NCBI GenBank assembly: GCA_902575815.1 | Contig: CACGTA010000001.1 | Location: 8,147-72,146 of the forward strand | Length of the DNA: 64,000 nucleotides | Source of the DNA: an uncultured Alphaproteobacteria bacterium | GTDB taxonomy: Bacteria > Pseudomonadota > Alphaproteobacteria > HIMB59 > GCA-002718135 | Direction: 5' to 3' | Part shown: piece after piece, positions 1-64,000 of the stretch | Layout: each line of letters opens with the position of its first letter | Position numbering within the stretch: the first letter of the stretch is position 1 | Notes under the pieces: model-generated | Database searches by the model: none | What the model was told of the DNA's origin: nothing | What the model saw: only the letters and a program-made list of their open reading frames with translations | Position numbers and translations under genes: made by a program

Positions 1-59
1 AAATGAAGATCACCAGATGGTTGGACACCGGATAGTATTCTTTTTGTTGGCTTTTCCAT
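1..59 (-). CDS. trpS: Tryptophanyl-tRNA synthetase, N-terminal fragment (runs off window edge)
   Basis: The reverse complement of 1-59 reads ATG GAA AAG... = MEKPTKRILSGVQPSGDLH. This is the SG.QPSG.LH pattern at the N-terminus of class I TrpRS. It is not in the ORF track because it is truncated. Confidence 0.65.
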   Translation of the reverse strand, partial: MEKPTKRILSGVQPSGDLH

Positions 60-60
60 A

Positions 61-1608
61 TTATTTTTTTAAATATTCTCTTAACTGATTTACCGATAGG
101 ACTTTTAACACAATTACTAATCCAAAATAAATAATTATAGCTAAAAAGATCATCAGAAGTAAAAGTGTTGAATTTATTAACACTGAATTACCACTAATAT
201 TTGTAAAAAATAGTCCGTTTAATACGTAGATTCCAACAAATAATAGAAATGAACTTAGTAAAATTTTAATGGAATTCCTTACTAATAGATCATCAAATTT
301 CATATGATTCCTAATAGCTAAAAAGAGGTACAGTAATAATGCATTTACCCATGCACTAATTGCTGTTGCAACAGCGATTCCCATTTCTCTCATTGATCCA
401 ATTAAAAGTAGCGATAAGACAACGTTAGTAATCACACTGACAATGGATATGTATAGTGGTGTTTTAGTATCTTCTCTTGCAAAGAAACAAGAAACTAAAA
501 CTTTAATTATAATGTAAGCAGGTAAACCTAAAGCAAAGTAACTTAATACTTTAGCAGTATAAAAAGTATCTTCTGCTACAAAAGCACCTCGTTCAAATAA
601 AATTTGTATAATGGGTTCAGCTAAAATAAATAATCCTATGGCTGATGGTAAAGAAATTAATAACGAAAATTCAATAGATCTATTTTGAATATTATTTGTT
701 GTTTCTTGATCTGATTGTTTAATTGCTTTTGATAAACTTGGTAAAAGAACTATACCAAGTGCTATTCCAAATATCGCAAGTGGTAATTGGTTAAGACGAT
801 CCGCATAATAAATATGACTGATTGCACCAACGGGTAAAAAAGAAGCAATAATAGTTCCAATAACAATATTTAATTGAATAACACCTGAGCCAACAACACC
901 TGGTAAAAATAATTTGAAAAACTTTTTTAATTTTTCATTTAAAACTGGAAGGATAATACGTGGTCGATAAAAATTTAAAACCGCTCTGTATAAATATAAA
1001 AATTGTAAAACTCCTCCTATTAATACACCATACGATAATGCGTGACCTGCAGTAGTTACAAAAGGTGTTAAAAAGAATAATGACAAAATAAAACTTATAT
1101 TCAAAATGGCAGGAGCAAATGCACCAGCAGCGAAGCGTTCATGAACATTATTAATTGAAGCAAAGTGAGCAGCTAAGGATATAAAAATAATATAGGGAAA
1201 AATTATTTTTCCAAAATGCACAGCAAGTTCATAGGCCTCTTTATTATCAGTAAAACCTGGTGCTAAAACTTGAATGATATAAGGCATCCCAAAGAAGAAA
1301 ATGATCGTTAAAACGACCGTAGCAAATAGTAACATTGAGGTCGTGTTTTCAACAAAGTCAGAAGCCTCGCGTTCATCTTTTGGATTGAGAACAACACCAG
1401 AGAAAACAGGGATTAATGCAGCACTGTATGCTCCTTCTGCTAGGACACGGCGAAAGAAATTAGGAATACGAAATGCTACGAAGAAGGCATCAGCAATTAC
1501 TGTCGATCCAAGATATCTTGCTATTAATATGTCTCGAATAAAACCTAATACTCGACTTAAAAATGTATAGAAGCTGACAGTAAAGAATGATCTAAAAAGA
1601 CTCTTCAT
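61..1608 (-). CDS. murJ: Lipid II flippase MurJ/MviN
   Basis: 515-aa polytopic membrane ORF. It has the N-terminal LSRVLGFIRD...A..FG motif and the overall size and hydrophobic layout of MurJ. Confidence 0.9.
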   Translation of the reverse strand: MKSLFRSFFTVSFYTFLSRVLGFIRDILIARYLGSTVIADAFFVAFRIPNFFRRVLAEGAYSAALIPVFSGVVLNPKDEREASDFVENTTSMLLFATVVLTIIFFFGMPYIIQVLAPGFTDNKEAYELAVHFGKIIFPYIIFISLAAHFASINNVHERFAAGAFAPAILNISFILSLFFLTPFVTTAGHALSYGVLIGGVLQFLYLYRAVLNFYRPRIILPVLNEKLKKFFKLFLPGVVGSGVIQLNIVIGTIIASFLPVGAISHIYYADRLNQLPLAIFGIALGIVLLPSLSKAIKQSDQETTNNIQNRSIEFSLLISLPSAIGLFILAEPIIQILFERGAFVAEDTFYTAKVLSYFALGLPAYIIIKVLVSCFFAREDTKTPLYISIVSVITNVVLSLLLIGSMREMGIAVATAISAWVNALLLYLFLAIRNHMKFDDLLVRNSIKILLSSFLLFVGIYVLNGLFFTNISGNSVLINSTLLLLMIFLAIIIYFGLVIVLKVLSVNQLREYLKK

Positions 1609-1662
1609 ATGGTGGTTTTATAGTTTGGTAAGTGATTTGTATAAGTGAAATTTATGGCTTAA

Positions 1663-2346
1663 TTACGAGCCAAAACAATATCCTGCTGATCTCACGGTTC
1701 TTATAAAATCTTCTTTTACGTCATTATTAATGGCCTTTCGCAGTCTTCTTATATGAACATCAACTGTTCGAGGTTCTACATGGGCCTCATTTTTCCAAAC
1801 ATGATTAAGTAATTGTTCGCGGCTAAAGACACGACCAATATTTTCCATGAAGAAAGCTAATAAATTAAATTCTGTTGGACCAAGATGAAGAGTTTCTCCA
1901 TCTCGTGATGCTGAGTGAGATACAAGGTCAATTACTATTCCTTTATAAGTTAAAACTTCATCTACAAACATTGGTCTAATTCGTCGAAGAACAGCTTTTA
2001 CTCTTGCCACTAATTCGTTAACCGAAAAAGGTTTTGTTATGTAATCATCTGCTCCAGTTTCTAAGCCGCGAAGTTTATCTTCTTCTTCGCCTTTTGCTGT
2101 TAACATTATGATAGGAATATTCTTATGTTCTTTATTTTTTCTAATTCTTCTACAAAGTTCAATTCCTGATAGTTTAGGTAACATCCAATCAAGAATAATT
2201 ATGTCAGGTGGTTTATATAATATTTTTTCTAAAGCAGTTTCACCGTCCGTTGCAGTATCTATTTTATATCCTTCTTTATTAAAATTAAATTTAAGAAGAT
2301 CTAGTAATGCTTCTTCATCTTCGACGATAAGCATTTTTAGTTTCAT
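1663..2346 (-). CDS. phoB: Phosphate regulon response regulator PhoB (OmpR family)
   Basis: Receiver domain (LIVEDE...DWMLP...KPF) plus a winged-helix C-terminus (RTVDVHIRRLRKA...IRTVRSAGY). It is the last gene of the pst-phoU array. Confidence 0.9.
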   Translation of the reverse strand: MKLKMLIVEDEEALLDLLKFNFNKEGYKIDTATDGETALEKILYKPPDIIILDWMLPKLSGIELCRRIRKNKEHKNIPIIMLTAKGEEEDKLRGLETGADDYITKPFSVNELVARVKAVLRRIRPMFVDEVLTYKGIVIDLVSHSASRDGETLHLGPTEFNLLAFFMENIGRVFSREQLLNHVWKNEAHVEPRTVDVHIRRLRKAINNDVKEDFIRTVRSAGYCFGS

Positions 2347-2356
2347 GAATCTCTAC

Positions 2357-2385
2357 TATTAAATTTTTGTTACAATTCTATTACA
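2357..2385 (-). promoter_or_regulatory. Three 11-bp-phased heptamers (Pho-box-like) in the phoU-phoB spacer
   Basis: The minus strand reads TGTAATA-GAAT-TGTAACA-AAAA-TTTAATA. The last heptamer ends only 10 nt before the phoB ATG, so a promoter role is doubtful. Confidence 0.25.
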
Positions 2386-2387
2386 AT

Positions 2388-3098
2388 TTATTTTTTCTTT
2401 GGAAGAATTGCTTCCCAGGTTGGGTCTGGATTACCATCAAATAGGGGCTCACCAGAAACTGCATAATAAATATCTTCAGCTATATTTTGTACATAATCAC
2501 CAATTCGCTCTAGGTCTTTAACCATATATAAAAGACTTGTACATGCTGTGATTCTTTTTGGTTCTTCCATCATGTAGGTTAATAGTTGTCTTAATATTCC
2601 AAGATATTCTTCATCAATTTGTCTATCCATTAACCAAACTTTTTTTGCGGCTTGATCTGAAAATTCTAAAAAAGCTTTTATTACTTCACTAATCATTATA
2701 TTTACTTGTGCACCCATATTAATAATATCTCTCGAAGGTTTTTCTGGCAAAACTATTTCTGCTACTGCTACTCTTTTGGCAATATTTGTTGCATGATCTC
2801 CTATTCTTTCTAGATCTTTATTGATTTTAATTGCTGAAAAAATTGTTCGTAAGTCTGCAGCCATCGGTTGTCTTTTGCCAAGTATTTCAACTAAGCTTTG
2901 ATCAAGAGTATTATATGCTTTATCAATTACATCATCGTTTTCTATAATTTTTTCTGCAAATTCTGTATCTTTATCCTTTAAACATTGAAGTGAGTCTTTT
3001 AGTTGATTTTCAACTAAACTGCCCATATCAACAATATTATTTTTAATGTCTCTAATTTCTTCATCATATGATTTTACAATATGTCCTTCTTGTTTCAT
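2388..3098 (-). CDS. phoU: Phosphate signalling complex protein PhoU
   Basis: 236 aa with the duplicated PhoU repeat (two DLERIGD motifs). It abuts pstB with a 1-nt overlap. Confidence 0.9.
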   Translation of the reverse strand: MKQEGHIVKSYDEEIRDIKNNIVDMGSLVENQLKDSLQCLKDKDTEFAEKIIENDDVIDKAYNTLDQSLVEILGKRQPMAADLRTIFSAIKINKDLERIGDHATNIAKRVAVAEIVLPEKPSRDIINMGAQVNIMISEVIKAFLEFSDQAAKKVWLMDRQIDEEYLGILRQLLTYMMEEPKRITACTSLLYMVKDLERIGDYVQNIAEDIYYAVSGEPLFDGNPDPTWEAILPKKK

Positions 3099-3859
3099 TA
3101 ACCAAATCTCCCTGTAATGTAATCCTGTGTTTTTGTATTATCAGGATTTGTAAAAATTTTGTTTGTCTCACCCGTTTCTATTAATTCTCCTAAATGGAAG
3201 AAACATGTTTTCTGCGAAACCCTGGCTGCCTGTTGCATAGAATGAGTTACTATAATAATTGTATAGTTTAATCTTAACTCATCAATTAATTCTTCTATAA
3301 TAGCAGTTGCTATTGGATCTAAAGCAGAGCAAGGTTCATCCATTAGGATTATTTCAGGATTAACAGCAATTGCTCTTGCAATACATAATCGTTGTTGTTG
3401 ACCGCCTGATAAACTTGTTCCAGGTTCATTTAATCGATCTTTTACTTCATCAAATAGACCTGCCTTTTTTAATGATGAATGTACAATTTCTTCTAATTCA
3501 TTTTTTGAGTCAACTAAACCATGTATAGTTGGGCCATAAGCAACATTATCAAAAATAGATTTAGGAAAAGGATTTGGTTTTTGAAATACCATTCCAATTT
3601 TAGATCTTAGACTTACAACATCGGTTTTTTCACTAATAATTTCTTCGTTATCTACTTTTATTGATCCCGATACTTTACATATTTCAATTAAATCATTCAT
3701 TCTGTTTATACATCTTAAGAAAGTTGATTTACCACATCCTGAAGGACCGATTAATGCCGTAACTTCTTTCTCCTTGATATCCATTGAGATTCCAAAAAGA
3801 GCTTGTTTGGATCCATAATATACATCTACACCATTTGCCAATATTTTAGAGTTACTCAT
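3098..3859 (-). CDS. pstB: Phosphate ABC transporter ATP-binding protein PstB
   Basis: Walker [10 protein letters not shown], signature LSGGQQQRL and Walker B ILMDEP. The PstB-typical N-terminus and C-terminal ITGRFG are present. Confidence 0.95.
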
Positions 3860-3862
3860 GTT

Positions 3863-5143
3863 TTACCACTTCCTTTCAAATCTATTTCTTAAGAACACTG
3901 CAATGGCATTCATCATAAACAAAAATATTAAAATTACCATTATTGCTGCGGCTGATTTTTCTTGAAAACCTCTTTCTGCACTTTCCACCCAAAGATATAT
4001 TTGAACAGGTAGTGCTGCTGAAGGTTCTGTTAAACCTGTTGGAATATTAGGAATAAATGCAATCATGCCAATCATTATTAGTGGTGCTGTTTCTCCTAAT
4101 GCTTGTGCTAATCCAATAATAGTCCCTGTTAAAGTCCCTGGTAGTGCAAGGGGTACGACATGATGAAATACCGCTTGTGTTTTTGTTGCTCCAACTGCAA
4201 GTGCTCCTTCTTTAATTGAAGGAGGAACAGCTTTCAATGAAGCTCGACAGGCAATGATAATGGTTGGTAACGTCATTAAGGCTAATACGGACCCTCCAAC
4301 TAACGGTGTACTCCTTGGAAGACCAAAAACATTAAGCAATACCCCCAACCCAAGTAGTCCAAAAACTATTGATGGGACTGCTGCTAGATTTGAAATATTT
4401 ACTTCTATTAATTCAGTTATTCTATTTTTTGGAGCAAATTCCTCAAGATAAACAGACGCTCCTATAGCAATTGGAAAAGATAAAATAAAAACAGTAAAAA
4501 GAGTAAATAATGATCCCATAAATGAACCAGCTACACCAGCAATTTCAGGATGCCTTGAATCTGCTTTAGTAAAAAAGAAATTATTAAAAACTTGTTTAAC
4601 TCTATTTTCTTCAACTAATTGATCAACATAACTTAATTGAATATCATTTAATTTTCTTCTATCTTCTGGCACATCCCTTCTTGAATTACCTTTTAATAGT
4701 TGATCCACATCACTATGGGCGGTTACCCAAATTTGTTGCTTAGTATTAATAACTTCAGGATTATCTAAGAAGTAGTCTTTAATTTCCTTATCTACATTTA
4801 TAGAAAATAATTTTTTTACTAATTTAATATCTGATTTTGAGAGATCAGGGAAAAAATTTTCAATAGCCTGTTTTTTAACTCTAAAAAATTTTCCTTTTTC
4901 CATATCTTCATCTGAAGAGTCAGGTGTTAGTTTTAAAACCTCTTGATTATAATCAACTTCTAGGAGAACAATTGTTTTTTGAAAAGCAGTGTATCCTTTA
5001 GAAAATATTGTATACAAAAGAAAAACTAAAACTGCTAAAGATAAACACATAGCTGTAAAGCCGTAATACTTAAATCGCATATCTTCTAGGCTTCTCTTTT
5101 TTCTCAAAGAAACAATTTTTTCTTTAGCAATAGAATTATTCAT
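3863..5143 (-). CDS. pstA: Phosphate ABC transporter permease PstA (long form)
   Basis: 426-aa membrane protein with the EAA-type loop (EGALAVGATKTQ) and a large periplasmic insert after TM1. Its position between pstC and pstB supports the call. Confidence 0.9.
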   Translation of the reverse strand: MNNSIAKEKIVSLRKKRSLEDMRFKYYGFTAMCLSLAVLVFLLYTIFSKGYTAFQKTIVLLEVDYNQEVLKLTPDSSDEDMEKGKFFRVKKQAIENFFPDLSKSDIKLVKKLFSINVDKEIKDYFLDNPEVINTKQQIWVTAHSDVDQLLKGNSRRDVPEDRRKLNDIQLSYVDQLVEENRVKQVFNNFFFTKADSRHPEIAGVAGSFMGSLFTLFTVFILSFPIAIGASVYLEEFAPKNRITELIEVNISNLAAVPSIVFGLLGLGVLLNVFGLPRSTPLVGGSVLALMTLPTIIIACRASLKAVPPSIKEGALAVGATKTQAVFHHVVPLALPGTLTGTIIGLAQALGETAPLIMIGMIAFIPNIPTGLTEPSAALPVQIYLWVESAERGFQEKSAAAIMVILIFLFMMNAIAVFLRNRFERKW

Positions 5144-6509
5144 AACGCTCCCTGTATCTCTTTACTATTTGTAGAGCTATAATGTTAAGAAATAATGTAA
5201 TAACAAATAAAACTAATCCTAAAGCAAATGCTGATAATGTTCTTGGGTTATCAAATTCTTGATCACCTATTAAGGCCACAACAATTTGAACTGTAACTGT
5301 TGTTACGTTTTCAAAAGGATTGCCCGTAAGATTGGGGGCTGTGCCTGCTGCAACTACAACAATCATAGTCTCCCCTATCGCTCTGGATATTGCTAATAAA
5401 AATGCTCCTACAATTCCAGGTAAAGCTGCTGGTAAAATTACTTTTTTAATAGTTTCTGCTTTATTAGCGCCAATACCAAGAGATGCTTCCCTTAGACTTT
5501 GTGGGACAGAGTTTATTACATCATCAGATAAAGAAGAAATAAAAGGAATAATCATAACCCCCATTACCATGCCGGCTGCAAGAGCGCTTGTTGGTGAAGC
5601 ATCAATTCCAATTGATTGTCCAAATGCTTTAACGAAAGGTGCAACACTAACAAAAGCAAAGAACCCGTAAACTATTGTTGGTATCCCTGCCAAAATTTCG
5701 AGAAGAGGTTTAACTATTTTTCTAACTCTTTGACTTGCGTATTCTGCTAAATAAATTGCTGTTAATAATCCAAGAGGTGCCGCAACACACATGGCTACTA
5801 CCATTACTAAAAATGTTCCAGCAAATATTGGTACTGCACCAAAGGATCCCTCTGCAGCTGTTTGACCTTCTCTAATTGGAATAAAAGGATACCACTCAGT
5901 ACTAAATAAAAATTCGAAGATTGATACTTCTGCAAAAAAGCGAAGGCTTTCAAATATTAGTGAAAAAACTATTCCTATTGTAGTGAAAATAGCAACAGAT
6001 GAACAAAATATAAGTATATATTGAATATATTTTTCAATTGTATGTTGAGCATGAAATTCTGGTTTTAATTTTTGTGAAGCGTATAAGGCTCCAAGTAACA
6101 TTATAATGATTATTGAGGTATAAAAAGATATTTGACTTATTTGTCTTAAGGAAGAATAATGAGCTGCAGCATTAATTATTTCTATAGATTTACCATCAGC
6201 AAAAGAAAGGTTATTAGCAACATTTCTAATCTCTGCTAACAATAATCCTTCGTTGTAAACTGCGCCCTCAATATATTCAAAGTTACTAATAACTATGTTT
6301 TGAATAATCTGTTCTTGAAAAATAGCCCATGAAAAATAAACAATTAGTGCAGGAAACAAACACCACATTAAAACGTATTGTGCGTAATAATTGGGAAGAG
6401 ATTTGCTTTTCGTACCTTGTTTTTTAGAGTTTAATTTAATTCTTGATCTTCCGTATATAAAGGATGAGAAAATTCCGACTGCAATTAAAACTAAAGACCA
6501 AAAAAACAT
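5136..6509 (-). CDS. pstC: Phosphate ABC transporter permease PstC (long form)
   Basis: 457-aa membrane protein with the EAA-type loop (REASLGIGANKAETI). It overlaps pstA by 8 nt. Confidence 0.9.
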   Translation of the reverse strand: MFFWSLVLIAVGIFSSFIYGRSRIKLNSKKQGTKSKSLPNYYAQYVLMWCLFPALIVYFSWAIFQEQIIQNIVISNFEYIEGAVYNEGLLLAEIRNVANNLSFADGKSIEIINAAAHYSSLRQISQISFYTSIIIIMLLGALYASQKLKPEFHAQHTIEKYIQYILIFCSSVAIFTTIGIVFSLIFESLRFFAEVSIFEFLFSTEWYPFIPIREGQTAAEGSFGAVPIFAGTFLVMVVAMCVAAPLGLLTAIYLAEYASQRVRKIVKPLLEILAGIPTIVYGFFAFVSVAPFVKAFGQSIGIDASPTSALAAGMVMGVMIIPFISSLSDDVINSVPQSLREASLGIGANKAETIKKVILPAALPGIVGAFLLAISRAIGETMIVVVAAGTAPNLTGNPFENVTTVTVQIVVALIGDQEFDNPRTLSAFALGLVLFVITLFLNIIALQIVKRYRERYE

Positions 6510-6524
6510 TTATAACTTAGTATT

Positions 6525-6550
6525 AAAAAAAAGGGGGCTTGTATGCCCCC
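6525..6550 (-). terminator. Intrinsic terminator/attenuator hairpin between pstS and pstC
   Basis: The minus strand reads GGGGGC-ATACAA-GCCCCC followed by eight T. A GC-only stem stands out in an AT-rich genome. Confidence 0.75.
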
Positions 6551-6572
6551 ATTTTATAAAAATTTAAGATTT

Positions 6573-7580
6573 TTATTTATAATTTGTTTGATTAGAAATA
6601 GCATCAAGAACAGCTGCTCTATCCGCAGGACTTAGTTGAACAAGTCCAGCATCTAGTAAGTAACCTTCTGTTGCTTCTTCACTTACAAACTCATTAACAT
6701 AATCCATTAAACCAGGAATAACACCAATGTGTGCTTTTTTAATGTAGAAGAATAAAGGTCTTGCTATTGGATATGAATAATCTTGGATACCTTCCATAGA
6801 GATTTCAACACCGTTAATCATTGACGCTTTAACTTTATCAGAATTATTAGATACAAAACTATAACCAAAGATACCGAATGCACCTTGTTCTTTAGTTATA
6901 TGCTCAACATACAGTTCATCATTTTCACCACCTTCAATAACATGGCCATCTTCACGATACGCTTGACAATCACCGTCAGCAACTAACATATCTTTAACAC
7001 AACCCTTTTTCATTACAAGTGAGTCAAATGCATCTCTTGTTCCAGAAGTTGGAGGAGGTGCCATGATAGAAATTTCAACTTTTGGTAATCTTTTATCTAT
7101 TTCATACCAAGTTGTTGGAGCATTTGCATTATCTCTAGCCATTGCCTGCCAGATTTCTTCTTTAGTTAAATCAATGCCACCTTTCATTGTAGCACCGTTA
7201 GTATATTTCCATTCATAATCTGCAGCGTATGCAAAAGCTATACCATCATTACCAACTCTAACTTCGATGATATCGGTTACACCGCCATCTTGGCACAGTT
7301 TGAATTCTTTATCTTTTTGTGCTCTTGAAGAGTTAGTGATATCTGGATGTTCAACTCCAACACCTGCACAAAATAATTTGTGTCCTCCACCAGAACCAGT
7401 TGATTCAATTACGGGTGCTTTCATTCCTTCTGATGCCATTTTTTCAGCAACTAAAGTAGCGAAAGGATAAACTGTAGAAGATCCTACAATTGAAATATAG
7501 TCTCTTGCTGAAACTGAAGTAGTTCCAAATAAAGCAAGGACAGCAATTAATTTGATTATATTTTTCATATTAAGCCTCAT
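6573..7580 (-). CDS. pstS: Phosphate ABC transporter substrate-binding protein PstS
   Basis: Signal peptide followed by the IVGSSTVYPF and GSGGG motifs of the PstS/PhoT family. The true start may be the second ATG at 7568 (MKNIIK...). Confidence 0.9.
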   Translation of the reverse strand: MRLNMKNIIKLIAVLALFGTTSVSARDYISIVGSSTVYPFATLVAEKMASEGMKAPVIESTGSGGGHKLFCAGVGVEHPDITNSSRAQKDKEFKLCQDGGVTDIIEVRVGNDGIAFAYAADYEWKYTNGATMKGGIDLTKEEIWQAMARDNANAPTTWYEIDKRLPKVEISIMAPPPTSGTRDAFDSLVMKKGCVKDMLVADGDCQAYREDGHVIEGGENDELYVEHITKEQGAFGIFGYSFVSNNSDKVKASMINGVEISMEGIQDYSYPIARPLFFYIKKAHIGVIPGLMDYVNEFVSEEATEGYLLDAGLVQLSPADRAAVLDAISNQTNYK

Positions 7581-7608
7581 TTAAAATAAGGTTGTCGTAC
7601 AGAATATA

Positions 7609-7626
7609 TATTAAGAATTTATTACA
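7609..7626 (-). promoter_or_regulatory. Pho-box-like phased heptamer pair upstream of pstS
   Basis: The minus strand reads TGTAATA-AATT-CTTAATA. It overlaps the phoR stop codon and ends 28 nt before the pstS ATG. Confidence 0.3.
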
Positions 7627-8663
7627 GTTTGCTGAAATACTGGTAAAGAAATAGTAAATGTTGAACCCTTATCTACCTTGCTTTTTATCGATAATTTACC
7701 ATTATGCCTATTAGTTATATGTTTAACAATAGATAAACCCAAACCCGTACCGCCTTGATTTCGAGATCTATTTTTATCTACTCTATAAAATCTTTCAGTA
7801 AGTCTAGTTAAATGCTCTTTCGATATGCCTTCTCCCTTATCTATAAAACTTATTTGGCAAAAGGTGGTATTGTCATCAATTACACTCTCAAGCTCAATTT
7901 CAATAGTAGAATTTTCTCTGCTATATTTAATTGCATTATCAGTTAGATTTAAAAAAACTTGGATCAAAGCATCTTTGTTTGCTGATATTGTAGACTTATC
8001 AAAATCATCCTTGATTTGAACTTCAATTTTTTTTGCCATTAACTTGTTTTGTAAATTATCTACTACGCCTTCAATTAATTGCCTTATATTCGCTTCTTGA
8101 AATTCTATCGGCTTATCTTCAGTCTCATATTTACTTAGTAATAATAGATCTTCGACTAATCTAGTCATACGCCAAGCCTGATCTTCCATTGTGTCTAAAA
8201 ATTTACCAACCGTTTTGTCATTGATCTTATCTTCATTGAGTGAATTTTTAATTGTTTCAACATAGCCTAGAATTGAGGAAAGAGGAGTTCTCAATTCATG
8301 GCTTACATTAGCCACAAAATCTGTTCGCATTTGTTCGTAGTTTTTAAGAAGACTTTGATCGTTTAGTGATATTAACAATTCTTCATAATCTTTTTCAACA
8401 AATATTAAGTCAGCAATAAAATACATATCACTAAAATTAGATGGGGTGAATTCAAACTTAAAATCTTCTTTCTCCCTAAAGGCTTTATCAACAAAAGTAT
8501 TTAACTCTGTTGATCTAATAATATTATTAAGATCTCTTCCTTCATCAATAAATAAAAATTTTTGTTTAGCTGCATTATTGTAAAAAATTATTTCCTTATT
8601 TGTATCAATTGCAATAATAATCGAAGGTATCTTACTTAGACTTAGTCTTAGTTTTTTTTTCAT
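7611..8663 (-). CDS. phoR: Phosphate regulon sensor histidine kinase PhoR, apparently lacking transmembrane segments
   Basis: PAS-like N-terminus (IIAIDTNKEIIFYNNAA), H-box SHELRTPL, and N/G boxes (DNAIKY, GTGLGLSIV). No hydrophobic N-terminal helices are seen. The position is the usual one upstream of pstS. Confidence 0.8.
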   Translation of the reverse strand: MKKKLRLSLSKIPSIIIAIDTNKEIIFYNNAAKQKFLFIDEGRDLNNIIRSTELNTFVDKAFREKEDFKFEFTPSNFSDMYFIADLIFVEKDYEELLISLNDQSLLKNYEQMRTDFVANVSHELRTPLSSILGYVETIKNSLNEDKINDKTVGKFLDTMEDQAWRMTRLVEDLLLLSKYETEDKPIEFQEANIRQLIEGVVDNLQNKLMAKKIEVQIKDDFDKSTISANKDALIQVFLNLTDNAIKYSRENSTIEIELESVIDDNTTFCQISFIDKGEGISKEHLTRLTERFYRVDKNRSRNQGGTGLGLSIVKHITNRHNGKLSIKSKVDKGSTFTISLPVFQQTVINS

Positions 8664-9132
8664 ATTTTTTTAATTTTGGCCAATCATTGTCACTTAAAAT
8701 ATAACCTACACAATTTCTAGAACCACACTTACAAATGTGATCCACAAAATCTGTATCAAAAGGATAACCATAGTTATAGAAAAGTTCGTCTCCTTTTTTT
8801 ATTCGTTTAATAGAAGAAATCCAAATCTCATTATCTATGATGTCTACTTCACAATTCGGATTACATGAGTGATTAATAAATTTTGCAAAATTATAATCGA
8901 CATCACCGTCTATGTCGTATCGCTTGTTTAGTTCAAAAACATAGACCATGCCGTTATTTTTATCTTTTTTTGCTTTGCGGATTTGTTTATCTGCTCTTTT
9001 GTCACCCTCTCTTTTAGTAACTTTATCACCAATATATTGGATTACTTTCTGGCCTTTTTTAATATTAGTTTTTGCAAATAAGCCAGAACCGTGAAGAGGT
9101 GATTTTTTTTTAAACCAAATTTTCTGTGTCAT
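8632..9132 (-). CDS. SET-domain protein (putative protein-lysine methyltransferase) with post-SET Cys cluster
   Basis: Motifs GSGLFA, NHSCNPN, ELFYNYG and C.CGS.NC. The start is taken at MTQKIWF (9132) rather than the ORF-track ATG at 9207. The 3-prime end overlaps phoR by 32 nt. Confidence 0.8.
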   Translation of the reverse strand: MTQKIWFKKKSPLHGSGLFAKTNIKKGQKVIQYIGDKVTKREGDKRADKQIRKAKKDKNNGMVYVFELNKRYDIDGDVDYNFAKFINHSCNPNCEVDIIDNEIWISSIKRIKKGDELFYNYGYPFDTDFVDHICKCGSRNCVGYILSDNDWPKLKKYEKKTKTKSK

Positions 9133-9217
9133 ACTGTTATTTTTATACAATACACACATATAATAAGAAATTGTATTATAAAATGATACATTTATGTATA
9201 AGACCAAAATTTAATTA

Positions 9218-10030
9218 ATGAAATTTGAAACAAACAAAAAATTTTACCGCACAATTTGGATTTCGGATACCCATCTAGGAACTAGTGGCTGTAAAAGCAA
9301 CATGCTTTTAGAATTCTTAGAAGAAACAGATTCAGAATATTTATTTTTAGTAGGCGACATTGTAGATGGATGGCGCATGCGTAAGAAAATGTATTGGCCA
9401 CAAGAACATAATGACGTTGTTCAAAAAGTTTTAAAGAAAGCGAAAAACGGAACTAAGGTAGTGCTTATTCCAGGAAATCATGATGAAGTATTAAAAGATT
9501 TTACAAATTTTTCTTTTGGAGAAATTTCGATCAAAAATGAAGATACGCATCAATTAGCTGATGGAAGAAAAGTACTTATTACACACGGAGATGAATTTGA
9601 TGCTGTGATCATTAATGCGAGGTGGTTAGCCAAAGTGGGATCAGCACTTTATGAATATTTACTAAAGTTAAATAATGTATTCAATTTTATTCGACGAAAG
9701 ATGGGCTTGTCTTATTGGTCACTGTCTCAATATTTAAAAAAGAAAACTAAGCATGCAACAAACTTTATTAGTAACTTTGAGTTTGCTGTATCTGACAGAG
9801 CTAGAAGAGAAAATGCCGATGTTGTCGTGTGCGGGCATATACATAGACCAGAAATAAAGGAATTAAATGGTGTTCTCTATTGTAATGATGGTGACTGGAT
9901 TGAAAGTTGCACAGCACTCGTTGAAGATGAAATTGGCAATTTATCAATTCTTAATTGGCCCGAAGAAAGAGAAAAATTAAAATTAATTTCTTTTGAAGAA
10001 AGACGAAAAATAAAAGAGGATGCAGCCTAA
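9218..10030 (+). CDS. plcP: Metallophosphoesterase of the PlcP type (phospholipase C for phosphate-stress lipid remodelling), copy 1
   Basis: Calcineurin-like motifs ISDTHLG, GDIVDG, GNHD, HGDEFD and GHIH. It overlaps a GT4 glycosyltransferase, which is the plcP-agt arrangement described for marine heterotrophs. Confidence 0.75.
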   Translation: MKFETNKKFYRTIWISDTHLGTSGCKSNMLLEFLEETDSEYLFLVGDIVDGWRMRKKMYWPQEHNDVVQKVLKKAKNGTKVVLIPGNHDEVLKDFTNFSFGEISIKNEDTHQLADGRKVLITHGDEFDAVIINARWLAKVGSALYEYLLKLNNVFNFIRRKMGLSYWSLSQYLKKKTKHATNFISNFEFAVSDRARRENADVVVCGHIHRPEIKELNGVLYCNDGDWIESCTALVEDEIGNLSILNWPEEREKLKLISFEERRKIKEDAA

Positions 10031-11021
10031 AAAAATCGCGTTAATTAGTGATGCGTGGGTTCCTCAGGTAAATGGCGTAGTTACGACATTTCAAAGCATT
10101 ATACCTATTCTAGAAAAAAAAGGTTTTGAAATTAAAATATTACATCCTGAGATGTTTAATAATTTTAGTTATCCTAGGTACAAAGAAATTAAAATTTCTT
10201 ACAATACTAAAAAAGTTACTGAAAAATTTTTTAAAGAATTTAATCCAGATATTGTTCATATAATGACTGAAGGTCCAGTAGGTTTTGCTGGTCGTAAGTA
10301 CTGTCTTAAAAATAAACTACAATACACTTCTTCCTTTCACACCCGTTTTCCTGACTACATTAAGCAAAGAGCTTTTATCCCAAAGAGATTTACATACTCC
10401 ATATTAAGAAGACTACATAGTGATTCAGAAAGAGTTCTTGTTCCATCAGTTTCAATGCTAAATGAGTTAAAAAAATATGATTTTAAAAATTTAGTAGTTT
10501 GGAATAGAGGTGTTGATACAGAATTATTTAATCCAAATAAAAGAGACACAAACAGTAAAGATAGACAACTGACTTATGTTGGTAGAGTAGCAATTGAAAA
10601 AAATATTGAAGAATTTTTAAATCTTAAAGGAAATTATAATAAAACTGTTGTGGGTGATGGTCCCGAATTACAAAAATATATTTATAAATATCCTGAAGTA
10701 AATTTTGTCGGTGTAAAAACTGGAGATGAACTAGCGAAATATTATGCAAACGCAGATGTATTTGTCTTTCCTTCTAAAACAGACACTTTAGGAAATGTAA
10801 TACTTGAAGCATTGGCTAGTGGAACACCAATTGCTGCATATCCAGTAACCGGGCCCATAGATGTGTTAACAGATGAAAAGATTAACACTTTAGATAATAA
10901 CTTGTTACAATCAGTTAAGAAGGCACTTAAAGTAAAAAGAGTTGATTGTAGAAATTTTACTCTTAAATTAACTTGGGACAAATGTGTGAATGAATTTTTA
11001 GAATTTATGGTAAAAGTTTAG
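10020..11021 (+). CDS. agt: GT4 glycosyltransferase, Agt-like diacylglycerol glycosyltransferase, copy 1
   Basis: N-terminal SDAWVPQVNGVV and C-terminal FVFPSKTDTLGNVILEALASGTP (GT-B, E-x7-E region). It overlaps plcP by 11 nt. Confidence 0.75.
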   Translation: MQPKKIALISDAWVPQVNGVVTTFQSIIPILEKKGFEIKILHPEMFNNFSYPRYKEIKISYNTKKVTEKFFKEFNPDIVHIMTEGPVGFAGRKYCLKNKLQYTSSFHTRFPDYIKQRAFIPKRFTYSILRRLHSDSERVLVPSVSMLNELKKYDFKNLVVWNRGVDTELFNPNKRDTNSKDRQLTYVGRVAIEKNIEEFLNLKGNYNKTVVGDGPELQKYIYKYPEVNFVGVKTGDELAKYYANADVFVFPSKTDTLGNVILEALASGTPIAAYPVTGPIDVLTDEKINTLDNNLLQSVKKALKVKRVDCRNFTLKLTWDKCVNEFLEFMVKV

Positions 11022-11041
11022 TTATTTAGGATAATTTTATA

Positions 11042-11698
11042 GTGACATTTTCTTTAAGACAAAAAATACTAGCAGAATTTATCGGGACATATTTTCTTGT
11101 ACTAACAGTTGTAGGTAGTGGAATTATGGGAGAGTTAATGTCAAATGACCTTGGTATAATATTACTAGGAAACACTATTGCAACAGGTGCCATTTTATAT
11201 GTAATTATTTCTATGTTTATTAATATCTCAGGAGCGTACTTTAATCCTGCTGTTGTATTAAGTGATATTATCCAAAAAAATATTCCTATTAATTACGGAA
11301 TAATTTTTATTTTTACTCAGATTATTGCTGGTATATTTGGTTGTTTAACTGCAAATTGGTATTTTGAATATCCTATAATTGAATGGTCACTCAATGAAAG
11401 AGTTGGGGTATTTAAATTCTTTTCAGAAATAATTGCAACTGTTGGATTATTATTAACTATTTTTATATTAAAAGAGGTAAACAAGGAAAGAATAGCTATT
11501 GGTGTAGCTCTATTTATTACCGCAGGATATTGGTTTACTTCATCAACAAGTTTTGCAAATCCAGCAGTAACTATAGGAAGAATGTTTACAGATAGCTTTA
11601 GTGGGATAAGTCCATCAAGTGTTCTAGGTTTTATTTTAGCTCAGATTATTGGTGCTCTTATTGCTACAGTTATTGTTAGATTGTTTTTTAAAAATTAG
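11042..11698 (+). CDS. MIP-family channel (aquaporin/aquaglyceroporin)
   Basis: Two NPA boxes (YFNPAV and FANPAVT) and six predicted helices. It has a GTG start 20 nt after agt and looks co-transcribed with it. Confidence 0.85.
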   Translation: MTFSLRQKILAEFIGTYFLVLTVVGSGIMGELMSNDLGIILLGNTIATGAILYVIISMFINISGAYFNPAVVLSDIIQKNIPINYGIIFIFTQIIAGIFGCLTANWYFEYPIIEWSLNERVGVFKFFSEIIATVGLLLTIFILKEVNKERIAIGVALFITAGYWFTSSTSFANPAVTIGRMFTDSFSGISPSSVLGFILAQIIGALIATVIVRLFFKN

Positions 11699-12600
11699 TT
11701 CAACATATTGTACAAGTAGCCTTCACGGATTCCATATCTTACAAAAATAATATTTTTAATGTTATAAAATGAAGCAAGGCTAAATAAAATATATGTAGAT
11801 AATTTTAATTTATCTAATCGATTGGGTTGGACAACATTCAATTTTTGAATTTGTTTTTTTTCCATAGAGTATAATTTGTGATAAAATATTTCTAACTCTG
11901 AAAATGGTATCATGTACCCATGTAATTTATTTTTCTTGATTCCATTTAGGTGCAAATGAAGTTTTGCAAGATTGCGCCACATGCCTCCAATAACATAAAT
12001 ATTTCCTACGTTTTTAGAAAATTTAAGAGATTGGTTTTTAAATTTAGAAAATAAAAAATTATCAAATTTAATTTTAGTAGTTTTGTACATATCAGATTCA
12101 CTTCTTAAGATGCCAATTTTTAAACTTTTAGTTTCAAGTATGTTTTCATTTTTTATAGTACTAAGTTCTAAACTTCCACCTCCCAAGTCAGCAACTAAAC
12201 CGATTGGATTTTTTATTGAACTAATTACACCTAGGGATCCGCATTTAGCCTCATTTTTTGGTGAGAGCACTTCTACTCTAACTGACTTTTTTTTCTTGAA
12301 GGGTTCAATAATTTCTTTTCCATTTATTGTTTCACGAATTGCGGCCGTTGCAATTATATGAATATCTGAGGACTCATAATCTTTTGCAATCTTAATATAT
12401 TCTTCTAAGCATTTTATAGCTTCTTTTATTTTTATCGATGGGAGTTTACCTGTTTTAATATTTTCACCTAATTTTAAGAATTCTCTTTTTTGATAAAGTA
12501 TTGGAAAAGGATGAATAGCTTGCGCGTATATAACTAGTCTAAATGTATTAGAGCCTAGATCAATAACTGTTATGGGATTTTTATTTTTCTTTTTAGCCAT
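11695..12600 (-). CDS. ppx: Ppx/GppA-family exopolyphosphatase (short form)
   Basis: N-terminal VIDLGSNTFRLVIY and DLGGGSLE actin-like ATPase-fold motifs. Confidence 0.8.
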   Translation of the reverse strand: MAKKKNKNPITVIDLGSNTFRLVIYAQAIHPFPILYQKREFLKLGENIKTGKLPSIKIKEAIKCLEEYIKIAKDYESSDIHIIATAAIRETINGKEIIEPFKKKKSVRVEVLSPKNEAKCGSLGVISSIKNPIGLVADLGGGSLELSTIKNENILETKSLKIGILRSESDMYKTTKIKFDNFLFSKFKNQSLKFSKNVGNIYVIGGMWRNLAKLHLHLNGIKKNKLHGYMIPFSELEIFYHKLYSMEKKQIQKLNVVQPNRLDKLKLSTYILFSLASFYNIKNIIFVRYGIREGYLYNMLN

Positions 12601-12632
12601 GGAAATGTATACATCTAAAGTATTAAACTCGA

Positions 12633-13091
12633 ATGCTACAAGTCTATTTATTACGTCACGCCAAATCTAGTTGGGATAATTTAGAACTTGATGACATTGA
12701 TAGGCCGCTGAATAAAAGAGGTATGAGAAACGCAAAACAATTTTCTAAAATATTAGATAAAAGAAAATTTCAAATTAATCAGATAATATGTTCTCCTTCT
12801 AAAAGAACAACTAGCACATATGATATAATTTCTAATTCATTTGATCGCTCAGTAAAATTTACAATTGATAACGATATTTATGAATGCCCACCAAATATAC
12901 TTGTAAGAAAAATTAAAAAATTAAAAAAAAATACTCTTATCATTGGACACAACCCTAGTTTGATAGAATCAATTAATATTTTATGTAATTCAAATATTGA
13001 ACATTTTCCAACCTGTGCTTTTGCTATAATATCCTTTAAAAATAGCTGGACTATTGATAAAATTTTAAAACCAAAAAATAAAAATTATTAA
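12633..13091 (+). CDS. Histidine phosphatase superfamily protein, SixA-like
   Basis: RHAKS (RHG-type) motif at the N-terminus and a later IIGHNP motif. It is 152 aa and lies upstream of ppk. Confidence 0.7.
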   Translation: MLQVYLLRHAKSSWDNLELDDIDRPLNKRGMRNAKQFSKILDKRKFQINQIICSPSKRTTSTYDIISNSFDRSVKFTIDNDIYECPPNILVRKIKKLKKNTLIIGHNPSLIESINILCNSNIEHFPTCAFAIISFKNSWTIDKILKPKNKNY

Positions 13092-13151
13092 AGAAATATG
13101 AATTTTTTATGAACATGTTTTTTTTATACCTAAAAAATATAAAAAAAAATT

Positions 13152-15251
13152 ATGTTAAAAAAAAATACCACTTATAACTATGCAAACAGGGAATTGTCTT
13201 GGCTAAAATTCAATGAAAGAGTCTTAAGTCAGACATCTGATAGTAAAATTCCACTTTTAGAAAGGGTTAGATTTTTATCAATAGCATTCTCTAATTTAGA
13301 TGAATTTTTTATGGTTAGAGTAGCAGGATTGAATGTTCAAAAATTTTCACGACATAAAAGTTTTGATGGATTAACACCACAACAACAACTCAAGCTGATA
13401 GATAAAGAAACATCGAAGATGATTTCAAATATAAAATCAATATGGATAGATTTACTAAGAGAGCTTTCAGAAAACAAAATCCATATAGATGTAGAAAAAA
13501 CACTGAAAACAAAAGATAAAACATTTATTAAAAATTATTTAGAAGAAAATAATTTGGGAGTTTTAACGCCAATTATTATTGATCCATCTCACCCATTTCC
13601 TTTTATACCAAATAAAGAAACAACCTTAGTATGTCGTTTAATAAATAATAAAAAAACTTTTTATGGAATACTGAGAGTGCCAGAGGGATTAGAAAAATTT
13701 ATTAAATTACCTGGTAAAAAAACACGTTTTGTATCTATGGAGACAGCCCTACTTATTTCTCTAAAAGAAATTTTCCAGTGTGATAGGGTTTTGGATAAAG
13801 GTGTTTTTAGACCAATTAGGAATAGTGAATTAGAATTAGGTGGTGAGGGAGAAGATTTATTTTTAGTATTTCAAAAAGCTATTTTTGAGAGAAGAAGACA
13901 AGAGGTAATAAGAATTGATTTTGATGAAAGTATATCTAGTCACTTAATTAAATTCATAAATAAAAAACTTAACTATAAGGATGTAAATACATATAAACTG
14001 CCAATACCCGTTAATCTTTCGAGTATAGAGTCAATTTTTTTGAAAGATTTTAAAAAATTATTTTTTCCAAAATTTAAGGTACGATTTCCTGAAAGAATTA
14101 AAGATTTTAAAAATGATTATTTTAAAGCTATAGCAAATAAAGATATTGTTATTCATCACCCTTTTGAATCTTTTGAAGTAGTGACTCAGTTTATTGATCA
14201 AGCTGCAGATGACCCAAAAGTCTTATCAATAAAACATACTTTATACCGAACTACTGATGACTCACCAATAGAAGCAAGTTTAGTTAGAGCAGCACAAAAA
14301 GGAAAATTAGTAACTGTCATTATAGAGTTGCAAGCACGTTTTGATGAAGAGCGTAACTTAAAATGGGCAAAAGAATTAGAATTAGCTGGAGCGCAAGTTG
14401 TTTTTGGCAATATTGATATGAAAACTCATGCAAAAATTACACTTGTAACAAGGAAGCAAATGAATTCTGTTGTAAATTACGCACATTATGGAACAGGTAA
14501 TTATCACCCAAGAAATGCAAGAGTTTATATGGATTTATCTTACTTCACCTGCGACAAAACATTAACAAATGATGCTGCAAAAATGTTTAATTATTTAACT
14601 AGTTATTCAGAACCAACCACAATAAAAAAAATAGTATATTCTCCAATAACTGCAAGAAACAAATTAAATGAACTAATTAGAAATGAAATTACAAATGCTG
14701 GAAAAAATAAGCCATCTGGAATAGTATGTAAGTGTAATTCTCTTGTTGATAAACAAATTATTGATGAATTTTATAAAGCATCTCAAAAAAATGTAAAAAT
14801 TGAATTGTTGATAAGAGGAATTTGCTCTCTAATACCTGGTAAAGAAAATCTATCGGAAAATATAGTTGTTAAAAGTATAATTGGTCGTTTTTTAGAACAT
14901 ACGAGAATATATTGTTTTTATAACGGTCATAAATTCCCTCATAGAAAAAATATCTTGTTTATTTCTTCTGCCGATTTAATGCAAAGAAATCTAGATAGGC
15001 GGGTTGAAACATTCATCCCTATTGAAAATGAAACTGTACATGAACAAATATTAAATCAGATCTTAATTGCCAGTATGGCAGATAATACAAATTCTTGGCA
15101 AATGTTGAGTAATGGCAATTATCAGAAAAAAGAAATATCAAGCAAAGAAAAAAAATTTTCCTCTCACAATTTTTTTATCAAAAATCCAAGCTTGTCTGGG
15201 AGGGGTTCAGCAAAACTCAAATCTAGAGCTAAGTCTAATTTAAAAATTTGA
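13152..15251 (+). CDS. ppk: Polyphosphate kinase 1
   Basis: 699 aa with N-terminal NRELSWL.FN.RVL, the IVIHHPFESF and KTHAK motifs, and two PLD-like C-terminal domains. Confidence 0.95.
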   Translation: MLKKNTTYNYANRELSWLKFNERVLSQTSDSKIPLLERVRFLSIAFSNLDEFFMVRVAGLNVQKFSRHKSFDGLTPQQQLKLIDKETSKMISNIKSIWIDLLRELSENKIHIDVEKTLKTKDKTFIKNYLEENNLGVLTPIIIDPSHPFPFIPNKETTLVCRLINNKKTFYGILRVPEGLEKFIKLPGKKTRFVSMETALLISLKEIFQCDRVLDKGVFRPIRNSELELGGEGEDLFLVFQKAIFERRRQEVIRIDFDESISSHLIKFINKKLNYKDVNTYKLPIPVNLSSIESIFLKDFKKLFFPKFKVRFPERIKDFKNDYFKAIANKDIVIHHPFESFEVVTQFIDQAADDPKVLSIKHTLYRTTDDSPIEASLVRAAQKGKLVTVIIELQARFDEERNLKWAKELELAGAQVVFGNIDMKTHAKITLVTRKQMNSVVNYAHYGTGNYHPRNARVYMDLSYFTCDKTLTNDAAKMFNYLTSYSEPTTIKKIVYSPITARNKLNELIRNEITNAGKNKPSGIVCKCNSLVDKQIIDEFYKASQKNVKIELLIRGICSLIPGKENLSENIVVKSIIGRFLEHTRIYCFYNGHKFPHRKNILFISSADLMQRNLDRRVETFIPIENETVHEQILNQILIASMADNTNSWQMLSNGNYQKKEISSKEKKFSSHNFFIKNPSLSGRGSAKLKSRAKSNLKI

Positions 15252-15266
15252 AAATGGAATTTAATC

Positions 15267-15315
15267 CCACTCACAATAATTGGACATAAGCAGGAAGAAA
15301 TAATACTGCGAGTGG
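15267..15315. terminator. Long hairpin inside repeat copy 1, between convergent ppk and agt2; possible bidirectional terminator
   Basis: CCACTCACA ... TGCGAGTGG (9 bp, one G-U on one strand), extended by AATAAT/ATTATT-type pairs. The T-rich tracts are not immediately adjacent. Confidence 0.35.
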
Positions 15316-15394
15316 TAAGATGTAATTAAATTTTATTTTTTACAGACGTGTTAATAGAATATTAAATTTTTATAAATTAAACTAATTTTTTAAT

Positions 15395-15458
15395 TTATTG
15401 GTTTTCAAATAAATTTTTTAGTTCCTTCAATTTTTGAAAATTGAATCTCTTACTTCTT
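15395..15458 (-). pseudogene. Decayed fragment of the arsC 3-prime end
   Basis: This stretch aligns to the last ~20 codons of arsC (18409-18469). A 1-nt deletion breaks the frame (ATTTTCAAAAATTGAAGG versus ATTTTTGATAAATTGAAAG). No upstream coding part is present. Confidence 0.55.
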
Positions 15459-15477
15459 AGTAACTATAATTTTAAAA

Positions 15478-16473
15478 TTAATTTTTTGCATTTACAACAT
15501 TTGATAGAAATTGATTTGCACATTTATCCCAAGTAAATTGCATTGCAAATTTTCTACAATCTTTTCTATCAATCTTTAAGGCTTTATTAAGTGAGTTTTC
15601 AATATTATTATCAAGGCTATCAATTAATGAGTTTTTTAAAATATCTTTAGGACCTGTTACTGGGTACGCAGCCACTGGTGTGCCAGAGGCTAAAGACTCT
15701 AAAATTACATTTCCAAATGTATCTGTTTTGGATGGGAATACCAATGCTTCAGCATTTGCATAATAGTTTGCTAGGTCTTGACCTTTTTTCATCCCAACGA
15801 AAGACACATATGGATATTTATTTTGTAATCGTTGCTTTTCTGGACCATCTCCAACAACAATTTTATGCATCTTAGTTCTTATTTCTAAAAACGCTTCGAT
15901 GTTTTTTTCTAATGAAACCCTACCAATGTAAACAATATACTTTTTCATTCCCTTTTTTCTTTTTAAAGGATTAAATAATTCAGTATTAACTCCCCTTGAC
16001 CAAATTTTAAGATTTTGAAATTGATATTTAGTTAATTCGTTACGCATAGATATTGTTGGAACCAATACATTACATGCATTTTTATGAAAATTTTTTAAAA
16101 AAGAGTACCCAATTATTTTTGGTATCATTATTCTTTGCTCTAAATATTCTGGAAATCTCGTATGAAAAGAGGTTGTATATCTCAACTTATTATTCTCACA
16201 GAATTTTTTCCCCGCAATTCCAACTGGTCCTTCAGTGGCAATATGTATAACATCTGGATCATAATCACCAAAAAATTTTTCTGTTATTTTTTTTGTATTA
16301 ATTGCTATTTTTATTTCCTTATACCAAGGATAACTAAAATTAGTAAACATCATTGGGTGGAGTACTTCAATTTGATACTTTTGTTTTAAAAATGGATTAA
16401 TATGTTGGTATGTATTTACCACACCATTAACTTGGGGAAGCCAAGCATCGGTAATGATCGCTAATTTTTTCAC
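15478..16473 (-). CDS. agt: GT4 glycosyltransferase, Agt-like, copy 2
   Basis: 331 aa and collinear with copy 1 (TDAWLPQVNGVV...FPSKTDTFGNVILESLASGTP). It is roughly two-thirds identical by eye. Confidence 0.75.
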   Translation of the reverse strand: MKKLAIITDAWLPQVNGVVNTYQHINPFLKQKYQIEVLHPMMFTNFSYPWYKEIKIAINTKKITEKFFGDYDPDVIHIATEGPVGIAGKKFCENNKLRYTTSFHTRFPEYLEQRIMIPKIIGYSFLKNFHKNACNVLVPTISMRNELTKYQFQNLKIWSRGVNTELFNPLKRKKGMKKYIVYIGRVSLEKNIEAFLEIRTKMHKIVVGDGPEKQRLQNKYPYVSFVGMKKGQDLANYYANAEALVFPSKTDTFGNVILESLASGTPVAAYPVTGPKDILKNSLIDSLDNNIENSLNKALKIDRKDCRKFAMQFTWDKCANQFLSNVVNAKN

Positions 16474-17276
16474 ACTAATACACTTTCTGCTAGTTTGTTA
16501 TGTTTATGTTGAAAAATTTTTTCTCTTTCAATTGACCAGTCAATAAGGGATAATTGTCCCTCATTATTTTCCACTAGCGCAGAACAACTCTCAACCCAAT
16601 CACCATCATTGCAATATAAAACTCCATTTAATTTTTTTATAATGGGCTTATGAATATGGCCGCACACAACAACATCAGCATTTGCTCTTTTAGCACTATC
16701 AGATACGGCAAACTCAAAGTTAGAAATAAAATTCGTGGCTCTTTTTGTTTGATGTTTGAGAAATTGAGATAATGACCAATAAGATAGACCTAGTTTTCTT
16801 CTGACAAAATTTAGATAGTTATTCAACTTTAATATAAATTCGTATAGAGATGACCCAATACTTGCCAGCCATTTAGCGTTTAATATAACTGCATCAAATT
16901 CATCACCATGTAAAACAAGGGCATTTCTTCCATCAGCTAATTTGTGTGTAAACTTATTTTTTATTGATATATTCCCTAGTGAAAAACTTGTGTAACTTTT
17001 CACAAGTTCGTCATGATTACCTGGGATAAATATTACTTTTGTACCTTTTCTTGCTTTACGCAAAATCTTCTGGATAATGTCATTATGAGTTTGATGCCAA
17101 TAAATTTTTTTTTTCATTCTCCATGCATCAATAATATCGCCAACTAAAAATAAATATTTTGAATCTGTTGATCTCAAAAATTCAAGAAGCATTTCACTCT
17201 TGCTATTTTCTGTTCCAAGATGAAGATCAGATATCCATATAGTTCTATAATATGAAACTGATTGCTGATCTTTCAT
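16470..17276 (-). CDS. plcP: PlcP-type metallophosphoesterase, copy 2
   Basis: It carries the same motif set as copy 1 (ISDLHLG, GDIIDA, GNHD, HGDEFD, GHIH). It overlaps agt2 by 4 nt. Confidence 0.75.
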   Translation of the reverse strand: MKDQQSVSYYRTIWISDLHLGTENSKSEMLLEFLRSTDSKYLFLVGDIIDAWRMKKKIYWHQTHNDIIQKILRKARKGTKVIFIPGNHDELVKSYTSFSLGNISIKNKFTHKLADGRNALVLHGDEFDAVILNAKWLASIGSSLYEFILKLNNYLNFVRRKLGLSYWSLSQFLKHQTKRATNFISNFEFAVSDSAKRANADVVVCGHIHKPIIKKLNGVLYCNDGDWVESCSALVENNEGQLSLIDWSIEREKIFQHKHNKLAESVLV

Positions 17277-17302
17277 TTTATTAATAAATAATAGAAAGAA
17301 TT

Positions 17303-17320
17303 TGTTAAAATTTTATTTCA
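17303..17320 (-). promoter_or_regulatory. Pho-box-like phased heptamer pair upstream of plcP copy 2
   Basis: The minus strand reads TGAAATA-AAAT-TTTAACA, then 9 nt, then TATTAT (-10-like), then 11 nt to the ATG. Confidence 0.4.
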
Positions 17321-17354
17321 ATTACATTAACTAAATTTTTTTTTTACAGAAGTA

Positions 17355-18197
17355 TTAATTAAATATTGAGTTTTTATTACTTGGATCTAATCTATAAGTG
17401 CTATTCCTTAAAAATTTTGTAATCTCAATAAGATTGCCAATTTCTTTTATGGTTTCAAAGGGTATTCTTTGTCCAATGTGAACATCAATTTTTTTTCCCA
17501 TTCTTCTTTTAAGTTCATATATCATTAAAGAATATCGAAAGACTTGCCCAATTTTATCAGCAACATGAAAAAGTTCACTATTTTGTCCTTCAAAAAAAAT
17601 TGGGAGGACAGGTGATTGAGTTTTCATTATTATTTTTGAAGTAAATTGTTTCCATTCACGATCTATTGCTTTGATTCCTTTTTTTAATTTTGGTTTCGTT
17701 GAAACTGATCCTGATGGAAAAATGATTAGTGCCCCATTATTTCTTAAGTGTTCTTCGCATTCTTTACGTGCAGCGATATTATTTATTAAAGCATTTCTAT
17801 TTTTTGAAAAATCAAGAGGAATAATTTTATTCTTAATAAGATCTGCTCCTTGTAAAACTTTATGCGTAATAATTTTGTAATCTTGTCTAATTTTACTAAT
17901 TAAAGAGCATATTGTAAGACCATCAGCTATTCCAAATGCATGGTTAGCGATTACTACAAGTTTGCCATTTTTAGGAATATTACTTTTAGAATGATAATGT
18001 GTCTGAACACGGAGACCTAATCTTTCAATTGCATCATGCCAAAAATTCTCTGGAGGTAAATTTTCTCTTAAATAATCCTCATACAACTTACGTAACTTAA
18101 TTTTACCCGTTCCCAATTCGGTTAATTGAATAATAATCTTTCCAACAGGATTAACTTCGGAGTTAGAAAAGGTAAGCGCTGGTTTATTAATTTTCAT
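17355..18197 (-). CDS. Lysophospholipid acyltransferase family protein (PlsC/OlsA-like)
   Basis: H-x4-D motif NHAFGIADG and the FPSGSVS block. It is 280 aa and co-directional with plcP2-agt2. Confidence 0.7.
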   Translation of the reverse strand: MKINKPALTFSNSEVNPVGKIIIQLTELGTGKIKLRKLYEDYLRENLPPENFWHDAIERLGLRVQTHYHSKSNIPKNGKLVVIANHAFGIADGLTICSLISKIRQDYKIITHKVLQGADLIKNKIIPLDFSKNRNALINNIAARKECEEHLRNNGALIIFPSGSVSTKPKLKKGIKAIDREWKQFTSKIIMKTQSPVLPIFFEGQNSELFHVADKIGQVFRYSLMIYELKRRMGKKIDVHIGQRIPFETIKEIGNLIEITKFLRNSTYRLDPSNKNSIFN

Positions 18198-18227
18198 AAA
18201 ATTTACTTTAAATTCTTAATTTTATAA

Positions 18228-18245
18228 TGTTAAACAATTGTTAAA
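18228..18245 (-). promoter_or_regulatory. Pho-box-like perfect heptamer pair upstream of the acyltransferase
   Basis: The minus strand reads TTTAACA-ATTG-TTTAACA and ends 30 nt upstream of the ATG. Confidence 0.45.
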
Positions 18246-18271
18246 GTACTCGAAAAAGGAGAAATAAAAAA

Positions 18272-18469
18272 TTAATCCCACTCACAATTATTGGTAATTA
18301 GCAGGAGGAAATAATACTGTGAGTGGTAAGAAGCATTTAAATTTTATTGTTTACAGATAGATTAATGGAATATTAAATTTTTATAAATTTAATTAATTTT
18401 TAACTTCATTAATTCTCAAATAAATTTTTTAGTTCTTTCAATTTATCAAAAATTGAATCTCTTACTTCT
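18272..18469. repeat. Direct repeat copy 2 (includes the arsC 3-prime end and downstream hairpin)
   Basis: See copy 1. This copy is continuous with the intact arsC. Confidence 0.85.
18278..18326 (-). terminator. Hairpin downstream of arsC; possible terminator or structured leader of the acyltransferase
   Basis: CCACTCACA ... TGTGAGTGG is a perfect 9 bp stem with AT extensions. On the minus strand it is followed by GATTAATTTTTTATTT. Confidence 0.4.
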
Positions 18470-18828
18470 CTAAATTTATCTAATTGGTTTGAACTAAAAT
18501 GATCTGATGCCGGATCATCAAATGGTATTGAAAATATCTGAGCTTTGGAATTTAAAACTGGACATACCTCTTCTTTACAAAGCGTAAAAACGGTATTTAA
18601 TTCATCTCTAAATTTGTTGTCTAAACTTTCAAAATCTTTTGAATAATGTTTTGATATATCAATATCGATTTCACCCATAACCTCGATAGCATTAGGATTA
18701 ACTTCTTTGGGCACTGATCCTGCACTTTGAATAATGCAATTAGGATATAATTTTTTTGCAATTCCTTCAGCCATTTGACTTCTTGCTGAATTAGCAACAC
18801 ACATAAAAAGAATATTTTTATTTTTCAT
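18409..18828 (-). CDS. arsC: Arsenate reductase, LMW-PTP (thioredoxin-coupled) type
   Basis: N-terminal ILFMCVANSARSQMAEG (C-x5-R P-loop) with later Cys residues (LCKEEVCP). It is 139 aa. Confidence 0.85.
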   Translation of the reverse strand: MKNKNILFMCVANSARSQMAEGIAKKLYPNCIIQSAGSVPKEVNPNAIEVMGEIDIDISKHYSKDFESLDNKFRDELNTVFTLCKEEVCPVLNSKAQIFSIPFDDPASDHFSSNQLDKFREVRDSIFDKLKELKNLFEN

Positions 18829-19052
18829 GTTAGCAAATAAATATATCCAAAAATAAATAGTGGGAGTTGTAAACCAAAGTTTGTGAGCAGAGCTCTATCT
18901 TTTGTCATATAACCAACAATTGACCAACCAACAGCACCTGTACCGTGAATAATTATGTTAATTGGATACGCATTTAAATTGGTTAATAATATTCCTGATA
19001 AAATTAACGCGGTGCTAAACCACTTAATTCTATTAATTGATAAATCTGTCAT
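18825..19052 (-). CDS. Small hydrophobic protein of unknown function (2-3 predicted helices)
   Basis: 75-aa ORF whose stop overlaps the arsC start by 4 nt (ATGA coupling). No recognisable family. Confidence 0.45.
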   Translation of the reverse strand: MTDLSINRIKWFSTALILSGILLTNLNAYPINIIIHGTGAVGWSIVGYMTKDRALLTNFGLQLPLFIFGYIYLLT

Positions 19053-19119
19053 ATCTTCTCCTAAATTCTATATATTGCGAATATTACACTTTACTTAAAG
19101 ATAAAGATATTAATCAAAT

Positions 19120-19137
19120 TGTAACAAAAATTTAACA
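19120..19137 (+). promoter_or_regulatory. Pho-box-like phased heptamer pair in the arsC-operon / pit-operon divergent spacer
   Basis: The plus strand reads TGTAACA-AAAA-TTTAACA and ends 38 nt before the DUF47 ATG. Confidence 0.4.
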
Positions 19138-19175
19138 TTTCTTTCTTTTTTTTTGAAAAGTTCTATAAGCACGCC

Positions 19176-19838
19176 ATGTTTGGATTAAAAAGTGCATCAT
19201 TATTTGGTGATACCAAAAAGCTTGAAAGAGAAATTGATGAGTTTGTTGATATTGTCTCTGAAGTGGGCTTAGTATTTAAATCGATAGTTCCAACTTATCT
19301 CAATCATTCCGCCAATGGTAAATTTGAGGAAATGGTTGAAAAAGTTAAAGAAATGGAAAGTAAGGCCGACAAAATTACAAAAGATGTTGAGCATACTCTT
19401 TATGAAGAAACACTAATCCCAGATGCAAGAAGTGATGTGTTACGACTTCTAGAACACATCGACGAATTAATTGGAATGTACCAAGGAAATTGCTATCACT
19501 TCTCTATTCAAAAACCTAATTTTCCAAAAGAATTTCATGAAGATCTTATTGAGTTAACAGAGACTGTTGTAAATTGTGTTGAGTCACTTTGTTTGACTGT
19601 CCGATCATTTTTTAGAGATATTAAATCTGTTAGAGATAATGCTCATAAAGTAACTTTTTATGAAAAAGAATCTGATATAAAATTTAGTTCACTTGCAAGA
19701 AGAATTTTTGATTCTGAATTGCCTCTAGATCAAAAAATGCATCTTCGATATTTTGTAGAAAAGATTGATCGTATTTGTGATCAAGCAGAAGACATAGCTG
19801 ACGAGGTTCAAATTTACGCTATTAAACGTTCCGTTTAA
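19176..19838 (+). CDS. DUF47 / PhoU-like putative phosphate transport regulator (Pit accessory protein)
   Basis: 220-aa helical protein of the kind that precedes PiT-family transporters. It ends 6 nt before pit. Confidence 0.8.
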   Translation: MFGLKSASLFGDTKKLEREIDEFVDIVSEVGLVFKSIVPTYLNHSANGKFEEMVEKVKEMESKADKITKDVEHTLYEETLIPDARSDVLRLLEHIDELIGMYQGNCYHFSIQKPNFPKEFHEDLIELTETVVNCVESLCLTVRSFFRDIKSVRDNAHKVTFYEKESDIKFSSLARRIFDSELPLDQKMHLRYFVEKIDRICDQAEDIADEVQIYAIKRSV

Positions 19839-19844
19839 TTTTCA

Positions 19845-20897
19845 ATGGAAATTACAATTCTAATTTTTTTATTTGGTGGTCTTTTTTTAGGTTGGTCACT
19901 TGGTGCCAATGATGCAGCAAATGTTTTTGGAACTGCAGTTGGAACACGAATGGTTAGTTTCACAAGTGCAGCAATAATTTGTAGTGTCTTTGTTATTCTA
20001 GGTGCAATTATTAGCGGAGCAGGTACAACAGAAACCTTAGGAAAGTTAGGTGCTATTAATGCATTGCCTGGTGCTTTTGCAGCATGTGTTGCTGCAGGAA
20101 TATCTGTTTATTTAATGACTAAAGTTGGCTTGCCTGTTTCAACAACGCAAGCGATTGTTGGAGCAATTGTTGGTTGGAATTTATACACGGGATCTTCAAC
20201 TAATCTTCAAGTTTTAATTACTATTTTAGGAACATGGATACTCTGTCCTATTATTGCAGGAGTTATTGCAATGGGTTTATTTACTTTTACAAAAAGAGTT
20301 ATACTCAATAGAAAGTTACATATTCTCAGACTTGATGCCTATACAAGAACAGCTTTACTTTTAGCGGGTGCTTTTGGTGCTTATAGTTTAGGTGCAAACA
20401 ATATTGCCAATGTAATGGGTGTCTTCGTACCTATATCACTGTTTACTGATGTTACTATTGGAAATTTATTTGTCTTTTCCTCAAAAGAACAATTATTTTT
20501 TCTAGGTGGTTTAGCAATAGCTGTTGGTGTTTTTACTTACTCGAAAAGAGTTATGTTTACCGTTGGTAATGATCTCTTAAAAATGACACCAGTGGCAGCA
20601 TTTATTGTTGTTATATCGCATTCTATTGTTTTATTTTTATTTGCATCCCAGGGTATAAGTGCTTTTTTACAATCTATAAATCTTCCCTCTATACCTTTGG
20701 TACCAGTATCAAGTTCCCAAGCTGTTGTTGGCGGCGTAATTGGAATTGGTCTTTTAAAAGGAGGAAAAGAGGTTCAATGGTCAATTGCAGGAAGAATTTC
20801 CTTGGGTTGGATGACGCTACCTATAATTGCAGCTTTAATTTCTTTAATTGTTTTATTTATTCTAGAAAATATTTTTAATTTAACGGTCTCTTTTTAA
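19845..20897 (+). CDS. pitA: Inorganic phosphate transporter, PiT family
   Basis: The GANDAANVFGTAVGT signature is repeated as GANNIANVMG in the second half. It is a 350-aa polytopic protein. Confidence 0.9.
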   Translation: MEITILIFLFGGLFLGWSLGANDAANVFGTAVGTRMVSFTSAAIICSVFVILGAIISGAGTTETLGKLGAINALPGAFAACVAAGISVYLMTKVGLPVSTTQAIVGAIVGWNLYTGSSTNLQVLITILGTWILCPIIAGVIAMGLFTFTKRVILNRKLHILRLDAYTRTALLLAGAFGAYSLGANNIANVMGVFVPISLFTDVTIGNLFVFSSKEQLFFLGGLAIAVGVFTYSKRVMFTVGNDLLKMTPVAAFIVVISHSIVLFLFASQGISAFLQSINLPSIPLVPVSSSQAVVGGVIGIGLLKGGKEVQWSIAGRISLGWMTLPIIAALISLIVLFILENIFNLTVSF

Positions 20898-21418
20898 TTA
20901 ACTGCTCGATAAGAAAAAATAAAATCTTCCTGAATTTTAGATTCAATAGCCCCTTTTCTTCTTGCTCGAACTAGATCAATAGCATCTTGTTTTTCATAAT
21001 TGAATTCAACAAGTAAAATAGCAGCTATAGTGCCAGCCCTTCCTTTACCTCCACGGCAATGTAAAACTATATTTTTTCCATCTATCAATTCGTTCTTTAA
21101 TAAAACTTTTGTTGTTTCCCATTTATATTTAAAATCTTTATCTGGTGCTCCCATGTCATAAATGGGTAAATGGTACCAATGTAATTTATGTTTATAAATA
21201 CTTTTGACAAACAAAGTTTTATCACACAATTTTTCAAATTCGCTATCTTCAACAAAAGAAGTAATAGAACTACAATAATTATTTTTAAACATTTCTAATT
21301 CGTTTGTTAAAATTGTTTCTTCAAATAAACCATTAGAGTTAAGACCTGGAAAAGAAGTTAATATAATTTTTCCTGCAAATGACTTAGAGTCAATAAAATC
21401 ATAATTGCTAAATTGCAT
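20894..21418 (-). CDS. Dual-specificity / Cys-based protein phosphatase-like protein
   Basis: HCRGGKGRAGT (HC-x5-R-[ST]) P-loop with an upstream LPIYDMGAP general-acid loop. Its start abuts the phnZ stop. Confidence 0.7.
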   Translation of the reverse strand: MQFSNYDFIDSKSFAGKIILTSFPGLNSNGLFEETILTNELEMFKNNYCSSITSFVEDSEFEKLCDKTLFVKSIYKHKLHWYHLPIYDMGAPDKDFKYKWETTKVLLKNELIDGKNIVLHCRGGKGRAGTIAAILLVEFNYEKQDAIDLVRARRKGAIESKIQEDFIFSYRAVN

Positions 21419-21994
21419 TTACGCGTGTTTAGCTAAAAAAGACTGTCTTGCTTCTTCTAAATAGGGGCGAAAATGTTCAACATCGGGAGTTTTTTTATCT
21501 AGAATTTTTGCTAGATCATCAAATCTTCTAAGCTCTACTGCCTCATCCATAAAAGGTTTGCTTATAAACGCATCTGCTTCTTCTTTTGTGAAAGGACCAC
21601 CTTGAACTTTTAAAGAAAGTTTCGATGCTTCTGATAGACTATCATAATAACCTTCTTCAACACTTGATAAATATCTTTTTGAATCAACATGTGCTCTTAT
21701 TGGTAAAATAACATCTTCACCAAAATATTTTTTTAAAAAATCAGCACCTAAGTTTTCATGATGACCATCTTTCCCTTCATGAATGGGATCGCCGTCCTCA
21801 TAAATAAGGTGGCCAACATCATGCAGTAATGCTGCAGCAATTGTTGGTCCTGGTAATTTATTTTTTTCAGCAAGTTCAGCGCATTGGAGTGCGTGCTCAA
21901 GCTGAGTCACATCCTCATTACCATATTGAGTATCAGCACCTTTTGTTTTCAAAAGATCTAAGAGATAATCTACGATATTTTCTTCCATTCTCAT
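21419..21994 (-). CDS. phnZ: HD-domain phosphonate oxygenase, PhnZ-like (PhnZ/TmpB family)
   Basis: 191 aa with QLEHALQCA, ALLHDVGH, HHENLGADFL, AHVDSKRYL, LS.AS...L..QGGP and RRFDD. This is the ligand spacing I recall for the di-iron PhnZ. Confidence 0.7.
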   Translation of the reverse strand: MRMEENIVDYLLDLLKTKGADTQYGNEDVTQLEHALQCAELAEKNKLPGPTIAAALLHDVGHLIYEDGDPIHEGKDGHHENLGADFLKKYFGEDVILPIRAHVDSKRYLSSVEEGYYDSLSEASKLSLKVQGGPFTKEEADAFISKPFMDEAVELRRFDDLAKILDKKTPDVEHFRPYLEEARQSFLAKHA

Positions 21995-22082
21995 TTATAA
22001 TTAACTTATTAGAAAATAAATTCAATTCCAACTTTAATAAGATTGATCAAATTTATAATAATATTTATTAAGTAAATATTTA

Positions 22083-23180
22083 ATGGATAAAAAATTATTA
22101 ACCCCTGGTCCTCTCACGACATCGATGTCAACAAAAGAGGCTATGCTTCATGATTGGGGTTCGAGAGATACAAAATTTATTGATCTCAATGCATCAATTA
22201 GAGATTCCCTTGTTAAATTAATAGACGGTGAAGATAAATATCAATGTGTTCCAATGCAGGGAAGTGGAACTTTTGCCGTAGAGTCGATGGTAAGCTCTCT
22301 TACTCAAAAAGATTCTAAAATTCTGATTCTGATCAATGGTGCTTACGGACAAAGAATGAAAAAAATGTGCACATATTTAGGGAGAGATTTTATTGAATAT
22401 GAAGTTGCTGAACATGAAGTACATGACATCAATAAAATTGAAGACTTAATTGATAGCAACAACTTAACACACGTCTTTGCTGTATATTGTGAAACAACAT
22501 CGGGTATTTTAAATCCTATTGAAGACATTGCAAAATTGGTTGAGGGGAAAAATTTATCGTTATTCATCGATGCAATGAGTGCCTTTGGTGCATTACCCTT
22601 AAGTTCTAAAACAATTACTTTTGATGCTGTAGCCGCTTCATCAAACAAATGCTTAGAAGGTGTGCCAGGTGTTGGTTTCATTCTTGTTAAAAATGAAGTT
22701 ATTCAAAATGCAAAAGGCAATAGTCACTCACTAAGTCTAGACTTGTATGATCAATGGCAAGCAATGGAAAAAAATAAACAATGGCGATTTACACCTCCAA
22801 CACACGTATTAGCTGCATTCAACCAAGCTATTGAAGAACATAAAGAACAAGGCGGTGTAGAGGGACGAGGCAAAAGATATAAAAAAAATTGTGAAATTAT
22901 TTGTAATGGAATGAAAGAGTTGGGATTTGAGCAACTACTTCCTGATAATTTGCAAGCACCAATTATTATTACGTTTAAACAACCTAGTGATCCTAAATTT
23001 AACTTTGATAAATTTTATAATGCTCTTAGTGAAAAAAATTTTTTAATTTATCCAGGAAAACTAACAGTGGCAGCAACTTTTAGAATTGGGTGTATTGGTA
23101 ATTTAGATGAACAAGACATGATGGATACAATAAAAGCTGTAAAAGAAGTCGTTACTGAATTGGGATTAACATTAAACTAA
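22083..23180 (+). CDS. phnW: 2-aminoethylphosphonate--pyruvate transaminase
   Basis: N-terminal LLTPGPLTTS and the PLP-lysine region SSNKCLEGVPG. It is 365 aa. Confidence 0.9.
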   Translation: MDKKLLTPGPLTTSMSTKEAMLHDWGSRDTKFIDLNASIRDSLVKLIDGEDKYQCVPMQGSGTFAVESMVSSLTQKDSKILILINGAYGQRMKKMCTYLGRDFIEYEVAEHEVHDINKIEDLIDSNNLTHVFAVYCETTSGILNPIEDIAKLVEGKNLSLFIDAMSAFGALPLSSKTITFDAVAASSNKCLEGVPGVGFILVKNEVIQNAKGNSHSLSLDLYDQWQAMEKNKQWRFTPPTHVLAAFNQAIEEHKEQGGVEGRGKRYKKNCEIICNGMKELGFEQLLPDNLQAPIIITFKQPSDPKFNFDKFYNALSEKNFLIYPGKLTVAATFRIGCIGNLDEQDMMDTIKAVKEVVTELGLTLN

Positions 23181-23187
23181 CAAAATA

Positions 23188-23820
23188 ATGACAATAAAAA
23201 TTGAAATACCTTTAGTTAAAGCAACAAATGAAAATCTTAAAGGATATGGGTATTTAATCGATAGTTTTGAAAATAGTGATATTGAAATTGTTACTTGGCC
23301 AAAACAAGGATGGCGCGACATAGAAGAGGGAACTGGTAATGAAGGTGGAACTACCGAAGGTTCTTTTGATACCTGGTGGCAAGGTGAAGTGCTTTATGGG
23401 CAAAATAATGCTGTTCAACATAAGAGCGATTATGAAGTAGATGGAAAATATATACTGGGTTATGCCAATAATCCTGATCAAGAATTACAAAAAGATAAAT
23501 ATTCAGATCCAACAAAAATTTTTTTATGGCATGCAAATTATCATCCTGATGGAGGTCAGCTTTTCTTTCCTGAAGAAAATAAACCATTTATTTGTCCTTT
23601 AGCCTTACCAACAGACGACATTGAACCAGAACATTTTAAAGCATTTTATTGTGACGGATCAAAGGGTTTGTATATTCATCCAAATATTTGGCATGAAGGG
23701 GTGTTTCCAGTTACAGAAAAACAATCTTTTCAAGGAAAACAAGGTAAAGTACATGCAAGAGTTAGTATTGATTTAAAAGAAGAGTTTGACAAATATATCT
23801 TTTTTAAAACTAGAATTTAA
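23188..23820 (+). CDS. Ureidoglycolate-lyase (AllA)-fold protein of unknown function
   Basis: The pattern GYGYLI ... YHPDGGQLFFP ... IHPNIWHEG resembles, from memory, the AllA blocks (YG..I, RHP.GTQ.F.P, YH.N.WH). It starts 7 nt after phnW. Confidence 0.4.
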   Translation: MTIKIEIPLVKATNENLKGYGYLIDSFENSDIEIVTWPKQGWRDIEEGTGNEGGTTEGSFDTWWQGEVLYGQNNAVQHKSDYEVDGKYILGYANNPDQELQKDKYSDPTKIFLWHANYHPDGGQLFFPEENKPFICPLALPTDDIEPEHFKAFYCDGSKGLYIHPNIWHEGVFPVTEKQSFQGKQGKVHARVSIDLKEEFDKYIFFKTRI

Positions 23821-23831
23821 TTGGTAATAGA

Positions 23832-24641
23832 TTATTTTATACCCGAAGTTGCAAAACTCTCTACAAACTGTCTTTGAAAAATAATAAATGCAATTATTAG
23901 TGGTGCGGTTACCATTAATGTCCCTGCGCTTATAGTAGCCCACTCGATACCTGATTCCTCCATAGAAAAGATAGCTAAACCAACATTTAAAATTCTAGTT
24001 TCCTCTGAGTTAGTTATTATTAAAGGCCACAAATAATTATTCCAATGATAAGATATTGATACAAGTCCATAAGCTAAAAAAGTAGGTATAGATAATGGTA
24101 TGTAAACATGCCATAAAATTCGTAATGCTCCAGCACCATCAATCCTCGCAGAATCATCTAGCTCTTTTGGAACAGTTTTGAAAGCTTGTCTTAAAACAAA
24201 AATTCCAAAAGCAGATGCAATGTAGGGAAGGCTAATTGCAGGAATGGTATCTATCAAATTTAAGAATTTAATTGTTTTATAATTTTCGATAAGAATGATT
24301 TCTGGATTAATCATTAGTTGAATTAAAACTAATCCAAAAAGTATGTTCTTAAAAGGAAACTCATATCTTGCAAAAGCAAATGCAGTCAGAGAACATAAGA
24401 TAAACTGGCATGAAGTGGTCATTGTAACGTATATAAATGTGTTGAACATATATCTTGCAAAAGGAGCTTGTGACCAAGCATTTTCAAAATTGTATAAGGT
24501 CAGAGGGGCAAACAAATCAAATTTAACTTGATATTCTATTGGGTGTATCGAAGCCCAGATTGCATATAAGAGCGGTAGTAACCATAAAAATCCAAGTAAC
24601 CAAGCACCAATAATATTAATATTTTTATAGAATGAATACAT
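23832..24641 (-). CDS. CUT1-type ABC permease (UgpE/MalG-like)
   Basis: 269-aa membrane protein with the EAA loop LDDSARIDGAGALRILWHVYIPL. Confidence 0.8.
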   Translation of the reverse strand: MYSFYKNINIIGAWLLGFLWLLPLLYAIWASIHPIEYQVKFDLFAPLTLYNFENAWSQAPFARYMFNTFIYVTMTTSCQFILCSLTAFAFARYEFPFKNILFGLVLIQLMINPEIILIENYKTIKFLNLIDTIPAISLPYIASAFGIFVLRQAFKTVPKELDDSARIDGAGALRILWHVYIPLSIPTFLAYGLVSISYHWNNYLWPLIITNSEETRILNVGLAIFSMEESGIEWATISAGTLMVTAPLIIAFIIFQRQFVESFATSGIK

Positions 24642-24643
24642 TT

Positions 24644-25522
24644 TTATTGGTAATGGACCTTTCTATCCAATAAAAAAATTTGACCAATTCCTATTATTGA
24701 CAATAATATAATTAGTAAAACCGATAATGTTATTGCGTATGCTGTATCCCAAAATTCAAAACCATTCTCATAAATATAATAGAGTAATAAAGCGCTGTTG
24801 TAATTTGGACCTCCACCAGTCATAGTGAATAAATGTTCTATTCGTGTAAAGGCAGTAATTACTGCATTGACTGAAACAAATAATAAGGTTGGTGTTATCA
24901 TTGGTAGTGTAATTTTGTAAAACATTTGCCAACTATTAGCCCCTTCAATAATTGCTGCCTCTTTCATTTCCCTAGGTATTCCTTGAAGAGCAGCTAGAAA
25001 AAAAATCATGTAAAAACCAGACTCTTTCCAAATACTTACAGCAATAATACCCCATAAAACTTGATCAGGGTTTCCTAAAATATTTGTATTTTGGAAACCA
25101 AATAATGATCCAACTTGATCAATTAATCCAAAACCAGGAAGAAAAAAAAAGAGCCATATATTACCAACAGCTATTAAGGGTAAAACTACAGGTAAAAAAT
25201 ATGCAAAACGAAGCAATGGTCTACCGGGTAACTTGCTGTTTACCCATTGCGCCATAATTATTGCAATAATTATTGAAGATGGGATTGTAGAAATTGCATA
25301 AACAATATTGTTAGACATAACCTTCCAAAAAATGGGGTCTGAAAACATATGTTCATAATTTTCAATACCTTTAAACTTACTTGGTTTTCTCCCTTTAGGA
25401 GTAGAAAAAAAACTCATATAAATTGTTTTAACAACAGGTATGTGAACAAAAGTTAATAATAATATGAATCCAGGCGATAAAAGTAAAATTACTGGTATAT
25501 GTTTTTTAATTTTAGTTATCAT
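24644..25522 (-). CDS. CUT1-type ABC permease (UgpA/MalF-like)
   Basis: 292-aa membrane protein with the EAA loop KEAAIIEGANSWQMFYKITLP. Confidence 0.8.
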   Translation of the reverse strand: MITKIKKHIPVILLLSPGFILLLTFVHIPVVKTIYMSFFSTPKGRKPSKFKGIENYEHMFSDPIFWKVMSNNIVYAISTIPSSIIIAIIMAQWVNSKLPGRPLLRFAYFLPVVLPLIAVGNIWLFFFLPGFGLIDQVGSLFGFQNTNILGNPDQVLWGIIAVSIWKESGFYMIFFLAALQGIPREMKEAAIIEGANSWQMFYKITLPMITPTLLFVSVNAVITAFTRIEHLFTMTGGGPNYNSALLLYYIYENGFEFWDTAYAITLSVLLIILLSIIGIGQIFLLDRKVHYQ

Positions 25523-25555
25523 AAAAAAAACGGCACTATTATTAACTAGTGCCGT
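25523..25555 (-). terminator. Intrinsic terminator/attenuator hairpin between the binding-protein gene and the permeases
   Basis: The minus strand reads ACGGCACT-(10 nt)-AGTGCCGT followed by eight T. Confidence 0.65.
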
Positions 25556-25569
25556 TTGATATTTTTTCT

Positions 25570-26844
25570 TTATCTGTAATCTTTTAGTATTTTATCAATT
25601 TCGGCATGCGCCTCTAAAAGAGCAGTTTTAGGATCTTTTTCCCCAGCAACTGCTGCTTCTAACGCTCTATTAAAAATTGAAACAGTTTTAGGTTGCTCGT
25701 AGGTCGAAAATTCTGGACCTGCATACTCCAACTGATCTCTTGCAACAGCTGGATATGGAAATTCTTTTAAAAATTCTTTCATTTCATCAGACTCCCAAGT
25801 CTCAGCTCTAGGTGCAACATAACCAGTGGCTTTTGTCCAGGCAACAGACTGTTTAGGTTCTGTTATCCATTTTACAAAGTCTTTTGTTGCTTGCTGTTCC
25901 TCTTCTGTAGTGTCAATTGATAGATAAAAATTTCCTCCTCCAACTGGTGCTCCAAATTGTTTAATACCAGGAATGAAAGCTACACCCCAATCAAACGGAG
26001 CATTATTTCTGACGTTTGTCAGATTTCCAGTAGTAGTCCACATCATTGCAGTTTGACCCTCAAAAAATGCCTGTGGAGTAGATCCCCATTCAAGTATACC
26101 TGGTCTCATCACCCCTTCAGTAGTACTAAGAGCTACAAGTTTTTCTAATGCTTCAATGGCTTCTGGTGAATTAATATATGTTTCAGTGCCATTATCGTTC
26201 ATAATTTTTCCACCATTGCCATAAACAATTGCACTAAATAACCAGTATGGAAAACCAGCAGATGGAATTCTTATTCCGTATTGACTTACATTTCCATCAG
26301 AATCTTTGATTGTTAATTTTTTTGCAACTTCTAGCTGTTCATCCCAAGTCTTAGGTGGATTTTCAGGATCTAATCCCGCAGCTCTAAAAGCGTCCTTATT
26401 GTAATAGAGTACTGGTGTTGATCTTTGAAATGGAATCCCATAAGTTTTACCATCAACTTGACCATTAGCCATAAAAGCAGGATAAAAACCACCTATCCAA
26501 TTATCAATTTCGTCTTGAGTTAATATATCGTCCCAAGCCATTACACATTCTTCGTCTATATATTTAAAAATTGTAACAGCAATCATAACTGATGTTGCAG
26601 GAGCTGTTCCAGATTTACATGCTGTTAGAAATTTAGTATCTGTATCTGTATAACTTCCTGTGAAAACAGCTTTCACATTTACATCTGGATTTAATTTTGT
26701 GTAATCTTCTGCAAATTTCTCAATTGCCTGAGCAGCTCCACCACCTACAGCGACTGGAAAATAAAATTCTAGGTCAATAGCCCTTACACTTAATGATGTT
26801 ATTACCACGGTTAAAGAGATAATAAGTAATTTAATTATATTCAT
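25570..26844 (-). CDS. Family-1 extracellular solute-binding protein, UgpB-like (glycerol-3-phosphate/glycerophosphodiester candidate)
   Basis: It has a signal peptide, is 424 aa, and carries the YGIPF.RSTPVLYYNKD block typical of CUT1 binding proteins. It is divergent from a GpdQ-like diesterase. Confidence 0.75.
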   Translation of the reverse strand: MNIIKLLIISLTVVITSLSVRAIDLEFYFPVAVGGGAAQAIEKFAEDYTKLNPDVNVKAVFTGSYTDTDTKFLTACKSGTAPATSVMIAVTIFKYIDEECVMAWDDILTQDEIDNWIGGFYPAFMANGQVDGKTYGIPFQRSTPVLYYNKDAFRAAGLDPENPPKTWDEQLEVAKKLTIKDSDGNVSQYGIRIPSAGFPYWLFSAIVYGNGGKIMNDNGTETYINSPEAIEALEKLVALSTTEGVMRPGILEWGSTPQAFFEGQTAMMWTTTGNLTNVRNNAPFDWGVAFIPGIKQFGAPVGGGNFYLSIDTTEEEQQATKDFVKWITEPKQSVAWTKATGYVAPRAETWESDEMKEFLKEFPYPAVARDQLEYAGPEFSTYEQPKTVSIFNRALEAAVAGEKDPKTALLEAHAEIDKILKDYR

Positions 26845-26893
26845 TATAAATCTCCTATTTTTATCAATGAAATTTTTTTGGTTAAGATATAAA

Positions 26894-26911
26894 TATTAAT
26901 ATTTTGTTAAA
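26894..26911 (-). promoter_or_regulatory. Pho-box-like phased heptamer pair upstream of the Ugp-like operon
   Basis: The minus strand reads TTTAACA-AAAT-ATTAATA. Confidence 0.3.
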
Positions 26912-26985
26912 TTTTAACTAATTTATTTTTAAATTTTTTAATTCTTTTTTATTATTTTTTTTTTATGTATATTTATTAAATATTT

Positions 26986-27780
26986 ATGATGAAAATTATT
27001 CACCTCTCTGACCCCCATATTCATACAAATGAATTATTTGGCATAAACTCTGTAGAAAGATTCAAATGTGCTTTAGAACACATTGTTTTAAATCACCGTG
27101 ATGCAGATATGTTTGCTATAACTGGTGATATAACAGACATTGGAGATGAAGATTCTTACAATCTGTTTAAAAAAATAATAAAAGAATTTAATCTACCCCT
27201 AAACCTTGAACCAAAACTAATACCTGGTAATCATGACAATCGTGAAAATTTTAAAAAAACTTTAAATCATGTGCCAACTGATAGTAATGGATTTATCCAA
27301 TACTACGATGACTATAAGAATAATAGATTTATTTTTATAGATACTCTAGAGCACGGAACACACATTGGTCATTATACGTTAAAAAGACAAGAATGGTTGA
27401 TTGATCTTTTAAATAACACAGATGATAATAAAGAAATTTATATATTTATGCACCATAATCCATTGGCACTGGTTAGAGATGAAAGCGATGGTATTGGATT
27501 AAAACATAAAAAAGAATTTAAAGAAATATTGATTAGTAAAAAAAATATTAAACATATTTTTTTTGGTCATCAGCATATTACTAGTTCCGGATCATATCTT
27601 GGTATAAGTTTTTCCTCGCCAAGGAGCACATGGTCACCTCTAATACCAAATTTTTCATCTGAATATAGGCTTGGTTTAGCTAATACTGATCCAAATTACA
27701 ATGTAGCAATTTTAAATAAAAATGGAATAGTAATTCATACTGAAGATTTTTTAAAAACAGAAGTTAATTGGTTTAAATAA
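26986..27780 (+). CDS. Metallophosphoesterase, GpdQ/CpdA-like (glycerophosphodiesterase candidate)
   Basis: Motifs HLSDPH, GDITD, PGNHD, IFMHHNP and FFGHQH. It is 264 aa. Confidence 0.7.
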   Translation: MMKIIHLSDPHIHTNELFGINSVERFKCALEHIVLNHRDADMFAITGDITDIGDEDSYNLFKKIIKEFNLPLNLEPKLIPGNHDNRENFKKTLNHVPTDSNGFIQYYDDYKNNRFIFIDTLEHGTHIGHYTLKRQEWLIDLLNNTDDNKEIYIFMHHNPLALVRDESDGIGLKHKKEFKEILISKKNIKHIFFGHQHITSSGSYLGISFSSPRSTWSPLIPNFSSEYRLGLANTDPNYNVAILNKNGIVIHTEDFLKTEVNWFK

Positions 27781-27783
27781 AAA

Positions 27784-28890
27784 TTATTTTTTTTCGATTA
27801 CAAATATTTCATTGTTAAAATAAAGACCTTTATTTTTAGCAACAATATTTTGAACTACTTTTTCGTAATTTTTTGTTTTTTCTACCTTCATTACTTTATC
27901 ATCATCCATTTGATTGACATATATGGAGGCATTCCAAGCAGAAAAAACTAATGATGTCGCTATACCTCCACTGATTTCTGTTGGTAGAGCTCTCAATTTA
28001 CATTTAATAATTCTTTTTTCTCCAAAAGATAAACTACTTAATAAATCTTTATCTAAATTTTTCTTAAGATAAGAAATGATACTATTTCCAAGAGAAGGAA
28101 AAGGGTCCTCTTTTGGCCAAATTTTACGAATTATTTCATTAGCAGGATCTTTTCCTGAAGCATGAATGGTTAATAATTTCCCTTTTGATTTTAATGCTCT
28201 AATCATTGGTTCGATAACGTATTTTGATTTCTTTTCTGCTGAAATTCTTGAACGATAAGGCTGTGAAGCAATAATAAGATCAAATTTATTATCTGATTTT
28301 TTTTTGGTAGGAATTAATTCATTAACATTAAATTCTTGATCTTCGCGGTAGATAACCATGACTGAAGGCTCTTTATAAGTATGGTTACCTGACTTTTTAT
28401 TAATTTCTATATTCCATTTTTTTTCTAAAAATTCATTTTGTTTTCTTAATTGTTGAGCAAATTCAAGAGAAGTGTCACCTTTTAATTTAATAATATTCCA
28501 ATTAATTTTTTTCTGTTTAACTTCATTTTTTGATTTTAGGTTTGCGGCTTCAGCGTAGTGTAGATTTGAAATGACAAAAACGGTATTCTTATGTTCAACA
28601 AACCTATCGGGTAATTTTTCTAGACCTAATCTTACATCTTCTATGCTTATTTCTTTTGTGCAAACTAATAAAGGTACGTTAGGCCTGGCCTCGTGGCACT
28701 GACGCATAACATTCATAAGTAAGGAACCATCACCCATACCAGCATCAAATATTTTTATGCCAGGTTTTTGAGGTTTAATTTTATTTACGTGAGGGCGTAT
28801 CGCATCGGCAATTTGATTTTTTTCATTTGTTGTTGTGACAAATAATAAATATTTTTGTCTGTTATCATAAAACCTAAAATTTTTTTTCAT
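27784..28890 (-). CDS. Class I SAM-methyltransferase-like protein, function unknown
   Basis: IFDAGMGDGSL (motif I-like), DLIIASQ and GKLLTIH blocks. It is 368 aa and starts 2 nt after the Fe-ADH gene. Confidence 0.4.
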   Translation of the reverse strand: MKKNFRFYDNRQKYLLFVTTTNEKNQIADAIRPHVNKIKPQKPGIKIFDAGMGDGSLLMNVMRQCHEARPNVPLLVCTKEISIEDVRLGLEKLPDRFVEHKNTVFVISNLHYAEAANLKSKNEVKQKKINWNIIKLKGDTSLEFAQQLRKQNEFLEKKWNIEINKKSGNHTYKEPSVMVIYREDQEFNVNELIPTKKKSDNKFDLIIASQPYRSRISAEKKSKYVIEPMIRALKSKGKLLTIHASGKDPANEIIRKIWPKEDPFPSLGNSIISYLKKNLDKDLLSSLSFGEKRIIKCKLRALPTEISGGIATSLVFSAWNASIYVNQMDDDKVMKVEKTKNYEKVVQNIVAKNKGLYFNNEIFVIEKK

Positions 28891-28892
28891 TA

Positions 28893-30005
28893 CTAATAAA
28901 GTCCCATTGATTTAGCAGAAGAGATGAAGGCTTCTTTATTGCCAATAAAGTTTTTACCTCGTTCCCCTAAAAACGCATCATCTACTATATTATTCCATTC
29001 TTGAACAGGAACTTTTATTTCATTTAAGTTAAGAGGAACCTCTAAAGAACGCATAAATTCACTCAGATGATTTGCAGCATTCTCTAGATTATCGTTAAAA
29101 ATTAATTTTAGTCTTTCTTCAGCGACACTATCAATTCCAACCATACTTTTAGTAATCATCGGTAAAGTAAATGAACAAGCAATACCATGCTGAATACCGT
29201 AATTGAGTGTCACGGGGTATGATAGATTATGCGCAATAGCAGTTTTCGTATTGGAAAACGCTAAGCCAGCATGAACGCACGCCAATGCAATGTTTGAACG
29301 TAATTCAATGTTTCTTAAATCTTTAGCGAGAAGTGGTAAATTTTCTAATACTAATTTTGATGCTTGTATTGCATGTGAAGCAGAAACTGGGTTTGCATTA
29401 ATATTCCAAATACTTTCCATTGAATGGGAGAGAGCATCTAAACCAGTTGAAATGGTCAAGCCTAAAGGTTTATCAACCATAATAGATGGATCGATAATTG
29501 CTTTTTCTGCATAAAGAGATTTATGCACCAAAGATAATTTATTATTGTTTTCTTTATCCCATATTGTGGCCCAACACGTAAGCTCACTTGATGCTCCTGA
29601 AGTTGTAGGTATTGCAATAATCTTGATTGGATTTTCGACTCTTGGATTTTTCTTATTACGAACGAAATCTGTTAGATATTCTTGTTTATCTTTAAATGTA
29701 GCAATTGCTTTAGCTGTGTCTGTAACAGAGCCACCACCTATAGCTAAAATATAATCTACCGATTCATTGATTGAAGAAAATTTATTTTGCAACTCTAAAA
29801 TATCCTTATAATCTGGATTAGGCTGAACATCGGTCATAATGGATAAAGGTGGGTTTGAAGAAAATTTTAATTCATCGCTATATTTTTTAAAAATTTCCTC
29901 TGGATGAGTGATTATGATGTAGTTCTTATTTTTAAGAGCATCATGCACTTCTTTAAATCTATTTTCTCCAAAGATAATTTCAACAGGGTTAAAATAATTC
30001 CACAT
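28893..30005 (-). CDS. Iron-containing alcohol dehydrogenase, phosphonate-associated type (phosphonoacetaldehyde / 2-hydroxyethylphosphonate oxidoreductase candidate)
   Basis: Fe-ADH blocks GGGSVTDTAK, PTTSGASSE and the His cluster (ALSHSMES, AHNLSYP). A phosphonate-linked Fe-ADH subfamily is established. Confidence 0.75.
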   Translation of the reverse strand: MWNYFNPVEIIFGENRFKEVHDALKNKNYIIITHPEEIFKKYSDELKFSSNPPLSIMTDVQPNPDYKDILELQNKFSSINESVDYILAIGGGSVTDTAKAIATFKDKQEYLTDFVRNKKNPRVENPIKIIAIPTTSGASSELTCWATIWDKENNNKLSLVHKSLYAEKAIIDPSIMVDKPLGLTISTGLDALSHSMESIWNINANPVSASHAIQASKLVLENLPLLAKDLRNIELRSNIALACVHAGLAFSNTKTAIAHNLSYPVTLNYGIQHGIACSFTLPMITKSMVGIDSVAEERLKLIFNDNLENAANHLSEFMRSLEVPLNLNEIKVPVQEWNNIVDDAFLGERGKNFIGNKEAFISSAKSMGLY

Positions 30006-30009
30006 TACC

Positions 30010-31089
30010 TTAAATTGATTTTGCCGCTTTAGTTAAAATTGTCATTTTCTCAATTGCTTGTTCTCGCGTGAAGAAACCTAAACCACAATCTGGTGCAGCT
30101 ATTAAACGGTGTTCATCAATATGTTCAAGTGAATCTTTGATACGAACTCTTACTTCTTCAACAGACTCCATTCTACTTTTTGCAATATCAATAAATCCAA
30201 AAATTACTTTTGTTTTAGTAAATTTTTCTAAAAGATTTAAATCATTATGCCTATGTGAATCTTCTAAAGATACTTCATCAATAGTTGAATCATCTACCAG
30301 TGATGCAATTCTATCATAAGCATCTAGATCAGCCTTTTTATACCCTTCTGAATCTAATGAGTTAGGATAACCACAACAAATATGGCAAACGCGTTGCACT
30401 TCTTTAGGAATACCATGCATCATTCTTTCTAAATTTTCCATACCATATGAATGAGCTTCATCGGGTTTTCTAGCAAATACTGGTTCATCAATTTGAATAT
30501 ACTGACAACCTGCATCCACAAGTGCCTTAATTTCTTTATTGAGAGCTAATGCTAAATCAAAACCAAGTTTTTTCATGTCATCATAGTAATTGTTGGCAAT
30601 TGAATCTGTAATTGTCATTGGTCCAGGTAGCGTAATTTTAACTGGGTTTTTTGTAAATTGTTGTGCACTCTTCCAGTCTAAATGCATACGTATTTCTTTA
30701 CTTGAAATCGGTGCAACAATAGTTGGAAGGTCAGCTTCGAACGCACCTTGTCTTACTGACTTATGTGTAACTTCCTTAAAACTTACTCCATTTAAAAATC
30801 TGCATTGATATAATACATAACTCTCGCGTCTGACTTCTCCATCTGTTGGAACATCAATACCTGCATTTACTTGATCAGTTATAACTTCTTTAATTGCTGC
30901 TAAAAATAATTTTTCAGCATCTGCACCTGCAGACTCTAATGCTTTTTCATATGCGCCAGGTGACCAATTTGATAATAATCCTTTTGACGCTTTTCTCTCT
31001 TCTTCTGATTTTGTCCCTAAAAACCAATCTTGAATAGGTGTTTGTTTCGGTTTTGGATAAGCACCTATTGTAGTTGTTGTAAGAGGCAT
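30010..31089 (-). CDS. MetE C-terminal-domain-like (cobalamin-independent methionine synthase family) Zn-thiol alkyltransferase
   Basis: 359 aa. TTIGAYPKP N-terminus, HICCGY (His/Cys) and APDCGLGF (Cys) zinc-ligand motifs of the Meth_synt_2 fold. Confidence 0.7.
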   Translation of the reverse strand: MPLTTTTIGAYPKPKQTPIQDWFLGTKSEEERKASKGLLSNWSPGAYEKALESAGADAEKLFLAAIKEVITDQVNAGIDVPTDGEVRRESYVLYQCRFLNGVSFKEVTHKSVRQGAFEADLPTIVAPISSKEIRMHLDWKSAQQFTKNPVKITLPGPMTITDSIANNYYDDMKKLGFDLALALNKEIKALVDAGCQYIQIDEPVFARKPDEAHSYGMENLERMMHGIPKEVQRVCHICCGYPNSLDSEGYKKADLDAYDRIASLVDDSTIDEVSLEDSHRHNDLNLLEKFTKTKVIFGFIDIAKSRMESVEEVRVRIKDSLEHIDEHRLIAAPDCGLGFFTREQAIEKMTILTKAAKSI

Positions 31090-31112
31090 CTATTTTTACT
31101 CCCATTTAAATT

Positions 31113-31146
31113 TAAAATAAAACAGCGGCTTTTATAAAGCCGCTGT
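31113..31146 (-). terminator. Intrinsic terminator/attenuator hairpin after the second binding-protein gene
   Basis: ACAGCGGCTTT-TAT-AAAGCCGCTGT is a perfect 11-bp stem, followed on the minus strand by TTTATTTTAAA. Confidence 0.7.
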
Positions 31147-31176
31147 AATAAAAAGTTAATAATAAATAATCTCAAA

Positions 31177-32430
31177 TTACATAAGATCGTTTATTTCTTC
31201 CATCATTTCTTCTTGGAGATCACCCATATCATCAGCGTCGCCTGTAGCAATTTCTTCCGTGTAATCATAGATTACCTGTGTAACAGCTAATCCATTTTCT
31301 CCAGGATATGCAAACCAATCTGCAAGAAGTGGAAGTTGTTCAACTGCAGTAAGTTTATTAGGGTTTTGAGTATAGAAATCACCTAATAATTCATTCGCTG
31401 CTTTGTTTGGTGGAACATATCCAGTTGTTTCAGCAACTAATGCAGCACCGATACCTGATGTAATGAACTTTAAGAAAGTCCATGCAGCATCAACTCTTGC
31501 TGGATCATCAGATGTAGACACTAACATTGCAGCGTTTCCACCTGCTGGTAATCTTGCTGGTGTTCCATTGTTTACTCCAGCCATTCCAGGGAATGGTGCA
31601 GTTTTTAAAACAAAGTCTGCCTTTGCAGCATTAACTGAACCCAAGCTTGAAGTAGACCAGAACATCATACCAATAGTACCTGCGTTAAACGCAGCTTGAC
31701 CATCAGCAATTGAATAGTTTGGCATATTACATCCGCTCATGATTGCTTTCATTTGCTCTAACGTTGCAAGTCCTGCATCACCACCCATATTTACAGCTCC
31801 ATCTTTAACCATTGGAACATTCTGAGTGTGCATTAATGCTTGGTGGAACCAGTTACCTGTGATGTTCCAACCAAAGTATAGAGTTCCTTTACCTGCTGCT
31901 TCCAATTTATTACATGCTGCAATAACTTCGTCCCAGTTAGTTGGAATACTATTTACACCTGCTTCAGCTAATAAATCCATGTTATAATATCCAACTGGCG
32001 TTGATACAGAAAATGGTAATCCATAAACTTCACCACCAAATGTTGAAAGACTTAACATAGCAGAATGGTAACCATCTTTTTCAAAAGCAGCTTCTTTTGC
32101 AATAAATGGCTCTAAAGACTTAGCAATACCTTTGTCAACTAGAGGTGCTTGTCTGTTAAGACCTTGCATTGTTACATCTGGTAAATTACCTGAAGTAGAC
32201 TCTCTGAAGATTGTTGCAGTTGCATCCTCATAGTTTTCATAAGTTGCTCTAAATTTAACTTGAATATCTGGATGTGCTTTTTCAAACTCTGGCATAATAG
32301 CTTGAAACGTTACATCGAATAATCCTGAATAAGGATAAGCTACTTCTATTTCAATAGACTTAGCTGAATTAACAGAACCATAAAAACCAAAAGCTAATAC
32401 GGCAGCCAATCCTGTAATTAATTTTTTCAT
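31177..32430 (-). CDS. Family-1 extracellular solute-binding protein (CUT1 type), ligand unknown; phosphonate candidate by context
   Basis: It has a signal peptide, is 417 aa, and carries the YGLPFSVSTPVGYYN block. It is visibly richer in GC and in preferred codons than its neighbours. Confidence 0.75.
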   Translation of the reverse strand: MKKLITGLAAVLAFGFYGSVNSAKSIEIEVAYPYSGLFDVTFQAIMPEFEKAHPDIQVKFRATYENYEDATATIFRESTSGNLPDVTMQGLNRQAPLVDKGIAKSLEPFIAKEAAFEKDGYHSAMLSLSTFGGEVYGLPFSVSTPVGYYNMDLLAEAGVNSIPTNWDEVIAACNKLEAAGKGTLYFGWNITGNWFHQALMHTQNVPMVKDGAVNMGGDAGLATLEQMKAIMSGCNMPNYSIADGQAAFNAGTIGMMFWSTSSLGSVNAAKADFVLKTAPFPGMAGVNNGTPARLPAGGNAAMLVSTSDDPARVDAAWTFLKFITSGIGAALVAETTGYVPPNKAANELLGDFYTQNPNKLTAVEQLPLLADWFAYPGENGLAVTQVIYDYTEEIATGDADDMGDLQEEMMEEINDLM

Positions 32431-32481
32431 TTAATCCTCCCGATTGAATATAATAATTTAATCTAACATGTAGCACCAAAG

Positions 32482-32499
32482 GGTTACAATTTTATTACG
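32482..32499 (-). promoter_or_regulatory. Pho-box-like phased heptamer pair upstream of the second binding-protein gene
   Basis: The minus strand reads CGTAATA-AAAT-TGTAACC, with one mismatch in each half. Confidence 0.3.
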
Positions 32500-32566
32500 A
32501 AAATATTACTAAAAAATAAGCTTATTTTTCCACAGCAATAAAGAAAAATTAGAGAAAAAATGATTT

Positions 32567-34009
32567 TTACCAGGGTAGTGAGAAGGTTTTTACATTAGTA
32601 AAGCTTTTCATTGCTTCAATTACACCTTCTTTATAACCAAGTCCTGAATCTTTAATTCCTCCAAAAGGAGACATTTCAATTCTATAGCCTGGAACTTCCC
32701 AAATATTTACAGTGCCAACATTTAAGCCTTGAATATATTTTTTTGCTCTCATGAAGTTATTTGTGCATACACCAGATGATAATCCGAATGCGGTTGAATT
32801 AGATATTTTCATTACAGCTTCATCGTCATTAGGCACACGAATGATTGGTATAACTGGACCAAATGTTTCTTCTAAAACTAATTCACTTTTAGGATCAACA
32901 TGATCTACAACTATTGGAGGTAACAAAGCACCCTTTCTTCCAGGGTGATATAAAATTTTTGCACCGTCTTCTTCAGCCATAGAAACTCTTTTATCAAAAA
33001 GTTCTGCAGCTTGAGCATTAACAACAGTACCTAAGTCTGTTTCCATATTCATAGGATCACCAAATTTAATTTTCTTAGCACGCTCAAGAGCCATTTCAAC
33101 AAATTGATCTGCAATGGATTCTTGAACCAATATTCTTTTTACAGCTGTACAACGTTGACCAGAATTTTTCGTTGCTCCAGTAACAGCTAGTTCAACAGCT
33201 TTTTTAAGATCATCACCATCTAAGTCATTTAAAACAATTAATGGATCATTACCGCCAAGCTCTAGTACTGTTCTTTTGTATCCAGCTTGTTCAGCAATTA
33301 ATTTTCCTACACCCACACTGCCTGTAAAAGTAATTAGATCAATGTTTGGATTTTTGATCATTTCTGATCCAATGTCTTGAGGCCATCCAGTTACAACTGA
33401 AAACATTTCAGGTGGTAAACCTGCTTCATATAAAACATCGGCGAGTACCATTGCTGTTAAAGGTGTTAATTCTGTTTGTTTACATACAGTACAATTATTA
33501 GTTGCAATTGAAGGTGCAATTTTATGCGCTACCATATTCAAAGGATGATTAAATGGGGTGATTGCTGAGATTGCCGTTAAAGGTTCTCTTATGGTAAATA
33601 TTTTTCTGGCTTTTCCATGTGGAGTTAAATCACAAGAAAATATTTCTCCATCATCATGAATACAAAGTTGAGCCGTTAATGAAAATACATCGAAAGCTCT
33701 TCCTACTTCGTATAAAGAATCTTGTTTTGAGATACCAAGTTCTAAAGTAATAATATCAGAAATTTCTTCTTTTCTTTTAACAAGTACTTCTGCAGCAGTT
33801 TGAAGAATTTTTTGTCTCTCATATCTTGTAAGTTTAGGCTGATAATTTGCAGCTATATCTAAAGCCTTTCTTGCATGCTCTGCGGTACCGGCTGGAACCG
33901 TTCCGATTACTTCACCTGTAAAAGGGTACTCAACATTTATTGTTTTATCTGAAGTAACTTTTTCTCCAGCAATACGCATTGCTTCATTAATCATTTTTTT
34001 GTGCATCAT
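32567..34009 (-). CDS. phnY: NAD-dependent aldehyde dehydrogenase, phosphonoacetaldehyde dehydrogenase candidate
   Basis: 480 aa with ALDH blocks ELGGNDP and GQRCTAVKR (catalytic Cys). It overlaps phnA by 4 nt. Confidence 0.75.
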
Positions 34010-35247
34010 AGGGCTCCATTTATTGCATAATAAAATGCATCATAGTTATATAATTGTTTGCTAGTATCTAAGTTTTGTAATTTTAAATTTGATATGAATG
34101 GCACTTCTCTTTCATGGAGTCCTCCATGAGAACGTAAAGGTTCATTTAATCCAGAAAGATTGTGTTTATCTTCCGATGAACCAATAGTCATAAATTCTGA
34201 AGACATACATATAATATCTCCCATTCTATCAGGAGGTAAATTGTAAGTAGAGCATCCTTCATCTTTTGTTAAAACAACTTCTATATCTTTTATTTCTTTA
34301 ATAGCATTTACAACTGAATCTACCTTGCTCTTGTCTTCTAAATAAATTGTTGCAAAAGAACCAAGTGAACCATGATGAACAACATATGGATCTGTAATTG
34401 GTAGGATGACTTTAGCCATGTTTGGTTCAAATTTTTTATCTAAATAATCTTGTAAAAATATTGCATTAGGTGAACCATCTTCTTTTGATTTTGGTTTCAT
34501 TCCGTGATCTGCTGTGATGATTATAGAAACATTCTCCTTATTTAAAAGACCAATATATTTATCAAACATTGCATAAAATTTATTTGCTGTTTCATTTCCC
34601 GGTGCATATTTGTGTTGAATATAATCCGTAGTCGATAAATACATAATATTTGGTTTAAACTCTTCAAGAAGTTTTACACCTGCAGCCATTACAAATTCAG
34701 AGAGTCCTTCAGAATATACTTCTGGCACTGGCATCCCCAACCAATCGTTTACATTATCTATACCATTGAGATCTTTTGTTGCTTGATCAGATTTTTCAGC
34801 AGAAAAACAAATAGCTCTCTCATCATCAAAACTTAATCCGTTTCCTAAAAGTGTTCTCAACTTGTCTTTTGCAGTAACAAGAGCAATTTTAGAACCAGAA
34901 TTGTAAAATTTTTCAAAAATAGTTGGTGCTCGCATATATTTTGGGTCATTCATCATTACTTCTTCACCAGTCTCAGGTGTATAAAAGAAGTTTCCGCATA
35001 TACCGTGTACAGAACTTGGTTGGCCTGTTACAATCGAAATGTTATTTGGATTTGTAAAACTTGGAATAGCGCTGTGAACAAGTAGGTTTTCACCACTTGC
35101 AATTAATTTATCAAGATTTGGTGTAAGATTAGATTTTGATGCTTCTTCGAGATACTCTTTTTGACTGCCATCAAGGCAAATCACAATAGCAGTTTTTGAA
35201 AAATTACTTGGATATTCTCTTTTATTAATTTCTAAGTTATCGGACAC
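34006..35247 (-). CDS. phnA: Phosphonoacetate hydrolase (alkaline phosphatase superfamily)
   Basis: 413 aa. [14 protein letters not shown]-terminus, TADHGM metal site and NPP/AP-superfamily layout match PhnA-type hydrolases. Confidence 0.75.
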
Positions 35248-35337
35248 GAATTCAACTAATATATATTATTAAAAATACGAATTTATAGTTATCTGCTAGT
35301 TAAACTCAATGATAATTTGAATATTTGTTAATAAAAT

Positions 35338-35355
35338 TGAAATAAAACTGAAATA
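35338..35355 (+). promoter_or_regulatory. Pho-box-like perfect heptamer pair in the phnA / ABC-ATPase divergent spacer
   Basis: The plus strand reads TGAAATA-AAAC-TGAAATA, then 8 nt, then TAAAAT (-10-like). Confidence 0.45.
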
Positions 35356-35423
35356 AATAGATTTAAAATATTCTCAAATTTAATAAAATTTTGTAGATTA
35401 AAGTTAACATAGAGGGGGAATGA

Positions 35424-36563
35424 GTGGGGACTATATCACTTAAAAATATTTCAAAGTCATTTGGGTCTACACAAGTACTTAATAATTTGAATGTTGATAT
35501 AAACGATGGAGAATTCTTAACATTAGTTGGTCCATCTGGTTGTGGTAAATCTACATTACTTAGAATAATTGCAGGATTGGAACAACAAACTTCAGGTGAT
35601 GTATTAATAGATAATAAAAATGTAAATAGAGTTAGAGCCAGTGAAAGAGATTTGGCAATGGTATTCCAATCATATGCTCTTTATCCTCATCTCACAGTAA
35701 GAAGAAATTTAGAAACTCCATTAAGACTAAGAGACTATAATGCATTTGAAAGACTACCCTTGATTGGTAATTTTTCTCCAAGCAAAAAAGAGAAAACAGA
35801 ATCTATAAATCAATTAGTAAATAAAACTTCTGAAACTCTAAAAATTTCAGAACTATTAGATAGAAAACCAGGACAATTGTCAGGTGGTCAAAGACAAAGA
35901 GTTGCTCTCGGTCGTGCCATGGTTAGAGAGCCTGTTGCCTTTTTAATGGATGAACCTCTTTCAAATTTAGATGCGGCTCTGAGAGTTCACATGCGATCTG
36001 AATTATCTGAACTTCATAATTCACTTAAAACTACTTTTGTGTACGTAACACATGATCAAGCAGAAGCGTTAACTATGTCTTCTCGAATGGCTGTTATGAT
36101 TGATGGAAATTTATTACAACTTGATACTCCCCAAGAAGTATATGACAACCCTTCCTCATTAAGCGTAGCTCAGTTTGTTGGAAGTCCAAAAATAAATATA
36201 TTTAAAGGAACTGCGGACTCTGGTGGGACGGTAAGTTTTCTCAAGGTTAATCTAAAAAGAAAAAGTTCTGAAAGTAATACAGACTTACATATTGGTATTC
36301 GACCAGAACATTTAGAAATTACAAATGAAAGTAATGAAAATACATTTAGTGGAACAGTTGCATATAGAGAAAATTTAGGTTCAGATATTTTCTTTCATGT
36401 AAATATTGAAGGCGGTTCAAATAAAATAATTGTAAGGGGCTTACCACAATTTACACACCAAATTTCAAACGGTTCTAGTGTGAATATTAAAAGAGTGTCT
36501 AATAAAGCATTACTTTTTAATCAAGCAGGAATGAGGGTACAATTTAATAATGCAATGGGATAA
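35424..36563 (+). CDS. CUT1-type ABC ATP-binding protein (UgpC/MalK-like)
   Basis: GTG start after GAGGGGGA. Walker [10 protein letters not shown], signature LSGGQRQRV, Walker B FLMDEP and a MalK-like C-terminal regulatory domain. Confidence 0.9.
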   Translation: MGTISLKNISKSFGSTQVLNNLNVDINDGEFLTLVGPSGCGKSTLLRIIAGLEQQTSGDVLIDNKNVNRVRASERDLAMVFQSYALYPHLTVRRNLETPLRLRDYNAFERLPLIGNFSPSKKEKTESINQLVNKTSETLKISELLDRKPGQLSGGQRQRVALGRAMVREPVAFLMDEPLSNLDAALRVHMRSELSELHNSLKTTFVYVTHDQAEALTMSSRMAVMIDGNLLQLDTPQEVYDNPSSLSVAQFVGSPKINIFKGTADSGGTVSFLKVNLKRKSSESNTDLHIGIRPEHLEITNESNENTFSGTVAYRENLGSDIFFHVNIEGGSNKIIVRGLPQFTHQISNGSSVNIKRVSNKALLFNQAGMRVQFNNAMG

Positions 36564-36578
36564 GGATAAAATTTACTA

Positions 36579-37535
36579 ATGCATAATTCAAAAGCTCACA
36601 TATGGTTTATTGCACCAGCAATCATACTGATGATAATCATTTTAATCTTTCCTCTTTTTCTTGCAGGAGGAATTTCTTTTACTGACTATAATTTAGGAAA
36701 CAAAACATTCGAGTGGGTTGGATTAGAAAATTATGACAAGATGTTCAATCGAAAAACATATGTCAAAATGATTTGGGCCACAGCCACGTATGTTATTGTT
36801 GTCGTTCCAATTTCTGTTGTACTTGGATTATGTGCTGCTATGCTCTTAAATTCACTAAGGTTTGGCGCTGATATATATAAAACAATTTTCTTTCTTCCAG
36901 TTATGGCAACTCTTCTTGCGATGGCAATTGCATGGGAATTTACTCTTCATCCAACATTAGGAATTGTAAATAGTTTTTTAGCAAATGGGTGTGGAGGAGT
37001 TAGAGAATTCATTCTTGGTTTTCATTGGTTACCGTGGGTAGACTCACAAGAAAGCTGGTATGCTGTAGCATGTGCAAACAACATGGATTTTCCATATTGG
37101 TTAAAACAAAAAAATACAGCGATTTGGACAGTATGTTTCATAGGAATTTGGCAGGCTTTTGGTTTTAACATGGTTTTATATTTAGCTGGCTTAACAAGTA
37201 TACCAAGAGAGTTATACCAAGCTGCGGAAATGGATGGGGCTAAATCTACATGGGAACAATTTAAACTTGTTACATGGCCAATGCTTGGTCCAACAACGTT
37301 GTTTGTTGTGACTATTACTACCATTAGAACATTTCAGGTATTTGATACAATCGAAATACTGACCAAAGGTGGTCCATCAAAAACAACGTATGTCATGATG
37401 TATGCAATTTTTGAAAAAGCTATTCAACAAAACTTAACAAGTATCGGTGCAGCAATCACTGTTGTCTTTATTGGATTTATTCTTGTGTTAACGTTTTTCC
37501 AAAGATATGTCATTGAGAAGAGGGTTCATTATTAA
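36579..37535 (+). CDS. CUT1-type ABC permease (MalF/UgpA-like)
   Basis: 318-aa membrane protein with the EAA loop YQAAEMDGAKSTWEQFKLVTWP. Confidence 0.85.
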   Translation: MHNSKAHIWFIAPAIILMIIILIFPLFLAGGISFTDYNLGNKTFEWVGLENYDKMFNRKTYVKMIWATATYVIVVVPISVVLGLCAAMLLNSLRFGADIYKTIFFLPVMATLLAMAIAWEFTLHPTLGIVNSFLANGCGGVREFILGFHWLPWVDSQESWYAVACANNMDFPYWLKQKNTAIWTVCFIGIWQAFGFNMVLYLAGLTSIPRELYQAAEMDGAKSTWEQFKLVTWPMLGPTTLFVVTITTIRTFQVFDTIEILTKGGPSKTTYVMMYAIFEKAIQQNLTSIGAAITVVFIGFILVLTFFQRYVIEKRVHY

Positions 37536-38428
37536 TGGAAGCTAAACAATATATTGGGGAAGGTTGGAAGCATGCAATCTTAATTATTGGTGCTATCGTA
37601 GTAATGCTCCCTTTTTATATGATGGTTTCAATGTCATTAAAATCTCAGCAAGAAATCCAATCAATTTCTGGTGGTCTCATTGGTGCGCAAGAAACTCAAA
37701 CATTTCCCGTATGTGTTAAAACTGGTTATTCAGAAGAAACATGTACAATGAAGCCATATCAATACAACTATTGGTTTGCTTTTGAAAAAGCTCCTATTCC
37801 TAGATACTTAATGAATGGTGTCATTGTTACTTTATCAATCTTTATCATTCAGGTTTTAGTCGCCTTACCGTGCGCATATGCACTTGCCAAGTTACGGTTT
37901 TACGGACGAGAATTTGTTTTCTCGATGGTTTTATTTTGCTTGCTCATACCAGTTCACGGAATTGCACTTCCATTATACGTTATGTTGGCCCAGGCAGGAT
38001 TAGTTGACACCTATTCCGCCTTAATACTCCCCTGGACCATATCGGTGTTTGGAATCTTTTTAATGCGGCAATTCTTTATGACTGTGCCAGATGAGTTAAT
38101 TGATGCCGCCAGGATGGATGGCATGGGAGAGTACGCAATCGTATGGAAAGTAATGCTTCCAACTGCAATACCAGCGTTACTTGCTTTTGCAATATTCTCA
38201 GTTGTTGCGCACTGGAATGATTATTTCTGGCCTCGTATGGTAATAACAGGAAATAGAGATCTCTTTACTCCACCACTTGGTATAAGAGAATTCAGAGGTG
38301 GAATTGATAGTGACGAATTTGGTCCAATGATGGCTTCGATAGTTACTGTAACTGTTCCTCTTATTGTTGCTTTTATAATCGCGCAAAAACGATTTATTGA
38401 AGGAATTACTTTGACAGGCATGAAGTAA
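37535..38428 (+). CDS. CUT1-type ABC permease (MalG/UgpE-like)
   Basis: 297-aa membrane protein with the EAA loop LIDAARMDGMGEYAIVWKVMLP. Confidence 0.85.
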   Translation: MEAKQYIGEGWKHAILIIGAIVVMLPFYMMVSMSLKSQQEIQSISGGLIGAQETQTFPVCVKTGYSEETCTMKPYQYNYWFAFEKAPIPRYLMNGVIVTLSIFIIQVLVALPCAYALAKLRFYGREFVFSMVLFCLLIPVHGIALPLYVMLAQAGLVDTYSALILPWTISVFGIFLMRQFFMTVPDELIDAARMDGMGEYAIVWKVMLPTAIPALLAFAIFSVVAHWNDYFWPRMVITGNRDLFTPPLGIREFRGGIDSDEFGPMMASIVTVTVPLIVAFIIAQKRFIEGITLTGMK

Positions 38429-38442
38429 ATTCTTATCTACTG

Positions 38443-39291
38443 ATGACATTGTCAGTAAATTTTATTTTTATCTTAATTCTTGTATCTGCTCTATGTCATG
38501 CAGTTTGGAGTGCTATAATAAAATCAAGTAAGAACCCTTTATCGCTAATGGGTATAACTTCTGTCTTAGAAGTTACAATTTTTTTTCCTTTAACATTTAC
38601 TGTTCCATTTCCAACTTTAGAGGTTTGGTATTTTTTAATTGCAACCGTCATCATTCATGTCTTCTACAGACTAAATGTTATCTACTCATATAGGTACGGT
38701 GACCTCTCTTACATATATCCAATTTCTAGAGGAAGTTCATGTCTGTTTGTAGCGATCATTAGTATTTTATTTTTAAGTTCTGATATTAGTGTTGCTGGTT
38801 TTGTTGGAATATTAATTGTTTGTATTGGTTTATTTTTAATTTCTTATTCTAAAAATTTATCTTTTAACTTCAGAGGTTTTGCGCTCGCAATATCAACGGC
38901 TATTCTAATTACTGCTTACACTTTAGTTGACGGAGTCGGGGTTAGACTTTCTGAAAATGGTTTTTCCTATATTTACTGGCTCTTCACACTTAATGGAATA
39001 CCTTTGCTAATTATTGGTTTGATCTCGAAAGATGGTTTACGAAAAAGAGAAACATACACATTTAGATCAGGCATTGCTGCTGGTGTCTTTGCAACAAGTA
39101 GTTACGCAATTGTTGTTTGGAGTATGCAATTTATAGAAATAGCTTATGTCTCTAGTATTAGAGAAATAAGCATTGTGTTTGCTGCAATTATTGGAATGCT
39201 TTTCTTATTTGAAAAGAATGCAAAATCTCGAATAATACCTTCTATTTTAATAGTGAGTGGTATTTCGGTTGTTTATTTTCAGATTCTTTAA
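38443..39291 (+). CDS. DMT-superfamily (EamA-like) transporter
   Basis: 282 aa with ~10 hydrophobic segments and a two-fold internal repeat layout. Confidence 0.65.
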   Translation: MTLSVNFIFILILVSALCHAVWSAIIKSSKNPLSLMGITSVLEVTIFFPLTFTVPFPTLEVWYFLIATVIIHVFYRLNVIYSYRYGDLSYIYPISRGSSCLFVAIISILFLSSDISVAGFVGILIVCIGLFLISYSKNLSFNFRGFALAISTAILITAYTLVDGVGVRLSENGFSYIYWLFTLNGIPLLIIGLISKDGLRKRETYTFRSGIAAGVFATSSYAIVVWSMQFIEIAYVSSIREISIVFAAIIGMLFLFEKNAKSRIIPSILIVSGISVVYFQIL

Positions 39292-39326
39292 GGAAAAAAT
39301 ATAGACTTTTTATACGAAAATTTTAT

Positions 39327-39497
39327 ATGACTTTTATGACTGAGAATATTGTGGAAGTAGATCCAAAAACCGAAACTATCTCTTGCGATGGTGGTGAAGA
39401 TGGTTTAGGACATCCCGCAGTTTATTATACCTTCAATAATGAGAATAAAATAGTCTGTGGTTATTGTGGTAAAATATTTATAAAAAAAGAAGAATAG
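39327..39497 (+). CDS. Small zinc-finger protein (zf-CHCC-like), not in the ORF track
   Basis: Hand translation gives MTFMTENIVEVDPKTETISCDGGEDGLGHPAVYYTFNNENKIVCGYCGKIFIKKEE (56 aa). The C..G...GHP.VY...C.YCG pattern matches this family. The stop lies 2 nt before the next gene. Confidence 0.6.
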   Translation: MTFMTENIVEVDPKTETISCDGGEDGLGHPAVYYTFNNENKIVCGYCGKIFIKKEE

Positions 39498-39499
39498 AA

Positions 39500-39853
39500 A
39501 TGTATAAGGAATCTTGGGGTCAAAAAAGAATTTGTCCAGTGTGTAGTAAACAATACTACGACCTAGGAAGAACAGAGCTTGAATGTCCAGAATGTGGTAA
39601 ACTAATTGAAGTTACTACCATGACTAGACCAAGACGTGGAAGAAAACCTGGTAGTACTAATGCTGCTCCTCTAACAAATCCTATTCCTGCAAAACCAAAA
39701 GAAAAAGATGATGATCTTGATATCGATAATTTGGATTTGGATAACAACGAAGACAATCTTGAAGATGATACTGTTTTATTAGAAGATGAAACAGAAATTG
39801 ATCCAATAGCCGAAGGTATTAAACCTAAAGAAGACGGCGAAGAAGAATACTAG
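39500..39853 (+). CDS. FYDLN_acid-family protein (zinc ribbon plus acidic tail)
   Basis: CPVCSKQYYDLGR...CPECG zinc ribbon followed by a D/E-rich C-terminus. Confidence 0.7.
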   Translation: MYKESWGQKRICPVCSKQYYDLGRTELECPECGKLIEVTTMTRPRRGRKPGSTNAAPLTNPIPAKPKEKDDDLDIDNLDLDNNEDNLEDDTVLLEDETEIDPIAEGIKPKEDGEEEY

Positions 39854-39875
39854 AATTTCAATAAAAATTTAGAAG

Positions 39876-41114
39876 ATGTTTAAGGTACTACAAAACACTT
39901 GGGCCCTTTTTTTTGGCTTTGCTTTAATTAGTCTTGGTCATGGTTTGCAAGGAACGCTAATCGGTGTTCGTTCTGTTTTAGAAGGTTTTAGTTTTTTTGC
40001 ATCGGGGCTTATTATAGCTGGTTATTACGTTGGATACTTAACTGGCGCATTAACAATTCCAATTTTTTTACAACGTGTTGGTCACATAAGAGTTTTTGCC
40101 GCTTTAGCATCGCTTGCTTCTATCGCTATATTATTACACTCAGTATTTGTTCATCCTTATTCATGGATGTTTATACGAATATTAACTGGTTTAAGTCTTG
40201 CTGGAATTTATGTAATCATGGAGAGTTGGTTGAATGAAAAATCAACTAATCAAACTCGCGGTCAATTACTTTCCGTTTACATGATTATTACTTTTGTATT
40301 TGTTGGAGCAGGACAATTTTTATTAAATTTAGGCGATCCAGCTAAAGTTGATTTATTTATTTTAGTATCAATCTTATTATCATTCGCACTTCTTCCTATT
40401 CTTTTATCTTCAACAGAACAACCTAATACAGAAAGTCCTAAATTTTTTTCTTTAAAAGAATTTTATACTGTGTCGCCCTTGGGTTTTGTTGGCGCATTAG
40501 CAACTGGTTTATCGCATAGTGCAGTTTTTGGGTACGGTGCAATTTATGCATCATCTATTAATTTAAGCTTATTTGAAATTTCTCTCTATATGATGATTAT
40601 AACTTCAGCTGGCGCTCTATCTCAATGGCCTATTGGATATTTGTCAGATAGAATTGATAGACGTGTTATTCTTATTGGTGTTTCTTTTATGGCTTCAGGT
40701 TTGAGTTTATTTTTTGTTTTTGCAAACTTTATGCCGCTAACATTGTTCTTAATTTTTACTGGTCTTTTTTCAGTTGCGTGTTTACCAATGTATTCACTTA
40801 CGGTTGCTCATACAAATGACTTCTTACAACCTAATGAGATAGTATCAGCAAGTGCAACCTTTGGTATACTTATTGGTATTGGATCAATTATCGGACCTTT
40901 GTTTGTTTCTGGATTTATGGAAATTTTAGGAGCGCTAGGTTTTTACATCTATTTATTTTTAATACATGGACTGCTAGGGTTGTTTGGTTTGTATAGAATG
41001 ACACAAAGAACTAAACCCCGTGATCTTGAATCACAATATAATCCTTTACCGCGAAATATTAGTCCTGCCGGTATGGAAATGAACCCCGTTACTGAGCCAA
41101 CTGAGGACGAGTAA
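39876..41114 (+). CDS. MFS transporter
   Basis: 412 aa with 12 hydrophobic segments. Confidence 0.8.
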   Translation: MFKVLQNTWALFFGFALISLGHGLQGTLIGVRSVLEGFSFFASGLIIAGYYVGYLTGALTIPIFLQRVGHIRVFAALASLASIAILLHSVFVHPYSWMFIRILTGLSLAGIYVIMESWLNEKSTNQTRGQLLSVYMIITFVFVGAGQFLLNLGDPAKVDLFILVSILLSFALLPILLSSTEQPNTESPKFFSLKEFYTVSPLGFVGALATGLSHSAVFGYGAIYASSINLSLFEISLYMMIITSAGALSQWPIGYLSDRIDRRVILIGVSFMASGLSLFFVFANFMPLTLFLIFTGLFSVACLPMYSLTVAHTNDFLQPNEIVSASATFGILIGIGSIIGPLFVSGFMEILGALGFYIYLFLIHGLLGLFGLYRMTQRTKPRDLESQYNPLPRNISPAGMEMNPVTEPTEDE

Positions 41115-41694
41115 TTCTTTTAAATATTCTGTGAAGTAATAAGAGGATAATTATTCCCATATAAATGACTGGTTCAGTTTTATCAGCACGAACTAAAACA
41201 TAAAAATGCATACTAGCTAGAATGGCTACCGGGTAAATTAAATAATGAATTTTCTTCCATAATTTAAAACCTAATCGTTTAATGATATTGTTTGTTGAAG
41301 TGCTAGCAAGTGGGATTAAAAAAAGAAAGCTTATAAAACCAAAAGTTATAAATGGTCTTTTTATAATATCTTGTATGATAAATTGCATATCTAAAAAATG
41401 ATCTAAAACTATGTAAGTGGAGAAATGCAAACAGACATAATAGAAAGCAAAAAGTCCGATCATTCTTCGTAAAACAACTATCGATTTTAAAGATTTAATA
41501 TTTGATAGAGTGGTAATCATGAGAGTTATGATTATTAATCTGAGTGCCATTAGACCTAATTCATCCATTAGTTTTTCAATTGGATTTACTCCAAGATTTC
41601 CAGTAACAAATTGAAACGCCCAAAGTAGACTTGGAAATAGAATTAAAATAAATAATACAGGTTTACTGCGATTAAAATTTTTTGTTGAAAACAT
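41089..41694 (-). CDS. msrQ: Protein-methionine-sulfoxide reductase heme-binding subunit MsrQ
   Basis: 201-aa membrane protein with conserved His residues (YYVCLHF, SMHFY). It lies directly downstream of msrP. Confidence 0.8.
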   Translation of the reverse strand: MFSTKNFNRSKPVLFILILFPSLLWAFQFVTGNLGVNPIEKLMDELGLMALRLIIITLMITTLSNIKSLKSIVVLRRMIGLFAFYYVCLHFSTYIVLDHFLDMQFIIQDIIKRPFITFGFISFLFLIPLASTSTNNIIKRLGFKLWKKIHYLIYPVAILASMHFYVLVRADKTEPVIYMGIIILLLLHRIFKRITRPQLAQ

Positions 41695-41697
41695 TCA

Positions 41698-42615
41698 TTA
41701 ATAAAATTTAGTCAAATCTAAATCTTTATAGAGGTGTGCTACTTCTTCTTCATAGCCATTAAACATAAGTGTTTCTCTTCTTTTAAACTCTCCAATTCGT
41801 CTCTCTGTTCCTTGACTCCATCTTGGATGATTAACATTAGGATTTACATTAGCATAAAAACCATATTCCCAAGGAGCTAAAGTTTCCCAAGATGTTTCCG
41901 GTTGAGTATCTAAAAATCTAATTTCCACAATTGATTTAATTGATTTGAAACCATACTTCCATGGAACAACTAATCTTATGGGTGCACCATTTTGATTAGG
42001 CATTTCATGACCATACAATCCAGTTGCTAATATTGTTAGAGGATTCATTGCTTCATCCATTCGAAGCCCCTCTCTATATGGCCAAATGATTGTTCTCTTT
42101 TGCTGACCTGGCATTTCTTCCGGTCTGAACACAGTTACAAATTGAACATACTTTGCCGAGCTTAAAGGTTCAGCCATTTTTATAAGTTCAGATAGTTGAA
42201 AGCCTTGCCAAGGAATGACCATGGACCAAGCTTCAACACATCTTAATCGATAGACTCTATCTTCTATTGTTACATTTGATAAAATTTTTTCTAAATCAAA
42301 TGTTTGAGGCTTTTTCACAAGACCATCTATTTTTATTGTCCATGGACTAGGCTTAAAATTTCCAGAGTTTAAATGCGGATGTTTTTTATGAGTCCCAAAC
42401 TCATAAAAATTATTGTAAGTTGTGATTTCTTCGTACGAATTAAGTTTGTCGTTTTCATTTAGATTTTTAGTATAAATTGAAAGATCACTATCGTGGTTTG
42501 CAAATGCTGATGAGGTAACCGTTGCTAGCATGGCGCTAGCTAAAGATCCCTTTATAAACTTACGTCTATTTAAATATGTCTTATAGGGTGTGATTTCAGA
42601 TCCTAAAATTTTCAT
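41698..42615 (-). CDS. msrP: Protein-methionine-sulfoxide reductase catalytic subunit MsrP (molybdopterin)
   Basis: Tat-like leader RRKFIKGS, and the YRLRCVEAWSMVIPW and GAPIRLVVPWKYGFKS blocks of YedY/MsrP. Confidence 0.9.
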   Translation of the reverse strand: MKILGSEITPYKTYLNRRKFIKGSLASAMLATVTSSAFANHDSDLSIYTKNLNENDKLNSYEEITTYNNFYEFGTHKKHPHLNSGNFKPSPWTIKIDGLVKKPQTFDLEKILSNVTIEDRVYRLRCVEAWSMVIPWQGFQLSELIKMAEPLSSAKYVQFVTVFRPEEMPGQQKRTIIWPYREGLRMDEAMNPLTILATGLYGHEMPNQNGAPIRLVVPWKYGFKSIKSIVEIRFLDTQPETSWETLAPWEYGFYANVNPNVNHPRWSQGTERRIGEFKRRETLMFNGYEEEVAHLYKDLDLTKFY

Positions 42616-42666
42616 AATAATAATATATATCTTAAATATTAAAATTGAAGATTTGCTTTAATAATC

Positions 42667-43074
42667 TTAGCTTTTAAAATGGGAGTTATATTTATTTAGT
42701 ATTTTTTCTGGCCATGTACTTTTGATAAATTCAAGAATAGACCAAACATCTTCATCTGATAACGCATCATTACCAAGCATTTTACCTTCATAATCAGGAT
42801 TTGATTTATTAAAACCATATTTAATGACATGAAATAATTGTGCAGGAGAGTGGTGCCAAGTGTGCCCAGTGCCATTAAGAGGAGGTGCTCTTCTATGACC
42901 ATCTTCATCTAACGATTTATCCCACTCTTCATGACCTGCTAAATTACCCATATGACACCCTGCGCAATTTTCAGCATATAGTTTCATCCCTTTAAAAATA
43001 TCAACTTCTGCTGCATGAATACTATGTCCAATACATAATACTATAAGTACCGAAATTAATTTAAGGGTTTGCAT
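42667..43074 (-). CDS. Class I c-type cytochrome
   Basis: Signal peptide plus one CAGCH heme-binding motif. It is 135 aa. Confidence 0.75.
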   Translation of the reverse strand: MQTLKLISVLIVLCIGHSIHAAEVDIFKGMKLYAENCAGCHMGNLAGHEEWDKSLDEDGHRRAPPLNGTGHTWHHSPAQLFHVIKYGFNKSNPDYEGKMLGNDALSDEDVWSILEFIKSTWPEKILNKYNSHFKS

Positions 43075-43142
43075 TCTATTTATATAATTTTTTAAATTTA
43101 TATTTCATTACAAATCTGTCTTTTTTTTGATAGGATATACCT

Positions 43143-44933
43143 ATGAAAAAATTCCTAATCGCATTTGCCATTTTAACTTCAATAATTGCACTTAACAAAC
43201 ATGCGTACAGTGAAAAAGTTCACGGTATTGCAATGCATGGAACACCAAAGTATGCCAGTGATTTTGAAAATCTAGATTATGTGAACCCAAATGCACCTAA
43301 AGGTGGAACGGTAAAATTTGGATCATATGGTTCTTTTGATAATCTTAATAGAGTAGCATTTAAAGGTTCTAAAGCTGCTGGACTTGGGTACGTTAATGAT
43401 ACGTTAATGAGAAGAGTATGGGATGAAGCATTCTCTCTCTATGGTTTAATAGCTGAAAAAGTAGAATTGCCTCAAGATAGATCGTCTATAACTTTTTATT
43501 TAAATTCAAATGCAACATTTCATGATGGCTCACCAATAACACGCGATGATGTATTGTTTAGTCTAGAAACATTTCAAACAAAAGGTACTCCAAATCAGAA
43601 AAAAACATATGGCAAAGTTGTTGAAACTCAATTGATTGGAAATGATGGAATAAAAATGATTTTTGAAAATAATGAAGATAAAGAATTGCCTCTTATTATT
43701 GCGGGCTTTCTTCCTATCATTCCAAAAAAGTTTTATGAAAATCTTGATGTTACAAAAACATTTTTAGATATCCCTCTTGGCAGTGGTCCATACCAAGTTG
43801 ATAGTCTCGATCCTGGGCGTCAAATAAAATACAAACGCGTTGAAAATTACTGGGCAAAAGATTTACCAGTGAATAAAGGTCTCTATAACTTTGATACAAT
43901 TATTTATGATTATTATAAAGACTCAAATGTCTTAGTTGAGGCTTTTAAGGTTGGTGAATACGACTTTAGAAGAGAGTACAACGTTAAACGTTGGTTATCA
44001 GAATATGATTTCAAAGCTGTCCGGAATGGCGAAGTAATACTTACAGAAATGAATAATGATAGACCTGTTGGAATGAATGGTCTTGTGATGAATACAAGAC
44101 GTGACATATTTAATAACAGAAATGTAAGACTTGCTTTAAGTTATGCCTATGATCATGAATGGATTAATAAAACAATATATCAAAATGCATATGTCAGAAC
44201 AGATAGTTATTTTGATAACTCACCATTAGCTTCTTCAGGTTTACCGTCAAAAAATGAGCTAGAATTATTGAATGTATGGAAAGATGAAATTCCAGCAGAA
44301 GTATTTACGGAAACATTTACCCCACCTCTTACGGATGGAAGTGGAAATGATCGTAAAAATTTATTGAAAGCAAAAGAAATACTCGAAAAAGAGGGGTGGA
44401 ATGTTGAAAATGGAAAGCTGTTCAAAGATGGGCAAGAATTTAAATTTGAATTTTTAATTGTCAGTCCTTCAGATGAAAAAATCGCTTTAGCCTATCAAAG
44501 TAATTTAAAAAAACTTGGCATTACTATGGATGTAAGAACTGTTGATTCATCACAGTATCAAGAACGTTTGTTAAGTTATGATTTTGATATGATTAAAAGA
44601 TATTGGGGAGTCAGTTTAAGCCCAGGAAATGAGCAACAATTTTATTGGGGATCAGAAGTTGGTCAAAAAGATGGAAGCAGAAATTATCCTGGTATCAATA
44701 GTCCAGCAGTTGATGCATTAATTGAAAAATTAATTAGTGCAACAAATAGAGAAGAATTAACAACAGCGATCCACGCACTTGATAGAGTATTGTTATGGGG
44801 TCACTATGTAGTTCCTCTTTATCATAGCAACAAAGACAGAATTGCTTATTGGGATTTTTTTGAATACCCAGACGAAATTCCACTTTACGGAATTGTAATT
44901 GAGTCTTGGTGGATTAATAAAGATAAACAATAA
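43143..44933 (+). CDS. Family-5 extracellular solute-binding protein (YejA-like oligopeptide type), orphan
   Basis: 596 aa with a signal peptide and family-5 SBP layout. No cognate permease or ATPase genes are adjacent. Confidence 0.8.
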   Translation: MKKFLIAFAILTSIIALNKHAYSEKVHGIAMHGTPKYASDFENLDYVNPNAPKGGTVKFGSYGSFDNLNRVAFKGSKAAGLGYVNDTLMRRVWDEAFSLYGLIAEKVELPQDRSSITFYLNSNATFHDGSPITRDDVLFSLETFQTKGTPNQKKTYGKVVETQLIGNDGIKMIFENNEDKELPLIIAGFLPIIPKKFYENLDVTKTFLDIPLGSGPYQVDSLDPGRQIKYKRVENYWAKDLPVNKGLYNFDTIIYDYYKDSNVLVEAFKVGEYDFRREYNVKRWLSEYDFKAVRNGEVILTEMNNDRPVGMNGLVMNTRRDIFNNRNVRLALSYAYDHEWINKTIYQNAYVRTDSYFDNSPLASSGLPSKNELELLNVWKDEIPAEVFTETFTPPLTDGSGNDRKNLLKAKEILEKEGWNVENGKLFKDGQEFKFEFLIVSPSDEKIALAYQSNLKKLGITMDVRTVDSSQYQERLLSYDFDMIKRYWGVSLSPGNEQQFYWGSEVGQKDGSRNYPGINSPAVDALIEKLISATNREELTTAIHALDRVLLWGHYVVPLYHSNKDRIAYWDFFEYPDEIPLYGIVIESWWINKDKQ

Positions 44934-44954
44934 AATAAGTAATCAAATATTTTT

Positions 44955-45839
44955 ATGAGTCATACAAGAGCTAACATACTCATGTTAATTGCCTCACTTA
45001 TATGGGGAACAGCTTTTGTAAGCCAAACTACTGGAATGGGAGCCATAGGTCCTTTTACTTTTAGCTTTGGAAGATTCTTTTTTGCTTTTTTAACGGTAAT
45101 TCCATTTGCGATTTATCTAGAACAACAAAATATTTTTAAAATATTAAGTGATAGAAAAAAAGTTTATCTTTGTTTGGCTACAGGTTTTTTTCTTTTTGGT
45201 GGTATGGGGCTTCAACAATACGCTTTACAAAAATCATTAATATCAAATGCTGCTTTTCTTAGCACTCTTTACGTTCCCTTTGTTGGAATAATTTCAAGAT
45301 TCATAATTAAAAAACAGGTACACTGGATTATCTGGATTGCCATTTTACTCTGTTTGTATGGATCATATCTTTTGTCCTCTAATCAATCAGTTGAAATTCA
45401 ACAATCAGATTCACTATTATTTATTGCAGCTTTGTTTTTTGCCTTACATATTATTTATATCGATATTTTTATGAAAGAACTAAACAGTCCTTTTTTATTT
45501 GGAAGTATTCAGTACTTTATTGTTTTTGTTTTATCTATGATCCTAGCTTTTATGTGGGAGGAACCAAAGCTCTCCAATATGCAAATTGAGTGGTTTGAAA
45601 TTTTATACACGGGTATTTTTTCTGCTGGCATTGGATATACACTTCAAATTATTGCTCAACATAAAGCTAATCCTGCTCCTGCTGCTATTATTTTATCAAT
45701 GGAGTCAGTCTTTGCTGCAATAGCAGGTTGGATACTTTTAGATCAAGTTTTAGACACACAAAAAATACTTGGATGCCTTGCAATATTTATTGGAGTCATT
45801 ATAGTACAATTAATACCAATAATTATTAAACAAAAATGA
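44955..45839 (+). CDS. DMT-superfamily EamA-family transporter
   Basis: 294 aa with ten hydrophobic segments. The LIWGTAFV motif is at the N-terminus. Confidence 0.8.
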   Translation: MSHTRANILMLIASLIWGTAFVSQTTGMGAIGPFTFSFGRFFFAFLTVIPFAIYLEQQNIFKILSDRKKVYLCLATGFFLFGGMGLQQYALQKSLISNAAFLSTLYVPFVGIISRFIIKKQVHWIIWIAILLCLYGSYLLSSNQSVEIQQSDSLLFIAALFFALHIIYIDIFMKELNSPFLFGSIQYFIVFVLSMILAFMWEEPKLSNMQIEWFEILYTGIFSAGIGYTLQIIAQHKANPAPAAIILSMESVFAAIAGWILLDQVLDTQKILGCLAIFIGVIIVQLIPIIIKQK

Positions 45840-46810
45840 GTGATAAATTAGACGTAGTTGGAATTGGAAATGCTATGGTAGATGCCATAATTCCTTCCAA
45901 TCAAAGTGAAATTGAAAAACATGAAATTAATAGAGATTCTATGAATCTTATTGATGAAAATTTAAAAAATAATTTGCATGAGAGTTATTCCATCAGAGAA
46001 ATGGCTGGTGGAGGTTCCCTTGGTAACTCCATGTTTGGTATCACCTCTTTTGGCGGTAATGGAAGTTTTATTGGAAAAATTAAAAATGATGAAATTGGAG
46101 TATACCTTCAAAAAGATATGATCCGGGAAGGACTAAAATTTCCATTGGGATTTACATCTCCTAATATTTCAACTGGATGTTGTACAATTTTTGTTGAAGA
46201 AGATGGAACTAGAACAATGTGTACTTTTCTTGGTGCTGGAACATTAATAGGGCCTGAAGATATAAAAGAGGATGATATTAAAAATCATAAGATTGCATAT
46301 TTGGAAGGCTACTTGTGGGATAATGAAAATGCAAAAAAGGCTATGAAAAAAATGGTGGATATTTGCAAGGCTGATAATCAAAAAATTGCCTTTACTCTTT
46401 CAGATCTTTTTTGTGTTGATAGACACAGAGATTCTTTTAAAGAATTAATAACTGAGAATGTTGATATTCTTTTTGCTAACGAAGATGAAATCAAAGCAAT
46501 GGCACAAACAGAAAGTTTTGAAGAAGGTCTAGAATATGCAAAATCATTAAATATAATTGCTGCTATTACTAAAGGAAGTAGTGGATCAGTTATTGTTTCT
46601 GGTAATGACATCACTGAAGTTGCTGCAAAAAAAGTAGAAAAAGTTGTAGATACAACTGGAGCTGGAGATTTATTTGCAGCTGGTTTTTTATTTGGTTATT
46701 CTAAAGGTAAAGCAATGGATGAATGCGGTAACTACGCATCAATTGCTGCCGCAGAAATTATTTCGCATTATGGTGCAAGACCTTTAGTAAAATTGTCTAG
46801 TTTAATTTAG
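45836..46810 (+). CDS. PfkB-family kinase, probably adenosine kinase
   Basis: The VVGIGNAMVD and DTTGAGDLFAAGFLFG motifs are present. It is convergent with adenosine deaminase. Confidence 0.7.
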   Translation: MSDKLDVVGIGNAMVDAIIPSNQSEIEKHEINRDSMNLIDENLKNNLHESYSIREMAGGGSLGNSMFGITSFGGNGSFIGKIKNDEIGVYLQKDMIREGLKFPLGFTSPNISTGCCTIFVEEDGTRTMCTFLGAGTLIGPEDIKEDDIKNHKIAYLEGYLWDNENAKKAMKKMVDICKADNQKIAFTLSDLFCVDRHRDSFKELITENVDILFANEDEIKAMAQTESFEEGLEYAKSLNIIAAITKGSSGSVIVSGNDITEVAAKKVEKVVDTTGAGDLFAAGFLFGYSKGKAMDECGNYASIAAAEIISHYGARPLVKLSSLI

Positions 46811-47777
46811 CTAATAATTTATTTTTATTTTCATCATCACAAAAAGAATACTTAATTGCGTTATGAGTAAGGGAGATTAGTTCTTTTTCATTTAAACCTA
46901 AATCTTCCATGACTTTGTATTCACCGTTTATCGTAGCATTGAAAAAGGGAGGGTCATCCGAATTGACTGTTACTTTTACTCCTTGATCAAATAATGTTTT
47001 CACAGGATGATCTTCATAATCTTTGTAAATTTTAGTTGCAATATTACTTGTTGGACAAGTTTCTAGAATAATATCTTTATCAATTATTTCTTTAACTAAA
47101 TCAGGATCCTCTATTGATCGAACTCCATGGCCTAATCTTGTTGGATGGAGAAGGTTAATAGCATTCCTTATATTTACAGGACCATCCCATTCACCTGCAT
47201 GAACCGTAATTGGAAAATTTTCTTTTTTTAACATATCAAATGTTTCAACAAATAAGTTTGGAGGAAAATGCAATTCATCCCCAGCCAAACCAAAACCAAC
47301 TAAACAAGGATGGGGATTATTTAAAACTTCCTCTGCAGTTCCTTGTACTGACTCTGGCCCTAAATGTCTGATCCCATTCATTATATAACGTGAAACAATT
47401 CCAAAATCCTCTTCAGCTTTTTTAGAAGCTTCATAAACTCCTTCAATAAAAGAATGATAGGTCATGCCTTTTTCTTTAGCATGAGTTGAGGAAATCATCG
47501 CTTCGACATAAAGAACATTGTTAGCTGCGCAATCTTTTAAATATTCATACGTTAATTCAAAATAATCTTCTGGTGTATGTATTACAGAAGTAACAATGTC
47601 ATATTTTTTTATAAAATCATAAAAATCATCCCATTGGTATGCGTACTTTGAACCAAACATTTCTTCAGCTATTTCATAGTTGTTTCGTTTGGCAAATTTT
47701 TTACATAAAGTTGGCGTTATAGTTGCCTCTAAATGAACGTGGATTTCTGCTTTTTTGACTGAATTAAAAATATTCAT
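46797..47777 (-). CDS. add: Adenosine deaminase
   Basis: EIHVHLEA, HAGE and SDDPPFF metal/catalytic motifs. It is 326 aa. Confidence 0.85.
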   Translation of the reverse strand: MNIFNSVKKAEIHVHLEATITPTLCKKFAKRNNYEIAEEMFGSKYAYQWDDFYDFIKKYDIVTSVIHTPEDYFELTYEYLKDCAANNVLYVEAMISSTHAKEKGMTYHSFIEGVYEASKKAEEDFGIVSRYIMNGIRHLGPESVQGTAEEVLNNPHPCLVGFGLAGDELHFPPNLFVETFDMLKKENFPITVHAGEWDGPVNIRNAINLLHPTRLGHGVRSIEDPDLVKEIIDKDIILETCPTSNIATKIYKDYEDHPVKTLFDQGVKVTVNSDDPPFFNATINGEYKVMEDLGLNEKELISLTHNAIKYSFCDDENKNKLLAKLN

Positions 47778-47805
47778 ATAAAAAAAATACCTATATAATA
47801 ATAAT

Positions 47806-48717
47806 ATGGAAGCAAGAATAAACAGAAGAGGCTTTGTTTTAGGCGCTAGTTGCTCTTTATGTGGTTCTGTGATTTTACCTTCTTGTACACAAGTACCATT
47901 AACAAATCGAAGTCAACTTAATTTATATGATAGCAACCTACCTATAATTTTAATGGGTGGTGGTGTAGCAGGTCTTCCAAAAATTTATCCTAATGAAAGA
48001 GCTCTTAATCAAGAAGTTGATAAAACATATTCAAGATTTTTATCAAAAGCTAAAGAAGATAAAATTCTTTTAGATAACACAGATGAATCTAAAAAAATTG
48101 AAGAAATCGGAAAGGAAATTTATACCTCTCTAGATACATTTTATATTAATAAGCGTGAAAAAAATCCTGTAGAAAATTTTAACTGGCAATTTGCTCTAAT
48201 TGAATCTGATACAAAAAATGCATGGTGTATGCCTGGTGGTAAAATTGCTTTCTATACTGGTATACTTCCTGTTTGTAAAAATGATGACGGGATTGCTGCA
48301 GTTATGGGTCATGAAATTGCACATGCATTTGCTAGACACACAGTAGAAAAATTAACTCAAGCATCTATGGTGCAAATGGCAACAATTGGAATATCGCGAA
48401 GTAAATATGCAGAACTTCTTAATAAATCTTTTAGAGTAGGAAATGTAGGAGGTAATGTTTACAACTCCGTTGTAAAGTATGGTATTTTTCTTCCATTTAG
48501 TAGAAAGATGGAAAGGGAAGCTGATTACTTAGGCATGGGATTTATGAATCTTGCTGGATTTAATATTAAAGAACCAGCTAAATTATGGCAAAGAATGATG
48601 GCAGGTCAAGAAGGGAGGGTGCCTGAATTTATGGGATCACATCCAAGTCCTGATAATAGATCAAAAAAGTTTCTTGAATGGGAAAGTGAAATTTTAGATA
48701 AATTTCCCCAAGTTTAA
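47806..48717 (+). CDS. M48-family zinc metallopeptidase (exported/lipoprotein)
   Basis: HEIAH zinc motif with a downstream E. The N-terminus has RRGFVLGASCSLCGS. Confidence 0.8.
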   Translation: MEARINRRGFVLGASCSLCGSVILPSCTQVPLTNRSQLNLYDSNLPIILMGGGVAGLPKIYPNERALNQEVDKTYSRFLSKAKEDKILLDNTDESKKIEEIGKEIYTSLDTFYINKREKNPVENFNWQFALIESDTKNAWCMPGGKIAFYTGILPVCKNDDGIAAVMGHEIAHAFARHTVEKLTQASMVQMATIGISRSKYAELLNKSFRVGNVGGNVYNSVVKYGIFLPFSRKMEREADYLGMGFMNLAGFNIKEPAKLWQRMMAGQEGRVPEFMGSHPSPDNRSKKFLEWESEILDKFPQV

Positions 48718-48738
48718 TTTTAGTGTAATAGGTATTTT

Positions 48739-49785
48739 ATGATTGCTGTTGAAGTTAAAGATCTTACTCATTCAATTAATAATAAAAAAATTTTAAATAA
48801 TATTAATTTTAATCTCAATAAAGATAGTATCTCTTGTATTTTGGGACCGTCAGGTAGTGGAAAAACTACTTTATTAAAGCTCATAGCAGGTCTTGAAAAA
48901 GTACAATCAGGTAAAATTATTATTAATGGTGAAGAAGTAAGCAGTACTGCAAAACACTTACCTACAGAAAAAAGAAAAATTGGTTTTTTATTTCAAGATT
49001 ACGCTCTATTCCCACATTTGACAGTAAAAGAAAATTTGAGATTTCCAACTAATGCAAAAAATTCAACTAATAATGTTGATGAAATTATTGAATTAATTAA
49101 ATTACCAAATTCACTAGATAAATATCCACACGAGTTAAGTGGTGGTGAACAACAGAGAGTTGCTCTTGCACGATCTATAATTTCACAACCCGATTTACTT
49201 TTATTAGATGAGCCTTTTTCAAGTTTGGATTTAAGTCTTCGAGAAGAGGTGCGGGACGATACACTGCATCTTTTACAAAAATCAAATGTGTCTGTAATTA
49301 TAGTCACTCATGATCCTTTTGAAGCAATGTTTATCTCAAATCATATAAATATTTTTGATAAATCAGGTTCGATTGTACAATCAGGAACTCCAAATGATCT
49401 CTATAACAATCCAAAAAATTCGTATGTTACAGGTTTTTTTGGTGAAACAAATAAATTTGAAGGTGTTGTTAAAGAATCACACATTCACACACCGGTTGGG
49501 AAAATTAAAACACCTGGAAATTTAGAAGGTGAAAAAGTTGTGGTACACATAAGACCTCAAGGCGTAAAACTCAACAAACAACCAACACCAGTTAATGGAA
49601 TTAAGGGAACCGTTATGGCATCAAAATTAATGGGGTCATTTAGTTTTATCCATTTATCTGTGTTAGATAATAATAATGAAGTTGTTCATGTTCATAGCCA
49701 CATGCCTGCTGACTTTAATCCTAAACAATCATCTGCAGTGGAGATAGAAATTGATAATGATCAGGCTTACATATTTAAGAATTAA
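48739..49785 (+). CDS. ABC ATP-binding protein, ferric-iron (FbpC)/PotA type
   Basis: Walker A GPSGSGKTT, signature LSGGEQQRV, Walker B LLLDEP and a TOBE-like C-terminus. It is convergent with the iron permease. Confidence 0.8.
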   Translation: MIAVEVKDLTHSINNKKILNNINFNLNKDSISCILGPSGSGKTTLLKLIAGLEKVQSGKIIINGEEVSSTAKHLPTEKRKIGFLFQDYALFPHLTVKENLRFPTNAKNSTNNVDEIIELIKLPNSLDKYPHELSGGEQQRVALARSIISQPDLLLLDEPFSSLDLSLREEVRDDTLHLLQKSNVSVIIVTHDPFEAMFISNHINIFDKSGSIVQSGTPNDLYNNPKNSYVTGFFGETNKFEGVVKESHIHTPVGKIKTPGNLEGEKVVVHIRPQGVKLNKQPTPVNGIKGTVMASKLMGSFSFIHLSVLDNNNEVVHVHSHMPADFNPKQSSAVEIEIDNDQAYIFKN

Positions 49786-49788
49786 GTT

Positions 49789-51384
49789 TTAGTTTTTTAT
49801 TGATTTAGTTATTGTTCTGTTAAGAAAAATTACCGGTCCTAATCCAGTAATAACAATAATTAGAGCTGCAAATGCTGACTCCTCCAACATTTCATCAGAG
49901 GCATATTGATAAACATAGGTTGCTAGTGTCTCAAAATTAAATGGTCTTAATAAAAGGGTTATTGGAAGTTCTTTTAAGATGTCTACAAAAACTAATATTC
50001 CTCCAACTAATAAATTTGTATACAGCAAGGGTAATATAATTTTTCTTATGCTTTTGAAAAAACTCACGCCCATTGTTCTTGATGCGTCTAATAAGTTTGG
50101 ATGAATTCTTGAAATACCTGATGTAATAGCTCCATTGCCAACAGCTAAAAATCTAATACTATACGCAAATAATAAAATTATAAATCCACCAACAGCATAA
50201 CTCATACGAAAATAAATTAAATCATTAAGCCACCCGACAAATACCACTATTCCAACAGCAAGAATTGTTCCTGGAAAAGCGTAACCAGAAGAAGCAAAAA
50301 ATATTAAAATTTTTTGGAAATTATTTGATTTATATGCTCCAACTATAATCATTAATAAGGAGAGCAACATAATGAATGATGAAGAAATAAATGCTAAAGA
50401 TATACTTGATAGTGTTATTTGAAAAATTTCAATAAAATTTATTATAGAATAACCTTTAATTACAAAATTCAATAAAATTGAAACAGGTATTATAAAACCA
50501 AGACTTAAAGGTATTAGACAAATTAAAAACAATAGTGAATTTTTAATACCAGAAATTGTTTGGGTTGGTGTATAAGATGCGCCACTGTACTTTTCATGAA
50601 ATTTTCTGCTACGCCTACCCAAATACTCTAAAGTTAAAAGTACTATAACAATCATAAATAAAATACTAGAAATCTGTGATGCGCCAGATAGACTATTCAT
50701 TCCTAGCCAAACATTAAATACACCTAAGGTTAATGTTTCAATTGCAAAATAATCAACTGTCCCAAAATCAGAAATTGTTTCCATTAGTACTAAGGCCAAA
50801 CCTGCAATTATACCTGGACGACCAAATGGAATAGCAACATTGAAGAAGGAATTCCTTCCGTAAATAGAACTAGTTTGAAAAAAAGATATAGGTGTCGTTA
50901 TAAATGATGCTCTAGTCATTAAATATACATATGGATACAATACAGAGGACATTACTAAAATTGCACCTCCCATTGATCGCACATTTGGAAACCAGTAATC
51001 TTTCGTGCTTGTCCAACCAAATATGTCTCTTAACAATGATTGAAGAGGACCAGCATATTCAAAAAAGTCGGTATAAGTATAGGCAATAATATAAGCTGGG
51101 ACAGCAGCTGGTAATAATAACATCCATTCAAAAAATTTTTTCCCAAAAAAATTATATCTTGTCACTATCCAGGCAGTAGTTAAACCAAAGACTAAACTTA
51201 ATCCTCCAACACCAAACATTAAAATTATTGTATTGGTCAGATATCTGGGCAAAACAGTAGAAAATAAATGTGGCCATAGTGACGTATCGCCTAAAATCGC
51301 GTAATAAAATATTGAAAAAATAGGAGCGATAATTACTAAAGCAATTATCGCCACAGAATTTGACCATAAATTAAAATTTATCAA
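49789..51384 (-). CDS. Ferric-iron ABC permease, fused two-domain type (FbpB-like)
   Basis: 531-aa protein with a duplicated permease domain, as in FbpB/HitB. Confidence 0.8.
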   Translation of the reverse strand: MINFNLWSNSVAIIALVIIAPIFSIFYYAILGDTSLWPHLFSTVLPRYLTNTIILMFGVGGLSLVFGLTTAWIVTRYNFFGKKFFEWMLLLPAAVPAYIIAYTYTDFFEYAGPLQSLLRDIFGWTSTKDYWFPNVRSMGGAILVMSSVLYPYVYLMTRASFITTPISFFQTSSIYGRNSFFNVAIPFGRPGIIAGLALVLMETISDFGTVDYFAIETLTLGVFNVWLGMNSLSGASQISSILFMIVIVLLTLEYLGRRSRKFHEKYSGASYTPTQTISGIKNSLLFLICLIPLSLGFIIPVSILLNFVIKGYSIINFIEIFQITLSSISLAFISSSFIMLLSLLMIIVGAYKSNNFQKILIFFASSGYAFPGTILAVGIVVFVGWLNDLIYFRMSYAVGGFIILLFAYSIRFLAVGNGAITSGISRIHPNLLDASRTMGVSFFKSIRKIILPLLYTNLLVGGILVFVDILKELPITLLLRPFNFETLATYVYQYASDEMLEESAFAALIIVITGLGPVIFLNRTITKSIKN

Positions 51385-51401
51385 AACAGTTAACCTATAA
51401 T

Positions 51402-52415
51402 TTACCAGCCTACTCTATCAATGATTTTCTGAGCTACGGGAGCAAGTTCTGCAAGTTTTTCAACAGGCAGTTTATCTTCTTTAAACTCGCCCCATGATTT
51501 TAACTCATCAGTTAATTGCATATCTGGGTTAACCGGATATTCATAGTTTATAGAACTGTAAAGGACTTGTGCTTTTGGCTGAGTAAGAAATTCAAGTAGT
51601 GCAATTGCATTGTCTTTATTTTTAGAGTACTTAATTACACCTCCGCCAGCAACATTAATGTGATTCCCTCTGTCTTTTTGATTAGTAAAAACTAACTCTA
51701 TTGAGTTAGCCCACTCTTTTTGTTCTGGATTCTTTTCATTAAATTTCATTTTTCCAAAGTAATATGTATTCATTACAGCAATATCACAGACACCTTCATA
51801 AATTGCTTTTGCTTGAGCTCTATCATTACCCTCAGGTTTACGTGCTAAATTTGCCACAACGCCTGCAGCCCATTCTTCAGCAATAACTTCTCCATTTGCA
51901 GCAATTATTGAAGCTAAAAGTGATCTATTGTAGTCATGGCTGCCAGGTCTTGTACAAATTTTACCTTTCCATTTTGGATCAGATAAATCTTCTATTCTTT
52001 TAATTGAGTCTGTAGATAATCTTTCTTTTGATATTGCAACAATTCTAGCTCTCTTGGAAAGTGCAAACCATTTATTATTACTGTCTCTTAAATGATTTGG
52101 AATATTCATATTCAAAATATCTGAGTTAATTGGTTGCAAGATATCCTTTTCAACAAATTGGTTTAACCTTGCTATATCAACTGTTAATACCAAGTCAGCA
52201 GGTGTATCTTCACCTTCAGCTAGAACTCTTTCTAGTAATCCTTTTTTTGCATGTAAAACATTTACCTTTATACCAGTCGATTTTGTAAATTCCTCAAAGA
52301 AAGGATCTATTAAAATTGGCTGCCTGTATGAATAAACATTAACCTCTTTGGCAAACAAGTTTAGTGAAATGGTGGATGCAATTAGTATTAGTAGTAATCT
52401 AAAAATAATTTTCAT
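51402..52415 (-). CDS. Ferric-iron ABC substrate-binding protein (FbpA/AfuA-like)
   Basis: 337 aa with a signal peptide. The VNVYSYRQP start and the TYYFGK Tyr-pair region are typical of FbpA. Confidence 0.8.
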   Translation of the reverse strand: MKIIFRLLLILIASTISLNLFAKEVNVYSYRQPILIDPFFEEFTKSTGIKVNVLHAKKGLLERVLAEGEDTPADLVLTVDIARLNQFVEKDILQPINSDILNMNIPNHLRDSNNKWFALSKRARIVAISKERLSTDSIKRIEDLSDPKWKGKICTRPGSHDYNRSLLASIIAANGEVIAEEWAAGVVANLARKPEGNDRAQAKAIYEGVCDIAVMNTYYFGKMKFNEKNPEQKEWANSIELVFTNQKDRGNHINVAGGGVIKYSKNKDNAIALLEFLTQPKAQVLYSSINYEYPVNPDMQLTDELKSWGEFKEDKLPVEKLAELAPVAQKIIDRVGW

Positions 52416-52432
52416 ATAACCTTCTTTTTTTT

Positions 52433-52479
52433 GTGGAGATAATAAATTTCTCCACGTTCTATGATTAAGAATCTTATTA
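52433..52479 (-). promoter_or_regulatory. Candidate operator region upstream of the iron-binding-protein gene (palindrome plus Fur-box-like AT-rich site)
   Basis: GTGGAGA-N9-TCTCCAC lies at 52433-52455. TGATTAAGAATCTTATTA at 52462-52479 matches about 13 of 18 positions of the classical Fur box, from memory. Confidence 0.3.
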
Positions 52480-52574
52480 AAAATTATCAGAATACGAATA
52501 TAGATCTATATGAATTTTTTTTTAATATCAGTGTTGTTAAAATTCATAAAATTAGATTTATTCTAAATTTAAAG

Positions 52575-52603
52575 TTAAAAATGTTGGGGCCACTTTGGGC
52601 CCC
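52575..52603 (-). terminator. Intrinsic terminator of the small heat-shock gene
   Basis: The minus strand reads GGGGCC-CAAAGT-GGCCCC followed by AACATTTTTAAC. Confidence 0.6.
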
Positions 52604-52631
52604 TATCCAAAACTACTTTATTGAAATTAGT

Positions 52632-53051
52632 CTAGCTTTTTTTTTCTTCTGGAATAATTCTCTCCAAATCAATAGCTAAAAGTCCATTCTTCAATTCAGC
52701 ATCTTTAACTTTGATGTCTTCTGAAATTGTGAACGATCTTTCAAACTGTCTTGTTGATATTCCTTTATGGATTACACCATTACCATTTTCATTAACCACT
52801 TTTTCTTTAGGTTTATTTCTAACAGTTAGATTGTTTTCTTTTAATTCAATCTCAATATCTTCTTTACTATATCCAGCGAGAGCAACTTCAATTTTATAGT
52901 TATGCTCATCAACTCTATGAATATTGTAAGGTGGATAATTTGTATTGTATCTTTCCGTAGACTCCAACATTCTATCAAATTCATCAAAAATTGAGTCAAA
53001 TCCAACAGAGAATGGTCTTAGAGAATTCCAAACGGATAGGTTTCTAGTCAT
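52632..53051 (-). CDS. ibpA: Small heat-shock protein (Hsp20/IbpA family)
   Basis: The alpha-crystallin domain is present (YNIHRVDEHNYKIEVALAGYSKEDIEIE...GLLAIDLER). The start is taken at MTRNLSVW (53051), preceded by AGGAG. Confidence 0.85.
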   Translation of the reverse strand: MTRNLSVWNSLRPFSVGFDSIFDEFDRMLESTERYNTNYPPYNIHRVDEHNYKIEVALAGYSKEDIEIELKENNLTVRNKPKEKVVNENGNGVIHKGISTRQFERSFTISEDIKVKDAELKNGLLAIDLERIIPEEKKS

Positions 53052-53054
53052 AAT

Positions 53055-53075
53055 AACTCCTTTATTAAGCAAGTT
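53055..53075 (-). promoter_or_regulatory. ROSE-like RNA thermometer hairpin masking the Shine-Dalgarno sequence
   Basis: The RNA AACUUGCU-UAAUAA-AGGAGUU has UUGCU pairing with AGGAG. It forms 7 pairs if the G is bulged, which is the hallmark ROSE geometry. Confidence 0.5.
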
Positions 53076-53114
53076 TATTTTGCCCGCACCCACAATGGCA
53101 TACAGACAAATATT

Positions 53115-53142
53115 ATGTGGGGATGATTGTGTTTAATTCAAG
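53115..53142 (-). promoter_or_regulatory. Sigma-32 (RpoH)-type heat-shock promoter
   Basis: The minus strand reads CTTGAA-N14-CCCCACAT, a close match to the CTTGAA/CCCCATNT consensus. It lies ~60 nt upstream of the ibpA ATG. Confidence 0.55.
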
Positions 53143-53148
53143 TCTTTG

Positions 53149-53805
53149 TTATTTCTTTCTTATAAACGATAATCCATCAGATAAAGGCAGAAGAGAGAAT
53201 TCCACCCTTGTGTCATTTTGTATTTTTAAATTTAAATCACGTATAGTTTTTGTTTGAGAGTCTTGTTTAGTTTCATCTGCCACATCACCGTGCCAAAGCA
53301 TATTATCAATAATTATTATTCCATTAGAAACTAATAGTTTTAGCGACAGTTCGTAATAATTTGGGTAATTATTTTTATCAGCATCTATAAAAATTAAATC
53401 ATAACACTGTTTACGGTCTATCATGCTTTGCATTACCTCAACACCATCTCCAATAATCGATTCAATTTTGGAGCTCATATTATCTAATTCCCAATATTTT
53501 TTTGCTAAGGATAAAAATTCATCTGAATTATCAACAGTTACGATTTTCCCCGATTCAGGTATACCTCTAGCCAAAAACAAAGTGCTCATCCCTGTAAACC
53601 TTCCAATTTCTAAACAGTTTTTAGCATTAGAAATTTTAGTTATCATTTCTAAAAACTGACCTTGTTCTTTTGCAATCTGCATTTGGGAAACACTACCAAG
53701 TTTTAAAGTTTCATTTTCTAGTTCAGTAATTATTTTATCTTCTCGGTAACCTACGCTTTGTAAGTATTGTACTAGTGCTTTATTAATTTCAGTTTGAGTG
53801 CTCAT
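53149..53805 (-). CDS. Class I SAM-dependent O-methyltransferase (family 3, caffeoyl-CoA OMT-like)
   Basis: 218 aa with LEIGRFTGMSTL (motif I) and DLIFIDADKNNY blocks. Confidence 0.8.
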   Translation of the reverse strand: MSTQTEINKALVQYLQSVGYREDKIITELENETLKLGSVSQMQIAKEQGQFLEMITKISNAKNCLEIGRFTGMSTLFLARGIPESGKIVTVDNSDEFLSLAKKYWELDNMSSKIESIIGDGVEVMQSMIDRKQCYDLIFIDADKNNYPNYYELSLKLLVSNGIIIIDNMLWHGDVADETKQDSQTKTIRDLNLKIQNDTRVEFSLLPLSDGLSFIRKK

Positions 53806-55115
53806 TAATTTATGGTTTCAAATATTTCAGATAGTTTTTGAGTTTTTTTATCTGAAATAATGAAACAGCCTTTTATTTTATTTATTAAATTATCATCTAT
53901 ATTTTTACTTGAGTATAAACTTAACAGAGGAGTTGAGGAATTTACTTCATCGCCTATATTGAGAACATTATCATATCCAACTCCATAATTTATTTTATCG
54001 GTAACCTGTTTTCTACCACCTCCAAGTTCAATAAGTATAAGGCCTAATTCTCTGGTATGAATATTTTCTATCCACCCACCCTCAATAGAAAATATATCTT
54101 TTTGAATAGATGTATTGGTTAGATCTTTTTCATAAGATGTTAAAATATTTTTTGGTCCACCCAAGGCTGCAACCATCATTTCAAATTTTTCTGCAGCTAG
54201 TCCATTATTAATAACAGTATTAATTTTATTATAAGCCTCTTCTTTTGAAATTTTATAAATGTTTACTAATAGCGAAGATATTAATTCATTAGTGATCTTC
54301 TCTAATCGATGATCTTTAAAATCATTTTTAATATATTTTATGCATTCTAATATCTCCAGTGTATGACCAGCACTTTTACCTAGGACCTGATTCATATCCG
54401 TTAATATAGCTTCGCAATTTAAACCTGCTCCTTTAGCGACTCTTACTAAGGAGTTCGATAAATCTCTTGCTATATCAATAGTGCTATTAAAAGATCCATT
54501 ACCAACCTTTACATCAAGTACTAGAGATGAAAGACCACTTGCAATTTTTTTTGAAAGAATAGATGATGTTATTAAAGGTAAAGATTCTACTGTACCTACA
54601 ATATCCCTTATAGAATATAATTTTTTATCAGCTGGTGCTAAGTTAGAGGTTTGACCAATAATTGCACAACCAACGTCTTTTACAACTTTTTTAAAAGTTT
54701 CTAAATCAGGCTTTGTATTGTACCCAGGTATTGAATCAAATTTATCTAGAGTACCACCGGTATGACCCAAACCTCTACCTGAAATCATAGGTACATACAG
54801 TCCACAAGCTGCAAGAATTGGTGCTAAAATAATGCTCGTCTTGTCTCCAACACCACCAGTTGAGTGCTTATCACAAACCAACTCAGAATCTACAATCTCA
54901 GACCAATTTATTGTATCGCCTGAGTTCGTCATCGCTTCAGTTAAACAAACAGTTTCTTCAGGAGTCATTCCATTTGAAAATATTGCCATGCTCATTGCTG
55001 CAATTTGTGCATCCGAAAAAGATCCATTTGTTAAACCGTCTACAAAAAAGTTGATATCTTCTTTTGATAGATCTTTGTTGTCTCTTTTTTTTCTAATTAT
55101 CTCTTGAGGTATCAT
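53805..55115 (-). CDS. deoA: Thymidine (pyrimidine-nucleoside) phosphorylase
   Basis: N-terminal IIRKKRDNKDLSKEDINFF, and the HSTGGVGDK and GRGLGHTGGTLDK motifs. Confidence 0.9.
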   Translation of the reverse strand: MIPQEIIRKKRDNKDLSKEDINFFVDGLTNGSFSDAQIAAMSMAIFSNGMTPEETVCLTEAMTNSGDTINWSEIVDSELVCDKHSTGGVGDKTSIILAPILAACGLYVPMISGRGLGHTGGTLDKFDSIPGYNTKPDLETFKKVVKDVGCAIIGQTSNLAPADKKLYSIRDIVGTVESLPLITSSILSKKIASGLSSLVLDVKVGNGSFNSTIDIARDLSNSLVRVAKGAGLNCEAILTDMNQVLGKSAGHTLEILECIKYIKNDFKDHRLEKITNELISSLLVNIYKISKEEAYNKINTVINNGLAAEKFEMMVAALGGPKNILTSYEKDLTNTSIQKDIFSIEGGWIENIHTRELGLILIELGGGRKQVTDKINYGVGYDNVLNIGDEVNSSTPLLSLYSSKNIDDNLINKIKGCFIISDKKTQKLSEIFETIN

Positions 55116-55923
55116 CGAATTGAACTTCTTGTATAAATTGTTTAATTAAATTTAAAACATTGTTCTCTGCTAAACTTGCATTCTCTAAAGTTTCCTGATG
55201 ACTTAATTTTGTTTTATTCATACCAGCAGCTAAGTTGGTGATTACGCTGATACCAATAACCGGAAGTCCGCAATGATTAGCAACTAAAACTTCTGGTACT
55301 GTAGACATTCCAACTGCATTTCCACCTATTACTTTTAAGGCATTGATTTCAGCAGGAGTTTCAAAATTTGGTCCTGAGTACATACAATAGATACCTTCAT
55401 AAATTTTTTGATCTATTTTTTTAGCGACTTGTATTAACTGATCTCTATAAAACTTGTGATACCCATCACTCATATCATGAAAACGAGGGCCATACTCTTC
55501 AGCATTGGGTCCAATAAGTGGATTAAAACCACTCCAGTTAATATGATCTTTAATTGCCATTAGACTACCAGCCGGCATAGCTTCATCTAAACTACCTGCT
55601 GCATTTGTAACAACTAATAACTTAGACCCAATGTCCTTCAATACTCTTATAGGTGAAGCTAAACTTTGGGGATTATGCCCCTCATAAATATGTGATCTTC
55701 CATACATACAAACAACATTTAAATTATTTATTTTTCCTAAAACTAATTTACCTGCGTGACCTTTGACAGTTGGCTGTGGAAAATCAGCTAACTGTTCATA
55801 TGAGATTGATTCTTGAATATCTTTTTCTTCAAAAAAATTAGTTAGTCCACTTCCTAAAATTACGGCAATATCGGGTGAAGTATTATTTGTTATTTCTAAA
55901 AATTTTTTTGCCGAGGGTAACAT
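55093..55923 (-). CDS. Purine nucleoside phosphorylase (trimeric PNP family)
   Basis: Blocks VILGSGL, GRSHIYEG, NAAGSL and MSTVPEV. It is 276 aa. Confidence 0.85.
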   Translation of the reverse strand: MLPSAKKFLEITNNTSPDIAVILGSGLTNFFEEKDIQESISYEQLADFPQPTVKGHAGKLVLGKINNLNVVCMYGRSHIYEGHNPQSLASPIRVLKDIGSKLLVVTNAAGSLDEAMPAGSLMAIKDHINWSGFNPLIGPNAEEYGPRFHDMSDGYHKFYRDQLIQVAKKIDQKIYEGIYCMYSGPNFETPAEINALKVIGGNAVGMSTVPEVLVANHCGLPVIGISVITNLAAGMNKTKLSHQETLENASLAENNVLNLIKQFIQEVQFDDTSRDN

Positions 55924-56339
55924 TAAAGATTCTCTGGGCCAAAAGAATCTGGAAGTAATTCTTCGAGCGTAGATGTTTTCATATGACCATTTTCATTACA
56001 CATATGAATCTTAGTATCTAAAGTAGCAAATTCTCTTAACCTCTGTCTACAACCACCACAGGGGGAGCATAATAATTCACCTGAACCTATAACCACAACT
56101 TCTAAAATTTTTTTGTTTCCATTAGATATCATATTTCCAATTGCAGTTGCTTCGGCACACTGGGATTGAGGATAGGCTGCATTTTCAACATTACAACCAG
56201 TAATAATTTTACTATCTTCTGTTAGAAAAGCTGCTCCTACTTTAAAATTTGAATAAGGCACATGAGCTTGCTCTCTAACTTTTTTTGCAGCCTTGAATAA
56301 ACTATCAAAATTTTCTGAAACCATATTCTTGTTTAACAT
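55923..56339 (-). CDS. cdd: Cytidine deaminase
   Basis: CAE and PCGGCRQ zinc motifs. It is 138 aa. Confidence 0.9.
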   Translation of the reverse strand: MLNKNMVSENFDSLFKAAKKVREQAHVPYSNFKVGAAFLTEDSKIITGCNVENAAYPQSQCAEATAIGNMISNGNKKILEVVVIGSGELLCSPCGGCRQRLREFATLDTKIHMCNENGHMKTSTLEELLPDSFGPENL

Positions 56340-56365
56340 GAAATTACTAAAAAAATTATTTATTT

Positions 56366-57517
56366 CTAAATCTTAAACAATTCTTGTGACAAATCAGGAA
56401 GTTCGTCTCCCCAAAAAACTTTTTTACGCAAAAATTCTGGATCTTGGTTAAAACAAATTGACATTGCAGAATTATAAACAGCCCTGGAATCAATAGTCGA
56501 ATTTAGATCTCTTCCCTCAAACAATTCTTTCTTTTTTAGTCCAGGCCAATCTGTATAAACTTGAGATTTTTTTAACAAGCCTCCAGCCATTAGTATTGCA
56601 CTTCCATATCCGTGCTCAGTTCCATACCCTCCATTTTGTTTTATAGTTCGGCCAAATTCAGTAAGAGTAAGAATTAGTGTATTATCAAATGCTTGGCCAA
56701 GATTTTCATGTAAAATAGTAACAATTTTATTTACCTCTTCTAGTTCGTCAGCATGCGCTCCATCAACACCTCCTTGAGCAGCATGGGTATCGAAACCATC
56801 TAAATCAAATACAGCAACTCGAGGACCACTTTGATCTTTTAATTGTTTAGCAGCTTCAAGAGCAAGTTTTTTTCTATCATCAGAGTCAGTAGCTATTTGC
56901 ATAGACAATGGTCTTTGTCTAATTGTATCAAGTGTAGATTTAATTAGCTCGTTATGCTCACCTTTAAATTCATTATAAATTTGATCTATTAACTTTGTTT
57001 CAACAAAATCTGGTGATGGGAAGAAATTATTATTCTGTGGCACGCCTCTTAATAAAAGTGGCATTGGTAAAGATATTGCCAGACCTTTTCCTATAATATT
57101 TGAAGCTAGTAATCCTCTACCAAGCCATCCTGTTTTTTCTTTGTATGGAATGTGTGCTCCAGTTTCCATTAAATTTTGCCCATCAAAATGTGATCTACCT
57201 GTGTAAGGAATATTTGTTGCATGAACAAATGCCGCTTGATTTTTTTGCCAGAGTTTATGAAAAATTTCTAATTTAGGGTGAAGACCAAAATCACTGTTCA
57301 AATTAAGAACGTCTTCCAGAATAAGTTTTTTTCTCAATTTTTTAAGACGTTTATCTCCAATAACAGGAACCGCTGTTAAACCATCCATTCCCCCACGAAG
57401 TGATATAATAATTAGATTTTTTTTCTGCATTGAAGCAAAACTTATTTTTGGAAAATATCCAGAAAGAAACAATGTTGTTGATCCTCCAATTAAAAAATTT
57501 CTTCTTGTGCAGTTCAT
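56366..57517 (-). CDS. DUF1501-family protein (alkaline-phosphatase/sulfatase-like fold), Tat-exported
   Basis: Tat-like leader TRRNFLIGG, and the SLRGGMDGL and TEFGRT blocks typical of DUF1501. Confidence 0.8.
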   Translation of the reverse strand: MNCTRRNFLIGGSTTLFLSGYFPKISFASMQKKNLIIISLRGGMDGLTAVPVIGDKRLKKLRKKLILEDVLNLNSDFGLHPKLEIFHKLWQKNQAAFVHATNIPYTGRSHFDGQNLMETGAHIPYKEKTGWLGRGLLASNIIGKGLAISLPMPLLLRGVPQNNNFFPSPDFVETKLIDQIYNEFKGEHNELIKSTLDTIRQRPLSMQIATDSDDRKKLALEAAKQLKDQSGPRVAVFDLDGFDTHAAQGGVDGAHADELEEVNKIVTILHENLGQAFDNTLILTLTEFGRTIKQNGGYGTEHGYGSAILMAGGLLKKSQVYTDWPGLKKKELFEGRDLNSTIDSRAVYNSAMSICFNQDPEFLRKKVFWGDELPDLSQELFKI

Positions 57518-58950
57518 ATTTTTAATACTCCTGGCAAATTACAAATGACTCCATACTTTTGTCCTAAATCATAATCTGATGTGCCAAATCTAAAATTATC
57601 AATAAGAGACGCCATATTTTCATGATCTTCAAAATTATTTTTAAGACAAGATAAAATAAAACCATGGGATCTGTTTCCAGATTTAACAAGCATTGGAAGT
57701 TCAACTGAAGCAAACCAAAAGCGGCGTAATAATAATTCTGGCGACACCCAATCTACCTCCAAATCACTCCAACCATTAGGTTGTTTGGCACGATAAGGTG
57801 AATGGCCTATTTCTCTAAGTATCCATGATAATTGTCTTTGTCTGTTATTTGGCTTCGACTTAAAAGTATAATTCATTTTTTCAAAAGAAAGCGGAATATT
57901 TAAATCAAACATTCTAGATAATTGCATTAACCATATTTCAGGTGGATGAAATTTATGTGTAATCTCATTATACTTATAAGCTTGCGTTATAACTGCTTTG
58001 TGAATTTCAATTAAGTTTCCATTGGATTTGTTCCATGCTTCTATTACTGGATCTATCATTTCTTCTGTTGGTTCATCTGTAATAAAATGCCTGCATAATT
58101 TTGTTGAAACAAATTTGATACAGATTGGGTGTGTTGCCAAATCATGAATTACTTTAGCAAGTTCTCTTTTTGCGTCATTTTTATATTTAACCCCTAAAAC
58201 AATTTTATCTCCTTTTTGATGCATTTCTTGATCAAACCATATATCGCCGGTTTCTAAATTTTTTCTATCCCATTTGTGAGCCCAACCTGTCATGATATAG
58301 GCTAATTGAATCACATCTTCCTGTGTGTATCCAGCATTTGGAGATACTGTATGTAACTCTAATAATTCTCTTGCATGATTTTCGTTTATAGTTTCTCCCC
58401 ACTCCATTCCTTTTTTAGAATTAGGGCCAAAAGATTCTGAATTATCAAGGTGATGAATCATACACCATGAAGTCGTAACTGACTGGACCATTTCTTCAAA
58501 AGTTTTAACCATGTTGGGTCTAATAATTTCACGTTGATAGGGTCCGGTACTAAACTCTGCTAGAAAATCTTTTTCACTTATTGCAAAATGATTTCCCCAA
58601 AAAAGCCAGAAACGCTCGAAAACAGGTTGTTTTGAATACTTTGTTTGAAAATGACGAATAGCATGTTCATTTAATTCAAAATATCTTTCACCAGTTTTTA
58701 TTCTTAATTCATCTTTTGCTTTTCTATAAGCATGTTTATCATTTTTAAATTTTTTTCTTAAAACTTCTCTATCTCCATACACCCATTCACCATATTTTTT
58801 TCTTAAATCTTTTTCTGTTGGGATTGTTCCAGGCCACAAGAGATCAGGTATGGTATCTAATTGATTTATTGCCCAATTAAGAGGATCTTTATCTGGATTT
58901 TCATTTGGCGACAGGCCAAACGCTACTCGTCTATAAAAATTTAATGACAT
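57514..58950 (-). CDS. DUF1800-family protein
   Basis: 478 aa. It overlaps the DUF1501 gene by 4 nt, which is the invariant DUF1800-DUF1501 pairing. It also has the ELHT and WxNHF-type blocks. Confidence 0.7.
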   Translation of the reverse strand: MSLNFYRRVAFGLSPNENPDKDPLNWAINQLDTIPDLLWPGTIPTEKDLRKKYGEWVYGDREVLRKKFKNDKHAYRKAKDELRIKTGERYFELNEHAIRHFQTKYSKQPVFERFWLFWGNHFAISEKDFLAEFSTGPYQREIIRPNMVKTFEEMVQSVTTSWCMIHHLDNSESFGPNSKKGMEWGETINENHARELLELHTVSPNAGYTQEDVIQLAYIMTGWAHKWDRKNLETGDIWFDQEMHQKGDKIVLGVKYKNDAKRELAKVIHDLATHPICIKFVSTKLCRHFITDEPTEEMIDPVIEAWNKSNGNLIEIHKAVITQAYKYNEITHKFHPPEIWLMQLSRMFDLNIPLSFEKMNYTFKSKPNNRQRQLSWILREIGHSPYRAKQPNGWSDLEVDWVSPELLLRRFWFASVELPMLVKSGNRSHGFILSCLKNNFEDHENMASLIDNFRFGTSDYDLGQKYGVICNLPGVLKI

Positions 58951-59001
58951 ATATAAAAAAAATAGTTTACATATATTTATAATTTTTAAAAATAAAATTT
59001 A

Positions 59002-59652
59002 ATGAAAAATATACCTCTTAAAATTTGTGGCATAACAAATGTGAAATCTGTTGAAGTGGCACATAAAAATAAAATAAAATCATTAGGTTTTGCCAGTAAA
59101 AATTTAAATGGACCAAACACAGTTAGTGATAAAAAAATACAATCATTAATTAAAGAATGTAAGAATTATAAGATAGAATCAGTTCTTCTGACTCGGTATG
59201 TATCTTTAGACAAGCTAATAGAACAAATAGATTTTACAAAACCAAAGACAATTTCATGTTCATATCATTTTCCCAAAAAAGATTTATTAAAAATAAAAAA
59301 AATATTTAGAAGATTAAAAATTGGTATTGCAATTAATCCAGAAAGTTTTGATAAAAAATACATTGAATCAATTAGAAAAATTGTTGATGTTATTTATTTT
59401 GATATGAATGTTTATAGGAAAAAGAGTATTAAAAAGTACTCATTGAAAAAAAGTATTAAACAAATACAGTTCATAAAAAGTAAAAATATTCCAGTTTATA
59501 TTGGTGGTGGTATAGACAAAAAAAATGTTTCCAATATTCTAAAACAAATAACACCTTTTGGATTAGATATTTCTAGAAGCTTGAAAAATCAGAGAAATTT
59601 AATTTCTGAATCAAAACTCAAAGATTTATTAAATCAAATTTCGGTAGGATAA
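59002..59652 (+). CDS. Phosphoribosylanthranilate isomerase-like (TrpF-like) TIM-barrel protein, divergent
   Basis: N-terminal LKICGIT and C-terminal GGGI...NV....PFGLDISRS resemble TrpF. The central part is very K/I-rich and poorly matching. Confidence 0.5.
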   Translation: MKNIPLKICGITNVKSVEVAHKNKIKSLGFASKNLNGPNTVSDKKIQSLIKECKNYKIESVLLTRYVSLDKLIEQIDFTKPKTISCSYHFPKKDLLKIKKIFRRLKIGIAINPESFDKKYIESIRKIVDVIYFDMNVYRKKSIKKYSLKKSIKQIQFIKSKNIPVYIGGGIDKKNVSNILKQITPFGLDISRSLKNQRNLISESKLKDLLNQISVG

Positions 59653-60129
59653 TCGTTTAATAATATATTTATTTTGCAACTCTTTCGATAACACTTTTAT
59701 TGATTTTTTTTCAAGCGGATGTCTAAAAAATGGATCAATATCAAGTATTGGATATAACACAAAGTCTCTTTCAGCTGCTCTTGGATGAGGAATTATTAAA
59801 TTTTTTTTATTAAATTTTTGTTTGCCAAAAAAGATAATATCCAAATCAATGTTTCTTGGACCATTAATAATTTTTTTATTTTTTTTTAATTTTTTTTCAA
59901 TTTCATATATATTATTTATTAATTCTAATGGCTGCTGATTGGTTAATAGCTTTATTGCGGTGTTAAAAAAATTACTTTGTGATTTATATCCATAAGGAGA
60001 AGAAATATAAATATTTGCAAATTTTTTTATATTACCAATATTTTCTAACTCTCTAACGGCACACCGTAAATTAAATATAGCATTACCTAGATTTGAACCA
60101 AGTGCGATTATTGTTTCAGTTTGATACAC
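59629..60129 (-). CDS. folK: 2-amino-4-hydroxy-6-hydroxymethyldihydropteridine pyrophosphokinase
   Basis: The IALGSNLG, GPRNIDLDII and PHPR motifs are present. Confidence 0.85.
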   Translation of the reverse strand: MYQTETIIALGSNLGNAIFNLRCAVRELENIGNIKKFANIYISSPYGYKSQSNFFNTAIKLLTNQQPLELINNIYEIEKKLKKNKKIINGPRNIDLDIIFFGKQKFNKKNLIIPHPRAAERDFVLYPILDIDPFFRHPLEKKSIKVLSKELQNKYIIKRLSYRNLI

Positions 60130-60460
60130 TTAGTGATTCAGCTCCATATTTTTTTGCTACAGCTGTTTTATTAATTGTAATTTTAACTTTTTTTATTTTA
60201 AATTTTTTTTCAAGAACATTGGATGTTTTTATTATTAAATGCTCAAGAGTATGTGATTTAGATTCCTTTATAAAAGTTTTTAAATATTTTGTAATAGATG
60301 AATAATCCTTAACATTATTTATATTGTTTAAATCTAGTGAGTTTTTAACAGGATAGATAAATTCTAATGTTACCTTTAATAACTGTTTTTTCTTTCTCTC
60401 TTGAGCAGTGATACCTATATTTGCACTGATGGATAAGTTTTTAATTTCTACTTTGAACAT
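60116..60460 (-). CDS. folB: Dihydroneopterin aldolase
   Basis: 114 aa with the IGITAQER motif. It sits between folP and folK with overlaps on both sides. Confidence 0.7.
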   Translation of the reverse strand: MFKVEIKNLSISANIGITAQERKKKQLLKVTLEFIYPVKNSLDLNNINNVKDYSSITKYLKTFIKESKSHTLEHLIIKTSNVLEKKFKIKKVKITINKTAVAKKYGAESLSVSN

Positions 60461-61266
60461 AGTTCTTCAAAAATCTTTAATGATTGAGACGTTTCTTTTA
60501 TGTCGTGAACTCTAAATATATCAACTCCCTTTTGATAACAATATAATGCAGAAGCGATTGAACCTCCCAATCTTTGATTTGTTTCACTTTTATCTATGAA
60601 GTTGATCCAGCTTTTTCTAGATGATCCTAATAATAATCCATATCCCTTAAACTTAAACTGATTAATTTTTTGCATGATTTCTATATTCTGTTTTAAATTT
60701 TTACCAAAACCAATACCTGGGTCAAACCATACTTTGGATGATGGAATTTTTATTTTTTCTAATTGTTTAATTTTCTGAAGAAATATTTTTTTAATATCTT
60801 GTACAACATTATTATATGAGTGTATTTTCTTTTGCATAGTTTTGGGTGGTGCAGGTGTGTGCATTAAAATTAAACCAGTTTTAAATTTTTTAGTTAAAAA
60901 GAATAAATCTTCTGAGCCGCCGAAGACATCATTTATAATATGAGCTCCCATATTCAATGCATATTCTTGAGTTTCAATTTTATTAGTATCAACCGATATG
61001 ACAAATTTATTTTTTGGCAATTTTTTTAATATCGGTTCTAATCTTTTAACTTCTTCTTTGTGTGTTAAAGGATCTGAACCAGGTCTTGTACTTTCTGCCC
61101 CAATGTCAATAATACTTGCTCCATTTTTAACCATTTCTTTAATATTTTTTAGTGCATCTGAACTTTTAAAACTCTTTCCACCATCACTAAAAGAGTCAGG
61201 AGTGACATTGCATATTCCCATTACCGTTGGACTAGTTAGTTTAAAATTATATTTCCCTAATTTCAT
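60448..61266 (-). CDS. folP: Dihydropteroate synthase
   Basis: GICNVTPDSFSDGG, IDIGAESTRPG, DPGIGFGK and SRKS motifs. Confidence 0.9.
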   Translation of the reverse strand: MKLGKYNFKLTSPTVMGICNVTPDSFSDGGKSFKSSDALKNIKEMVKNGASIIDIGAESTRPGSDPLTHKEEVKRLEPILKKLPKNKFVISVDTNKIETQEYALNMGAHIINDVFGGSEDLFFLTKKFKTGLILMHTPAPPKTMQKKIHSYNNVVQDIKKIFLQKIKQLEKIKIPSSKVWFDPGIGFGKNLKQNIEIMQKINQFKFKGYGLLLGSSRKSWINFIDKSETNQRLGGSIASALYCYQKGVDIFRVHDIKETSQSLKIFEELCSK

Positions 61267-62018
61267 TTCAATAATATTTTTGAATATTTTTTTGATAAAA
61301 AATTATATATTTTCATTGAAGACCTATACCAATTAAACTGTTTAATAAAAGAAATACTAACCACACCTTTACCAGAGCCAACTAAAAGTATTTCACTAAA
61401 TTGATGTAAACTAGAAATATTAATATCTGTTCTATAAATTTTATAAGGTAGATTTTTAATTAAGTATTCTAGAGTAATTCCGTAATAATAGTAATTTTTT
61501 GGAATAAATAATTTATTACCATTTACAAAAATTAAATTGGTCGTAGAACCTTCTAAAATTTTATTGTTAAAGTAAAAAAGGATCTCTTCTTTTTGTAAAT
61601 TAATTTTTTTTTGCAAAGAAATTATTTTTTTGTACTTTAAGTTTTTGAAGTTTGGTAAAGCCCGTTGGAATCTAAAAAATTCTGCAGTAAAATACTTATG
61701 ATCTTTGTTTCGTTTACGCACAGATAATGAGATTATTTTTTTTGTGACTGCAATTCTTAATAGGTGGTCGTAATTTTTAATTTTAGAATATTTATTTAAA
61801 AAATTGGTTAAAAGATTTTTTGAAATTTTAATATCAATGCCAAAATATCTTAAATCTTTATTTAGTTTTTTTAAATGTTCATCAACTAAGATAAAATTTG
61901 GCTCTTTGCCAAATAGTCTAATGGTTGTAAAGATGCCCTTGTATCCCCAAAGAGAATTGAACTTAAGTAATTTAAAATTCTTAGCGTGAAAGGATTTTTT
62001 TAATAAGATATTTTCCAT
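61263..62018 (-). CDS. pabC: Aminodeoxychorismate lyase (class IV aminotransferase fold)
   Basis: It is 251 aa and contains the EGSTTNLIF block. Its position between pabA and folP supports the call. Confidence 0.6.
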   Translation of the reverse strand: MENILLKKSFHAKNFKLLKFNSLWGYKGIFTTIRLFGKEPNFILVDEHLKKLNKDLRYFGIDIKISKNLLTNFLNKYSKIKNYDHLLRIAVTKKIISLSVRKRNKDHKYFTAEFFRFQRALPNFKNLKYKKIISLQKKINLQKEEILFYFNNKILEGSTTNLIFVNGNKLFIPKNYYYYGITLEYLIKNLPYKIYRTDINISSLHQFSEILLVGSGKGVVSISFIKQFNWYRSSMKIYNFLSKKYSKILLK

Positions 62019-62538
62019 TTGTAGTTAAAAATGAATCTGGGTGAAACTGTAATCCATAGGCTTTATTAATATCATCTTCAACCGCCATTGCTACATTTGT
62101 TTTTACACAACGCATTGTAATTATCATTGATTTAGAAACAAATGGTTCAGCCATTTTTAAGGAATGATATCGACCTCCTAAAAAATTAAAATTTTTTTTA
62201 AAAATTGATTTATCGTTAGTAACTTTAATATGACTCTGATAACCATGAAGAATATTTTTTTGTTGAACTATTTTAGCTCCTTCACAAAAAACTATTTGTT
62301 GGAAACCTAAACATATTCCTAATATTTTTTTCTTTCCTTTATATTTATTGTAAATCTTAGTTGTTAATGGATAATCTTTTGGTTCACCAGGGCCTGGTGA
62401 AAGAACGATGGTCGAAGATTTTTCTAGTTTTGTTTGATCTATTTCATAATAATTTGAAACAAATGTTGGTTCAATACTATCTAGTAGATGAGCTAAATTG
62501 TATGTGAATGAATCTTCGTGATCAATGAGATAAATCAT
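61981..62538 (-). CDS. pabA: Aminodeoxychorismate/anthranilate synthase glutamine amidotransferase component
   Basis: Triad motifs GICLGFQ and LQFHPDS. It is 185 aa. Confidence 0.85.
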   Translation of the reverse strand: MIYLIDHEDSFTYNLAHLLDSIEPTFVSNYYEIDQTKLEKSSTIVLSPGPGEPKDYPLTTKIYNKYKGKKKILGICLGFQQIVFCEGAKIVQQKNILHGYQSHIKVTNDKSIFKKNFNFLGGRYHSLKMAEPFVSKSMIITMRCVKTNVAMAVEDDINKAYGLQFHPDSFLTTNGKYLIKKILSR

Positions 62539-63743
62539 TAGTTAAATAAGTCTAAAAGTGATTTAGCTTTAATATAATTTTCATTATATTCTTTTTTTGC
62601 GGTACTGCCTAAGATCACACCACTAGCAACTGATAATTCAATATCATTTTTAAAATTAAGTAGTGTTCTAATCATTATGTTAAATCGCATATCACCATTT
62701 GAATGTATAATTCCAAAACTGCCTGTATAAATATTTCTATCAAATTTTTCTTTTCTATTTAGAAGTTGAATAGTACTAATTTTTGGACAACCAATGACTG
62801 AACCACCTGGCATTAAAGAAGAAATTATATCATGGTTACTCATTTTATTTTTTATAACCCCCTTGATTGTCGTAACATAATGAAAAAGATCTCGATATTC
62901 CTCAACCTTTTTGAGTTTATCTATTTTTACAGATCCAGTTTTACAAATTTTAGACAGATCATTTCTTTCCATATCAACAATCATATTATGTTCTTTGGTT
63001 TCTTTTTCATTTCTTCTAAAGAATGTGAGAGCTTTATTTTTATTTAACTGCTTTGTTTTTCTTAATGTTCCAGCAATAGGTTTAGTTCTAATTATGTTAT
63101 CTTTTTTCAATATGAGTGTCTCTGGTGAACAACTTACGATATTATAATCTTTTTCCCTGATAAGAAAACTTTCAGGCGATTCATTCATTTTCATTAGCTT
63201 CCAAAAAAGATCAATAGAATTGATATTACCTTTTTTTGAATATGTTTGAGCTATTTTAATTTGATAAGTTTTTCCCTGTTTTATATTTTTAGAGAAATCA
63301 TTAAATAGGTTAGAGTACTGCTTTAAAGATAAATTAAGATTAAACTTTTTATTTAACTGTAAATATTTTTTTGTATTTATACTTATATTTCTAAAATTGG
63401 GTTTAATGCTTTTGATTATTATTTTTTTACCAATACTAATTTTAGTTTGTGGCTTGTAAAATACACCGCTATGAAAATTTTTAGATCGCTGTTCTGGAAA
63501 CTTTATTCCTATATTTTCACAAAGAAGTTTATAACCAAAGAAACCAACATAACAATTCAGTTCTTCAATCTTTGATTTTTTTGATTTTGATTGAATATTA
63601 AGAAAATTTTTTAGATTTTTTTTATTAATAATAATTCTTCTAGAAAAATCAGTATAGAGGTCATAACCCTTATCAGTTTTATAAATTATAAGAGGTTTAT
63701 CTGATTGATATAGTCTATTTAGATATTCTTTATTGTTCAGCAC
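62538..63743 (-). CDS. pabB: Aminodeoxychorismate synthase component I (short form)
   Basis: Chorismate-binding blocks SCSPE, RTKPIAGT, EH.MIVD..RND and GGSVIGCPK. Confidence 0.8.
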   Translation of the reverse strand: MLNNKEYLNRLYQSDKPLIIYKTDKGYDLYTDFSRRIIINKKNLKNFLNIQSKSKKSKIEELNCYVGFFGYKLLCENIGIKFPEQRSKNFHSGVFYKPQTKISIGKKIIIKSIKPNFRNISINTKKYLQLNKKFNLNLSLKQYSNLFNDFSKNIKQGKTYQIKIAQTYSKKGNINSIDLFWKLMKMNESPESFLIREKDYNIVSCSPETLILKKDNIIRTKPIAGTLRKTKQLNKNKALTFFRRNEKETKEHNMIVDMERNDLSKICKTGSVKIDKLKKVEEYRDLFHYVTTIKGVIKNKMSNHDIISSLMPGGSVIGCPKISTIQLLNRKEKFDRNIYTGSFGIIHSNGDMRFNIMIRTLLNFKNDIELSVASGVILGSTAKKEYNENYIKAKSLLDLFN

Positions 63744-63771
63744 TTGATTCTATTATAATTAGGATTCTTAT

Positions 63772-64000
63772 ATGAAAAGTTTTTTTACTAAAATATTCTT
63801 TTTTGGCTTAACAGTCACATGGTCATTAGGTCTTTTTGCACATGGAACTATCATTTTTCCAAATGTAGAACATGGTGATGGTTTCATTGATGTTAAGATA
63901 TATGACACAAAAGAGAGCTTTTTGGATGAAAAATTAGCAATTGAGAGCGTTAGAAAAAGAGTACAAAAGGGTGAGGTTGTAGTTCCTTTGAGTAAGATCC
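63772..64000 (+). CDS. Secreted hypothetical protein, 5-prime part (runs off window)
   Basis: ATG at 63772 followed by a signal-peptide-like MKSFFTKIFFFGLTVTWSLGLFAHG. No confident family assignment. Confidence 0.4.
   Translation, partial: MKSFFTKIFFFGLTVTWSLGLFAHGTIIFPNVEHGDGFIDVKIYDTKESFLDEKLAIESVRKRVQKGEVVVPLSKI

Follow-up and report, generated by a model that had tools for sequence, protein, structure and literature searches.

Gene content of the phosphonate locus

The window, that is, the whole 64-kb stretch of DNA analyzed here, contains a series of phosphonate genes on both strands (Table 1). Seven nucleotides separate the stop codon of phnW from the start codon of an ORF encoding an AllA-like cupin protein, hereafter AllAL. 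Both the 210-aa ORF and the phnW assignment, which had been proposed in a sequence-only reading of the locus, were borne out, the upstream product scoring well above the NCBIfam cutoff. The proposed cotranscription of the two genes also holds. The pair recurs elsewhere and overlaps by 4 nt in two other loci (L030 and L032).

Table 1. Coordinates of genes and AllAL sequence features in the window
Feature	Position	Strand	Remarks
DSP/PTP-like phosphatase, putative	20894..21418	-	PF22784, 49 bits; abuts phnZ
PhnZ/TmpB-type HD-domain diiron oxygenase	21419..21994	-	Divergent from phnW; TIGR03276, 202.7 bits (under cutoff of 214.6); TmpB model, 158.6 bits
phnW, 2-aminoethylphosphonate-pyruvate transaminase	22083..23180	+	NF010006, 508 bits (cutoff 296)
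AllAL, AllA-like cupin gene	23188..23820	+	210 aa; ATG start
YHPDGG, residues 118–123	23539..23556	+	
H119-P-D121-G-G-Q124	23542..23559	+	First putative metal-site motif
IHPNIWH (I163-H164-P-N-I-W168-H169), residues 163–169	23674..23694	+	Second cupin motif
H189	23752..23754	+	Family-wide conserved His; no aligned AllA counterpart
Calcineurin-like metallophosphoesterase	26986..27780	+	PF00149, 61.5 bits; SpdA-like, 162 bits
PhpC-type Fe-ADH	28893..30005	-	TIGR03405, 363.5 bits (under cutoff of 423.7)
phnY, phosphonoacetaldehyde dehydrogenase	32567..34009	-	TIGR03250, 798.7 bits (cutoff 635.65)
phnA, phosphonoacetate hydrolase	34006..35247	-	TIGR02335, 467.4 bits (cutoff 407.55)

The closest PDB relatives of the divergently encoded PhnZ-like protein were TmpB (6npa) and PhnZ (4mlm). 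Its substrate-binding Tyr and Glu residues were uninformative about the substrate of the SAR11 enzyme, because the same residues are common to PhnZ and TmpB. The pairing of phnZ with the DSP/PTP-like phosphatase gene was retained in SAR11 loci, and in most SAR11 relatives a homologue of the metallophosphoesterase gene followed AllAL after about 20 nt. The PhpC-type enzyme is probably a 2-hydroxyethylphosphonate/phosphonoacetaldehyde dehydrogenase, the function of this class being taken from a previous report (PMC13576164). With PhnY and PhnA both encoded in the window, the PhnW route is complete. No allantoin or purine catabolism genes were found in the 64 kb.

A PhnY*/TmpA-type hydroxylase that could serve the PhnZ-like enzyme was not recognized: a tblastn search with TmpA across the 64-kb window returned no match, and none of the approximately 45 annotated ORFs of the window was a TauD, PhyH, or other 2OG oxygenase. 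Over ±8 kb, about 30 related SAR11 loci matched this gene set and likewise had no recognizable hydroxylase, so the earlier remark that the divergent phnZ lacks one holds for the window and for these relatives.

AllAL belongs to the AllA cupin fold

With the Pfam family Ureidogly_lyase (PF04115), AllAL scored 40 bits, above the gathering score of 23, and the match was confined to residues 119–182 (profile positions 76–139 of 162). A phmmer search of the PDB recovered Escherichia coli AllA (1xsr/1xsq/1yqc) with an E-value of 3e-6, and a profile built from the AllAL family reached AllA in the PDB at 3e-15. The AlphaFold2 model, predicted from a 52-sequence alignment, had a pLDDT of 94.3 and a pTM of 0.90; a run with close homologues only gave a pLDDT of 46 and was discarded. 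When the model was compared with the PDB in Foldseek, the best four to five matches were all AllA (E-values of 1e-9 to 4e-8; target TM scores of 0.62–0.73), followed by DUF4867 and then by generic cupins, with quercetinase-type cupins among the weaker matches. The AllA fold, proposed from block patterns in the sequence-only reading, was confirmed.

In contrast to its fold, the relationship of AllAL to AllA proper is distant. Overall identity was approximately 15%, and against eight NCBIfam AllA equivalog or subfamily models the protein scored only 22–33 bits (best, 33.1 against a cutoff of 230; cutoffs, 160–315), failing all of them. AllA/DAL3 (EC 4.3.2.3; PF04115; PDB 1xsq, 1yqc, and 2bdr) and AllAL share the cupin fold, an N-terminal strand (..PL...F..YG..), and the 'HP.G.Q' and 'H.N.WH' motifs, implying a metal-dependent site. 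However, approximately 50 residues that AllA lacks lie in the N-terminal half of AllAL and carry a separate invariant motif (WPxxGWR, GTG.EGG), and AllAL occurs in the context of phosphonate catabolism, whereas AllA belongs to that of allantoin.

We detected no match to TauD, PhyH, or 2OG-FeII_Oxy among the Pfam and NCBIfam models at E ≤ 0.01, and 2OG oxygenases were absent from the top Foldseek matches. HEPD, MPnS, and HppE appeared neither among the 50 best Foldseek PDB matches nor among the PDB sequence matches, and Pfam identified no DNA-binding or signalling domain.

An inherited and remodelled putative metal site

Both motifs highlighted in the sequence-only reading were located (Table 1), and the RHPLG given there for AllA was also correct, the AllA chain reading ELERHPLGTQAFIP at this point in the PDB sequence alignment. 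The second motif, IHPNIWH, aligned with YHRNVWH in AllA. According to the alignment, AllA already has counterparts of H119, H164, H169, and Q124, whereas D121 is specific to the AllAL family and is replaced by Leu in AllA, and the Glu located two residues before the His in AllA corresponds to Asn117 in AllAL. AllAL further differs from AllA in possessing an extra conserved His189 and Glu199.

Several positions were conserved throughout the AllAL family (H119, D121, Q124, H169, H189, E199, and R43). D121 was retained in 100 of 115 representatives (50% identity) and in all 41 genome loci; H169 was His in 93 of 95 representatives, and H189 was His in 76 of 81 representatives and 41 of 41 genome loci. 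The H119-P-D121-G-G-Q124 motif was invariant in A3. Strong purifying conservation extended from SAR11 to bivalves at R43, Y88, N117, Y118, H119, D121, Q124, W168, H169, Q185, H189, and E199, and a basic residue at position 184 (K/R), like R43, was found family-wide. H164 was invariant in the clade of the window protein, whereas roughly half of the wider family has another residue there. Similarly, R191-x-S193 was invariant only in this clade, the position being Cys in approximately half of the family, and no family-wide 2OG-binding motif was found in the AllAL alignment.

The pattern H119-x-D121...H169 is present and conserved at the level of sequence. It had been read as the 2-His-1-carboxylate iron site of a non-heme oxygenase, and this part of the earlier proposal found no support: H119, H164, H169, and Q124 were inherited from AllA, a Ni2+-dependent non-redox lyase and not an oxygenase (PMC3793230), and only D121 is new, meaning that the HxD...H arrangement is no sign of an oxygenase. 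Judged from the aligned residues, it is an inherited, remodelled putative cupin metal site that provides no evidence for O2 chemistry.

AllAL accompanies diverse phosphonate clusters

AllAL was found inside phosphonate clusters in about ten lineages, in the company of phnW, PbfD, PhnX-like, PhnY/PhnA, TmpA–TmpB, PhyH plus HD (PhnY*Z-like), or PhnZ alone. The linkage between the AllA-like gene and phosphonate genes is thus recurrent and not peculiar to this genome. The phnW–AllAL pair was kept in about 35 loci. The SAR11 arrangement, with phnZ–DSP divergent from phnW–AllAL(–metallophosphoesterase), was seen in approximately 30 loci. Other arrangements included PhnA–ALDH–PhnW–AllAL (L036), an AEP ABC transporter followed by PhnW–AllAL (L041), PhnY–DUF72–AllAL with PhnW nearby (L040), PhnW–AllAL–PbfD (L065), PhnX-like–AllAL–PbfD (L050), and a PhnW–HAD–ABC cluster 3 kb from AllAL (L094).

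Among the clusters with oxidative genes, Roseobacters carried TmpA–TmpB–AllAL at seven loci and TmpB–AllAL without TmpA at two. In Chitinophagales, PhnZ was divergent from AllAL, an AP-superfamily enzyme, and a ceramidase, and no hydroxylase was found near this PhnZ–AllAL pair. L095 contained TBDR–phosphodiesterase–AllAL–HAD–PhyH together with an HD protein and DUF5690, and L097 contained AllAL–HD–PhyH. An HD oxygenase adjoined AllAL in five or six lineages, and in three (Roseobacters with TmpA, and L095 and L097 with PhyH) AllAL shared one operon with both an Fe/2OG hydroxylase and an HD oxygenase. In six lineages, AllAL resided in purely hydrolytic clusters (PhnW, PhnX-like, PhnY–PhnA, or PbfD), with no HD oxygenase within 7–8 kb of AllAL and no PbfA nearby.

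Of the 43 non-core genome loci, 14 were phosphonate-linked. Of 12 contexts looked up from the distant clade, four were phosphonate-linked and a fifth (L092) had DUF5690, Rieske, and DAO genes. No phosphonate gene occurred within 8 kb of AllAL at approximately 60% of the loci, where the neighbours were heterogeneous (SDR, GNAT, thiolase, PhaC, Fic, PLP decarboxylase, sulfatase, and others) and showed no common theme. In Sneathiella, a gene of the M20 'allantoate amidohydrolase subfamily' lay directly upstream of AllAL, and these were the only loci with such a gene.

Possible role of AllAL

AllAL is probably an unrecognized accessory enzyme of marine phosphonate use. Our preferred reading, tentative and at somewhat less than even confidence, places it in a separate branch of the AllA (ureidoglycolate lyase) cupins, both ancient and widespread, and sees it as recruited to an accessory enzymatic role in AEP-type phosphonate catabolism. 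Because three lineages have it beside 2OG hydroxylases and six within purely hydrolytic clusters, an accessory AllA-type metalloenzyme is favoured. Furthermore, because AllAL accompanies both the hydrolytic (PhnW/PhnX, PhnW/PhnY/PhnA, and PbfD) and the oxidative (PhnY*-like/PhnZ and TmpA/TmpB) routes, its reaction would lie at the shared aminophosphonate pool, where it would deliver, interconvert, or remove an AEP-type compound instead of a route-specific intermediate. A divalent metal (Ni/Fe/Mn type) might be bound at H119, Q124, and H169, perhaps with D121 and H189. The substrate may be an AEP-related compound, such as a hydroxylated or N-substituted derivative (e.g., 1-hydroxy-AEP), whose phosphonate could be held by R43 and K/R184 and whose ammonium group could be held by D121 and the conserved aromatics W37, Y88, Y118, and W168. 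The chemistry would then be non-redox and AllA-like, with a metal-chelated hydroxyl and an anionic group, collapse of an alkoxide, and cleavage or rearrangement at the carbinol carbon. Counting against this explanation, simple carbinolamine or hydrate adducts of AEP or phosphonoacetaldehyde decay spontaneously and require no enzyme. The many loci with no phosphonate gene nearby, and the homologues in eukaryotes and giant-virus-like contigs, also speak against it. All known steps of every AllAL-associated pathway have enzymes, suggesting that AllAL may be dispensable or needed only under some conditions.

In this respect, AllAL may have a status comparable to that of the 'Pbf' ancillary enzymes (PbfA lyase, PbfC/PbfD oxidases, PbfF racemase, and PbfG dehydrogenase), which recur as non-core genes in phnW/phnX/phnYA clusters and widen their substrate range (PMC8154272, PMC10590968, PMC12366243, PMC13576164). 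AllAL is absent from these four papers. It recurred in AEP degradation clusters across unrelated taxa, the feature by which 'Pbf-like' genes are operationally defined, and it flanks PbfD in L050 and L065; in contrast to the Pbf enzymes, it has an unrelated fold and also occurs in oxidative (PhnZ/TmpB) clusters. Another parallel is DUF4867 (SqvB/SftX; PDB 9gyy), the second-best fold match, an AllA-related metallo-cupin that recurs in sulfoglycolysis (organo-anion, sulfonate) clusters whose steps all have enzymes, with metal ligands at equivalent Glu-x-His...Glu...His positions (PMC11968277). However, DUF4867 has no detectable sequence similarity to AllAL, its ligands are Glu97, His99, Glu103, and His150, and it serves a different pathway.

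The sequence-only reading had instead cast AllAL as a candidate for the missing hydroxylase or for another C2-phosphonate enzyme. The phosphonate linkage in this proposal was upheld, but a missing step in the PhnW route was not, because PhnY and PhnA are encoded in the window. In its oxidative form, AllAL would be an O2-activating non-heme metal enzyme serving PhnZ/TmpB-type HD oxygenases that lack PhnY*/TmpA; it would add a hydroxyl at C1 of AEP or N-methylated AEP, or make a 1-hydroxyphosphonate in some other way. We consider this unlikely. PhnZ-type enzymes do require a 1-hydroxy substrate, and no TauD/PhyH-type gene was present in the window, near the SAR11 module, or near the Chitinophagales PhnZ–AllAL pair; the two Roseobacter loci without TmpA, the HD oxygenases adjoining AllAL, the quercetinase-like cupins among the weaker fold matches, and the putative H-x-D...H that D121 would complete on the cupin metal positions all point in the same direction. 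Marine surveys in which phnZ was 3–6 times more frequent than phnY* (PMC3266647), and in which Pelagibacterales held 45% of marine phnZ (PMC9381506), are also consistent with it. PhnY* (PhyH-type) and TmpA (GBBH-type), the Fe(II)/2-oxoglutarate hydroxylases known beside these HD oxygenases, resemble AllAL in this neighbourhood, in their jelly-roll barrel, and in an H-x-D...H-like sequence pattern. However, AllAL has no homology to these or any other 2OG oxygenase (Pfam, NCBIfam), R191-x-S193 is conserved in one clade only, and both His and the Gln come from a Ni-dependent lyase. Dedicated Fe/2OG hydroxylases occur in the same operon in the Roseobacters, L095, and L097, so that the two co-occur instead of replacing each other, and in the six hydrolytic cluster types the product of a C1-hydroxylase would be a dead end. 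AllAL is, moreover, most tightly coupled to phnW and not to phnZ. AllAL is therefore probably not simply the "missing hydroxylase". A narrower version, to which we give equally little credence, would make AllAL a cupin partner, unrelated to Fe/2OG oxygenases, of the 'orphan' PhnZ in SAR11 and some Bacteroidota. It would form the 1-hydroxyphosphonate that PhnZ consumes, either from AEP or N-methyl-AEP in an O2-dependent hydroxylation or by acting on phosphonoacetaldehyde. Conversion of the PhnW product into the PhnZ substrate was rejected as a general rule, because most lineages have only one of these partners.

Two further explanations were considered. Rather improbably, AllAL may be non-catalytic in phosphonate chemistry, serving as an accessory that binds a small ligand or a metal (as a sensor, or to donate metal to or maintain the diiron HD oxygenases), or may detoxify a harmful analogue or aldehyde that is co-imported with or formed from AEP. 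The completeness of every accompanied pathway would fit such a function, as would the MFS, EamA, or GNAT genes beside many orphan AllAL loci, a fusion to a VOC/glyoxalase domain, a GFA-family neighbour in Paraburkholderia, and the likewise unexplained extra gene DUF4867 in sulfoglycolysis (PMC11968277), but the conserved polar, His-rich pocket resembles an active site and a DNA-binding or signalling domain is lacking. The metal-donor variant was rejected because it leaves the PhnW/PhnX/PbfD-only clusters unexplained. It is highly improbable that AllAL is a true, if divergent, ureidoglycolate lyase (EC 4.3.2.3) serving purine/allantoin catabolism and that its placement in phosphonate clusters is incidental. 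Although the above-threshold PF04115 match, the AllA fold, the retained His/Gln/His of the metal site, the 'ureidoglycolate lyase' names of homologues in source databases, and the Sneathiella M20 gene would agree with this, as would the fact that marine invertebrates with AllAL homologues break purines down to urea, the protein falls far below the equivalog cutoffs, aligns over the C-terminal third only, and replaces the Glu and Leu of AllA with Asn and Asp. The window lacks allantoin genes, and chance placement in phosphonate operons of about ten lineages is very unlikely.

Distribution, annotation, and significance of the family

The AllAL family comprised 3969 database clusters (90% identity) at E ≤ 1e-3, of which some contained over 1000 sequences, and was counted in at least 597 species genomes. 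A 3944-aa match (P0147) was rejected as a PKD-repeat artefact. Members are annotated publicly (NCBI, JGI) as "ureidoglycolate lyase" or "hypothetical protein", and in the literature on phosphonates, SAR11, and Pbf enzymes we found no paper describing the family. The databases probably mislabel AllAL as ureidoglycolate lyase, which can inflate the counts of purine catabolism in metagenome surveys.

In the oligotrophic ocean, phosphonates of the AEP type are a major source of phosphorus, and AllAL is a conserved, abundant gene inside the phosphonate module of Pelagibacterales that, in other phyla, is found with each of the known AEP pathways. Once assigned, its reaction would represent either a new substrate-funnelling step in phosphonate catabolism or the solution to the orphan PhnZ. 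If AllAL were the partner of PhnZ, it would define a new oxidative route of C–P cleavage and account for the several-fold excess of phnZ over phnY* in the ocean.

Homologues were also detected in bivalves, a brachiopod, protists, and giant-virus-like contigs. Bivalves are the classical AEP-rich animals, and their possession of AllAL may mean that it also functions in the phosphonate metabolism of eukaryotes. One family member was fused to a VOC/glyoxalase domain. In a plasmid search, copies occurred only on Paraburkholderia megaplasmids, where they were annotated as 'hypothetical protein' in an uninformative context.

Fold and putative metal site of the AllA-like protein

The AllA-like cupin (AllAL) encoded downstream of phnW lies within the superfamily of AllA (ureidoglycolate lyase) without being an AllA equivalog. 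PF04115 (Ureidogly_lyase) scored 40 bits against a gathering score of 23, over residues 119–182 only, and all the NCBIfam AllA equivalog models gave 22–33 bits against cutoffs of 160–315. The E. coli AllA structures were matched at E = 3e-6 with phmmer and at E = 3e-15 with a profile of 52 family sequences. AlphaFold2 given close homologues alone reached a pLDDT of 46; the final model, with distant representatives added, had a pLDDT of 94.3 and a pTM of 0.90. Its best PDB folds in Foldseek were AllA (2bdr, 1xsr, 1xsq, and 1yqc; E 1e-9 to 4e-8, target TM 0.62–0.73), followed by DUF4867 (9gyy) and then generic cupins (MncA, oxalate decarboxylase, RmlC-type epimerases, and Ni-quercetinase). The sequence-only reading was thus correct in its fold call. 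In one representative (P0232, 418 aa), the AllA-like domain is fused to a C-terminal VOC/glyoxalase-superfamily domain.

In the HMMER alignment, H-E-L-E-R-H-P-L-G-T-Q of AllA corresponds to W-H115-A-N117-Y-H119-P-D121-G-G-Q124, and G-V-N-Y-H-R-N-V-W-H-H to G-L-Y-I-H164-P-N-I-W-H169-E, so H119, Q124, H164, and H169 are all inherited from AllA; D121 replaces a Leu, and N117 the Glu found two positions ahead of the His. AllA depends on Ni2+ for its lyase activity (PMC3793230), and the metal ligands of the related DUF4867 occupy the canonical cupin positions (Glu97, His99, Glu103, and His150; PMC11968277). The HxD...H pattern, which had been read as an oxygenase site, is indeed present, but because its His residues come from a Ni2+-dependent lyase, it is better described as a predicted, inherited, and remodelled metal site than as a sign of oxygen activation. 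In a comparison set of 120 close homologues, 150 representatives at 50% identity, and 41 genome loci, W37, R43, Y88, N117, Y118, H119, D121, Q124, W168, H169, Q185, H189, and E199 were kept family-wide (D121 in 100 of 115 representatives, H169 in 93 of 95). H115, H164, E170, R191, and S193 were invariant in the protein's own clade and at all 41 loci; approximately half of the family at large has other residues at these positions, often E, x, Q, C, and x, respectively.

Phosphonate genes around AllAL

The 64 kb around AllAL, with 31% G+C and nearest kin among single-cell genomes of uncultured Alphaproteobacteria/Pelagibacteraceae (protein identity 93–99%), is a phosphorus-acquisition island that also encodes a PstS-like binding protein, a histidine kinase, PhoU, Ppx, Ppk, two metallophosphoesterase/glycosyltransferase pairs, and two UgpB-like ABC systems. 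The two pairs resemble the PlcP/Agt lipid-remodelling genes of phosphate stress. By its model scores, the gene 5' of AllAL is unambiguously phnW. With phnY and phnA, which were absent from the sequence-only reading, also encoded, the route from 2-aminoethylphosphonate (AEP) through phosphonoacetaldehyde and phosphonoacetate to acetate and Pi is complete, and the PhpC-type Fe-ADH probably feeds 2-hydroxyethylphosphonate into it. We know of no function assigned in phosphonate metabolism to the MetE-like and methyltransferase-like genes. The sequence-only reading was right, as far as the window goes, that the PhnZ-like gene lacks a recognisable hydroxylase: no TmpA-like sequence was found in the 64-kb window, and no TauD/PhyH/2OG-oxygenase domain among its approximately 45 annotated ORFs. 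The phosphatase abutting it is kept beside it in approximately 30 SAR11 loci. The PhnZ pathway releases phosphate directly, and to our knowledge this phosphatase has no role in it.

Features of the window and of homologue loci (L numbers) in other genomes
Feature	Position	Strand	Remarks
Calcineurin-like phosphoesterase + family-4 glycosyltransferase, two pairs	9218–11021; 15478–17276		
DSP/PTP-like phosphatase, 174 aa	20894–21418	-	PF22784; zero gap to phnZ-like gene
PhnZ/TmpB-type HD oxygenase	21419–21994	divergent	TIGR03276, 202.7 bits; 38% identity to TmpB, PhnZ next-best PDB match
phnW	stop 7 nt before AllAL start		NF010006, 508 bits (cutoff 296); TIGR03301 and TIGR02326 also above cutoff
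AllAL	23188–23820	+	ORF, 210 residues
Three-gene ABC transporter module	23832–26844	-	insertion polymorphism versus most SAR11 relatives
Metallophosphoesterase	26986–27780		68% identical to that 3' of AllAL in most SAR11 relatives
Conserved block	27784–31089	-	368-aa methyltransferase-like protein, PhpC-type Fe-ADH, 359-aa MetE-like protein (PF01717), then UgpB-like binding protein
PhpC-type Fe-ADH	28893–30005		TIGR03405, 363.5 bits (cutoff 423.7); class function per PMC13576164
phnY	32567–34009	-	TIGR03250, 799 bits, above equivalog cutoff
phnA	34006–35247	-	TIGR02335, 467 bits, above equivalog cutoff
L036			PhnA-ALDH-PhnW-AllAL
L041			AEP ABC transporter (PhnT2, 520 bits)-permease-PhnW-AllAL; PhnA nearby
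L040			PhnY (813 bits)-DUF72-AllAL; PhnW adjacent
L065			PhnW-AllAL-PbfD (TIGR03364, 412 bits)
L050			PhnX-like (TIGR03351)-AllAL-PbfD
L094			PhnW-HAD-ABC cluster, 3 kb from AllAL
Roseobacter loci (n = 7)			LysR / TmpA (604 bits)-TmpB (366 bits)-AllAL; TmpB and AllAL abut
Roseobacter loci (n = 2)			TmpB-AllAL, TmpA absent
Chitinophagales L088–L090			PhnZ / AllAL-alkaline-phosphatase-superfamily enzyme-ceramidase; TonB receptor, secreted phosphodiesterase, PhoD nearby
L095			TonB receptor-phosphodiesterase-AllAL-HAD-PhyH (Fe/2OG); also DUF5690, HD protein, Fe-ADH
L097			penicillin-amidase-like-AllAL-HD-PhyH; DUF5690 nearby
L092			FeS protein-DUF5690-GbcA-like Rieske oxygenase-DAO oxidase-AllAL
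AllAL, giant-virus-like contigs	L086/L087 8001–8687; L096 7001–7609; L098 7001–7654		
Tandem family paralogues, L039 (Burkholderiales MAG)	3371–4914		

The linkage to phnW is not confined to this genome. The arrangement DSP-phosphatase<-phnZ / phnW->AllAL is kept in approximately 30 SAR11 (core) loci, with a 4-nt phnW/AllAL overlap in two (L030 and L032), and AllAL lies in phosphonate clusters of further lineages. In most SAR11 relatives, a metallophosphoesterase follows AllAL by approximately 20 nt, at the point where the window carries the ABC module; these relatives would therefore have a phnW-AllAL-phosphoesterase operon. Phosphonate genes occurred within 8 kb in 14 of the 43 non-core genome loci. 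Of the 12 contexts retrieved for the distant clade, four were linked to phosphonate genes (L088, L094, L095, and L097), and a fifth (L092) carried DUF5690, Rieske, and DAO genes. All other loci had heterogeneous neighbours and an apparently monocistronic AllAL; in Sneathiella, a gene of the M20 carbamoylase/allantoate-amidohydrolase subfamily lies upstream. The DUF5690 membrane protein recurs at the PhyH/HD/AllAL loci and at L092, and may be an unrecognised aminophosphonate transporter.

AllAL recurs alongside all known kinds of AEP-type pathway: transaminase/phosphonatase, transaminase/dehydrogenase/PhnA, FAD oxidase/phosphonatase-like, and Fe-2OG hydroxylase/HD oxygenase, the last covering both AEP-type and trimethyl-AEP substrates. 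Several of its clusters also contain phosphodiesterases (the SAR11 metallophosphoesterase and the alkaline-phosphatase-superfamily enzymes of L088 and L095) and amidases (the L088 ceramidase, the L097 penicillin-amidase-like gene, and the L074 C-N hydrolase), which fits the dismantling of conjugated phosphonates at these loci.

Proposed role of AllAL

The sequence-only reading had offered AllAL, speculatively, as a candidate for the missing hydroxylase of the PhnZ-like enzyme or for another C2-phosphonate step; to the hydroxylase role we give a modest probability. The idea is kept alive by the SAR11 and Chitinophagales loci, where AllAL is paired with PhnZ (in Chitinophagales, TIGR03276 at 231 bits, above the cutoff, and 40% identity to the PhnZ-like protein of the window) and no hydroxylase was found (L088–L090 in Chitinophagales), and by the excess of phnZ over its partner phnY* in marine surveys, which is several-fold (9.4% versus 1.6% of GOS genome equivalents; 10% versus 3% at HOT/BATS; PMC3266647). 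However, TmpA or PhyH shares the operon with AllAL in three lineages, six cluster types carrying AllAL are purely hydrolytic, so that 1-hydroxy-AEP would be a dead end there, and the tightest coupling of AllAL is to phnW. The observation behind the earlier proposal was confirmed, and its interpretation was supported in part.

A single conserved reaction suited to all of these contexts must act on what the pathways share, which would be the pool of free AEP-type compounds (AEP, N-methyl forms, and 1-hydroxy-AEP) or their immediate precursors. Given the ancestry of AllAL, the metal site that it would keep, and the precedent of AllA, the most likely chemistry would be a metal-assisted, non-redox reaction of an AEP-related compound, in which a carbon bearing a hydroxyl group undergoes elimination or isomerisation. 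D121 and aromatic residues would be suited to binding an ammonium group, and R43 and K/R184 to binding the phosphonate. Most contexts, though not all of them, would be compatible with a PbfA-like step from 1-hydroxy-AEP to phosphonoacetaldehyde. No enzyme is needed for simple carbinolamine or hydrate adducts.

AllAL is probably a new functional variant inside a known fold family, and its tie to phosphonate catabolism is strong and previously unreported. It shares the scaffold of AllA but falls outside AllA proper by its equivalog scores, its lack of the Glu ligand, and its gene neighbourhood, and is unrelated to the Fe/2OG oxygenases and to HEPD/MPnS/HppE. Its situation parallels that of DUF4867 in sulfoglycolysis clusters. 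In operational terms, it is comparable to the Pbf ancillary enzymes of AEP clusters. The Peracchi-group papers that describe these make no mention of it.

Distribution of the family

The homologue search returned 3969 clusters, some with more than 1000 members, of which the best 120 were all marine-metagenome sequences with 68–86% identity. Among representatives at 50% identity, searched exhaustively, there were 800 matches, 435 at E ≤ 1e-10, and at least 597 species carried a relative when one genome per species was scanned. Hosts include Pelagibacterales, Roseobacters (Leisingera, Ruegeria, and Amylibacter), Sneathiella, Mesorhizobium, Betaproteobacteria (with two paralogues in tandem in one Burkholderiales MAG), Arenicellales, Oceanospirillaceae, and Anaerolineae. 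Members are named 'ureidoglycolate lyase', 'ureidoglycolate hydrolase', 'ALLA-like', or 'hypothetical protein' in the sources. A second clade includes Chitinophagales, Endozoicomonas, and Deltaproteobacteria. Unexpectedly, it extends to protists, to the brachiopod Lingula, and to many bivalves, whose close homologues (P0271–P0409, from all three groups) are 42–48% identical to the window protein and often multi-copy; bivalves are classical AEP-rich animals. The gene also occurs on contigs that look like giant-virus genomes: they are long, ORFans make up most of their content, and they carry genes for thymidine kinase, DNA ligase, and DUF5767/DUF5770.
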